From: Octopus vulgaris | Taxonomy: Eukaryota | Length of the DNA stretch: 64,000 nucleotides | Direction of reading: 5' to 3' | Assembly: GCA_951406725.2 (NCBI GenBank) | Contig: OX597831.1 | Coordinates: 248,001 to 312,000, forward strand | In this document: positions 1 through 64,000 of the stretch, piece by piece | Layout: the number at the start of each line of letters is the position of its first letter | How positions within the stretch are numbered: position 1 is the first letter of the stretch | The notes under the pieces: model-generated | What the model saw: the letters and a program-made list of their open reading frames with translations, nothing else | Told to the model about the DNA's origin: nothing | Databases searched by the model: none | Made by a program: the position numbers and the translations under genes

Positions 1-114
1 CTGAATATTTTATTTATATAACAATAGAAATGGTGAATGTGTATGTATATATATATATATTCACACACAGTAATCCTTCAATTTAAATCAAGCATGAACA
101 GATGTGTGTGTGTG

Positions 115-164
<50 letters not shown>

Positions 165-231
165 TTTAAATCAAGCATGAACAGATGTGTGTGTATGTTC
201 TTGTCCATGTTGTATTTTTCTACATACCTTA

Positions 232-266
<35 letters not shown>

Positions 267-1089
267 TCTGTTCATGCTTGATTTAAATTGAAGGATTACT
301 TTCTGTAGACTGCATATTATTTTGTAAGGATAGTGTTGACAATGACTTAGAGAAGTTCCGACTGTTTTTCGACCTTCATCGGACTTGTATATCATCATCA
401 TCATCATCTATATGTATACACACACATACATATCTATATGTGGCGGGTTTTTTTTTTTAAAGTATAAAACCAAATAATATAAACAAGGACAAAAGAACTC
501 AATACATGTAGTTGAGATCGACTTATAAATGTTTTTATTACAAGTTGAGCAAAAATTTTGAAGTTTTGGCCGTAATGTGGCTTTAATTGAAGAAGTTTTT
601 CTGACTTAATTATGAGTTAACGGCTAGTATTTTCTTGAAATGTTATTAGATATCTCTTATCACACGCACATGTAGGGTACTTCCCACATGTAGTGTTGGC
701 ATTAACAATCGGTTTACGTGTTTATTCTACGCATACAGGAAACTGATCAATCACGAAAGAATTTTATCTACGGTTCCCTCTATAAAAAAAATGTGTGTGC
801 ATATTCCATGTAGTGTTTTATACGTGCATTGCATTTATGTAAGCGTGTCTATAAATATTCCATATAGTGTTTTATACATGTCTTACTTATATATATATAT
901 ATGTATATAGTGTATGTATGTGTGTGCGTGTATATATGTAAAATATTTCATATACATAATGAAGGTAGTTTGTGTGTAAAATTAATATACACAGACGTAC
1001 TTGTATATATACATATGGAATATTATTTTAATTCTTTGGATCTTGTCTTAAAATCTCCAACGCTGAGCCTCTGTTTATGTTTCTTTTAC

Positions 1090-1620
1090 ATGTTTAAACT
1101 TAGAGGCCGCTGAAACGGCGAGCCGGTTTCGATTTCAAGCCGTAAGCATTTTTACCTCACCACAGGCACTACTCTGAGAATGTCAATGAGAAGAGCATGA
1201 ACACCACCACGCAGCACTGTCCATTAATCCACCGTCGCCATCGTTCTCCAGGAATCTACCTCCATATCGATAAATCAATACATGCTACTAATGTCTAGTA
1301 AAATTCCTTGTGGCCATATATTTGAGTGCTTCACCTTTTTTCCTAAAAGTTCGGGCTCTCAAAGCCCCGAGGGTCGATACAGGGGGTGGTGGTGAGTCAG
1401 CTAATCGATTATTCTTTCCTCGTAATCTCTTTCCCTTCTTTTCTACTTCTCAACATTCCCTATTTGGAGTAAAGAGGGAAGAGTTATTATCGATTATCGT
1501 CTCACTTCTTTCTTTCTTTCTTTTTTTCGGTTCTCATGGAAAATTATAGCTCATCCGACACGTTCCTATTCCACAAGATTAGACTGGCGCTTGCGTGTGC
1601 TGCGGTGTATTTGTATACGT
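1090..1620. promoter_or_regulatory. CpG-rich candidate promoter region (possibly bidirectional)
   Basis: Non-repeat CpG-rich stretch with a perfect DRE-like TATCGATA at 1265-1272, a YY1-like CGCCAT near 1236 and a minus-strand donor-like GAG|GTAAAA near 1155. Confidence 0.3.
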
Positions 1621-2592
1621 GTGTCTATAATGTATATAATGTGTATGTATGTGTGTGTGTGTGTGTATATATATATATTAACAGAGATAAGCATAGATGG
1701 TAGGAAGATGGAAAGATAAGCACGTCCATATGTATGTATGTATGTATGTATGTATATGGACGTGAGCTAAACTAGATAGCTACTCTAGCAGAGATCGATG
1801 GATTAACAAACTGGCAGTTATACATTTGTTTGCATGCATATATATATATATATATATTATATATTATATATTATATATGTGCAATCAATATAGTTAGATA
1901 TAACATATTATGCTGAAAATTTTAATGTTACTACAGGATTGAAAAAGATTAAAAACCAATAGAATTTGTCGCGTGAGCAGAAAGCTACATATATATATAT
2001 ACACACTAATATAACAAGCAAATGATTTACTTGTGAACTAATAGACTGCTATTACAGTCAGATTGTCATGCAACTCTCTTCAGCAGATCAATACATTGAT
2101 ACTGATCAAATGAACCGCTACTTGGGTGTTTCATAAGATTATTTTTGACTGAATGAAATTTGAGTCGACTAAGCTTGAAGGGGGACTTTGTTACGCAGGA
2201 ATAAGTTTCTTCGTATAGATACACACACGCATATTGAAACTTTGATAGTTGGAGGAATTTGGCTGCTATTTCTAGCAGATCGTTGACACGTACATGTATG
2301 TGTATGTGTTATGGTTACTAATGACTGTATTGTTATTAATTAATAATTAGCGATTGCTATTTTTTTGTTAACTATTACACACATACACAGCCTTAATAAC
2401 AAAGCACTTCACACGTGTTTTTCAACCGTTCAGGGGCGAAAACTATGTCGTTTATTCATTTTTATTTCAAATCAACACTGCAAACATCAACACTTTTTCA
2501 GGTTTATATACCTTCAGATTTTGTGCGTGTTTGTCTTTATATATTTTATATATGCACTGAAGAAGCCTAGTTTCTGATATATATATATATAT

Positions 2593-2724
2593 ATTTATTT
2601 TATAGAAGGAGCTTCTACAGGACTAGAACTGTTTCATTCAAATGAAATCATCAGGAAGCTTCCTGATGATTTCATTTGAATGAAACAGTTCTAGTCCTGT
2701 AGAAGCTCCTTCTATAAAATAAAT
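2593..2724. repeat. Perfect 132-bp palindrome
   Basis: 66-bp arms, exact reverse complements, centred on aag|ctt (2658/2659). Confidence 0.95.
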
Positions 2725-3310
2725 TAATTTACTCTGCTATGTATTGAGTACCTTATTTACTGTGGTTAACCCCGACTCATATATATATATATATATATAT
2801 CTGTGTATTCAGATGTAATGCATGACTTCAGTAGTCTAACTGCATGATCAATTAAATATACACACTTAAAACACTTCATTTTTCGGTTTTCCTTTTTGTT
2901 TTTTGCAAGATTCTTGATATGAAATCGAAGGCTAAAAACCTGTCTTGGTAGGATCACTTTGCCAATAAAAACACACGCACTGGATCTCTTTATTATTTAG
3001 TCAACTAGGTAACTAATTAACCATTTTAATCGATTAACGGTTGCTTTCATATACATATATATATATATGCAAATTACATTGCGGAGGACAATCTTACGAA
3101 AATCTTTTGTCAACTCAGAGGGAATAAATAAGAGGCGAATATAATTGCTTTTGTGTATTTTTAGATACCTAGAACAGGTCTTCTTCCACCATGTAGTTGC
3201 ATCGGTTTTAAAATATACCGCCTCGGATCAGGTCATTTGCGGAGAAGTACGTATGTGTGTGTGTATTTACTACATATATACAATATGTATTTATATACGT
3301 GTGTGTGTGC

Positions 3311-3402
3311 TCGGTAGAAATTGTAAAGTAACTCGAGAGCCGAGAGTTTAAGTGCCATAAGCGAAACTCTCGACCCTTGAGTCACTTTGTCACTTTTGCC
3401 GA
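3311..3402. other. Imperfect 92-nt hairpin (pre-miRNA-like)
   Basis: 39-nt arms at 3311-3349 and 3364-3402 with a 14-nt loop; see findings. Confidence 0.5.
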
Positions 3403-3549
3403 TTAAAAATATATATATATATATATATATATACATACATATACACTCGTTCGTTCTACCAAACCGATGTCTATATATGTATGTATGTATGCGTGCGTAT
3501 GTATTATATATATTATATATACACGTATATAGGTTTGGTAGCATGAACA

Positions 3550-3606
<57 letters not shown>

Positions 3607-3657
3607 CACGCACACAGATATGCTAGTGTGATTTGAATGGTCCTAGCTTAAGATTCG

Positions 3658-3701
<44 letters not shown>

Positions 3702-3800
3702 GTATATAGGTTTGGTAGCATGAACAAAATATATATATATATATACATACACGCACACAGATATGCTAGTGTGATTTGAATGGTCCTAGCTTAAGATTCC

Positions 3801-3844
<44 letters not shown>

Positions 3845-4345
3845 GTATATATATATAAAATGTGCATGGTACCACCTTTTGTTATCGTTGTTCTTATGAG
3901 GAAGGCTAAACTATATTTGTCGATAATTCATTTGTAAAGTCGATCAAATAATCATATTGTATATTTTTCTACCAAGATTGATTTGTAATTAAAGGAGTTG
4001 GTGGGGATTGTCTTACTTGGAAAGGCCCCATTGCTGCTGCTAAGAAGAAGAAATATATGTACTAATATAACAGAAATAAGATACATATAAAAAGACAAAA
4101 AAAAAATGCAGTTACACTCCCGCCTTTTTAGACACCCTTTACTTACTACTGTCAGAATGTGGAGTGGTGATGGTGATAATGGCCGTTTATATTGTGTGTG
4201 TGTGTAGGTATATATATATATATATATATAATCTGTTCCCGACATAAAAGTTTACTTAGTTGATCAGGGATTATTGTACGATATGTGTGTATAGCTATGG
4301 AATATAAACATACATATCTATGCAGTATTTGAATGCGCACTCACT

Positions 4346-4346
4346 T

Positions 4347-4388
<42 letters not shown>

Positions 4389-4532
4389 TGTGTGTATATA
4401 TATATATGTGTGTGTATATATATGTGTGTGTATATATATATGTGTATATATATATATATGTGTATATATATATATATGTATATATATATATGTGTATATA
4501 TATATATATGTGTATATATATATATATATGTG

Positions 4533-4563
<31 letters not shown>

Positions 4564-4598
4564 GTGTGTATATATATATATATATGTGTGTGTATATA

Positions 4599-4629
<31 letters not shown>

Positions 4630-4692
4630 GTGTGTATATATATATATATATGTGTATATATATATATGTATGTATATATATATGTATATATA
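4346..4692. repeat. Compound (TA)n/(TG)n microsatellite
   Basis: About 350 bp of TA runs punctuated by TG; this produces the YI-rich spurious ORFs. Confidence 0.97.
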
Positions 4693-6059
4693 GGCGTGCA
4701 TAAAGTATGTTGCAATACAACTAACCGACTCTAGATTTGTGTGTTTTTGTCTTCACTTTGGCTGCTTATGTGTTGAAACACTTTAGGATATTTGGTAATT
4801 AATGTTGTACATGCTGTGTATGTGTTGTTAATGATGATTATTATCATTTATTGTGAAATAGTTTATAAGAATGATACGTGTATATGTGATGATATCCTTT
4901 TGAGATAATGTGGAATTAAATATGTTGTCTATGTGTGCGCGGTGTGTTATCTTTTTTGGGATATATAGTATTGAAATATGTTTGTGTTTGGTGTGAAGCA
5001 TCCACCATTCTGAACTAATTATAACATTAATTGATGTGTTGTATGTAAATGTGTATGTGTGTGTGTGTAAAATGGGCAATTAATATTTTATCGGTATTCT
5101 AAAGTCTTAGAGACGTGTTTGATTGATTGATTGATTTGATTGATTTGATAGTCATTTTGATATATAGCTTTAACATAAACCTATGTATATTTTTAATAGA
5201 TTCTCTGGTGTGAAATATGATAATGACTTCAGAATCAATGTATCCATAGTAGTATTGGAATAAGAAAGCTTGTTTTGACCCGTCTCAGCTCCTGTACATG
5301 GCGACAAATTTTGTGTCTCTCTCTTACACACACACACACACACACGCACACCCTGGTGCCATTTGATAAAAATTAGGATTTCAGTTTTCCTCCTCGACTC
5401 ACATTTTTTCTTCTAGGGTGTGTGTGTGGTGTGTATTTGTGTCTGTTTTTGCTAGTTGATGTGGACATTTCTAGTTTGTGGATTGGTCGCAATAAGTCAG
5501 GCATACAGGGTAGTAGCTAACATCTTAGCACCGCTGTGTTCTAACTTTTAAATTGAACATTATGTTCTAGATGAATATGTTCTTGTTCAGCTGCATTTAT
5601 TTCTAATAATAATATATGTCCTACAAGTGAGTGTGCGTTGTGTGCTTAAATTTGAGCGACAGAGGCCATCGTAGGAAGGGGTGGTGGTGGTGAACGAGTG
5701 GGCGTCTCTTCCCACCACTCAATTTACTAGAAATAACAACCAAATCTCTCTAAAATTGCATCCGACTCTCTTATGGCAAAGAAAACCTTGAATAACGTAG
5801 TTTTTTTCATATGCTGTGTCTAAAATATAGACACGATGGAATGGTCAGGGCGGGAATATCTTAGAGTAGAGGTTTGAGCGATTAGTTCTGATTTGGTGCT
5901 TGAAAGAAAGACTGCGACTTTTAAGTAATCTGATCTGTGTCGACCTTTTTAAAAAACGAGGGTTTTGTTTTGGGGGCTGGAGGGTTGTGTTCTATTTTTC
6001 TATTTTAATTCTAGTTTAAATTTGCCTGAACATAGCGGTATAATAATAATAATAATACC

Positions 6060-6415
6060 CTTAATGTGCATTTCTGACCACGAGCAGGAGTAGTGTGGGA
6101 GCATCATAGCCATGTGTTGATAGGAATTCTTTGGGTGTTTCGTTCATCATCCCTAAACAACCCTTATTCAAAGACCTTTTGTGCGGGATGGGCTACTCGA
6201 CCTAAAGGAAGTTCTAACTGGGCCCCCCACCTGCAAGGTCATGCGCTGTTTATCTTGATATGTGGTCACCATGCTGCGCACATCTGGTTGTGATGCATGT
6301 GCCTGGTGTACCTTTTTTTTATCAGACTGGTAGTTATGATGGATATATATATACTGGGTTTCGTATATTTGTAGCCCAGCGTTGCGTTGATGGCATGCAC
6401 TGCTCTCTCAATAAT
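6060..6415. repeat. Interspersed repeat, with an inverted second copy at about 62415-62760
   Basis: Shared blocks such as tgtttatcttgatatg..caccatg, atcagac..gtag and ctgggtttcgtatatttgta..ccagc. Confidence 0.7.
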
Positions 6416-7515
6416 AAATTTATTCTCTCGTAGAAATGTTTAAGTTTAAGACCAGGGTCCACATGGCAACCGGAAGTCACCTCTTGAACCTCGAATTGAA
6501 CCTATTTTGAAAAAAATGAGTGGGTGGAGGATAAGAATTGTACACAACTTCATCCCTCTCTCCACCAACCCCGTATCGAAATGCATGTATGGGATAATTG
6601 CTGATATTTGTTCTGTTCGTGGGGAGGGCCTGTTTGCTTCAGCCTTTAACTAATTAATTTACCTAGTTAAATTATCTGTATGAAATAGAATATATAATGT
6701 AAAACAGTTGGTATATATAGTATTTATCCAGCTTTAAATCAAATTAGGTGTCTTGTGATATGTTGTTCCAGCATGACCGCAGCCACATGGCTGAAAACTA
6801 ATAAAGGAACACACACACACACACACACACCATCACCACCAGCAACAACAACTGTTTGAATGATGTGATGAAAAATAGCTAAATGGTTTGAGAAGGATCT
6901 TGGATCTGTTTAACATTTACTCTTGGGTAAATTATCGTTGATTATTATTATTATTAACTCTCTTGAAAAACTATTCTTATGAAATAGTTATGTAAATAAG
7001 GCGTCCATTGTTTTTTAATGAGTGTTGTTTTTTAACCCCAGCTCAGATTTGATCAAGCAAACTGATGATTAAAGGCGTTCCAGCTGTGGCCAACTCGTGT
7101 TTTTGTTTTCAGGCATAATTTAATCCTTTTTTTTTTTTTTAGTCGGGCGTATTTTATCTAGTTTGTAATAAGAGGGAGATTTCGCTGCTATTTTTAGCAA
7201 GCCGAGTGACCATGTGGAGCTTTCCACGTTGGCTCGTGTGTATTATTTGTGTAAAGGATGTTAAATATATTTATATATGCAACGTAAGTGTTAAAACCAT
7301 CGCTGCTGTATTAAACTCTTCAGCCTGCACCTTTCATTTTCGGTGTCTTCATCTGATATAAATCTCTACGTGTCATATAACTGACATGTTATTGCAAGGA
7401 ATCCAAAACCTTCGGTATTTGGTGACATCATGACATGGTAATAAATTCTCTTTTCTATGCTCGATAAATATGTACCATTCATATTAAAGTTCTGATTCTT
7501 GGCTCTTAACATTTA

Positions 7516-7865
7516 TCTCTTTTACTTGTTTCAGTCATTTGACTGCGGCCATGCTGGAGCACCGCCTTTAGTCGAGCAAATCGACCCCGGGACTTATTCT
7601 TTGTAAGCCCAGTACTTATTCTATCGGTCTCTTTTGCCGAACCGCTAAGTGACGGGGACGTAAACACACCAGCATAGGGGGACAAACACATACACATATA
7701 TACGACAGGCTTCTTTCAGTTTCCGTCTACCAAATCCACTCACAAGGCATTGGTCGGCCCAGGGCTTTAGCAGAAGACACTTGCCCAAGATGCCACGCAG
7801 TGGGACAGAACCCGGAACCATGTGGTTGGTTAGCAAGCTACTTACCACACAGCCACTCCTGCGCC
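7516..7865 (-). mobile_element. tRNA-derived CORE-like SINE family A
   Basis: Minus strand has head ggcgcaggagtggctgtgtggtaag (A box), B-box-like gggttctgtccc, core-like cttgggcaagtg and tail gactgaaacaagtaaaagag. Confidence 0.88.
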
Positions 7866-8884
7866 TTTATTTAAATACAACAATGTATTATTAATAAAGT
7901 TTTTTTAAAAATGTTGCTGTTTAACCCTTAGTCTGACCTGATTCGGCGATAGTTTTATGATCAAAGTTGCTCTGTTCTCGACTACCCGACCCATCATACC
8001 TTCAGATATAGCATATAAGCCCCTCTACATGGTTGCTTGATTTGTTGGGTATAGCAACCAAATCTTACTTAAAATCATAGAACATTGGATAATTTTGGTC
8101 CTGGATGTACTACTTGGCAAAAAAAGACAAAATGGTCATAGGACTAATGCTTCTGATTGTTGACCAAGGGTTAAACAGCAACAACATCTTAAAAAGCTGG
8201 GACGTTAGCTTTATAGACATCAGGAGTGTCATAGTCCTCTAATTTCATTGATGTTGTTTAGCCTTGTGTTAAACCTGGCAGGACCAAAACTATCATCCCA
8301 GTTATGATAATCTCCCACTTCTTATTCAGACAGTATCATGGACACACACGATCCAATGTGCCCATCCTCTTTTTAGATGGCTTGCGTTTGTTTGGAGGGA
8401 GATTTGGCTTGCTATTTCGAGCAAGTTGGGAAACTGCTGCAGAGTGGTCATGGACGAACTGCAGCCTGCGGGACTTCCTGAATGGCATGTCTAACAAAAA
8501 ATTAACTTGAATTTTTTGATCATTTCAAAATTAATTCGAAAACAAGACAGTGTGTAGTTCATTAAAAGATATGATTGCATAGTGGTTAAATTTTGTGTAT
8601 TGAGTTTGATATAGCTGACTCCCCTTCATACACACATAAACACACAGGGTTGATCATCCCAATGATGTATATATATACACCATTAAACCAAATGTTTCAT
8701 TCTGTATGCACTGGTATCATTATTATTTTTGTCTTCTATTCAGTACTGACATGGGGTTTGGACACTTCGTTTTGAGGTGATTTTCCCAGCCGGTTCTCTT
8801 CCTGGTGCCAAACCATTTAACACTTTTTGATGCCAATGTGCCTGAGACTGCTTCTGATTCTATGACACAAACTTCCTGTTTTAA

Positions 8885-9104
8885 CCCTTTCGTTACCAAC
8901 CCGGCTGAAACCGGCTCTGGCTCTGAGTACAAATGTCTTGTTTTCATAAGTTTTGAATTAAAATCTTCCACCAAACCTCAGACACAATTTATGTTCCTAA
9001 CACTAGCTGAATGATGACTAAGTTATTTTACTAAATTCTTTGTTATATATAAAGTAATTGAAAGAAACACAGATCATCTCAAAATAAATACAGTAATGAA
9101 AGGG
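8885..9104 (+). mobile_element. piggyBac-type MITE family 1, nested in an older related MITE (about 8817-9268)
   Basis: TTAA TSDs (8881-8884, 9105-9108) and CCCTTTCGTTAC / GTAATGAAAGGG TIRs. Confidence 0.88.
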
Positions 9105-9393
9105 TTAAAGTGATCTAAATTAAAACCATATATCAAATTTCATGTTAATTTGTGTTCCAAACACTAGCTTAATTAATAGTGACAAAGTTATTTTACTAAA
9201 TTCTTCATTTTCTAAATTATTGAAAAGGAAGTGTATTTCAACAGAAGTTATGGTAGCAAAAGTGTTAATCACCCCTTAACCTTTTTGATACCATATTTCT
9301 GTTGAAGCAATGGCAATTGTTTCATTTCATTTTGAAAATATTGAAGAATTAAGTAAAATAACTGTCATTATTACTCTCTCTCTCTCTCTCTCT

Positions 9394-9807
9394 CTCTTTT
9401 ACTCTTTTACTTGTTTCAGTCATTTGACTGCGGCCATGTTGGAGCACCGCCTTTAGTCAAGCAAATCGACCCCGGGACTTATTCTTTGTAAGCCCAGTAC
9501 TTATTCTATCGGTCTCTTTTGCCGAACCGCTAAGTGACGGGGACGCAAACACACCAGCATCGGTTGTCAAGCAATGCTAGGGGTGACAAACACAGACACA
9601 CAAACATATACACACACACTTATATATATATATACATATATATACGACAGGCTTCTTTCAGTTTCCGTCTACCAAATCCACTCACAAGGCATTGGTCGGC
9701 CCGGGGCTATAGCAGAAGACACTTGCCCAAGATGCCACGCAGTGGGACAGAACCCGGAACCATGTGGTTGATTAGCAAGCTACTTACCACACAGCCACTC
9801 CTGCGCC
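9394..9807 (-). mobile_element. SINE family A, full length
   Basis: Near-identical to the 7516, 15922 and 53019 copies, with an internal (TA)/(CA) microsatellite. Confidence 0.9.
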
Positions 9808-9827
9808 TATTGAGTTGGTATTTGGAA

Positions 9828-10120
9828 CATCATCATCATTGTTTAACGTCCGCTTTCCATGCTAGCATGGGTTGGACAATTTGACTGAGGTCTGGCGAAC
9901 CAGATGACTGCACCAGGCTCCAATCTGATCTGGCAGAGTTTCTACAGCTGGATGCTCTTCCTAACGTCAAACACTCTGAGAGTGTAGTGGGTGCTTTTAC
10001 GTGCCACCAGCACAAGGGCCAGTCAGGCGGTACTGGCAACGGCCACGCTCAAATGGTGCTTTTTATGTGCCACCTACACAGGAGCCAGTCCAGCGGCACT
10101 GGCAACGACCTCGCTCGAAT
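9828..10120 (-). mobile_element. 3' tail fragment of the RTE-type LINE
   Basis: (CAT)n followed by gtttaacgtccgctttccatgctagcatgggttggac, as at 29929-30250. Confidence 0.85.
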
Positions 10121-10536
10121 GTTTTTTTCGACATAAATTAATATGAAATTGAATTTCTGTCATAGAATGAAGTGCGGTTTCATGTAAGTTGATATCAAGA
10201 GGGTTAAACTGCACAGATACAGTGTATATATTCTAAAAACTGGGATTCACAGTAATTGTGTGGTGTGGTTATATTAATAGAATCCTCAATTGGGAATTGA
10301 GGTAGATTTAAAACCTACTAAAACTAACCATCATACATGTGGTTTATTTACTTAAATAGGTGCAGACATGGCTGTGTAGTAAGAAGCTTGTTTCCTAACC
10401 ACAGGTCCTGGGTTCAGTCCTACTGTGTGGCACCTTGGGCAAGTGTTTTCTATTATAGTCTCAGGCCTATCAAAGCCTTGTAAGTGGATTTGGTAGACAG
10501 AAGCTGAAAGAAGCCTAGTTGTGTGTGTGTGTATAT

Positions 10537-10827
10537 ATCATCATCATCGTTTAGCGTCCGTTTTCCATGCTAGCATGGGTTGGACGGTTCTACTGGGGTG
10601 TGTGAAGCCAGAAGGCTTCATCAGGCCCAGTCAAATCTGGCAGTGTTTCTACGGCTGGATGCCCTTCCTAACGCCAACCACTCCGTGAGTGTAGTGGGTG
10701 CTTTTTACGTGTCACCCGCACAGGTGCCAGACAGTGCTGGCAAATGGCCACGAACGGATGGTGCTTTTTATGTGCCACCGGCACGAGGGCCAGGTGAGGC
10801 TGGCAACGGACACGAACGGATGGTGCT
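10537..10827 (-). mobile_element. 3' tail fragment of the RTE-type LINE
   Basis: Same tail; near-identical to 37687-37985. Confidence 0.88.
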
Positions 10828-13800
10828 ATAAATATATAATTATATTGAATGTATTTTTAAGTCCACCATTTCGTCAATCACAGCAACTTCCAAGCTTCAC
10901 TACTAATTCAGTTCTCTACTAAATTGCAAACTGTTAATAGTTTTGAAGAGGACACCTCAGCAACACTTTGGCATAAATAGTTTGAGATTTGGTTCAGTAG
11001 AAAAAAAGTTACATCAAAATATCTGCGACCTCAAGAGGGTCAGTAAGGCAGATATTCATCTTCGATTAACATAAATTTTTAAATTTTAAACTAAAAGTAT
11101 ACTTTTCTTAGGCTTAAATGATAGAAAAATGCATGAGGAATTCAGAATCGTTAATGTCGGTAAGTAAGGGAGTAATGCTTAAGCAATAAAAATAAAGAAT
11201 ATATTTCTAAAATGAATGTTTATATCCTAAAGCGTTGAGCTGGCAGAAACATTAACATGTCGGGGCGAAATACTTAGTGGTATATTGTCTGTCTTTACGT
11301 CTTGAGTTCAAATTTCGCCGAGGTCAACTTTGACTACAAATTATTTTATTTATTTTTTTTTTAACTAAACACTTTCAAACTTCCGATACTGGTAGAATGT
11401 GTCACATAGAACAAGGTTTATTGTTAACGTTTTTGACAAAGTTTTGTATTTTAGAAGTTATTTCGTCAGAAGTTACAGAGTGACAATGGACAGATTTGTG
11501 TTTTATAAGTGCCAATACATGAAACTCTCAGCTTTTGACTTACTCTCTAACTTCTGATATATATATGTAAAAATATCTCATCATGCAATTGAACCAATGA
11601 AAGAGCCTCTACCTGGTCTCTTGACACGCTAAAAATAGCAGCAAAAGTATCCCCCTACCTAAATCACACACCCATTGTCTGCAATGTCCTAGATTATCCC
11701 TAAAAAGATGGTTTGCTGAATGCTGGAATGTCTTTGATGACAGGTTTGCAGTATCAGGGTTGATTTGAGGCTAAAGAACATTATGCTGCAAATCCCTTAT
11801 TTGGGTTTGGAAAAAATGAGGTGGGATTTCTGCCTCCTTCCCAACCCCGGAATCATTGGAAATTTTTTTTTTTTTTTTTTGTTGAATGAATTCCTGTGAC
11901 CTAATATTGCAAAATTAGGTTACTTAAGGTATGCCTCGTAACTAATGGTTTTGGAGTCTTGTTGTTTGTAACTTTTGGAGAGCCATGGTGCAACCAACAA
12001 CATGGTAAAAATCTCTGCCATTAATTTGGTGTGGATGGGTAATATCAAATAATTCAATTACAACATATATTTAAATTAAACATTAAAAAAAATGAAATAT
12101 TATCATTACTTACATGGAAAAATTGAAATATTATCTTTTAGTATTTTATAAGGTAAAATCTGAAATTATCGACACATTATTATCTTATAACAGCAATGCT
12201 TGGAAAAATCATGGATTACATGGAAAAATGTGAGCATGAAAAGTAATAGATATATTCTTAAGATTATAAACCTGGAAAAGTATAGGACAAGCTATTACTT
12301 CTAGTAAAGTATAGAATAAGAAACTTTTTACTTAAAATATTGCATCTAAAATTGAAATTTGAATATTAAAACTTATTTTATTATAGTTTACAAATAACAC
12401 TATACTTATTTAGAAAAAAAGTGACTAATTAGAAAAACTTACAAATTAGCTGAACAGTTTTGTACAATAAATTTAAAAGATGAGAACTGTAAAGAGTGAT
12501 AAATTAGAAGAAACAGCATTTTTTCTGCAATATTTGAAGTAAAAAGTTTCTTATACTTTATTAGAAGTAATAGCTTGTCCTATATATACTTTTACAGGTG
12601 TAATAACTTGTCCTCTACTTTTCCAGGTTTATAATCTTAAGAATATTACTTTTCATGCTTGCATTTCTCCATGTAATAATGTGTGTGTGTGTGTGTGTCA
12701 CCACTTGACAACTGGTGTTGGTTTGTTACATCCCTGTCCTATTTTCTTCACCTTTTTTTTGTTGTATGACTCCCTAAAACTATGGTGAAATTCTTGTTGA
12801 AAAAGAATCATGGCCTCAGAGATAGAAGGCAAAATCTATCTTGAGATGTTGACACCATCAAATAGAATTGATTTTTTTTTTGCTCATGATCCTCTTCTGA
12901 GCTTAACTTAATGGCCACATCATTGATATTATTACTTAAAAAAAGGAAAAAAACCCCAGTTATTTTGCAATGTATCTTATGCAAACCGTCTTAGTAGTAT
13001 GTAAAAACAACCACTTCCTTATAGAAAATCCTTTAATACTTTTGTTACTTATAGTTCTGTTGAAATTTACTGACTTTATTTCAATTAATTTAGAAACTAA
13101 TGAATTTAGTAAAATAAGCTAGTGTTGGGAGCATAACTTAACATGAAATTTTGATGGAAGCTTTTAATTTAGGTCACCTTAGGTTCATATAGAATGAGAG
13201 GCAGTCTCGGCAGGTTGGTATCAAAAGAGTTAGACAACAGTACAGGCATTAGCTATTAGGGAAGCCAAATGTTGATTAAATAATTATACTTTATTCACGA
13301 AAATAAAATAAAAATATTCTTTTAAACATAAAACGTAAATAAAAAAAATATTCTTTATTCAGTGTGCTTTGTCGCTGATCTATGTTCTGTTTGTTATATC
13401 TGGTCACAAAGCTGTTAGTGACAACTGATTATCTCTCCTTATTTTGTCACTGTGCTGCAAGCTTCTGCTAGGTAAGTTGCTCAGCTTAAAGCCAGCTTCA
13501 GTGAAATAAATGGGTAAAAGAGAAAAGTACAACTATTGAGGATTATGATAGATTATTGTATGTTGTCTAGTAGTTACATTTTTGTGTTGTCATTGAAAGT
13601 CCTATTTTCCTCCTTTTTTTGTTGTATGACTCCCTAAAACTATGGTGCTTATGGTTTCTTGTTGAAAAAGAATCATTGGCCTGAAAGATAGAAGGCAAAA
13701 TCTATCTTGATGAGATGTTGACACCATCAAATTTATTAATTTTTCATGTGGATAAATATTTGTACTACATTTCAGAAACAAGAATCGATATACAAAAGAA

Positions 13801-13889
13801 ATATTCAACATGGATATAAGTGAAAGAAACAGGAATGTTTAGAATAAATATTTTTTTTTTCTTTGTAAATATTCCATTAATGGATTAGG

Positions 13890-14760
13890 TTTATATGGTA
13901 GCTGTTGTTTAGCTCCAGGTCAAGCAGACCTATGATTAATAACACTCCAGTTGTGACCATCCTGTCATTTGCTATATCACAGATTATAGTCATTGTTTGA
14001 TGTTTCATGGGATGGCATGATTTTGGGCAAATTTGACTGCTATTTCTAGTAGATGGAATGACCACAAAGTGACTCTTACCTGCCATAGATTCAACTGACA
14101 TAAAAATAACATGTAAACATATATACACCATCTAGTTTCATGTAGTACAATGTATGATGTTACACCTCAGCTCAGCTATGATCCAACACACCTGTGATCA
14201 ATGGCATTCCAGCCTTGACATACCATTTTGACACCATTATAGTTGGATGTGATTTGAGGAAAATTTGGTTGTTATTTATAGCTGGTGATATGACCACATA
14301 GTGGTTCTCTTAGCATTTGGTGCAGAAATGTAGTATATTTTTTGTTGCATTTTTAAAGATGGTAGGGAATGATTTGAAGGAAATTTGGCTGCTGTTACTA
14401 GCAGGTTAAGCAAACCACTCATTTGTTTGCAGTGTGTATATATAGTTCCTAGGTTAACCTTGTAGGCAGACCTATGATCAAAGGTGTTCCTGTTGTGAAC
14501 ATCTCATCTTTTTCCTTCTGTTAAGAGAACCCAGGATCACATTATCTGTGTCCATTTCAAGACAGTGTGTGTGACTTGAGGAAGACTTGACTGTTATTTC
14601 TAACAAATCATGCAACCACTTAGAGGCAGTTATTGACTTGTATAGTGGTGTGGTGTGACTTTTTGTTTTAAATGGTAGAGTGTGAGTTAAGGGTGATTGG
14701 GCTGTTATTTCTAGTAAGTTGAGTGACCAAGTAGGAGCTTCTTCACTGATTTAAAGTAAA
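13890..14760 (+). repeat. Tandem cluster of decayed copies of an old, abundant interspersed repeat
   Basis: About six recurrences of gatttgagg..atttggctgctatttctagcagg-like motifs. The same motif occurs at about 2255, 7175, 8400, 22850, 26860, 44920 and 45930. Confidence 0.6.
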
Positions 14761-14769
14761 GATAAAATT

Positions 14770-15015
14770 TCCTTCTTAAGTCTTGTCAACTCATAAGGGC
14801 TGGTTTCCTGGTTCCCATGGCATATATATTCCCCGACTGGACTGGATGCTGGCCCGTTGCAGGATTACTCATTTTTGCTAGCTGAGTGGATTGTAGCAAT
14901 GTGAAATGAAGTGTTTTGCTCAAGAACACAACTTGTTGGCTGGTCAAGGAATCGAAACCACAATCTTACGATCATAAGTTCAAAACCCTAACCACTAAGC
15001 CACCCACTTCCACTT
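14770..15015 (-). mobile_element. Older tRNA-derived SINE family D
   Basis: Minus strand reads gtggcttagtggttaggg...ggtttcgattcc...ttcttgagcaaaacact. A related copy is at about 32095-32300. Confidence 0.6.
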
Positions 15016-15267
15016 CCTCATTGATGCATGATGTATTGCTCTGCGATGCTGGTACAACCTGTATACACTTGCATAGCAACAACTGGTATTATTGTAGAGA
15101 CTGTTAACTATTCCTGATACAGGTGATAACTACTAGTATTATTTTAGGGACCTTGATGACTACAGGTGTCTGTAGGGACCTTGTTAGCACCCGTTCATCA
15201 TATTAGTAACAATGTTGTTGGGACCTTGTCAGTGACCATTCATAGCTGTCCTTATGAACTTCACAAA

Positions 15268-15783
15268 TCTATATATATAAAACTGTAGTTGTGTGAATGT
15301 CTGTCTCCTACGATTTAGATTCCTAACTCCTCCCACATTTTGCGGTGCAGTTTAACCAAATTCGGGTATCTTATAGTCGTGATTAATATCGAGCCTGTCT
15401 GGCTATTAGCGCGCGTCTACGATGAGTCTACGATTTTAAAATTAATTTAACATTTTTTTATTCCATTTTAATGCATAATTTTTCGTGTGTCGATGGCGGC
15501 GGAGTTGGCGTCCACGCTCAAACATCTGCACCTGTGTTTGCTTCTCCCCCTTCTTCCCTCCCTCGTGAAGCTGTGGGGAAGGGAGTTTAAGGAAAGCAAC
15601 GTCGTAATGCGTTGTCAAGGAGACCAGCGTTCTTTTAGAACAACGACTTCATGGCTTGAAGACACCAAAACAGAAATGGCTAAGAAAGCCCGAATTGGCA
15701 TCTATAAGGGAAGTAACTCTCTAAAAAATGCTTATATAGTTATTTCCCTTACAAACCCGAGCAACGCCGGGCGATACTGCTAG
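15268..15783 (+). mobile_element. Non-autonomous Helitron
   Basis: Starts A|TCTATATATATAAAA, has a subterminal hairpin cccg-agcaacgc-cggg (15756-15771) and ends CTAG|T. A/T target with no TSD. Confidence 0.88.
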
Positions 15784-15921
15784 TATGAAAATAAAAATTT
15801 CACCCTTTACTATTTAAAACGGCCACATCCAGCCCAAATATTCTACCCGTATTATGTTCAAAGCAGCTGGATCTGGCATCTCATTTATTCTGAAATGTCA
15901 TTCTAAAAATAAGTAATCAAA

Positions 15922-16343
15922 GGCGCGGGAGTGGCTGTGTGGTAAGTAGCTTGCTAACCAACCACATGGTTCCGGGTTCAATCCCACTGCGTGGCATCTT
16001 GGGCAAGTGTCTTCTGCTATAGCCCTGGGCCGACCAATGCCTTGTGAGTGGATTTGGTAGACGGAAACTGAAAGAAGCCCGTCGTATATATGTATATATA
16101 TATATGTATGTGTGTGTGTGTTTGTGTTTGTGTGTCTGTGTTTGCCCCCCTAGCATTGCTTGACAACCGATGCTGGTGTGTTTGCGTCCCCGTCACTTAG
16201 CGGTTCGGCAAAACAGACCGATAGAATAAGTACTGGGCTTACAAAAGAATAAGTCCCGGAGTCGATTTGCTCGACTAAAGGTGGTGCTCCAGCATGGCCA
16301 CAGTCAAATGACTGAAACAAGTAAAAGAGAGTAAAGAGAGTAA
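15922..16343 (+). mobile_element. SINE family A, full length, inserted in a piggyBac-type MITE (about 15802-16460)
   Basis: Head ggcgcgggagtggctgtgtggtaag, B box ggttcaatccc and tail (gtaaaagaga)n. The flanks match MITE family 2. Confidence 0.9.
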
Positions 16344-17954
16344 ATCACATCATTGAAATCGTGATGCTCTAAAACAGTGCATGGTGAATTCAAAGCAATG
16401 TGATGAAAAAAAAAAAAAGTAAGCTTTGCATTTGAGAGTAATCTGAATGCTAAAAGGTTAAAAACATAAAAATATGTAGTAACACAGAAAAATATTCTTA
16501 TGATTGACATTTTATTCAGTATGAACCTTGTCTCTTCTACATTCTGTAACATCTGCTTAGAATGATTATCTCTCCTTACACTATCAATGCAGTCACAGGC
16601 TTCTGATAGTTTGTAAGTCACCCAAGTTGAAAGCTAACTTGTGTACTGCTTTTGATGGTTATCACAGATCATCATCATCATATGCCAAGCAGTTTAAATT
16701 TCTGTGCTGTCCCTAAAAGTCAGGTTTTTATAAAAATTTTCACCAGACGCAGACATCGATGTGTGTGGTTAAGAAGCTTGGTTCTCATCCATGTTTCTTG
16801 GGTTCAGTCCCACTGCCCAGCACCTTGGGGAAGTGCATTCTACTATTGCCCTTGACTGACAAAAGCCTTGTGAGTGGATTTGGTAGACAGAAAGAAGCCT
16901 GTTGTGTCTGTGTATATCTTGTTTCACTTGTTAAACTTTGGCTATGCTGAGGCATGGCCTTGAAGAGTTGAACAAATCAACCCCAGTACTTATTTTTAAA
17001 AAGCCTGTCTCTTTTGCCCAACTGCTAATTTATGGGGACATAAATCAACATCTGTTGCCAAGCAGTGGTGGGTAACACGCACACGCAAAAAGGGTTCTTT
17101 CAGTTTCCATATAACAAATCCATTCACAAGTTTTGTTTGGCTTGAGGTTATAGTAGAAGACACTCTCCCAAAGTGCCATGCCTATATGTATTTATGTGTG
17201 TTTGTGGGTGGTACCTGTCTTGATATTGTGATGGTAGTAAATAAGTACCATTGTTATACAAGCTGCATCCTTTATTTTAGCCTTCTATGCAAAACATGAC
17301 CATTCATAGGGAATATTACATTGATTGGAAACAGGTGAGAGTTTCTACAACATCCAGTTGTACAAAAAATTTGCTTCAACAAATTGTCTAACTCATGCAA
17401 ACATGGAGAAGGGGATGTTGAAAATGATAATGATGAATCTGTTACTAAAACTGTGGTACCATATGGTTTACTGTAACAAGATGTGTCCTTGTTTAGCATC
17501 AAAGATGTTCTGGTTGGTTGCACTATCTTGGTGATACACCACTTTTTTCTCAAGTATGCTGACGGTGGTGAAAGTGGGTTAATGTCACAGTGCAGACGGT
17601 CTTATCACCAGACTCTTGTTGTACAGCTAACTGAGAGGCTAGCATTTCATATCCTGTGAGTTATAATCTTGTGAGATCTCTTTTTAGAAGAACACCACAG
17701 GTAACGTTCCTAGGTGGCCTTGTTTTCCCTGATAACTTGCTTTATTAGGAAGTTATAGAATTAAATGTATAGCTCCAATAGTGTACTTGTAGTGGATTTG
17801 AACTCAATATTTTAAGCAGTGGTAAGGTAGCAAGCTGACAGAATTGTTAGCATGCTGGGCAAAATGTTTAGCAGCATTTTGTTTGTCTTCATGCTCGAAG
17901 TTCAAATTCCACTGAGGTTGACTTTGCTTTTCATCCTTTTGGGGTAAATAAAGT

Positions 17955-18100
17955 GGTTGGCGTTAGGAAGGGCATCCAGCTGTAGAAACATTGCCAGATA
18001 AGACTGGAGCCTGGTGCAGCCTTCTGGCTTCCCAGATCCCCGGTCGAACCGTCCAACCCATGCTAGCATGGAGAACGGACGTTAAACGATGATGATGATG
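17955..18100 (+). mobile_element. RTE 3' tail inserted in a family B SINE
   Basis: Ends gttaaacgatgatgatgatg, is flanked by aaagt on both sides and interrupts the SINE B central domain. Confidence 0.8.
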
Positions 18101-18671
18101 AAAGTAAGTCCCAGCTGAGCTCTGGGGTCAATCTAATCGACTTAATCCACTCTCAAAATTGCTGGCCTTGTGCCAAAACTTGAAAGCAATATTTTAAGCA
18201 GTCGTTTTATACTATTATCCATTGACTAGTTCCACTTCTGTACTGGTGTGGTATTCACAGGTAGGGCTTGTGAAAATGTCCCCGACAGCTGTGATTACTC
18301 TGTGCAGGCTGTTACACTGCCCTTCGTACAATTAATGACTGCTCGTTTGAGTGTGCTATATGGTCCTCAGTTGGGAGGATGGGACGAAGGGGATGTGGTC
18401 TAACTGGAAGGATTGATTTTGAGGCCAGTTATTTGGTTGACTTCATGCTTGCGAAAGGACAGCTCGATCTGACTGACATGCATCTACATATGTGTTGTGT
18501 TTTGTGTGTTTAAGATGCGTGTGGTTGCAAATCAGAATACATGGCATGCAATTTTCTTATGTTTTGGATATTATTGAAGATAAGGTCCTAGCATGGCCGC
18601 TGAATCCTGTAAGAGAATTAAAGGATAATACATTGACAGAATTGGTAGAATGCTGGACGAGTTTACTATTG

Positions 18672-18709
<38 letters not shown>

Positions 18710-19540
18710 ACTTCAGTCACGGGCAGAGCTCCAGCATGGTCAAAACCGTTGGGCTGAAACATATATAAAAAAAAAAATTTTTTTCTAGATGCTTCTAAAA
18801 TATAGGATCTATTAAAATCCAGTGTAATTAGGTAGGTTCTGTATTGATGTGGTATAACTGAGGTCTTTGTTCTTTATTGGTCAGAGTTTACCATGTACTA
18901 ACTTGACCAGGAACTTTTCTCTCGAAGATGTGAGTCTATTCAAGTTTTATTGTGAAAAATCTGCAGTTCATGCATACAAATCGTCTCTGTACTACTGATA
19001 TTGTCTTAAGGTAAGGCCAATATAGCTTGGCACCAGTGGTGATGGATTTGACCATTTATATATGTTAGTAGTAGTAGTAAAAGAAGGTTATGTTGCAGTG
19101 ATCTGGAAGAATCATGAGAGTTTTGAACAAAAAACCCTTCCAGTACTTGTTCTAGCTTTTTAATCCCGCTGAAGTCAGCTTCACCTTTCATCCTTTTTGG
19201 GTTGCTAAAATAAGTATGAGTCGCATGCTCGAGTTGATGGTATTGACTAACCTCCCTAGGTATTTATGTCACATTAATTGTTGTTGGTTTGGCCATCAGA
19301 ATGCAGAGAGCCAGAATAGATACCATAAAGTATCTCACTTGATTCTTTAGCATTTCTCTCATTCCACTTCCCTGGGTTGGGATTTAAAATTTTTTTTATT
19401 TTTGTGTATTTGTTTTGACCCCAAAAGGCTAAAAAGAAAATTTGACCATAGCTAGATTTGAACTCCAAATGCAGAGATTAGGAACATATGCTGCAAGTCA
19501 TTTTATCCGACTTGTTAATGACAATGCTGATTTACCTATC

Positions 19541-20172
19541 ACATCATCATCATCATCATCATTTAGCGTCCGTTCCCCATGCTAGCATGGGTTGGACGGT
19601 TCAACTGGGATCTGTGAAGCTGGAAGGCTTCATCAGGCCCAGTCAGATCTGGCAGTGTTTCTACGGCTGGATACCCTTCCTAACGCCAACCACTCCGTGA
19701 GTGTAGTGGGTGCTTTTTACGTGCCAGACAGAGCTGGCAAACGGCCACGAACGGATGGTGCTTTTATGTGTCACCGGCACGGGGCCAGGCGAGGCTGGCA
19801 ACGGTCATGAACGGATGGTGCTTTTACGTGCCACCAACACGGGGGCCAGACAGAGCTGGCAAACGGCCACGAAACGGATGGTGCTTTTACGTGTCACCGG
19901 CACGGGGGCCAGGCGAGGCTGGCAACGGACACAAACAGATGGTGCTTTTACGTGCCACCAACACGGGGCCAGACAGAGCTGGCAAACGGCCACGAAACGG
20001 ATGGTGCTTTTACGTGTCACCGGCACGGGGGCCAGGCGAGGCTGGCAACGGACACAAACGGATGGTGCTTTTACGTGCCACCAACACGGGGGCCAGACAG
20101 AGCTGGCAAACGGCCACGAAACGGATGGTGCTTTTACGTGTCACCGGCACGGGAGCCAGGCGAGGCTGGCAA
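19541..20172 (-). mobile_element. RTE 3' tail with an expanded internal 61-bp minisatellite
   Basis: (CAT)n tail, then ggtgcttttacgtg-containing units at about 19709, 19757, 19817, 19880, 19941, 20003, 20064 and 20127. Confidence 0.9.
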
Positions 20173-20703
20173 TATATCTAAAAGAGAAAGGGAATAGTGT
20201 GTTTAGATTCATTCCTGGTCTGTACAGAATGCTGTGTCTTGGGTATTGGCCAAGTGCTGCTCAACAGTGTGGTAGGCTGACAGGGTATTATGTGCGTTCA
20301 TGATGACTTAAATTCCTAAAACAATTAGTGAAATCACGCTACATGTTGCAAGTTATATTCACTCATGAGTGATGGTTAGCTATACTTTTAATATACCTGA
20401 AATTCTTTGTATTTTTGGTAGTTTTTCCATGCTATCTTGTTGATAGACCAATAATATTGAGGCTCTATTCCAACCAGATGCTCTTCCTGTTGCTAACTCT
20501 TGCTCCTTTTTTAAGTAGCTTATATTCCACTTGTCATAGAAAACTCAGTGTTACAGAATGTTTTTTTTTTTTGTCAATATAACATTACTGTTTTTCGCTC
20601 AAGTGTTTGCCTTTCATGTTTGCCTTTCATGTTGAATGTAAACTCATAGACATACAAGCATGTACACATACACATGCATATATATGTGGTTGTATGTGAG
20701 TGA

Positions 20704-20761
<58 letters not shown>

Positions 20762-21450
20762 TTGTTTATATCTGTGTGCATGCAAGCTGCTCTTGTCTGG
20801 ATTTACTGCATTGTAATACAATATAGTATTCAATGACTTATTAGGCTTAATTATCATGGCTTTATTTTTTTATGTTTATACATCAGTTCTCTATATGGGT
20901 GTGTACGTACATATACGCATTCTGTTTTGGAAAAGTATATCTTAAAGCTTTATGTATCATAAAGCTATAAATAATAGCATGTAATTATTGGGTTGAAAAA
21001 TCTTAAGATAGAAAAATGGGTTTTTTCCCCAATCTTTACATGTTTTTCAAGTAAGAGCTCTCTTTATTCCACTTCTTTTCAATGTACAAAGCTACAGGAC
21101 TACTTTTTAATAATAGACATGATTGCCAAAGTGTCAAGCTTCCTTACACTTTCCATCTACTAATTCCACTCATAAGGCGTTATTGGCCTAAGGTTGCAGT
21201 AGAAGGCACTTGCTCATAAGGACACACACACAGTGAGATGGAACTTGAATTCCCATGATTACACAGTAAAGTGTTTGCACACAACTACAATGGTTGCATC
21301 TTAGTTGAAATAAAACACCAGTCAAGTATGAGGATTGAGTTTATTGAACAAAATTCTTCTGGCATTTCTTCTGGCTCTGCTGAGGTCAACTTTGCCTTTC
21401 ATCCTTTTGAAGTTAATAAAATAACATACCAGTCAAATATTTGGGTTAGT

Positions 21451-21663
21451 CTCTTTTACTTGTTTCAGTCATTTGACTGCGGCCATGCTGGAGCACTGCC
21501 TTTTTAATCGAGCAACTCGACCCCGGGACTTATTCTTTTTGTAAGCCCAGTACTTATTCTATCGGTCTCTTTTGCCGAACCGCTAAGTAACGGGGACATA
21601 AACACACCAGCATCGGTTGTCAAGCAATGCTAGGGGACAAACACAGACACACAAACACACACA

Positions 21664-21715
<52 letters not shown>

Positions 21716-21862
21716 TACGACGGGCTTCTTTCAGTTTCCGTCTACCAAATCCACTCACAAGGCCTTGGTCGGCCCGAGGCTATAGTAGAAGACACTTGCC
21801 CAAGGTGCCACGCAGTGGGACTGAACCCGGAACCATGTGGTTGGTAGACAAGCTACTTACCA
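21451..21862 (-). mobile_element. SINE family A
   Basis: Matches the other family A copies; the head is slightly truncated. Confidence 0.88.
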
Positions 21863-24104
21863 TCATTACTAGGAAACAAGTAAAAGAGTAAAAAAAAGAG
21901 TATATGTTATAGCAATGAGCTGGTAGAATCATTTGAGTACAGAAAATAAATGCTTTACAATATTTAGTCCAGCTCTTTGCATTCTGTGGTCAACTTTACA
22001 TTTCATCCTTTCTGGGTCAATAAAATAAAGTGTTGTACACTGGAGTTGACGGTATTGACTAAAAAACTGCTACTGTCAAAATCGCTGGCCTTGTGCTGTG
22101 CCTAAAACAGAACCCATTGTTGCCAGGTGTGTCACATACATAAATTGGCATTAGATATTTCAGATTATCTTCTTCATTTCTGTGTTCCATGCTGGTATGG
22201 GTTGGAGGGTCTGACAAGATTTGACAAACCAGAGGACTGCATTGAGCTCTCGTATCTGTTTTGGTATGATTTCTACAGTTGGATGCCCTTTCTAATGCCA
22301 GTCACTTTGCATAATGTACTGAGTGCTTTTTTTTTGTGGCACTGGCTCTAGTGAGATTGCCAAGTAACTAGCAAGACAAAATATTTCAACTAAGTATAGA
22401 TGTGATGTTGAAGGAAGTGGCTTTATGCCAGATGTTTAGGGACAGGGACAGACATCATGCTGGAGAGGAGATGCAAACTTATCCCAGCTGGAAAGGGAGA
22501 AAGGAAGGTGGTGAGGAGGTACTAAGGAGTACCCTCAAGGTATACCAGAAGGTGGATATGAAAGAATTAAAAGAAAAAAGTCTCTTTCATTTAATATTTT
22601 GTGTTTCATTCTGCTTTATTGATTTCAAAAATTTGTCTCTGGTTATGAAAATCTAGTTTAATATCTTTCTTTGGTATGTGTGTGTATGGGTGAGTGAGAG
22701 GAAGATGGAGTGTTGTGTTTATTACTTGGTCCTAAGTCAAAGGAGACCTGTGATCAAAATGTGTTCCAGTCATGGCCATCCCATCTTTCTCTTGAACATT
22801 GTGAAATTAAGACCACTTTATCAAATTTATCTCTCAAAGATTATAAGATCTGGCTGTTGTTTTTAGCAAATCAAATGATCACATAGAGGCTCATTCTTTG
22901 GCTTTTGTTTCAGAGTGTGCTTATATGTACTAACAGAAGTTTCCACATGCATATGTAGGCTACAGTGGTTTAGCCACGTCTGCAGGGTGAGCACTAGAAG
23001 ACAACCATGCTAACTTTTGTGGTGTCAGTGACCCGTGCAATGGAGAATCCAGTGCAACACAGCGCACCAAGGAAGACCTGAGTGAAACAAATTGAGGAAG
23101 GCCTGAAGTCATAGCGCCTCAGCCCCAAGCATGCCAAGGTCAGCATCACGGTCTGGAAAGCATGGAATAACATCATCACCAGAATCCATCATCAAGCAAC
23201 ATCCACTGCAGTGTATTGGTTGGGAGGACAGCTTCCCCCTCCGGTCGTCAACTAAGGATTTTACTTACTTCGCAGAAGTTGCAAACTCATACATTTGTTG
23301 TCCTTGTTACCACATGCATGCATGCACACACACACACACACACACACACACTCTCTCTCTCTCTTTCTCTGTGCAATTTACGATTGCATGTTTTCAGTTG
23401 TTTGATCAACTGAAGTATCTGGCTCATTGAATTATCCTCTCGGTGGCTCAATTTTCTACATACACACATACCCTTAATGTAATTCTCAGATGGAAACTGA
23501 GAGAAGCCTGTTGTATGAGTGTGTGTGTGTATTTGTTTCCTTGTTTTGAGATCATGTGATAGCTGTTTAAACCTTTTTATTACCATATTTTGGTTTTGTT
23601 GTTGTTGAGCTGATGTTTGGAACATAACATGAAATTTGGACAAGTTTTAATTTAGAGAACTTTAATCCTTTGGATGCCAGCTCATCTGAAACAGTCTGCA
23701 GTTGTGCAACACAAACTTCTTGTTTTATTAGTGATCTAAATTCAAACCTTCCAGTAAAATTTTATGTTATTTTATGATCCAAACACCAGCATAAGTTATT
23801 TTAATAAATTATTTTAAAATGTAATTGAAACAAAAGCGGTGTATTTCAAAAGCCATCATTATCCATCATCATCATCATTTAACAAGACTGCACCAGACTT
23901 CACTTTCGTTTTGGTATGGTTTTTACAGCTGGATGCCCTTCCTAATGGCACTTACTTTAGAGTGGCCTTAGGTGCTTTTTATGTGGCACCAGCACAGGAA
24001 GTTCAGCTCATAGAACCAGTGGTGGTCTGAGGCAAGTTATTACCAAAAGGGGTTAAAATGTGTATAATGTTGCTTATTTACTGAAACTTAGGGAACATAG
24101 ATGT

Positions 24105-24694
24105 ACTGTATTTTCAGGCATTTAAGGTGCACTCCAATTTTAGCAGGTCCTATCTGCAAGGGGGAAAAAAAAAACTAACCCTGAATCTCCTTGCTGAATG
24201 TCTTACATTTTCATGTAAGGAAGCATGAAAATTTAGACTGACACACTTTGGTAAGCTATTATGGTAGTCCAAGTTACACTAATTATCTTAACTCTATCAA
24301 ATATCTATTTCTTTATTACCCACAAGGAGCTAAACACAGAGGGGACAAACAAGGACAGACATAGGTATTAAGTCGATTACATCGACCCCAGTGCGTAACT
24401 GGTACTTAATTTATCGACCCCGAAAGGATGAAAGGCAAAGTTGACCTCGGCGGAATTTGAACTCACAACGTAACGACAGACGAAATACCGCTAAGCATTT
24501 CGCCCAGCATGCTAACGTTTCTGTAACTCTATCAAATATCACAACTAAGTTCCACTGTCACCAGTATTGTCCTTCGTTAATAACACTTGTCAAGTCTACC
24601 CAAAGCCTGACCCTCAGCATATAAGGTACAGGGGTACTTTAGAGAGGGAACTTTTGAAGAAAAAAAAAGCATGTCTTATATGCTGGAAAATATG
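24105..24694. mobile_element. Degenerate Tc2/pogo-like MITE containing a SINE insertion
   Basis: Ends ctgtattttcaggcatttaaggtgcac and tgtcttatatgctggaaaatatg are imperfect inverted repeats. Confidence 0.5.
24306..24523 (-). mobile_element. tRNA-derived SINE family B (central GCCTTTCATCCTTTCGGGGTCGATAAA domain), 5'-truncated, with 17-bp TSD
   Basis: Perfect TSD taactctatcaaatatc at 24289-24305 and 24524-24540. The central motif resembles the Meta/MESC-type conserved SINE domain (recalled, not verified). Confidence 0.88.
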
Positions 24695-27582
24695 TTAATT
24701 CCATGTTGATCTGCCAGTTAATTCAGTTGGTATGATGTTAGAGGAGAGTAACCTTATTTGGATAATGGGTAGACTAAATTTGTACAAATCAGATTTTTTA
24801 CAGCAAGTGGAGTGTAGCAATATTTTGGTGGTTTGTGAGGTTACTTCAAACTGGAGCCTAGGTGAATAAAAACTTGCAATGAAGTTTAAAAACTTCACAG
24901 GTGAATACATGGATTTCCCCACATGGAAAGTATGAGAGAGAGATGTGGTCCAGGTACAACATGGATATTAGGTAGAACAGACTAGAAGGGTGGAAAACGT
25001 GGTAAATAAGTGCACTGAGTGAAAATAGTGTGAGAGATAATTAGAAATAAGGAATGAGTTGGACACAGGGGATATCAGGTCAGTATAGGGGAAGTGAAGA
25101 AAATTGGATAATCAAAATGAGGTGTGGGACAAAAAAAACCAAAAGCCAAACTGAGAAACTGTTCTACACTGATATACATGCAACAGAGAGAGCTCTGCTA
25201 AAGGTACCCAAGGTGTAAAGTGTTGGTGTTAAAACCAGGCAATGGATTTAATATATCACCTAGAGGCCATGACAAGACTTAACCCTTTAGCATTCAGATT
25301 GCTTATATATTCACATTTTGAATTCATCATGTATTTTCTTGTAGCTTTGAAATTGTTTATTTTTAGAATGACAATGTAGGGTCAGCGTGATAGGCCAAAT
25401 TTGGTCAGTTTGAACATAAAACAGATAGTATATTTGGACCAGAACAGATTTTGTTAGGTATCCAGACTAGTTTTCTTAAAGTTCCACTAATCAACTTCGC
25501 TAGTTTGGTACTTTATATTTTGATCTGGAAAGGATGAAAAGTAAGGCTAACCTCACTGAGATTTGAACTCAGAATGCAGAGAAGTGAAATAAATACCACC
25601 AGGCATTTTCTTTGACTCTTGCTTATTCATTGTATGAAACCTCTGTTTATTTTTGAGCATTGGTTAGATTGCTTTTTGGTAATCTTTATGGCTTTCTGTG
25701 TACTGAGTTTGAATAGCCCTGAGGTCAATCTTACTTTTTCATCCTGGGACCGATTCTTCTCTTTCTCTCCACTTTCTGTCTGTGGAAGAAATTGACTGTT
25801 GTCCGACGTAGAGAGAGGGATGGAATATGTCAGGTCTAAAAGTTGCCCATGACATGCTATATATTATGACATTGCCCCTTTATCTCCATCAAAGAGTTGA
25901 GGGCCCAAAACAAGGCACGTAAATTTTGTATGGGAGGTGAATTTAAAAGTTTAAAAGATTAGTGTTCAACCTTATAACTTTCAATATAACACTGCAAAAT
26001 CATCAATTTAACATCCACTTTTCCATTCTTGCAAGGCATATGCGTTATTGTGTGGTAAGATGCTTGCTTTCCAACCACATGGTTCTAGTTCAGTTCTACT
26101 GTGCGACACTTTGGGCGAGTGTCTTCTACTATAGCCTTGGGCCGACCAAAAAACCTTGTGAGTGAATTTGGTTGACAGAAATTGAAAGAAGTCCATTGTG
26201 TGTTTGTGTGTCTCTCACTCTCTCTGCCTATGTTTGTATCCCTCCTGCCACTTGACAATTGGTGTTGGTGTGTTTACATCCCCTGTAACTTAATTGTTTG
26301 GCAAAAGTGACTGATAGAATAAGTACCAGGCTTTAGGGGAAAGAAAAGTACTGGTGTCAGTTGATTCCACTAAAGCTTCTTCAAAACAGTGTCCCAGCAT
26401 GGCCGCAGTCTAATGACTGAAACAAATAAAAAAAGAAAAGATAAAATATATAAATACATAAACCACTGTATAAAGTTACACTTAGTACAGTTGGTAGACT
26501 TTATTTCGCTGCACTGTTTATCACCACTAAAACAGCAGGTGGTGCTATCAATAAGATTTGGCTGGCATGTCTAGCAGGTTGTGCACCTGCATGGAGGTTG
26601 CCTTGTTTGTGGGTTAAGCAGGTGTGCATGCCTTGGTTCTGTGTCATCTCTCAGACAGCTGCTGATTTGAAATCCTTACTATTTCTACTGTGGTCTTCCT
26701 TGATTTGTCCCCATTCTATTTACTTATCTCTTGTTGTTTTGCCCCTGGAGACTCCCGATTGAGACCTATAATCAAAAACATTTCAACTGTACTCTTGTAT
26801 ATTCAGGAGTACATTTCCAAATGTGGTTTTTCATTTTTAAGTCAGTATAGTATAATTTGAGGTAGGCTTGGCTGCTTTTACTAATAGGTTGAACAACCAT
26901 GAATTCTTGTGAGTTTCTGTACTTTTTCTATACCACATTTGATAGTATTTTCAGTGTTACTATATTACAGAAAGGTGTGTGCACGTATATGTAGAAGTCA
27001 TGATTTTTGAGGTTATCCCTCCTCATTCTTAGTTGGTCCTTGTTACCAGCCAATTGTTGTACCCTTTCTAGGAGTTTGTCCTTAGGAGTTAGAAGTTAGG
27101 CTTGTGGAGTTCTTGGCTATTCTGAGTTACTGCACAAATTAGAATTTATTTAAAGTTGAGTGAATATGTATGTGTGTACTATAGGGAAGAACTCTCCTGA
27201 AGATCCCTATTTGGAGTGAAATTGCAAAGTGTGTAGGCAAACCCTATGCATAAATTATATAACTCTGCATCTTACAATGCATTGAGCACTTAATTGAAAG
27301 TGGCCATCTTTCTTTTTGGATTACCTTAGAGTGTATGTGTCTCTGTATCTGTTTAGCATCATTGTCATTGCTTTAGCATCCACTTTTCCATGCGTTCATG
27401 GGTCAGATAGAATTTGTTGAGTCAAATTTTGTACGGTTGGATGTCCTTACCTGTTTCTAAACAAAGTAATATTTCTCAATGTCTGAGTATGTTTTTGTGG
27501 AAGATTGGAACCGAAGGGCACTGATTGCAGGGTGGTGATGGTCACTTACAACTATTGTGTAATTTTAAAGAAAGTAAATAAG

Positions 27583-27968
27583 AGTGGCTGTGTGGTAAGT
27601 AGCTTGCTTATGAACTACATGGTTCCGGGTTCAGTCTCACTGTGTGGCATCTCGGGCAAGTGTCTTCTACTAAAGCCTCAGGCCGACCAAAGCTTTGTGA
27701 GTGAATTTGATAGATGGAAACTTAAAGAAGCTTGTCGTATATGTGTCTGTGTTTGTCCCCCCCCCCCCACAACATCACTTGACAACCGATGCTGGTGTGG
27801 TTACGTCCTCATAACTTAGCGGTTTGGCAAAAGAGCCCAATCAATAGAATAAGTACTAGGCTTAGAAAGAATAAGTCCTGGGGGCCGATTTGCTTGACTA
27901 AAGGCAGTGCTCCGACATGGCCACAGTCAAATGGACTGAAACAAGTAAAATAGTAAGAAGAGTAAAGA
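27583..27968 (+). mobile_element. SINE family A (older copy)
   Basis: Same head, core and tail with more substitutions. Further decayed copies at about 10360, 16750, 26040, 34555, 38920(-), 51530(-), 62030(-) and 63085. Confidence 0.8.
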
Positions 27969-28151
27969 GGATACAATCATGTGCATTCATCTCTCATTTA
28001 CACACACCCACACACTTCTTTCAGTTTCCATCTTTGTTATTGTTAAGATTAATTAAAACAAAGGCAGTGTATACCAACAGAAATACTGTAATGAAAAGGT
28101 TCGTTAAGTGAACAGAGTGCCTGCTATCTAAGCAAGCCATTTTATTTTACA

Positions 28152-28555
28152 CTAGCAGCATAGCCCGGCGTTTCCCGGGTATGTAAGAGCCCCTAGTAGG
28201 CAACGACTAATCCCAATCTAGTCCTTTCCCTCTAGGGAACGAAGGCGCATGTGTAGTTTGCAGTGTCTTCTCTTCACTCGAATACTTCTGTGTATACGAT
28301 GTTCCTAGCTGTCGAGTTGTGTCCCCTAGACAGAAAATGTGTTGCATATAAAAAGCTTAGATTCTCGACCCCATGTCGAATTTATCGATTTTATTTCAGA
28401 ACTGGGGGAACTTTTCAAAATTTTCGCTGCGTTAGTTTTGAATTATGACATTGGGCTAAGTGTGTGTCAAGTTTCATCAGAATCGGTTGAAAGCCGTGGT
28501 CAGGGTGAGGGTACAACCTGACAGACACACAGACTGCCGTTTATATATAGAGAGA
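28152..28555 (-). mobile_element. Non-autonomous Helitron (second family)
   Basis: On the minus strand it starts A|TCTCTCTATATATAAAC, has hairpin cccgg-gaaacg-ccggg and ends CTAG|T. Confidence 0.87.
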
Positions 28556-28862
28556 TGCCTAGCTCAAGCTATACCAGTCCAATTAGTAGATTTCTCTCCA
28601 CCTGAGACTACCTCTGATTCCTTGACACAAAATCCGCTTTAGTCACTGGGGCTATAGTAGAAATACCTTGCTTTGGAGCTAAACCCAAGACCACATGGTT
28701 GGAAAGCAAATTCCTTGATCCAACAGTCATTTGTACACTTATTATATACAAATATAATATTATAAGATGCTCACTGAAAATCAAAAAGCAAAAAATAAAC
28801 AAGCAAAACAAAAAAACCCCAAAAAGCCCAGCAACATGTACAATCATAGTATAAAGGACATT

Positions 28863-29087
28863 GGAGGCGCAATGGCCCAGTGGTTAAGGCAACGGACTCG
28901 CGGTCGTAGGATCGCGGTTTCGATTCCCAGAACGGGCGTTGTGTGTGTTTATTGAGCGAAAACACCTAAAAGATCCACGAGGCTCCAGCAGGGGGTGGTG
29001 ACCCCTGCTGTACTCTTTTAAAAATGGCAGTGCCCCAGCATGGCCACAGCTCGTGAGCTGAAACTAGATAAAAAAAATAAAAAAAAT
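28863..29087 (+). mobile_element. tRNA-derived SINE family C sharing the family A 3' tail
   Basis: A box tggcccagtgg, B box ggtttcgattcc and tail ggcagtgccccagcatggccacagc..ctgaaac plus an A-rich end. A related head is on the minus strand at about 53555-53668. Confidence 0.8.
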
Positions 29088-29928
29088 ATGAGTAAAAAGG
29101 GGAAATTTATAAATACATAAGCAATTTTCAGTGTAGATTTACATGAAGAAATCATGATAATGTTTCCTTATATTTTTCTTAAGATCACACAAACTGTGTT
29201 GTTTTAGTGAAATATTTTTCTCATTTTAACATTCCTGTTAATATTGTGTTTAAAATTATTTCATTCATAAACTTTCATTTGGCATTTACATATATACTTA
29301 CATATCACATGTATAATATATATACCTAGATAATGTGTATGTAATGTTTGTATGTAATGACATGGAAGCTGCCTTGTTGTTTGAGGGTTAAGCAGGTGTG
29401 TACAAGGTTCAGCTGAAAAGTTCATTGGCTGACCAAGATACTCTCCTGGAAGGTGATCAAATGAGACTTTACATGTCTATCTGTCCATCCATCCGTCCAT
29501 CCATCCATCCATCAGCCTGCACCATCAGTTAGATAGAAAAATTCAATTATCACAACTAGTGACAATTGAATTTTACCTTTTTGGTTTTATACTGCATATA
29601 GCTGCCTTCATTATTTTATAATTTTCACATTAGCATTTTGCTGAATCAGCCATAAATTCATATGGTAAATATATATATATACACACACTCACACATACAC
29701 TACTGATGTTTGTATTTTTCAAATGAAACTTTAGTATAGTGACCTCGCTCGCTGTGGGGCAGTTATCTCCTCTGTCAGTATATGAAAATTTGCTTCCTGT
29801 AGCTGTTAGGGTTTTTAGCTCTTGTTTCTAGCAGTGTAGGTGCTACCCTGCACCTTCAGTCACAACTAGTGACAATTGAATTTTTCCTTTTTGGTTTTGT
29901 ATTACGTATAGCCATCTTCATTATTATA

Positions 29929-31790
29929 TCATCATCATCATCGTTTAGCGTCCGCTTTCCCTGCTAGCATGGGTTGGACGGTTCAACTGGAGTCTGGGAA
30001 GTCAGAAGGCTACACCAGGCCCAGCCTGATCTGGCAATGTTTCTACGACTGGATGCCCTTCCTATCGCCAACCACACCGTGAATGTAGTGGGTGCTTTTT
30101 ACTTGCCACCAGTACAGTTCCCAGGCGAGGCTGGCAATGGCCACGATCGGATGGTGCTTTTTACGTGCCACAGGCACGAGGCCAGTCGGGGCGGCGCTGG
30201 CAACGGCCACGGCCACGTTTGGATGGTTCTCTTACGTACCACTGGCACTGGTATCACAGCTGCAATTTCCATTGATGTTGATCGATTTTGATTTTTGATT
30301 TTCACTTGCCTCAACAGGTCTTCACAAGTAGAGTTTTGTGTCCCAAGAAGGAAAGGTAGGCATAAGTGGACTGGCTACATCCCATGTAGAGGCCATGGGT
30401 TATGGTCTCATTTGTCTTGCCGGGTCTTCTCACGCACAGCATACTTCCAAAGGTCTCGGTCTCTAGTCATTTCCTCGGTGAGACCTAAAGTTCAAAGGTC
30501 GTGCTTCACCACCTCGTCCCAGGTTTTCCTGGGTCTACCTCTTCCACAGGTTCCCTCAACCGCTAGGGTGTAGCACTTTTTCACATAACTATCTTCATCC
30601 ATTCTCGCCACATAACCATACCAGCGCGCACACCACAACTGATGCTTCTTAGGTCCAGCTTTTCTCTCAAGGTACTTACACTCTGTCGAGTATGAACACT
30701 GGCATTACACATTCATCGGAGCATACTGGCTTCATTTCTTGCGAGCTTACGCATATCCTCAGCAGTCACGGCCCGTGTTTCACTGCCATGTAGCATGGCT
30801 GTTCGTACACATGCGTCATACAGTCTGCCTTTTACTCTGAGCGAGAGGCTTTTTGTCACCAGCAGAGGTAAGAGCTCTCTGAACTTTGCCCAAGCTATTC
30901 TTACTCTAGCAGTTACACTTTCAGCACACCCGCCCCCGCTACTGACTTGGTCACCTAGGTAACGGAAGCTATCAACTATCTCTAGTTTTTCTCCCTGGAA
31001 TGTGGCAGGAGTTGGTCTCAGAGCATTTTCAGTGTTTATTGCTCCTGAGCATCTGCCACATACAAAAACCATCTTCCTAGTTAGCCTTCCTTTGACATTG
31101 CTGCACCTCTTATGTGTCCATAGCTTACACTTGGTGCATCTTATAGAGTTTCTACCTACGCCTTTTCTACAGATCGAGCAGGGCCATCTACCTGAAGGCG
31201 TTTGTGATTTGTCTACCTTCCTACTTATTAGGACTTTGGTTTTAGCTAGATTGACTCTAAGTCCCTTCGATTCTAATCCTTGCTTCCACACCTGAAACCT
31301 CTCCTCCAGTTCTGATAGTGACTCAGCAATTAGAGCAAGGTCATCAGCATAGAGGAGCTCGCAGGGGCATCCTGTCTTGAATTCCTCCGTTATTGCCTGG
31401 AGGACTATGATAAATAGGAGAGGGCTGAGGACTGAGCCTTGGTGGATCCCTACCTCTACCCTGAATTCTTTAGTGTACTCATTGCCAACCCTCACCTTAC
31501 TAGTGGCATCCCTGTACATGGCTCGCACAGCTCTCACTAACCATTCATCTATCCCTAGTTTCCTCATTGACCACCAGATAAGGGATCGGGGGAACCCTGT
31601 TGAAGGCTTTCTCCATGTCAACGAAAGCCATGTACAGGGGCTTATCATTGGCTAGGTATTTCTCCTGCAGTTGCCTTACCAGGAATATAGCATCAGTGGT
31701 GCTTTTCCCTGGCACGAACCCAAACTGCATCTCATCTAAACTAACTCTCTCTCTAATTAGTTGGGCTATGACCCTCTCCGTAACCTTCAT
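29929..31790 (-). mobile_element. 5'-truncated RTE-clade non-LTR retrotransposon (partial RT ORF with frameshift and premature stops, 3' UTR, (GAT)n tail)
   Basis: ORFs 31545-31823 and 30713-31648 give QFGFVPGKSTTDAIF, AFVDMEKAFNRVP, GIHQGSVLSPLLF, LLYADDL and FRYLG. Frameshift near 31590 and a TGA at 30713. The frame continues to the RTE C-terminal motif GRGRPRKTW (about 30520-30545). The 3' end matches the many (CAT)n-flanked tail copies in the window. Confidence 0.93.
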
Positions 31791-32622
31791 TGTGTGTGTG
31801 TGTGTAATGACTGGATAATGCATGTATTAATAAGTAATTAGATAATGTGCATACTGTAAATATATATAATGTGTCTAACACTAAATATATAACAAGATAA
31901 TGCATGCATAATTTGCTAGAATGTGCATAGTTCTTTGGTTTGCTTTAGCTATCAAGGCTAAGCATGACCTTCAACAAATATAACAGCAGCTTGATAATGT
32001 ATAGACAAATATACAACTCGACAATGTATTCATCCATAAATTATGTGTGTGTGTGTGTGTGTGTGTGATTAGTCTACATTACACTGCAAGGACCACATGG
32101 CTGGTTTCTCTGGCATATATATATTCCTTCTTGGATGAGATGTTGCCCATTGCAAGATTAATCGTTTTTACCAGCTGAATGGATTGGAACAGCACAAAAT
32201 GAAGTGTTTTGCTCAAGATCCCAATGTATCATCCAGTCCAGGAATCAAAAACCACAATCTTTATGATCATGAGTCCAACACTCTAACAACTAAGCTGCAC
32301 ACACACACACACACACTCTCTCTCTCTCTCTCATGTGGTTTGTGGCAATATGGGGGAATTGGTAAAATAGAATTTTATAACTGGCAATAAGTGTTACGTT
32401 GCTGGTTCAAGTTTTAGTAATGAACTGTTATTGGTTGATGAAGGTGGCCGTAATTTTTTTTTTTTTCTTTTTCTACAAGTCTATGTCACATCACTTGTAG
32501 ATGTTGATTCTCACTCAAGAGCTGCTCCTCCCCACCATGCTGTAGAAGATGACATTGCATGTTCCAACTCTGAAACAGACCACAAGTCCTGTGTCCTGCA
32601 TAAGTTGTCAGGAATATATCAT

Positions 32623-32844
32623 GGGTTTCGTTACTAACCTGCCTGAAACCGGCTCTGGCTCTGAGTACAAATGTCTTGTTTTCATAAGTTTTGAATTAAA
32701 ATCTTCCACCAAACCTTAGTCACAATTTATGGTTCATAACACTAGCTGAATGATAACTAAGTTATTTTACTAAATTCTTTGTTATATTTAAAGTAATTCA
32801 AAGAAACACAGAGCATCTCAAAATAAATACAGTAACGAAAGGGT
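32623..32844 (+). mobile_element. piggyBac-type MITE family 1, damaged left end
   Basis: Internal sequence matches 8885-9104; right TIR GTAACGAAAGGG. Confidence 0.8.
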
Positions 32845-33071
32845 TTAATGTCCACCCAGGGTTATGCAAAAGACAAAAAAAAAAAAAAAAAGCTCACTGG
32901 CAGCTTAATCTGTTATACTAAAACAGTAGACTGCAAATTTTAGCTATCTTTGATTGTCTGGCCGATGGGTGGCAAAACCCCATATAATGGTTGGCATGAG
33001 AAATACTAAAGACCTGTTAGTTAGTTAATTTTTTGGCTCAAAAGCAAAAAGCAAGGCCACCAGGGTGGTGT

Positions 33072-33164
33072 TCATGTAAAGAGTTCAGGCCACTTGAGGT
33101 CAAGGGAGACTTTGAACAAAGCGGTCGTCGGCATCTTCACCATCTCGTCTGGCAGCTTGTTCCA
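33072..33164 (-). mobile_element. CR1-like LINE ORF2 C-terminal fragment
   Basis: Minus-strand translation WNKLPDEMVKMPTTALFKVSLDLKWPELFT* fits the WNxLP...FKxxLD motif. Confidence 0.7.
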
Positions 33165-33389
33165 CCTCGTGCAGAAGTTGAGTGTGTGTGCCGTCTAGTG
33201 ATCATTGTTGGGCCACTGTAAGAGACCGGCATTCAGAGTCATTGAGCAGAACAGATTCTACTGTAGCATAAAACAGGCATAGTTTTAAGTCAAGGTGGCA
33301 GTTGTAGTGCTTTCCAAATTTTCCATTTCATTTTTGTCTTGGTCTACAGCTTGCTATGATATTTGAACTAGGCATCCAGCATTGTACCT

Positions 33390-33680
33390 CCTTTGACATT
33401 GCAGATTATGTTACACTCATCTCATATACAATCATAAACACTTAAGCTTTCCCTGTAAACCTGGAGTCAGCTGCCGTTGAAGTTGGTTTGATGATAAAAC
33501 CCATAATCATTGGTGAAAATGCTGGTGTGGGTGATCCTAAACTTTCATTTGGGGTCCATTGATACGGTTGCTGTCAGTTTCTGCTATCTGGGCTCTCATA
33601 TTCACTGTACAAGCAAAGATGTTAACATTTGTAAAGTAATAACATGGTCAGCATCTGATAAACTACGGAAAATTTGGAGG
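33390..33680 (+). mobile_element. Highly decayed LINE RT fragment (RTE-like)
   Basis: IADYV...LESAAVEVGL and FCYLGSHIHCTSKDVNICKVITWSASDKLRKIW resemble the RT domain 5-7/thumb consensus. Confidence 0.55.
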
Positions 33681-33708
33681 CTTGTTTTGTGTTACAGTTC
33701 AATATTAA

Positions 33709-34140
33709 GGCGGCGAGCTGGCAGAAACGTTAGCGAAATGCGTAGCCGTATTTCTTCTGCCATTACGTTCTGAGTACAAATTCCACCGAGGTCGACTTTG
33801 CCTTTCATCCTTTCGGGGTTGATAAATTAAGCACCAGTTACGCACTGGGGTCGATATAATCGTTTGTCTGTCCTTGTTTGTCCCGTCTGTGTTTAGCCTC
33901 ATGTGGGTAGTAAAGAAATAGGGGCGAGCTGGCAGAAACGTTAGCACGCCGGGCGAAATGCTTAGCGGTATTTCGTCTGCGTTATGTTGTGAGTTCAAAT
34001 TCCGCCAGGGTCGATAAATTAAGTACCAGTTACGCACTGGGGTCGATATAATCGACTTAATACCTATGTCTGTCCTTGTTTGTCCCCTCTGTGTTTAGCC
34101 CCTTGTGGGTAATAAAGAAATAGGTAGTAAAGAAATAGAT
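33709..34140 (+). mobile_element. Tandem pair of SINE family B copies
   Basis: ggcgagctggcagaaacgttagc head at about 33712 and 33923, B-box-like gagttcaaattcc and (taaagaaata)n tails. Older copies at about 11235, 17826, 21900, 49760(-), 50430 and 50655. Confidence 0.85.
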
Positions 34141-34836
34141 GGACATTTTGAGAGGCAAAAAATTAAATAGAAAAACATGTGGAAAAAATGTTGAAGGAAG
34201 GAAAAAAAATTTTTTTTAAATAGTAGTGTGGGATGGGTGGGTAAGGTAATTTGCCAACAGCTCATTGGATCCATCTGCTGTTCAGCATCAGTATTGAAGA
34301 TTTTGTATTGTTGGAAACTGGTAATAGATTATTGACCTCATTGTTACAAGTTCATATCTGACTAGTTATTGTATTGAAACTTCTTTAACAAAGGCATTTA
34401 ATTCAGCTCCAGTTTGTCTAGTTGAACAAAAGGTTTCACTCCTATTTACCTGACAGTTCAGTAGTTAGAGTAAGGTAAGAGTGGAGCATCTAGCATCAAG
34501 CTGTGACAGTAATAGTTCCCACAAATAAGCATGGACTTTTGCTTACAACCTTAAACCATGTGGTCCAAAAGTTTGCTTTTCAACCACATGGTTTTGGCTT
34601 CAGTCCTATTGTGTGGCACCTTGGGCAAGTAACTTATACAATAACTTCTGGCCAATAAAAGCCTTGTGAGTGGATTTGGTTGATAGAAACTAAAAGAACT
34701 CTCTCTCCCTCCCTCTTTGTCACATACACACATGTATGCACAATTGCAGCATGGGAGACATCTTCAGGAAATGTAATATAATGTTATCAGTAACCAGGTT
34801 GCAGTTTTGAGTTGCATAAATTTTGATGCCATATTG

Positions 34837-36388
34837 TTGGGTTGGCAAGAAAGTAATTTCAGTTTTTTAATGTGAAATAAAAGTCATTTTCTTTTCATAC
34901 ACAGAATGAACTTTAATCATTTTTTCATTTGAGTTTGAGTTTGAGTCCATGCTCAGGCCAAGTCGAATACTCCACCCTCAGAGTCTGGTGTGGTTGCCAG
35001 GTTGTATTCTCTGTTTAATTTTGACATGTGTAGGAGCGAGTTTGAGTCAGTTTGTGCTCGTTGTGTATATCCTGGGAGATGGGGTTCATCTCTAATGGTG
35101 CTTAAGTATCTATCCAGCTGCAATTTGAATGATTCCACACTGCATCCTGATAGATTTCTGACATGTACCGGAATGGAGTTGAATAGTTGTGCTCCTCGAA
35201 CCAACAGACTTGACTCTCAATTATATATTTTCCATTTTGTTCGATGACCTTTTGCCATCTTCCTGGCAACCTCATAATTCTGTGCTCATAGAACTTCTGG
35301 TCCTTATCAGCCCTAAACTGAAGCAAGCGCAATTTCAGGTCATCATCATTATTGTAAGTTTTACCATTCAATGAATTTTGCAAACTTCAAAATAAATGGT
35401 AATCTGATGGTTCAAAGTCAGGGCTATAAAGGTGGATGTGACATCACTCCTCAACCAAGCTCCAATCATTTTCACGAGTTAGCAAAGACGTGTGGTCTAT
35501 CATTGTCATGGTGGAACATGATTCCTTTATGATTTGCCAATTCTGGTTGTTTTTCGTTGATTGATTCTTCCAGTTTCGTTAGTTGTCGATAGTAAACATC
35601 TGAATTCATCGTTTGGTTCCTTGGAAGCAGCTCAAAATACACAACACCTTTATAATCCCACCAGATTGACAGACAGCATGACCTTTTTGTTTATGCAATT
35701 CAGCTTTCAATGAGGTTTGTGCTGGTTCATTACGCTTGGACCATGATCGTTTTCAATTGATGTTATTGTAGACAATTCATCTTTCATCACCACTGATGAT
35801 TCGTTTAAAAATAAAAAGGTCGATTTCATTGCATTTGAGATGCATATTGGAAATATTGATTCATTGTGTTAAATGACTATCTTTCAATTTATGTGGAACC
35901 CAAATATTGAGCTTCTTAATGAGTCCAAGACATTCTAAGTGATTTTCAATTGTTGTGTGTGAGTGATACTGTTAACCTCTCTGCAATCTCTTGCATTAGA
36001 TTAAATTATGGTTTTGATTTGGTCATCATCAACTTCAGTAGGTTGACTAGAATGTTTGTCATCTTTGAGTGAAAAATCTCTAGAACGGAATTTTTAAAAC
36101 CATTTCTCACATGTGTGTTCTGTTAAGCAATCAACACCACAAACTTCACATTTCTCTTTGTGAGCCTCAGCAGCTTTCTTGCCTTTACAGAAATAAAAAA
36201 AGCAAAATAAGGTGAAAATATTTGATTTTGCACTCCATGTTAAAACTGACACTGAACTAACAGCTGTAAACAAAATTATGTGCAATTTACTTCTAAAGTA
36301 AGCTAAAAGTAACGGCTATCAAATGTCAAAAGAAAAAAAAGTCATAACTTTATTTGCAAGAAACAAAATTACTTTCTTACCAACCCAA
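34837..36388 (-). mobile_element. Decayed mariner (Tc1/mariner, Hsmar1/SETMAR-like transposase) copy 1
   Basis: TIRs ttgggttggcaagaaagtaatt / aattactttcttaccaacccaa followed by TA. Minus-strand remnants KGKKAAEAHKEKCEVCG..CLTEHTCEKWF and LQNSLNGKT...FYEHRIMRLPGRWQKVIEQNGKYI. Confidence 0.9.
34920..35218 (-). mobile_element. 3' fragment of a CR1/L2-group LINE nested in mariner copy 1
   Basis: ORF 34953-35204 RGAQLFNSIP..VRN..FKLQLDRYL..DEP..GY..SNSL is a typical ORF2 C-terminus, with a (CTCAAA)n tail. It is absent from the matching position in mariner copy 2. Confidence 0.75.
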
Positions 36389-37475
36389 TACAAACGATAG
36401 ATATTTAAGTGAAGTTAAGTCTTTGTGTGTTTTGAAATGGCTATATGGTATTTTCCAAGCTGCATTTGTTATAGTTTCAATACATTGTCTCAGATCAAAA
36501 TACTTGCTTAGCAAGTACACTCCTGTAGTGTGTGTGTTGTGCTTGTGTCTCCTTGTCTGAACATTGTGCAATAGTTCATTTTGTAACCATATGGTTTTTG
36601 GTTCAGTCCCACTTGTGGAACCTTGGGCAAGTGTCTTCTACTATAGCCCTGAGCCAGCCAATACTTTGTAAATGAATTTCAATCTTGCTTGCTTGGAATG
36701 TTACACAGCCAATCTGGCACATAGTGGGGAAATAATTTGAAAGTAAAGTGCCCCTGAAATGTGAATACAAACAGATTAAAACAAGTTTTGAGTAAATTGA
36801 ACCACAGGTTCCTGAGATATGCGTTGTTTCTGGGCGAAAGTTCCCACAATATTCTAAGCAGACAACTGAACAGGGTGTTCTTGCCCTTTTATATCTCGCT
36901 TAGTAAAACTACCACAAGTGGTGGTAACAATAAAATTACACATGTCTTCATGACCTACAGCAACAGTTCCTGATTTCAAGATAAAATTTTTATTACTTAC
37001 AACATTATTTCTTTTGCTTTTTGGGGGTTTTCTTTCAAAAAACACTTTCTGTGTTCTTATTTGTTTTAACTCATTACTTCTCATTTCGTCAGTTATGCTT
37101 AAATAAAAAAAAGAAAAGGGTTAAGAGTTAAACTTTTCAAAACTTTTTTTCCCCTTTTCTTTCAAAAACACTTTCTTTCTATAAGTGCTCTTCTTTCACT
37201 CATATTAGTTTCATTTCGTCAGTTCAGCTAAAAAAAATAAATAAAAGAAAAAGAGTTCAGGCTTTCTTCTATATCTATCTAAGCATTCTTATTTGTTGTA
37301 ACTCGTGCTTCTTTCATTTATTCTGACATGAATACGATACATTTCTTTCTGCAAGCGTTCTTGTTTGTTTGAGGTTGTTACCCTTCTATTTCTCTCTGCC
37401 TACAACGACCATTTTCATTCTGTAAGTTAAGCTGATTTAAAAAACAGTATTTATTTAGGTGTCCTATTCTTACAT

Positions 37476-38897
37476 CATGCCTTGACGAGGAAGAAAGAAA
37501 AAATCTGGTTGGTCTGTAGATAGGGCAAAGAGAGCGCAGCTAAGCAGGTGACATAAGGAATCGGATGCTTGGAGAGCCGAGTGTCTGGCAGAACAGAGGG
37601 AAAGAGACAGAAGCATGAAAGATCAGGAATTGGATGCTTGGAGAGCTGAGCATCTGGTGAAAGAGAGATACAGATACTTATGGTGACATCATCATCATCA
37701 TCATCGTTTAGCGTCCGCTTTCCATGCTAGCATGGGTTGGACGGTTCTACTGGGGTCTGTGAAGCCAGAAGGCTTCATCAGGCCCAGTCAAATCTGGCAG
37801 TGTTTCTACGGCTGGATGCCCTTCCTAACGCCAACCACTCCGTGAGTGTAGTGGGTGCTTTTTACGTGCCACCCGCACAGGTGCCAGACAGAGCTGGCAA
37901 ACGGCCACGAATGGATGGTGCTTTTTATGTGCCACCGGCACGGGGGCCAGGCAAGGCTGGCAACGGACACGAACGGATGGTGCTTTGAAAAATTTCAGTT
38001 GCAGACAAACATGCGATTGAGTGAGGGAGTAGAGGACTACTCACAGTTCCTATTGGATATTGGAAGATAAGATCCAAAAAAAAAAAAAGAAAATGACAAT
38101 CATTTTGCCAAAAGAAATGGTTTTCCAAGCAACAACTATGGAAGAATGTATTGACTTCATCTACCCCTCATTCAACAATCCATCATATGATGAGCAGCAT
38201 CAAGTCCTCTTGTATCAGACTCTTCCCTGTAGTCATAAAAGAGTACCAATCCTATAATTTTGTGAGTGATGGTGCCAATGCCACTCATTTCCCGACTGAA
38301 TTCCTTTATTTGGTTGAACTATCAGGACTGTCACCACATTGGCTGGAATTGAAAAAAAGGATCACCAATAATTCTAATAAGAAGCTTGAATCCTCTAAGG
38401 CTTTGTAATGGAATGTCTGTGATTGTGGAAGAACTGCACGGCAATCTCATAGTAGCGAGAATCAATACTGCCACTTTCAGAAATGAAATCATTATGATAC
38501 CAAGAATAACAGTCTATCCGATGGTGAGGGTATCCCTTTGCAGCAAAGCTACTTCCCAGTTCAATCTTGCTTCGTTATGACAATTTATTAAGCACAAGGA
38601 CAAACTATGGACAACATCTTGATTTATCTGGAACAACCTGTATTCCAACACGGTCAACTGCATGTGGCTCTTAGTCGCAAAAAATTAAAGGAAAATGTCA
38701 GTGTTTCTGAAGGTCAACTAAGAATGTTGTCATCAAAATGGGAAAATATTCCTTCTGATGTTAGACCGTGAAAGGAAAAAGGAAAAATTAAGACAAGTAT
38801 CAATACTTTCCTTCATTTTAATGCAATGTTGAAGAATTCAGCTTCAATGTTTTATAACCTGAACCATCAGTGACCCGATGGGTCATGGGTGGTCTAG
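37476..38897 (+). mobile_element. Decayed, internally deleted Helitron with PIF1-helicase remnants (5' end probably further upstream, about 36.7 kb)
   Basis: Frameshifted PIF1 motifs LQTNMR..YSQFLLDIG, FPTEFL..SGLSPHWLELK, NPLRLCNG..V..L, IMIPRI, AQGQTM, VFQHGQLHVALSR. 3' hairpin tgaccc-gat-gggtca (38871-38885), then CTAG (38894-38897) followed by T. Degenerate start MP*RGRKKK at about 37476. Confidence 0.85.
37687..37985 (-). mobile_element. RTE 3' tail inserted in the decayed Helitron
   Basis: Matches 10537-10827. Confidence 0.88.
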
Positions 38898-41800
38898 TGT
38901 ATATATATATATATATATATGACAGGTTTGTTTCAGTTTCTGTCTACTAAATCCACTCACAAGGCTTCGGTCAGCCCAAGGCTATAGTAGAAGCCACCCA
39001 AGGTGCCATGCAGTGAGACTGAACCTGGAATCACGTGGTTAGGAAGCTAGCTTCTTATCACACAGCCATGTCTGCGCCTTTTCTATCAAATTTGATTTAT
39101 ATTACTGGATTCCAATGTCATGTTTTGTTTGTTTCTCGTACTATTTCTATACACTCTCTGTACATTAATGTAATTATCCTAATTGGAAATGGGTAGGGAA
39201 AAGGGGTGAAGGAGCTGAGGTTGTGTTGGAAGACAGAATAGCTATTAGAATTCAGACAGGTCCCTATTTCCTGGTAAAGAAATCACATTCCTTCCATGAT
39301 GAATGGTTTTACCTCAAAGCATTCGTTGATATTTCACCTCATAGCACATCATCATTGCCATTTTTGTTTTATCATTCATTTTTCAATGCTTGCATGGGTT
39401 GAAAAGAGTTTCTGCTGTTGATTTTTCTATATGATGTCCTTACAATTGCCAACCCTCACCTGTTTCCAAGCAAGGTAATATTTTCCAATAGATCAGACCA
39501 TGTTCCTGCAGAATATTGGAAGTAAATGACACTGCTTGTATGACAGTGACACTCATTTACAACTATCACATGATACCAAGATAAGGAAACGCACGCACGT
39601 GCACACACACACACACTCTTTTTCCATTTTCTGTAGAACACATTTGGCCTAAGGTGCCATGCAATGAAGCAAACTTCTTAACCATATAGCTGCACCTTTG
39701 CCTATACTATATCATTTCATAATTTTTGTGCTTTTATTCATGTTATTCCAGAGCTAATGTTATGCTCTTTCCTCTTCTCCACTCATAGGAACTATTAAAA
39801 GTAGAGTGTGATTGGCATCTTTTTTAATGATGTTAAGTGGATGAAGAATAACTTTCTTCTTGCATGAAATGCTGTTGTATTTAACTTTGCCGAAATGATC
39901 TGGTACCTTTTCCTGACAACTGGATGAATATATTGTTTTGCTGCTCAGAAACATAATAAAGCACAATATTGGATTTACTGTGTTAACAAAACAGGATGGT
40001 CATAACTGCAATGCCTCAGATCATAAGATTGGTCAATTAAACCTAACATCTATTTTGAATTACAAGAACTACTATTTGCAGTCTTATTGCAAACCAGTCA
40101 GCCTGTATACTTGACCCTTTTCTTACTAAATTTCAATTGAAATATATTGCTTTTGTTTTGATTGATTTCTAAAATAGTGAATAATTTTTGTAAAATAACT
40201 TTATCATTATATAATGTATCTGGTGTTTGTAAACAAATGAATATAGTTTTATCCCTTTAGCATTGAAACCGGCCATATCCGGCCAAAAGTATTCTGCCTG
40301 TTTTATGGTCAGACTGGCCAGATCTGGTCTCTCACACAAACCCTACAATATCATTTTAAAAATTAACAGCTACCTCATTGAAATCTCATAGCTACAAGAT
40401 AATGCATGATTAGTTCAAAACAATTTAGATAAAAAAGGATTAATTTTGGCAGAATAATGCGAACACTAAAGGGTTAATGGGAGATTTTAAATTTAGATAA
40501 TTTTAAAACTAGAAGTTTGTGTCAAAGAACCAGGGGCGGTCTCAGGTGGAGAGAAATTTACTCCTGGGACTGGTATAGGTCAAGTTGGGCTTCCTTTAGA
40601 TAGCCAGTACTTTGTTCAGTTAATTAACAAACCCTTTTGTTATAGTATTTCTGCTTTTGTTTTAATTAATTGTAGAAATAACGAAGAGTTTATTTAAATA
40701 CCTCTGTCATCTCTAAGGTGGCGTTTGGAACAAACTAAAATGAAATTTTGATGGAAGTGTTTAATTTAGATTGCTTTAATCCTTTAGTATTTAATCTAGC
40801 CATAATACTCCTCTGGTTTTATGTTAAAACTGACCAGATCCAACCTCTTACACCTATCCTATAATGTCATTCTAAAAATATACAAATACACCATTGAAAT
40901 CTTGAAGCTACAAGATAATGTATGATTAATTCAAAACAATGTGAACATATAAGCAATACATTTGAGAAAGAAATCTAAATGCTTAAGGGTGAAAATAGAG
41001 AATTTGTATTATAGACCTACGGGTGGGTCGCAAGTGGTTTGGTATCAAAAGAGTTAATGTTGCATGTTTAATAGGTTAGCTTTGTCTTTCAGTTCCTTCT
41101 GTGAACACAGCTAATATTTAGCTGTCTTTTAGTTCACTCATTTAATATAACTAATATTTATTATAGCAAATACTGAGGGTTTGAAGATAAGTGGTGTTCT
41201 GTGTCGGCTACAATAAATGTTTGGAAATTTAGATAAATTCATATGTTGTGAATAGAGATGAGAATTCCAACATTTTGGAGCAAGACTATTTTCTAGAGAA
41301 GAAATGATTTTTCTGTTTCTCTTCTGAGCAGGGCCCTCTGTACAGAACATAAGTTCTGTACAAACTTATTAAAATTTGTGAACTATAGTTATTACTGTGC
41401 TATTTATTCACTTTACTGCTAAATATATATGGTAGGACTTATTTGGGGGCAGAAATCCTGCCTACTCTTTAATATTTTGAAGGGAGGGTTGAGAGGGTTG
41501 ACTGTCTTAATTTGTCATTTCACCATTTTTTAAACCGAATCCACCCTCCTGCATTTTTGTCTCATAAATCTGGGATTCTCAGCCCTTTTTGTTTTTTACC
41601 TATGGACCCCTTTGATTTCTGTTTTATTTGGATGGACCCCTATAGCTATTCGGTGTTAAAGATATTTTTTATAAAATATTATTAGGAATTCTATGAAAAA
41701 AATTGATAAAATATTTTGTGTATTATAGAAATATTAGATAACCAATTCATTACACATATTTTAATGACAAAATCTTACATGGACCCCTGAGGAGCAGGTG

Positions 41801-42239
41801 GATCTTGGTTGAGAACCACTGATATAGGTAGTTGTTTGTGTTGTCCTTAGTTTGGAAACATTCAATAGGTTTTGTTTTGCTAAGGATTAAATGTAAGGTT
41901 CCGATGATCTGGTTTCGTGTTCACTTAATATTTGAAGTATTATTCCCCATGTCATTGACGGATATATTTCATGTATTATTTGTTACATAATGTCTTTTTT
42001 TTTCTTTTTGAAGTTTGAAAAAACCCACAAAATAATTTTTCTTTTCAAACCTTGACAAATGTATTATTTCTAGCTTTAATGATACTTTTGTAACTTTATG
42101 TACATATGTGTATGTATACATATCTGTGTGTGTGTAGATATGTTTGTATATATAAATCTGTGTGTGTATCTATATTTATAAAAATAAGTGCGCATGCGCG
42201 AACGTGTGCGCGTACGTGTGCGTGCGCAACGGACACGCA

Positions 42240-42536
42240 CGTAAAAGCACCATCTGTTCCTGTCCGTTGCCAGCCACGCCTGGCCCCCGTGCCGGTGGCA
42301 CGTAAAAGCACCATCCGCTCGTGGCCGTTTGCCAGCTCCATCTGGCACCTGTGCGGGTGGCACGTAAAAAGCACCCACTACACTCACGGAGTGGTTGGCA
42401 TTAGGAAGGGCATCCAGCCATAGAAACACTGCCAGATCAGACTGGAGTCTGATGCGGCCTTCCGGCTTCACAGACCCCAGTTGAACCGTCCAACCCATGC
42501 TAGCATGGAAAGCGGACGCTAATGATGATGATGATG
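42240..42536 (+). mobile_element. RTE 3' tail
   Basis: Reverse complement of the 37687 copy; ends (GAT)n. Confidence 0.88.
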
Positions 42537-42986
42537 TATGTATATATTTGTAGGTGTGCGTGTCACACACTAGTTGTAGATGATTGTCACTGTTATACAA
42601 GCAGTGTTACTCATTTTCAATATACTGCATGAGAAAAAATATTGTATCAGCATCCACGAGGTACTCATGTGGGACCAGGTGGAGTTAAATTTACTCATTC
42701 TGGATTTATACAATTAAAATATTTTTTTTTCAATTCTATAATTTAAAAATAATTGAAGTTGGGTTATTCTATCAAAAAACAATATTTCGTCTTTTGTCAG
42801 TTGTCTTAATATGATTGAAGTGTGAACCAATATTACAGAATAAAACTGGGGAGGGTGGGGGTAAATTTGAGGATGAATGGAATGGAAAAAGTTGAGGCTG
42901 TTCGTTTTTATTGTTGTTCCCGGTCTCTCAACTTGCTAGAAATAACATACAAATTTCTTCAAAAATCACACACCTCGCCGTCTTAA

Positions 42987-43207
42987 CCCTTTCGTTACCA
43001 ACCCGGCTGAAACCGGCTCTGGCTCTTTAGTACAAATGTCTGGTTTTCAAAAGTTCAGAATTAAAACCTTCCACCAAACCTTAGTCACAATTTATGTCCC
43101 TAACTCTAGCTTAATGATAACGATATTATTTTACTTAATTCTTTGTTATATTTAAAATAATTGGAAGAAACACTGAGCATCTCAAAATAAATTCAGTAAC
43201 GAAAGGG
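42987..43207 (+). mobile_element. piggyBac-type MITE family 1
   Basis: TTAA|CCCTTTCGTTAC ... GTAACGAAAGGG|TTAA. Confidence 0.9.
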
Positions 43208-46200
43208 TTAAAACTACTTTATATAACTAAAACTACATGGTCCTTTGTGTCTCATAGTGATTTTATTTCTAGCAGGTCTAGTGACCACATAGAGGCTTCT
43301 TTATTGGTTATGTAGTTGTTTTTGTTGGTTCAACATTATGTAGTTTTCTGTTGTGTATTATTATTTCATCTGAGTGTGCATGATCAAGTTGATAATAGGT
43401 TAACAAACACATCAGTGTGGTGTCTCGATAGGCTACAAACAGCAGCTAAATCTCTCCCATCGCACTTTACTAATTTAAATAAACCTAGGACACATTAGAT
43501 ATTGGGGTTTTATACATACTCCATACAAAGACGTCATGGTCACGGCTGGAATGCCTGCTTTTGACCATAGCTAAACGACAATGGCTGTACTGTGCTTTTG
43601 TTTGATTGATTTATTAGTTTGAAGTGATAGGTTATTCGTTCCATGGATGAAAGTTTATAGCTGATAATATTTGCATCCCTATGAAGGCGTGGGATTTATC
43701 ATTTTGCTTAATGCTATATTAATCGGGGGTGGTGGTGGGGGTGATAAGCTAGCAAAGAGTAGTTTCCATCTATGGAGCTCCTATGTCCACTGCACAGCCA
43801 ACTAACTACCACTGTGACACGGTTTGAGGAAGCCTCCAGCGTGTTAGAAAAAACTCAAAATTCTCTAAAATCACAGTTTTATTGTCTTCTTTTTTTTTTC
43901 TTAAAAAAGTATATGTTGAATATGCAGTCCTAGGTGACGTGTCTTTGATTACAGTTTTATTTTTCTCCACCAGGGTTGACCTTGTGCCATAAGCATCAAC
44001 TACTGAAATATAGTCATTGACTGGATATTGGAAATAGTAACTGATAGACGATTGATGTCTTTAAGAAATTTGTATGATTGTTACAACTTCACATTTTCCT
44101 TTTTAAACATCTGTGGTACTATATCTCTATGTAAGGAATTATTATTATAGATATTGCCAGTGATTAGGACTCACCCTCTTCCCTTCCATATCATTCATTA
44201 TTTTTTGTGGATTTACATTTCGTAGTTGTCCCCCTTGCCTTTCCTGTCCATAATTAATCAATAAAGCTGTTTATTCTCTCATAACAGCTTTAATTGTAAT
44301 TATGGGTCCTCATTCCATTAATCCTTTTGGTTCTATATTTCTACTGAAATGCACCACTTTTATTTCGATTAATTTTGAAAATAATGAAGAATTTAGTACA
44401 ACAACTTTGTCATTATTAAGCTGAAGTTTGTAACAAAAATTATGCGAAATTTTGATGAATATTTTTTTACTTAAATCAATTTAAAGCATGAAGCTTGCAT
44501 CATAGAACCAGGGTTGGTCTCAGGTAGGCTGGTAGGGTTGGTCTCAGGTAGGGTTAAGCATGTTAGTCTTCCTTTAACTGGTATGCCAGTAACTGAAGAC
44601 AATATAACTACCGAACATTTTATAGTATTTAACAATTCTATCCCTCTGAGCTAGTGAATCAGTTTTGCCTTTTATAATGTCTGGGAAAAGTAGTGAGTCG
44701 ACTATACACGGCTGACTTGTTCTTACTATAGTAAAAAAACAATATCTATTGTTGGGTCGTTATTTTGCTCCAGACCACTCCTAATTCAGTAGATCTATGA
44801 CGACAGGTGTTCAAACCTTAATTATCATAACCTTTTTAAGGTCTGGTGCAACTAGGAATACACGATCCAATGTATCAGTACCCTTCTAAGAGAGTAAAAT
44901 TTGATTTGAAATTTTAGTTTTGCTGTTATTTCTAGCAGGTTAGTGATTGTGTAGAGGTTCCCTCGGATCAAGAATACGTATCAACCACGACCATGCTGTT
45001 TATATGAAATTACATTACAAACTGTTTTTTAAAATAATTCCTTTTGTGTGATTTGAAGGAGAGGTCTTGCCACCACATAGAAGAGGATATTTTGCTTGCA
45101 AGAAAAAGGTTTCACATAGTGCTTGCTTTTCTTTTCTTTATATCGTCCATAATGTCTACGTTCCTATTAAAGTGCTTATGCAGTCTATCCACAAATTTGT
45201 GGTCATGTGAGTATGGCTTGGGCAAAATACTTTACAATATTTAGTTTCATTTTGAGTTCAAGTCTTAGTACAATTTTGCTCTTTATCTTTCTGGGGTCGA
45301 TTGTGTGATCATGAACCTAGAAATATATAAAACAATGCTAGTAAAATGAAAAATTGATATATTAGTGTTTGCGTTTAATTAATAGCTACAACGACTCTAC
45401 TACCACGATGCAATTGTTTCATTCCTCAGCACACAAACGAGATCCAGATTTCCAGTGCGGTTGAGGAAAATGTATAGTATTTTCATTGGAAAATCCTAAC
45501 TGAATGATTGATATACAAGAGGTGAGGTATATTATGTCGTTGACTTTGGGTTGATGGTTCAAGACAGTGTCGACTTGGGCTAGATTTGAACTCGGAATCA
45601 AACTAAATACAGAGATATTGTGTCCAGTACTCCACTGTTACTAGTGCCACACAGTTGTTGAATCCTCATTTTGTACAAACATGCACAGACACAAACGAAT
45701 GACTGGTGCGTTGCTTGCTTTATGTTTGTGCCGTCGCTACTATACTATACTATTACACCAGCACACATTTTATGGTCATTGTTTAGCCCCAGGTCAACCT
45801 TGTTTGAGTAGAACTATGATGAAATGTATTACCGCCTAAACTACCTTGGCCCGTTATCTAATGTGATCTTGCCGTCATTGTTTCTTTTTTTTTTTTTTTC
45901 AAGATAACAGGGTTTAATTTGAGGAGTATTTGTCTGCTATTTCTAGCAGATTGAATAACCATGTTTGAGCAGTGGTTTATCAATCATATTTCGCTTATGG
46001 ACTCCTTTGATTCATATTTTACGCGGATTGATCCTCATAACAGTTGAATGTCTTTAAAACAATCCTATTGTATTTTCATAATTAAATATTATTTGAATTG
46101 TATGAAAAATTAATTGTTAAACTATATTGTGTATTATTATAAGAAGTATAACCACTTTATTGCACATTAAAATTTTAACGACAAAATCTTCTGGAGACCT

Positions 46201-48519
46201 CTCAAGGGCCGTAGGGACTCCGGTTGAACACCACCGAAGGCTTTCTCATTCACTAGGCCTTTTTTTTTTTTGTGTGTGATAGCTAAATAAATAAGTATGG
46301 TTACTTTTCGATGGTAAACTAGGGCATCTATTAGTCCTCCCTCCCACAAGCATTCACACATACAATTGTGGATGGATGCGCGCGCGATATATATTAAAAC
46401 CCGCCTTCTCTACGTCACCTCGTCCTCCCACTCACTGTAACCGCTTTTTAATTATCTCCCTTTAAACGAACTCTTCATTTGGTATCTTAGCTACCTTGCT
46501 TTGTCTGCATCAAGATGTTCGCCAAGCAAAACTAGTTCCCCCTCACATGTATATTATATAGGTATATTTTTGTAATTTCCTTCTTTTATTTTGTCAGGAT
46601 AAGAAATACGGGTTAGTTTAATATATTTGCTTGTTTATAAGACTTGATTTCTCTTGTTTCTTGCCGACTTTTTGTGTTGCATTCTTCGAGATAGCAAATG
46701 TTTGTATGACACACATACCGCACATATGTATGTATGTATGTGTGTGTGTATGTGTGTTACCCGCGCGCGTTTATACACGTGTGCGCGCGTATTTGCTTAT
46801 TCGTTAACGAGGCTATGTCAAAGAGATGTATTGATTTACAGATTTTTTTTTCTTCTTGCCTTTCTTCTTCTTCTTCTTCTTCCACAAGCTGGAATGATTT
46901 ATGTCTGTGAGCAAAAAATTAATCTTAGAGCTGTGAGTGAGACAAATGGTTCAAGTGTCGTATCCCTTCTTTTTCGCATATATATTGTATTGTGTGTGTG
47001 TGTGTGTGTGTGTAATATTTTAGTGTTTGTATGCATGTGTTTATCTGTGTGTACACTCATCGCGCGCGCAACTGTAGATGCGCTTGTGTTTGTACCATTT
47101 GTATGTAAGTGTAACGCGTTGTGTGTGTGTGTGTGTGTGTGTAGCCGTTGCTGTCAATAGTTGATTGTATTTGCGACACAAGTAACCTCCCATCACACCT
47201 CCAACGATAAATGATAACAATAATAATAACGCGACTTGTGATGGTTTTTGTGAACACGTTTGGGTAGGTTGTTTCTGCAAATATTGGTATTTGCATTTAT
47301 TTTCGTAGTCCCTAGTTAAACTACTACTACAAATGCACCGAAGAAGCGGGCCTATAATCAAAGTCTTTTCACATGGACCGTCTATGATTGAAAGGATATT
47401 TGGCTGCTAGCAGGTCAGAAATCATTTTGTTGGTTTATATTGGAACACATTTTCCTTTCCCCCCCCCCCACAGCTGAATACTCTTTTTTAACACGAGTCA
47501 CTGAACCGTGAAGTGAAAGGACACTTGTTGCCAGCCAAGAGTTACACATCTTGATGACGTATCCTGAAGTTTGAACACTTGACCACGGAGTTGTTAATCA
47601 AGCATTTTATAGCTAGAGATGTTTGTGAATAATTCCATGTCCACTCTGATCAACAGACCTATGACCAAAGGCATTCCAACCATGACCATCCCATAACTTT
47701 TTTGGGATGCATACATACTTGATGAACTTATCCAATGTATCCTTCCCTTCGAAAGATAACAGAGTTGCTTCGGTAACTGTGTTGAGGTACCCTCATTAAC
47801 TTATATGCTTGTTAGTTTTCTGTTAATTTCCCATATTAATTAATTATCTATCACGACACAGTAAAGTTGCATTGTTTTCAAATGATCATATAATTAGATG
47901 GAAACAGTATGAGACAACATCTATTCGTTACTCTTTTTGGCAAATGCAAGCGAGAACTTAAGATATTGTTCTGGACTTATTCTGACCTTATCATTAAAGT
48001 ATAGGCTGGTCCTTTCCAAAGTGGTTTTACTCACCTATTTGATTGTTCTTACTCTCCTGTTGACTGCAGTTACTCCTGTTTGGACGTTGTTACGACACCT
48101 TTTTGTGTCCTTTATCATACTTTTCTCTTTTAGCGTGTCAGTCTCTGGCATAAAATAAAGTCATCTCCTCTCATCTTAAATACATCCCCTACTCAGCTGA
48201 GGAGACGTTTTCTGTTTCTTTTCTTGTCTTGCAAGTTACTTGATAACCTCACCAGTGTCGCTGGTATGAATAAAGCTTCCAGTTCACACTGTGAATTAGT
48301 TGATGTTAGGAAGGGTATCCAACCATAGAAACTATGTCAAAGCTGACATTGGAGCTCAGCACAGCCTTGTGACTTGTCAAATACAGATAAACTGTCCAAT
48401 CTATGCCAGCATGGAAAACAGACATTGAATGATACCTCCACATGTCACAAAAGCATGCCACCTGTTTTGTAAATTGAAGAAGTTCAAATCTTGACTTGCA
48501 CTGAACTTGGATTATAGTG

Positions 48520-48614
48520 AGGGTGTGTGTGTTATCAACGAGGCACGAAGCGGCGAGTTCTGGGGGCATCGAGCATGAGTGCGGCCGGTCGGTCGGTCGG
48601 TCGGTCGGCGGGGA
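48520..48614 (+). promoter_or_regulatory. Candidate GC/CpG-rich non-coding first exon or proximal promoter of the NSD gene
   Basis: Short, very CpG-rich island (gaagcggcgag...gcggccggtcggtcggtcggtcggtcggcgggga) ending at a consensus donor GTAAGT (48615-48620), 3.4 kb upstream of the 52001 acceptor. The 5' boundary is approximate. Confidence 0.45.
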
Positions 48615-49387
48615 GTAAGTCTGAGTAGTGTCAAACAACCTCACCTTTTTTTTTTGTTTTAAATTTTGGCATGAACAACACATAGTTAAGTGACTCCTTT
48701 GGAAATATGATGGGATTAAAAATTTTTTTTTAATGTACCATTTCCTGGCCAGATGTTTCAATGCTGGGCACATTTATTTTTATTCGTTTTTTAAATGAAA
48801 ATACAAAAACTCCGCCAGTGAATGTTGACCATGGCTATGCACATGTATGAGTACACTTGTCTGTGGGATACTCAACCACTTACATGCTAATACAGTGAGA
48901 AGGTGATTCAGTTAACTAAGCCCTTAACCCTTCACTGTTAAAGCTGACAGATCCATTTACTCATTTATATTAACTACATTCAAAATCGGAGCATTTATTG
49001 AAATGGTTCAGAAGAGAGAACAGAAGGAATTTTGCAAATTCCTGTATTTATTGTCTTTCTATCATATTTCTCAACAAAATTTCAGTAGAAAATTCTTTTA
49101 ACCCTTTAGCATTCAGATTATTCTGTCAAATGTAAAATTTATTAATTCAGATTATTTTGAATTAATCATGCATTATCTCATAACTTCAGTGATGTTTTTT
49201 TTTTTTTAAGAATGGTATTGTAAGGTAGGTGTGAAAGGCCAGATCTGGCTGGTTTGAAAATAAAACAGGTAGAATATTTTGGCTAAGAAGAGATATCCGT
49301 TTCCTTTAGTGTCGGGATCATGTGTCTAATATTAATGTTATCCAAGCCCTCTTAGGTATTGTTTTCAAATGTTAGGGTCTAGTTTAA

Positions 49388-49608
49388 CCCTTTCGTTACT
49401 GAATTTATTTTGAGATGCTCAGTGTTTCTTTCAATTATGTTAAATATAACAAAGAATTAAGTAAAATAACATCGTTATCATTAAGCTAGAGTTAGGGACA
49501 TAAATTGTGACTAAGGTTTGGTGGAAGGTTTTAATTCAGAACTTTTGAAAACCAGACATTTGTACTAAAGAGCCAGAGCCGGTTTCAGCCGGGTTGGTAA
49601 CGAAAGGG
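49388..49608 (-). mobile_element. piggyBac-type MITE family 1, inverted relative to 42987-43207
   Basis: TTAA TSDs and the same TIRs. Its reverse complement differs from 42987-43207 at about 4 positions by eye. Confidence 0.9.
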
Positions 49609-52062
49609 TTAAAGGAAATTTACCTATTCCTAGCTTGTTTAATGACTATGTAGAGGCGTCTTTGTTGGTTCTGGGAACATCTTGTTTACCTAGCATGTAC
49701 TTATGTTACTCCCAATACTAATATTCCTTTTTGATATAGGCAGAAAAGCCTGAAATTTTTGAGGTGGGGGTGGGCTGTCAATAGCATCAAACTCAGTTGC
49801 ACAACTGTTGCTTATTTTAATTGACTCTGGAAGGAAGGAAGGATGAAAGGCAAAGTTGAACTCAGAACATAAAGAGCTGGAAGAAATACTGCCAAGCATT
49901 TTGTCTGATCTGCTAACGAATCTGCCATGAATCTAATACTAATATTGCTGCTGCTGTTCTAAGATTAACCAAGTGGGTTTGTGCCAGAAAGGTAAAGGGC
50001 TTAGAAAGACGCTTTGGGGGGTATTTAATTATTTAACATTCTGCATTCAAGTCCTGTTGGGCTCAGCTTAGCATTCCATTCATCCAGGCTCGATATGAAT
50101 CGCTCATGTATTTAACCCCACTCCCCCGTAAATATTTGGCCTTGTGCCCAGATGACCCCCCCCCCCCAAAAAAAATCCCCAGCAAATTTTTTTGTGTAAT
50201 GAATAGCAAAAGTAGTAGACTGTTACTAAATGTATTGCAGTATTTTTGTCTTTTACATACGGGGGTTTAAATTTTTCTTGGACTAACTTTGCTTCTCCCT
50301 TGCCTGCCCAGTGGGAAATTAGATAACCATCCATCAATAGAGTAATGGAGATGATTATCTCAACTATGACTGTATCCCTTTCCTCAAAATATATAGCCTG
50401 CAAAAGATAAAAAGCCTCATTATTATTTAAAGGCCAGTAGGTTGGTAGACTCGTTAGAGTGTTGGACAAAATACTTTGCAGTGTTCTTTTCACCTCCTTA
50501 CTTTTTGAGTTCAAATCCCACTGAGTTCAACTTTGCCTTTCAGCTTTTTTTTAAACTACTCTAGGGAAATACTAGGGTTTTTTAAATTGACTATACTTCC
50601 CCCAAAATTTCAGGTCTTGTGGCGACATTAAAAAATTATAATAATAATTAAGATGGCGAGCTGGCAGAATCATTAGCATGCTGAATGAAATGCTTAGCAG
50701 TATTTTGTGTGTTGCTATGTTCTGGGTTCAAATTCTGTTGAGGTCAACTTTGCTTTTCACCCCTTATTATATTGGGGTCAATATAATAAGTACCAGTTGA
50801 ACACTGGGGTTGATCTACTCGACTGGCCTCTTCCAAAATTTCAGGCCTTGTGCCTATAGAAAGGATTATTATTATTATTATTATTATTACAATAATGTTG
50901 TTGAATTCCAGTTTAGTCCTGGTTATGTCTATGATCAGATGTTCCTACTCTTGTTTATCCAAGACTATATCCAAAATGGCCTTTTCATTTTCAGGTTGGT
51001 GGAGCTTGACCTGAAGGTGCTTTGGCTGCTATGTGTAGCAGTTCGAGTAACCTTGTAGATATTTCAATGGTTTTTGATATTTAGTTATATCTTTGTGGTT
51101 TGAGTTTGTAGTTACAAAGTTTGATTCACTGTCATTTGTTGTTGGGTTTAATCATACTGTAACAACACCTTTGGCAAATTACCTTCTGTCAATAAGTTCA
51201 GGTTGTTCAATACCTTGTGAATGTAATTTGGCAGACAGAAACTGTGTTATGGTTTTTGTTTGTTTTTCATAATTTTTCATGGTCTGCATGTTCACTTGTC
51301 CATGCTTGCATGGTTCAGACGAAATTTGTTGCGGGAGATTTTTTGTGGCTGGGATACTCTTCCTGCCACCAAACCCCATCTACCTTCAAGCAAAATAATA
51401 TTTCCCCTAGTCCTGTATTTACATGTGTTATATCACTCTTTATAACAACATATACTACTAATTCCATCTGGGCTTTTTATAACTTGAGAGATAGTTTATA
51501 AGCAAAACTACATTTATAAATCTCTTTTTCTCTTTTATCTGTTACTTGTTCCAGCCATTTGACCGTAGCCATGCTGGCGCATCACTTTGAAGGGTTTTAG
51601 TCGAACAAATTGAATCCAGGACTTATATTTTTAAGCCTGGTACTTATTCTTATGGTTTCTTTTGCCAAATTTCTAAGTTATGGGAGATGTAAACACACCA
51701 ACACCGGTTGTCAAGCAGTTGTTGGGGACAAACACACATTTGATGGACTTCTTTTAGTTAACATCAACCAAATCCACTCGCAAGCCTTTGGTCAGCTTGT
51801 GACTATAGTAGAATACACTTGGCCAAGGTGCCACATAGTGAAACTGATCCTAGAACCATATGATTGGGAAATAAGCTTCTTACCATACCATCACACCTGT
51901 GTTTTAAGTTTTCTTTTAAAATCTAGATGTAAATGTATGTTTTGTTATATGAAATTATACCTCCCCACACTGATATAACTTTTTATATTTCTTTCAAACA
52001 GATATTAACAATGGAATTGTTTTAAAGTTCATTTTGAACTTTAAACTGGCCAATTAACCCTG

Positions 52063-52687
52063 ATGAATGGTATTAGTTCAACTCTAGTTACCCAGTTGCC
52101 TCCAATCCCCGCAGTTGGCGTGAATCCCAAGTTAACACCAAATCCAATTGGTCTAAGTACGGGCTTGAACAGTGAAGAGGCTAGCTACCCAGTTTTGCAT
52201 TTCCAGTCCCCATTAAAAACATCCCCACCGGAAGGAGGAGGAGAGCGAGATGGAAGAACGAGCGAACCAGTTTGTGAGAAACAGCAGATTGAAGTGCCAG
52301 CTTTGATGCCAATGGACCAGTCCACTCGTAGAAGGATCCGTCATGTGCCGAAACATGAGCCGTTGAGCGAGAGTACCGCTACCACTACAACATCTACCAC
52401 CACCACCAGTGCTACTATTGCTACAACTACTACTGCTACTGCTATTGTTAATAGTACGTCAGATGACAAGATGAAGGTTCCTGTTAAAGATCCTACTTCT
52501 AAAGTGGAAACGACCTCGAAGGAGAACCAGAGTGTTCCGAAAAAGACTGATCCGTTGTTGGAAAAGCATGAGAAGCCAGCCAAGTGGCTTGTTGGCGACC
52601 TCATTTGGTCAAAAGTATCTGGTCATCCTTGGTGGCCCTGCCTTATTGCTTGTGATCCTCTTGAAGGGATCTATACCAAACTGTGTG
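52063..52687 (+). CDS. NSD2: NSD-family (NSD2/WHSC1-like) histone H3K36 methyltransferase, first coding exon: disordered N-terminus plus N-terminal half of PWWP1
   Basis: ORF 52063+ ends in [32 protein letters not shown], matching recalled human NSD2 PWWP1 ([23 protein letters not shown]..YTKLK). Acceptor ttttatatttctttcaaacag ends at 52001, so the exon starts at 52002 with 61 nt of UTR. In-frame TAA at 52042 lies upstream of the ATG. Donor G|gtaaga at 52688, phase 1. The symbol reflects closest similarity; invertebrates usually have a single NSD. Confidence 0.92.
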
Positions 52688-53018
52688 GTAAGATATTGTC
52701 TTTTGTATTTTATTAGGCCAAACCGTTCTATGTTTTATTTTCAAGTCTATAATTTCTTTCTAAACGATTTGTGTGTGTGTGTGTGTGTGCATGTGCAGGC
52801 TCAACAACATCTGAGATTAAAAAGTTTGCTTTGTAACTACATGCCATGCCATGTAGTGAACCCCACTACATGGCATGTTGGGAAAATATCTTTTAATGTA
52901 TCTATATATATATATAGCTTTGGAGTGATAGATACATTGCAAGTCGGATTTGAGGTGGAAACTGTTTAGAAATTCATCCTAAGCACATGCACACCCATAC
53001 ATGTCTCTGTGAGCATAT

Positions 53019-53242
53019 ACTCTTTACTCTTTTACTTGTTTCAGTCATTTGACTGCGGCCATGCTGGAGCACCGCCTTCAGTCGAGCAAGTCGACCCCGG
53101 GACTTATTCTTTGTAAGCCCAGTACTTATTCTATCGGTCTCTTTTGCCGAACCGCTAAGTGACGGGGACGTAAGCACACCAGCATCGGTTGTCAAGCAAT
53201 GCTAGGGGGACAAACACAGACACACAAACATATACACACGCA

Positions 53243-53280
<38 letters not shown>

Positions 53281-53445
53281 TACGACAGGCTTCTTTCAGT
53301 TTCCGTCTACCACATCCACTCACAAGGCATTGGTCGGCCCGGGGCTATAGCAGAAGACACTTGCCCAAGATGCCACGCAGTGGGACTGAACCCGGAACCA
53401 TGTGGTTGGTTAGCAAGCTACTTACCACACAGCCACTCCTGCGCC
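53019..53445 (-). mobile_element. SINE family A in the NSD intron
   Basis: Near-identical to 9394-9807. Confidence 0.9.
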
Positions 53446-53453
53446 TATATGTG

Positions 53454-53490
<37 letters not shown>

Positions 53491-54661
53491 TTGCTTATGT
53501 TTACATCAGTGTTTGTGTCAGTTTGTTTTATAACTTAGTGGGTTGATAAATAGTGTGGAGCTTAGGTGTTTCGTTCATAAACACACACATCGCCCAGTCT
53601 GAGATCCAAACCCGTGATCCCTTGGCCACGAGTCCACTGCTCTAACCACTAGGCCATGTGCCTCCACAATAAACAGAATGGCTGAGGTAAATAAGATGAT
53701 CTTGTTTGTTTATTTTTTTTTAACGTTATTAACAATGACAGTTGTGATAGGTTTAGTTAATTTTCTTTAACAACATGAAGAAGATGAAGCTATTTCTTAA
53801 ACCCTTTTGATACCAGCTTACTGAGACAGCCCCTGGTTCTCTGGTACAAGCTTCCTCTTAAAAACTGATCTGAATTAAAATTTTCAATCAAAATTTCATG
53901 TTGATATATTTACAAACATCAGTTATTTTAATATATTCTTCAGTATTTTGGAAAATAATTAAATCAAAGGCAGTGTTTTCCACAAAAATATGGTAATGAA
54001 AGGATTAATGTCCATTTTTTTTTTTGTGGTTCTAGAGTTAAATATTGGTAATAATCCACCAGATAACATTTCTTTAAATCCATTGCAGAAGTATTTAGTT
54101 TGAGTAATATATTTCAACGTAACCTTAGTTAACCCAGCTTGTTCGCAATAGGTACTAGGTAGTCTAAGAAATTTAATTCAGACCAGTATCGTCTTCAGAG
54201 ATGTGTGGGAGTTATTTCTCTTATTTGCTGAATACTGCCCAGCAAGGGCTGGTATGTTACGAGGCAGTCTGCCTGGTGGAGTGCACCGCTCTTCAGGCCA
54301 CTGGATACAGCTGGACATTTTGTACCTGGGAGAAAGTAGGAAAATTGCTTAGTCAGGAGGTGAACTTGCATTGCAGATATTGTGTTTAGAGAGAGGAAGA
54401 ATCTGTGGTTGCTTTATCTGCTGGAAATAACAGCCAAATCTTCACTGAAATCACACCTGGTGTCTTGATAAAAGAAAATACATTGGGATAATGTAGCCCT
54501 ATATTTGTTATATCTGGAAAAAAAGACTGGTTGATCACAGCTGGAATGTTTTTAATCAAACAATCAGTTTGATATTCAAGGTTGACCTAGAGCTAAGCAA
54601 TAAAACCTTTTAAATATCAAGAAATAGAAAATCACAAATCGTCTATTTACTATTTAAATTA

Positions 54662-56126
54662 TTGTGTTGGCAAGAGAGTAATTTCGGATTTTTAGTGTAA
54701 TTTTTTTCATACAAAGAATGAACTTCAATCAGTTATATATTTTCCATTTTGTGGAACTTCTGGTCCTTATCAGCCCAAAACTGAAGCAGGTGCAATTTCA
54801 GGTCATCATCATTATTGAAAGTTTTACCATTCAATAAATTTTGCAAACTTCAAAATAAATGGTAATCTGATGGTCCAAAGTCAGAGCTATAAGGTGGATA
54901 TGACATTACTCCCCAACCAAGCTTCAATCATTTTCCTGAGTTAGCAAAGCAATGTGTGGTCTATCATTGTCATGGTGGAACATGATTCCTTTATGATTTG
55001 CCAATTCTGGTTGTTTTTCGTTGATTGATTCTTCCAGTTTCGTTAGTTGTCGATAGTAAACATCTGAATTCATCGTTTGGTTCCTTGGAAGCAGCTCAAA
55101 ATACACAACACCTTTATAATCCCACCAGATTGACAGACAGCATGACCTTTTTGTTTATGCAGTTCAGCTTTCAATGTGGTTTGTGCTGGTTCATTGTGCT
55201 TGGACCATGATCGTTTTTGATTGATGTTATTGTAGACAATCCATTTTTCATCACCACTGATGATTCATTTAAAAAAAAACCAAAAAGGGCTGATTTCATT
55301 GCGTTTGACATGCATATAGCAAATTTTGATTTGTTGTGTTAACCCTTTAGCATTTAAACCGGCCATATCCGGCTGAAAGTATTCTGCTTGTTTTATGTTC
55401 AAACTGGCCATATCTGGTCTCTCACACCAACCCTACAATACCATCTTAAAAATTAACAGCTTCCTCATCAAAATCTCATAACTACAAGATAATGCATGAT
55501 TAGTTCAAAACAATGTGGATGAAAAGGCATTAATTTTGGCAGAATAATGCGAACACTAAAGGGTTAAGTGAATCTCTTTTAATGAATGTAGAACCCAAAT
55601 ATCAAGCTGCTTAATGAGTACAAGATATTCTAAGTGATTTTCAATTGTTGTGTGTGATACATTTAGCCTCTCTGCAATCTCTCGCACAATTATGTGACAA
55701 TCAGATTCAATTATGGTTTTGATTTGGTCATCATCAACTTCAGTAGGTCGACCAGAATGTTGGTCATCTTTGAGTGAAAAATCTCTAGAACAGAATTTTT
55801 AAAACCATTTCTGACATGTGCGTGCGTTCTGTGAAGCAATCGACACCATAAACTTAACATATCTTTTTGTGAGCCTCGGCAGCCTTCTTGTTTTTAAGGA
55901 AATAAAAAAGCAAAATATGGCGAAAATGTTCGATGTTGCACCCCATGTTAAAATTGACACTAAATTAACAGCTGTAAAGAAAATTATGTGCAATTTGCTT
56001 CTAAAGTAAGCTAAAAGTAACAGCTATCAAATGTCAAAAGGAAAAAGTCATAACGTTGACAAGAGTAATTTTAAAATATCGTAACTCTGTTTGCAAAAAA
56101 CAAAAAATACTTTCTTACCAACCTAA
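54662..56126 (-). mobile_element. Decayed mariner copy 2, in the intron splitting PWWP1
   Basis: Same TIRs and collinear with copy 1. Remnant YFELLPRNQTMNSDVYYRQL...FHHDNDRPH. Has an internal deletion near 54750 and a MITE insertion at 55343-55563. Confidence 0.9.
55343..55563 (+). mobile_element. piggyBac-type MITE family 2 inserted in mariner copy 2
   Basis: TTAA|CCCTTTAG ... CTAAAGGG|TTAA. The empty TTAA site is at 35869-35872 in mariner copy 1. A sister copy is at about 40253-40473. Confidence 0.9.
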
Positions 56127-56190
56127 TATAAAATGTTCAAATTTATGGAGGCCTTAAGAAAATTTTTATTGGTCTTTTATTTATTTAAAA

Positions 56191-56428
56191 CAGTGGTTCT
56201 CAACCATTTATTGTTCAATTCCTATTTTATTCCTATTTTACTCTACTGGATCTCCATAGTTTTTGCTGAATATAACAAACATCTTACTGTATTTTTATAA
56301 TTAAATATTAGTAGGAATTGTATTAAAAAAAAAAACTTAAAATATTTATGTTCTGTAGAAGTGTTACCAATTTATTGGAGATAATTTTAAGAATAAAATC
56401 TTATGTGGACCCCTGTTGAGGACCACTG
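56191..56428. mobile_element. hAT (Charlie/MER5-like) MITE
   Basis: TIRs cagtggttctcaac / gttgaggaccactg and an imperfect 8-bp TSD atttaaaa/gtttaaag. Related copies at about 41570-41821 and 45970-46235. Confidence 0.7.
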
Positions 56429-56672
56429 GTTTAAAGCAAGTACTGAGGCCAACTCCTGAGACATAGAAATTTACTATCGCCTTTTATTTATTTTTGTACA
56501 TGTTGGGCTTTGTACCTTCTTGTCAAAAGAAATATTGTATTGTCAAGATAATCTTTCTTCCTCTTCCTGTCTATCTGTGTATGTATCTAGTCTAACAATC
56601 TGTTTATTTGTTTATCAATCTGCCTACTCACTCATGTATTTATGTATTTTTACTTTTATTTTCCACTTGCAG

Positions 56673-57539
56673 TAAAAGGCAAAGGATGTGTGCGGAATTA
56701 CCATGTGCAGTATTTTTATGATGAACCAGAGCGGGCATGGGTGAGTGAGAATGCAACACTTGGATTTGAAGGGAAAGACAAATTCTTCAAATATGTAGAA
56801 GATATGCTAGAAAGGGCACCTGCTAAACAGCGATCCCAGATTTCACAGAAATATGGAGTCAGCAAACACAAGCGCCCAGTTTGGGACCGTGCTGTTCGTT
56901 CAGCAGAAGTAGCACTGCCTTTATCCCACTCTGAACGGAAACTCTGCTACATAAACAACTTTGACAAACATCCTGAGAAGAAGAAGCAAGAGTCTCCGGA
57001 AAAGTTGGCAGTTGAGGTTAGCAAACCAGAGAAAGCTGGTCCCAAAGCCAAGAAACAAAAGACTGAGAGTTCTAGTGGTGCTGGTGTTACTAGTGGAGGA
57101 GATGGTGGTGGTAAAGTGAAAATAGAGTCTTCTTCTGCCAGTAAATTACCATCTATTGTCAATGGAACTCTTGCTAAGAAACGCCACGCGTCACCTGGTA
57201 GCTTCGCCAACGACTCTGACAGCATTGCGTCACCGCAGCGGAAAAGGCCAAAAGCGGCCAGCGGTGCTGAGTCAGGTGGTGGGGCTGCCGGTGGCAGTGG
57301 GTGTGTTACTACTCCGAAATCAGGGAAAGATGATGGTTCTTTTGATATGTTCTGTCAGAAGCATAGGGAGGGTGTTCTGTCTGAGCACTCGGACTTTGAT
57401 GAGCAAATGGTAGTTGAATATCTCAGGCAACAATGGAGTATGATGAGCCAGAAGCAGAGAGCTCGTTACAAGTCTAAGTTTGGTGGTGGTGGTGGAGGTG
57501 GAGGAGGAGGTGTCATTACAAGCAGAGGTACATCATCAG
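56673..57539 (+). CDS. NSD2: NSD-family methyltransferase, second coding exon: C-terminal half of PWWP1, basic/Gly-rich linker and HMG box
   Basis: Acceptor ttttattttccacttgcag ends at 56672. G+TA gives Val, in phase with the previous exon (KLC-V-KGKGCVRNYHVQYFYDEPERAWV; compare NSD2 RQYHVQFFGDAPERAWI). HMG box FDMFCQKHREGVLSEHSDFDEQMVVEYLRQQWSMMSQKQRARYKSKF (compare NSD2 FLVFCQKHRDEVVAEHPD...[20 protein letters not shown]). Donor cag|gtaaat at 57540. Confidence 0.93.
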
Positions 57540-58679
57540 GTAAATGAATTTTAACTGTTTTAATTGAAGCAGTTGAAAACTGACCTGAGCAGAAGCAAAA
57601 GCTGTAATTTTTCACAAAAACAAAGAAAGAAAAATTATTAATTATAATAATAATAATAATAATAATAATAATTATAATTATGATTATAATAACAATAATA
57701 ATTATACACTGAAAAAAGAGCGGGTTTAAAGCATAAACATTCTTTAAATATTGACAATTGGAAGAAAAGGAAAAATATTTTTTTTTTAAATTGAAATTAA
57801 ATTAATATTTTTACTATTCTCTTATTATATTCTTCCCATGATTACCTCATTTTTATTTTGTAAAAAAAATTATATTTATCTTAAGTGATAACCATAAATA
57901 TTTCAGAAATTTTACAAAAGTAACTATTAATTTTCATTACCTAGATTGATTAGGTTCATTAGTCCTTTATGAAAGAGTATGTATATATATATGTACACAT
58001 GCATATATATTATATAGATGAATATTGAGTATAATTGTGATGATAGCAATAGTAATGATAATAATAATATAATAACAATAATAATAATTCAAACGGGTCC
58101 CATGATGTAGTAGATACATTAATTTATTTTTAAAAAAGAAAACATGAAAAAGTGCTTTACTTTTTTTAAAAATACTTAAATTTAAAAAAAAATATTATTT
58201 AAAGATTTTTTTTCCCATTTTTTTCCTCCCCAAAACATTAAACATTTTCATTGTTTTTCTTTCAATTTTTATTTATTTATTTATTTTAATATTTAAAAAA
58301 AGACAAGGAAAGAAAAAAAAAATTTCTATCTCTCACTCACTTTTCCTCCCCTGACATAGAAAAATCATTTGAAAGCGGGTTTGAGAGTGTTTAAAACTGG
58401 AGAAGACAGCCTGATTTTTGAGCGGACTAAGTTGCCTTTTGAAGTTATACACACTGCAGGCTGTTCCAGAGGTGAATGGAATCAAATTAACAAGAAACAT
58501 ATTAAAACATTACATGTGAAGCAGGTCCATTTTTTTTTTTTCATCCTTATCACTTGGATGGTTGAATCCCATACATAAAAACATGCATGCATAATTTTTT
58601 TAACAGAAGGTGGGAAATGAGGGACAAAATACACACACTCACACTATTTTCAAACAGTTATCTCTTTTATATATATATA

Positions 58680-58727
<48 letters not shown>

Positions 58728-61167
58728 CTCTTATATATTGTATATTTAATATATATTTATGGTCATGTTTCTGATATGACTGACTGACCAAGCATATTTC
58801 AAATTCACCCTACCTCTTGAAGATTAAAATGAAGAAAAGAAATTAAGATTTAAGACAAAAGAATTTAATTTTCCTCTTTGTTTTACTAATTTAATTTTTA
58901 TTTATTTATTTATTTACTGATTTAAAAAATGAAAACACAAAAAACCTCAACCTCCCTTCCAATTCATACAGTATTATTCATAAATTTATGATATTGCCTT
59001 AACATCCATTAAGAAAAAAAAAATTGGCATTAAAAAAAAACCCCTAAAAATTTGATGGATAAATACAATCATATTTTATGAAAAATGTTTTATAACAAAA
59101 TACTTTTACATTTTTTTGTCTTGTGGCAAATGATTTAACTTTATTTATTATTTTTTTGGACTTCTCCCTCAACTTATTTGGATGTAAATATAGGGATAGC
59201 ATTTTTAGTTGTCACTTTATATTATAAGTATGGACACATAACACAAACACTTGACTATTTCTTACTCTTGTAATAATGGGAAATTTAGTAATGTTGCCAA
59301 AAAAGAAAAAAAGAAAAAAAAATGTAAAGCAAAAAAAAAGAGGGGGGCGGAAGTTATAAGGCTGAGTGTTGTTTTTTTTTAATGATATATATGTATATTA
59401 TTAACCAACATACCCTCCACTGACTCCTCACCCACCACCTTCATTTCTGGAATAGCCCTGCTTTGTGGTCAATCATCATGGATTCCATGGTTGTTTGAAT
59501 TAAAAAAAAAACAATAAAAAATATATATATATGTATGTATATTCTATTATATGTATATGTATATATAGCTTTGTAATAATAATATCATAATGTTGTATTT
59601 TACATTCACCTCGTAAAGTTCATGTACTCCTAGGAAAATAAACAGTAGTCTTTACCAAAATGGTAATGCTACTGAGCTACACTTCTGGAAATTTTGGTAT
59701 TTTTTTTTTCTCATTTTGGTGTAAAGTGTGCATATATCTGTGAATGTATGGACTTTGGCATGGTGTTTAGTCTATCTGTCCCCTTAAAATCTTCAGCTGA
59801 ATCTCCAAATTTTAAACACAATTGCCGGCATCTGTTTTTCAAATGTCAAGTAACAATAAGAAAAATGATAATATTAATAATAACAAAAAAGGGGAAAAAA
59901 ATGACAGATCTTAAATTAATAATAATAGTTACCATTCCTTTTATGTTTTCAATTCTTTTATTTTCTAGTTATTTCTTTAAATAATAATTTTAACAATGAA
60001 AATTTGTTAAGTTTCAAGATTATGCATTTAGAAAAAAATCAATCCACTAAAAATCATCTTAGGGTTAATGAAAACATTATATAAATTATAAAAATTTATA
60101 TATATAAATTTAAATTAAAATGTTACCCATAGATTAAAATTTAAAGTAAGTTATTTGAAAAGAGGTGTATTTTTCATGTGAAGTTCCAAAAAAAAAAAAA
60201 AGAAGATAGATATTAATTTTCAGTATTGATTGAAAAAAAAAAAAGCCAAAACTAAATCAGTTAGTGGGTAAGTTAAACTGTTTTTATAGTATCTCTGAAA
60301 TCTTATTGAAATGTTTTTCCTTTATTGAATTCCAAATTTTGAAAGAAGAAAAAAAAATTTGATATTTCATTATATCAATTTCTGATATGAAAGAAACAGG
60401 GGAACAAAGAAGAAAAAAAAAATAACAGCTTTTGCTAACTTAAGAAGCTACAGGGAAATTTTTCGATTGTGTGATCTTTGAAGAATTTTTTTTTTTTTCC
60501 TTAAAAAAAGAAACTGTTAGTAAAATTATGCTTTTCTTTATATATACATAGCATGTGTACACTTGCACACTGACAAACAAACAAAATGAAACAAATACAC
60601 ATTCACACAAACAAGCCTTAAGGGCCAGAATTTCATTTACAAGAATTCTCTCTCTCTTTCTCTCTCTGACTTGGTTTTGATATTCCCTATTCCAAAAAAG
60701 AATTATTTCCCATTCTCCTAAAGTTTTTAAATTCTTATACCATCATACAATTCCCACTAGTAAGAATAAAATTTCAGAAATGGAGAGAGGAATTTGGGAA
60801 TTGCTTTGGTCCAGTGGTGGAATGGCCTGTCATGTTTACAGATGTAAGGTTCCATCACAGGCAACCTTTAACTTTTTCTATCTAAGAGGTTTTTTTTCAT
60901 TGCAGTATTTGCACTCTATCATTTGTAGCGTTCTTTATTTCAAGATCAACTATTGGCCAAAATAATTGTGTATATGTTTAGCATACATTAGAATCTTCAT
61001 TGATATTTTCAGTTTGAAATCTCAAATTGATTAAACTGAGATGCTTTCATAAAGCAGATATCTAGAATTGAAGCAAAAGAATTTTTTTTTATTTTACCAC
61101 AAAATCTAATTCCTGCAAACACTAATTGAAAATATTTTAGGTAAAAAAAAAAAAAGAATATATATAT

Positions 61168-61565
61168 TCTTTTACTTGTTTCAGTCATGTGACTGTGGCC
61201 ATGCTAGAGCACCGTCTTTAGTCGAGCAAATCGACCCCAGGACTTATTCTTTGTAAGCCTAGTACTTATTCTATCGGTCTCTTTTGCCGAACCGCTAAGT
61301 TACGGGGATGTAAACACACCAGCATTGGTTGTCAAGTGATGTGGGGGGGGGGGGGGGTCAAACACAGAAACACACACACACACGCACACATATACATATA
61401 TACGACGAGCTTCTCTCAGTTTCCGTCTACCAAATTCACTCAGAAGGCTTTGGTCAGCCCGAGGCTATAGTAGAAGACATTTGCCCACGGTGCCACGCAG
61501 TGAGACTGAACCCGGAGCCATGTGGTTTGTAAGCAAGCTACTTACCACACAGCCACTCCTATGCC
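61168..61565 (-). mobile_element. SINE family A; first transposon after the TE-free interval
   Basis: Family A tail, core and head. Confidence 0.88.
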
Positions 61566-63838
61566 TATATGTACAGTTTTTCTTTTTATTGAAAATTTTT
61601 TCTATCGTTGAAGATATTTTGTCTTTTCATAATTTAATCAATATCTGTATTTTTGTTTTTAAAGCTAAGTGTGAATATCCTTTTATATATATATCATTTG
61701 TTTTTTAATGTCCACTTTTCTGCACTTAAACAAATGGGGAAGAATTTTTGAGGCATATTTTCTACATCTGGATGCTAAACTTTACATGTAAGGTATTTTC
61801 CCAAACTCCAACATGTTTTCATGGAAGATTGGAAATGGACACTGCTTGTATGCCAGTGACACTCATTTACAACTATCATGTGATGTCAAGGCAAGGAGAC
61901 AGTAATACATGGGTATATACACATATGTACCTCGCTTGGTAACAGGTGGGGGTTGGCGTCAGGAAGGGCATCCGGCCGTAGAAAGCTTGCCACACGCTTA
62001 GCGCTGCGTATATGTGTGTACTATTAGCTTATTTGACTTTCCATTTATCAGATCCATTCACAAGGCTTTGGTCAGCCTAGGGCTATAGAAAACAACACTT
62101 GCCCAAGATGCCATGCAGTGAGACTGAATCCAGAACGATGTAGTTGGGAAGCAAATTTCTGACCACACAACCACCCTTTAGTGTGTGTGTGTGTAAAGGT
62201 TTGTCACTTAGTTCTTAAGGTGTTACACTTGTGATCTTAAGATGCAGTATGTTCTTGAGCAAAGTTCAAATCCCAACTAAAGGCAACATTGCTTTTCATT
62301 TTCTGAGGCTGATAATTAAGTATTGGATTGATATAATTGACTGTCCTCTCCTACACTAGAAATTGTGGCCTTGTACCATAATTTTTATTAATGGTTACAA
62401 ATCATCATCATCATCATCGAGTGAGAGAACAATGTATGCCATCAAAGTAATGCTGGGGTACAAATAGATGAAGCCCAGTATACCCATCATGACTACCCGT
62501 CTGATAGGGGTACACAGGCTCATGCATTGTAACCATATGTGTGTGACATGGTGACTTCATATCAAGATAATCAGTGCATGAACCTGCAGGTTGTTTAAGG
62601 ATGATGAACAAAACAGCCACACTTTCAGTGGTGAATTCTTCAGACCCCAAAGAATTCCACTCAAGACGTGGCTATGCTGCTACTCTACTCCTGCTTGTGA
62701 TCAGAGATGCACATATCAGCTGCCAAGGGATATGCTCAAGTGGTCAAAATCAAGCAAGTCTGCGATAGTGAGCAGAGTATATGTTGCATCCATCTTTTAT
62801 AAAATCAGTTAAGATGAGAAGACATGAGAGAATTTAGTAAAATAACTTTTGTCATCTGATGTCTGGAGCATAAATTAATATGAATTTTGATGGAAACTTT
62901 TAGTTTAGATCACCTTGAAGCTGGAAGTTTGTATTGTGGAACTCGTGTGATCTGTGGTGGGTTGGTTTCAAATGGGTTAAGATGGAATACTGACAGAAAT
63001 GGTTGGCTGAGTACTAAATGTTTCTATTCTATGATGCACTGACTTCAAATCTTATTAGGATTTGTAAAATAAGATGTAACATGTTGGTGTGGCTCTATGG
63101 TTAAGAAGCTAATTTCTCAATATGTGGTTGTAGGTTCAATTCCACTGCAGCACCTGGAGAAAGTGTTTTCTATAGTCACAGGCTGAGCAAGTTCTTGAAA
63201 GTGGATACATGTATGAGTGTGTGTGTGTGTGTATGAATGAATAAAACAAACAATACAAATGTGCATTGTGACCAGCAACGTGTCACATCTGATAGCTTGG
63301 TCAGTCACTTGATACACGCACACACCAATGTATGTGTTGATGCACCTCATGTACCCGTGTGTTGATATGGTTGTAAGTGAGCATCACCATTATACAAGCA
63401 GTGTTGTTTGTTTCTAGTTGTTTGTGAAAAACATGTCTGGCTGTGGAGGAAATATTACCCTGCTTGGAAACAAGTGAGGGCGGGCAACAAGAAGGGCATC
63501 TGAATGTAGAAAAATTTATTATAAATTCTGTCTGATCCATGCAAGCATGAAAAAGTGAACGTTAAATGATGCTGCTGTCATGACACTGAAGAATTAGGTC
63601 TTTCAGTTTGTTTGTAATATTTCTGGCACTAGTTCTTGTCTTTTCACATCTTCCTTTAATGGTAGTTATAGTCTTGTCAGGTAAACAAGATTGTTTTTAT
63701 GTAATAGACAATACAGACATTGTGAGGTGAGTACCATTGTCTTATTTTTAGCCAATACTTGTTATTTTAGAGAATAGCTCTTTCCAAATGCCAACCACTA
63801 TACTGAATTCTGAAAACAAAGTGGTATGTATACTTTAA

Positions 63839-64000
63839 CCCTTTCGTTACCAACTCGGCTGGAACCGGTTCTGTCTCTGTAGTACAAATATCTTGTTTTC
63901 ATAAGTTTTGAATTAAAATCTCCCACCAAACCATAGTCACAATTTATGTTCCTAACACCAGCTTAACCCTTTAGCATTCAGATTATTCTGTCAAATATAA
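63839..64000 (+). mobile_element. piggyBac-type MITE family 1 interrupted at an internal TTAA by another CCCTTTAG-type MITE (runs off the window)
   Basis: ttaaccctttcgttacc at 63835, then gcttaaccctttagcattcag at 63961. Confidence 0.75.

Follow-up and report, generated by a model that had tools for sequence, protein, structure and literature searches.

A Probable SET-less NSD Isoform of Octopus and Cuttlefish That Ends by Read-through of a Splice Donor

RESULTS

The NSD gene of octopus and cuttlefish probably gives rise to a short isoform that is real and conserved in this lineage. Comparison of genomic, protein, and contig sequences makes it fairly probable that this is an intronic polyadenylation isoform with a composite terminal exon, shared by octopus and cuttlefish, the long 3′ UTR of which would end probably at 60.8–61.1 kb of the window (the 64-kb stretch of octopus DNA analyzed here). 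In our model, a second mRNA would skip the splice donor at position 57540 and be polyadenylated within the A/T-rich tract that follows. Intronic cleavage would compete with splicing of the long intron, yielding a composite terminal exon whose 3′ UTR could reach about 3.2–3.6 kb. The short mRNA would encode a 499-aa protein with PWWP1 and HMG domains but without PHD fingers, PWWP2, and SET. Junction-dependent decay needs an exon junction past the stop codon; with no junction 3′ of its stop, the short mRNA would escape this decay.

Two Exons and a Read-through Stop Encode a PWWP1-HMG Protein

Two NSD exons are located on the plus strand of the window. Exon A (52002..52687) codes for a disordered N terminus and the N-terminal half of PWWP1 and is followed by a phase-1 donor at 52688. 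Its putative acceptor AG (52000–52001, plus strand) was placed from the sequence alone. The start ATG is found at 52063 (plus strand) with in-frame stops 5′ of it, and an upstream ORF of four codons (MELF-stop, 52011–52025, plus strand) lies between the putative acceptor and this ATG. The PWWP N-terminal half scores above the Pfam cut-off, and exon A shares 55% identity with the cuttlefish N terminus, counted from the first Met. The PWWP1-internal intron (52688..56672, plus strand) consists of 57% interspersed repeat and is removed by splicing in cuttlefish short ORFs. Exon B (56673..57539, plus strand) contains the C-terminal half of PWWP1 (to about 56947), a linker, an HMG box (about 57338–57478), and a Gly-rich tail. 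Among named proteins, Sepia pharaonis WHSC1 is the nearest to it (62–63% identity with residues 243–533), and it aligns with human NSD2 residues 256–507 with an E-value of 1e-24. The HMG box is recognized by Pfam with an E-value of 3e-4, a match that falls short of the curated cut-off. The top structural database matches of PWWP1 are the PWWP1 domains of NSD2 and NSD3, and the arrangement is that of an NSD2-like protein, with an N-terminal PWWP1 and an HMG box 3′ of it.

Exon B ends at the phase-1 donor CAG/GTAAAT (CAG/GTAAATGA, 57540..57547, plus strand), which has 8 of the 9 consensus positions and lacks +5G; the donor of the PWWP intron agrees at 6 of 9. Reading through the donor gives GGT AAA TGA (G-K-stop), with the TGA at 57545–57547, two codons past the donor. 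Joining 52063–52687 (625 nt) to 56673–57547 (875 nt) produces a spliced sequence of 1500 nt with a single stop, which codes for 499 amino acids ending in ITSRGTSSGK. The read-through stop, the 1500-nt coding sequence, and the 499-aa PWWP+HMG product of the original prediction are thus all reproduced. We located no NSD exon after exon B within the remaining 6.4 kb of the 64-kb window; PHD fingers, PWWP2, AWS-SET, and C5HCH are carried by a cuttlefish orthologue (P0002) and by a partial protein from Octopus bimaculoides (P0005). An exact look-up of four window ORFs in our protein collection returned no match (0/4), and a 499-aa protein of the same species was not found in this collection.

Upstream of exon A, a GC-rich patch (48540–48620) with a (CGGT)n repeat and a GTAAGT donor at 48615 is a candidate for a non-coding first exon, and the repeat-free gap just 5′ of it (44445–48223) resembles a promoter region.

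Cuttlefish-type ORFs End at the Same Donor

P0001, an ORF from another species that is 93% identical, also ends in GTSSGK. The cuttlefish cluster has 11 members: three annotated long forms, the C-terminal partial from O. bimaculoides, and seven Logan/ENA ORFs. All seven of the latter have the C terminus RATSSGK; two carry intron-derived N termini (P0008 and P0011), three have internal starts, and two are full (P0009 and P0014). P0009 (473 aa, four Logan contigs) and P0014 (470 aa, one contig) each start at the first Met, span the exon A-B junction, and finish with RATSSGK-stop. P0009 is identical to residues 63–533 of S. pharaonis WHSC1, the long form of which then reads DEPVKEE (RATSS-DEPVKEE) and goes on to the SET domain. 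The GT-AAA-TGA-type stop, for which a comparison with other cephalopods and molluscs had been suggested, is therefore kept at the protein level in P0001 and in the cuttlefish ORFs. A donor consensus model, built on general nucleotide frequencies and with a single independent comparison, puts the probability of G-K-stop at 0.04 and that of a stop of any kind at this codon at 0.11, so that conservation of the stop lends modest support.

Exon B is identical in P0009 and P0011, and the N terminus of P0011 is intron-derived at the PWWP intron point. The PWWP intron thus exists in the cuttlefish lineage, and the exon A-B join in P0009 and P0014 is a splice. We assumed that the protein collection uses the complete-ORF set of Logan, the non-human proteins of which are complete Prodigal calls only, according to the available part of its description (PMC12424806). 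Because only complete ORFs are kept, the cuttlefish stop should be real and internal to the contigs. Long forms are under-represented for the same reason, and isoform ratios are thus unreadable from Logan ORFs. As judged from these alignments, the P0009 and P0014 contigs are spliced RNA in which the same donor was ignored, a state in which a mature mRNA and a nascent or detained intermediate look alike. The defining feature of a composite terminal exon, failure to use one donor while the rest of the transcript is spliced, is found in cuttlefish P0009 and P0014; for octopus itself, we infer it.

The O. bimaculoides entry P0005 (XP_052830225.1) is annotated as NSD2 and represents the C-terminal half only, with an intron-like N terminus. 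Its gene model is split, which could reflect a gap in the assembly or the dominance of a short transcript.

A Repeat-free A/T-rich Tract Starts at the Stop Codon

The tract that follows the stop (57548..61164, plus strand) has 25% GC and no interspersed repeats, and is likely the 3′ UTR of the short form and the start of an intron for the long form. Its GC content is 25.0% versus 36.3% in the non-repeat background, its CpG observed/expected ratio is 0.16, and A-runs of at least 7 nt are 6-fold denser than in the background. We counted 13 A-runs of 8–14 nt, along with (TAA)n, (AAT)n, and (TA)n microsatellites. The change in composition starts directly at the stop codon. In a self-BLAST of the window, which detects only repeats having a second copy in these 64 kb, repeat cover of 57548–61164 is 0% even at E ≤1; at E ≤1e-5, cover amounts to 39% in 48617–52000, 57% in 52688–56672, and 52% in 61165–64000. 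The A/T-rich, repeat-free character described for these 3.6 kb is borne out; two further repeat-free gaps exist in the window (1–6063 and 44445–48223). Under random placement of repeats, the probability of finding this given tract empty is 0.003, and that of an equally long gap anywhere in the window is 0.20. Transposons do resume abruptly after the tract, at 61165 rather than at 61168 as first reported. This first interspersed repeat (61165..61573, strand not given) has up to 15 overlapping matches in the window, and we take it to be SINE-like. Searches of the tract returned no Rfam match over 3.2 kb and no ORF having homology, and none of the three loci from a metagenome scan has DNA similarity to it.

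Elsewhere in the window, the gap at 1–6063 is the longest repeat-free one; it is rich in (TA)n, has a CpG observed/expected ratio of 0.87, and might belong to the regulatory DNA of a different gene. A 312-aa open frame on the minus strand (30713–31651) is presumably a LINE reverse transcriptase fragment. Several long open frames occur in tandem-like repeat units of higher GC content at 19563–20303, and the repeats at about 29860–30251 and 42237–42542 are related to these units.

Candidate Polyadenylation Signals and Read-through in Public Runs

The tract contains three sense AATAAA and nine ATTAAA hexamers. The AATAAA at 59513..59518 is located within an A-run and is a weak candidate signal; the one at 59637..59642 is followed by a T-rich stretch and is a candidate proximal signal; the one at 60765..60770 is a candidate distal signal, to which an ATTAAA at 61030 provides an alternative (all plus strand). 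Sense AATAAA is rarer than chance, with 3 occurrences versus 11–12 expected from order-1 and order-2 Markov models and versus 6 at order 3 (P = 0.16). By strand, the count is 3 sense versus 16 antisense (P = 0.004), the minus-strand copies lying mostly in overlapping (TTTA)n runs. This depletion is the avoidance expected of any transcribed region and marks no end. We consequently dropped the three AATAAA hexamers as evidence for polyadenylation: their positions were given correctly in the original prediction, but being below chance and outnumbered by 16 antisense copies, they do not have the weight assigned to them. In the available text on octopus poly(A) sites, 71% use canonical signals and the median 3′ UTR measures 350–380 nt (PMC9699675). 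The putative UTR of 3.2–3.6 kb would thus be exceptionally long, about 10 times the octopus median.

A search of public sequencing runs with 56673–61167 returned 24 rows, of which 20 (7 studies) contain all or part of the region and four contain next to none. Fourteen small runs (43–119 million letters, 5 studies, 3 organism labels), the RNA type of which is a guess, contain a share of 0.39–0.67 of the words of 56673–61167, where the share counts words present and not depth. The exon alone accounts for 0.19 of the words. Two genome-sized runs, one of which may be the source of the window, reach 0.67–0.68, which is close to the fraction of words (0.71) that lie clear of homopolymers and microsatellites. 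The expected share is about 0.47 for an RNA that ends at 59.64 kb and about 0.65 for one that ends at 60.8 kb; nine of the 14 small runs are at or above 0.58 and thus over 0.47. As a lead only, these word shares favor the distal end, and they fit an end at or beyond the AATAAA at 60765.

Alternative Explanations

The main competing explanation is that the post-HMG intron is spliced slowly or detained and that partly spliced nuclear RNA is caught by oligo-dT at the A-runs. The G-K-stop would then simply follow from the donor consensus, and neither mRNA nor protein of the short form would be stably produced. We consider this unlikely, but it accounts for several of our observations: the intron is long, its donor is strong-looking (8/9 consensus), the 13 A-runs of at least 8 nt could prime oligo-dT, and a stop at that codon is expected from the donor model in about one case out of nine. 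The cuttlefish contigs, which are spliced upstream and unspliced downstream, would equally fit nascent RNA. Internal priming is on record for octopus Iso-Seq, in the available text of PMC9699675. Slow or detained splicing alone, however, leaves unexplained the total absence of repeats and the shift in composition over exactly 3.6 kb, as well as the stop shared by octopus-type and cuttlefish sequences. It also sits poorly with the small runs of five studies, the word shares of which range up to those of genome-sized runs.

The tract could also be a constrained intronic control region (an enhancer, an element controlling splicing, or a retention switch linked to decay and tuning full-length NSD). 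Read-through RNA would then be real but would serve to lower enzyme output, the short protein being incidental. Repeat exclusion also marks regulatory DNA, because the other gap near the gene, 44445–48223, sits at the presumed promoter, and the strong avoidance of sense AATAAA reported above fits such a region. The low CpG ratio and GC content of the tract are unlike those of the promoter-side gap, however, Rfam returned no match over 3.2 kb of it, and truncation at the donor leaves both protein domains whole, making this explanation rather improbable. We find it hardly credible that the tract is part of a nested or antisense non-coding transcript that meets the NSD donor by chance. The 16 minus-strand AATAAA would suit this possibility, but they lie mostly in (TTTA)n runs; the composition shifts right at the stop, the cuttlefish contigs continue from the exons through the stop, and the tract contains no homologous ORF or RNA family. 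We thus favor donor read-through with intronic polyadenylation.

Comparison with Vertebrate Short NSD Forms

The composite terminal exon is the commonest type of intronic polyadenylation isoform in human, with 61.6% of the assembled isoforms according to the available part of PMC5928244. The putative cephalopod form would resemble this type in that the donor is unrecognized and the start of the intron becomes the last exon; it would differ in its UTR, which is unusually long for octopus, and in having a cleavage site that is only a candidate.

MMSET I (NSD2-S, 647 aa) keeps PWWP1 and the HMG box and has no SET domain (PMC12870971, from the part available). The cephalopod short form shares with it the gene family, the PWWP1+HMG content, and the absence of SET. 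Pfam detects only PWWP and HMG in the rat 647-aa NSD2 form (P0176), in contrast to one figure legend of PMC12650565, where NSD2S is drawn with a PHD finger. The end point differs: 20–21 residues follow the HMG box here, whereas the vertebrate MMSET I site lies about 120–160 residues past it. Of 114 proteins newly retrieved, almost all of them vertebrate NSD2, 83 end 111–175 residues after the box. The vertebrate form stops at a later intron, just before PHD1, which is not homologous to the one used here, and most mammalian forms end in a separate last exon (LLWEPTSVKLDLNSAALYCT). Some vertebrate versions, as judged from their peptide ends (SLTENE-VK), seem to be donor read-through as well. The available text of PMC7947288 holds nothing on how MMSET I ends. 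By position, the intron used in cephalopods matches human EEDSG/NVNGK near residue 519, and it thus appears to exist in vertebrates too. Read-through of the EEDSG intron is seen in a few vertebrate gene models (tuatara, Xenopus, gecko, Staurois, and tamarin), which may be annotation artefacts. Because vertebrate MMSET I ends at the later intron, a shared function would be convergent at most; of the "ancient or convergent" short/long NSD system that had been proposed, the first option is unsupported.

NSD3S (645 aa) is a SET-less adaptor between the BRD4 ET domain and CHD8, in the available text of PMC12650565 and PMC10815784. It resembles the cephalopod protein in being a SET-less N-terminal form, and the cephalopod sequence has a predicted K-hydrophobic-K-hydrophobic motif before PWWP1. 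In contrast to the cephalopod form, NSD3S has PWWP1 without an HMG box, and by the partial account available, it is made by alternative splicing of exon 10.

Possible Function of the Short Protein

Both domains are left whole in the short form (Pfam PWWP 156–264 and HMG 407–453 in P0009). A single-sequence AlphaFold model of P0009 has a mean pLDDT of 46 and is confident for the HMG box and one PWWP helix only; the three HMG helices have pLDDT values >90, and the break point lies in the low confidence tail. The short protein would bind H3K36-methylated nucleosomes via PWWP1 and would either compete with the long form or aid it, possibly acting through KMKV and a BET protein. This reading of H3K36 methylation, with a role as non-catalytic competitor or adaptor and a possible KMKV-BET contact, is the weakest step of our model and a tentative one.

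KMKV (52468..52479, plus strand) is the sole K-hydrophobic-K-hydrophobic motif before PWWP1 and a candidate BET ET-domain binding motif. The octopus window shares it with the two cuttlefish ORFs, and the corresponding region of vertebrate NSD2 reads EIKLKIT; such a motif is missing in 8 of 16 other proteins scanned, snail-type ones included. KMKV matches the ET-binding consensus given in the available part of PMC11939847. The most far-reaching version of the model, in which a SET-less PWWP1+HMG isoform, conserved, abundant, and equipped with a multi-kb regulated 3′ UTR, arose independently in coleoids, binds BET proteins via KMKV, and serves as an adaptor of the NSD3-short kind or as a brake on H3K36me2, appears doubtful to us.

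DISCUSSION

SET-less NSD2 and NSD3 isoforms have been studied in mammals as cancer-relevant adaptors. Our literature searches on cephalopods, molluscs, octopus, and Drosophila, which covered few subscription journals, returned no invertebrate SET-less NSD isoform, nor did a search on NSD2/NSD3 and intronic polyadenylation with the same coverage. NSD names are absent from the supplements of PMC9699675 other than the isoform GTF, and this octopus isoform GTF may already include the short NSD isoform.

The octopus and cuttlefish lineages diverged about 270 million years ago, and coleoid cephalopods likely have a single NSD gene. If the short form is made in both by way of an intron different from the vertebrate one, this would argue that a reader-only NSD has been selected repeatedly and is no vertebrate by-product. 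In the far-reaching version above, the split of NSD into writer and reader would be a convergent solution arrived at by way of another intron. An animal with likely one NSD gene would be available for probing the reader-only role. Cephalopod gene models would also need correction, such as the O. bimaculoides RefSeq entry that represents the C-terminal half only. Intronic polyadenylation as a mechanism is already well known, and the surprise is thus moderate.

NSD-like Proteins in Other Animals

We rejected several snail-type short ORFs with a continuous PWWP domain (P0021, P0024, P0026 with its apple-snail cluster, and P0028) as proof of splicing, because P0028 runs uninterrupted on a 239-kb contig and its lineage is thus without the PWWP intron. 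The apple-snail cluster (P0026 and P0150–P0154) comprises PWWP+HMG ORFs of 754–755 aa that end in SGRL, on Logan contigs of 4.0–7.4 kb; they may represent either short transcripts that carry long UTRs or stretches of genomic DNA, as the lineage seems to be without the PWWP intron. Short tails elsewhere were left unused on account of biased assignment and related taxa: 8 of 21 non-coleoid rows end at most 2 residues from a possible split Gly, as assigned by eye. The metagenome locus L001 has an 8-residue tail.

A sea urchin NSD N-terminal half of 788/789 aa (P0053 and P0158) was set aside as a short form; it is probably a split gene model, since a separate entry for the C-terminal half exists (P0160). 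The Lytechinus pictus entries (P0053 and P0160) are split like that of O. bimaculoides P0005. Three Mytilus proteins of 592–677 aa (P0268, P0269, and P0094) combine an NSD-like PWWP with PF10497 and have neither HMG nor SET; it is possible that they represent a separate PWWP1-derived gene. P0043 and P0046 are divergent NSD-like proteins with PWWP, HMG, and PHD domains, which may be lineage-specific paralogues.
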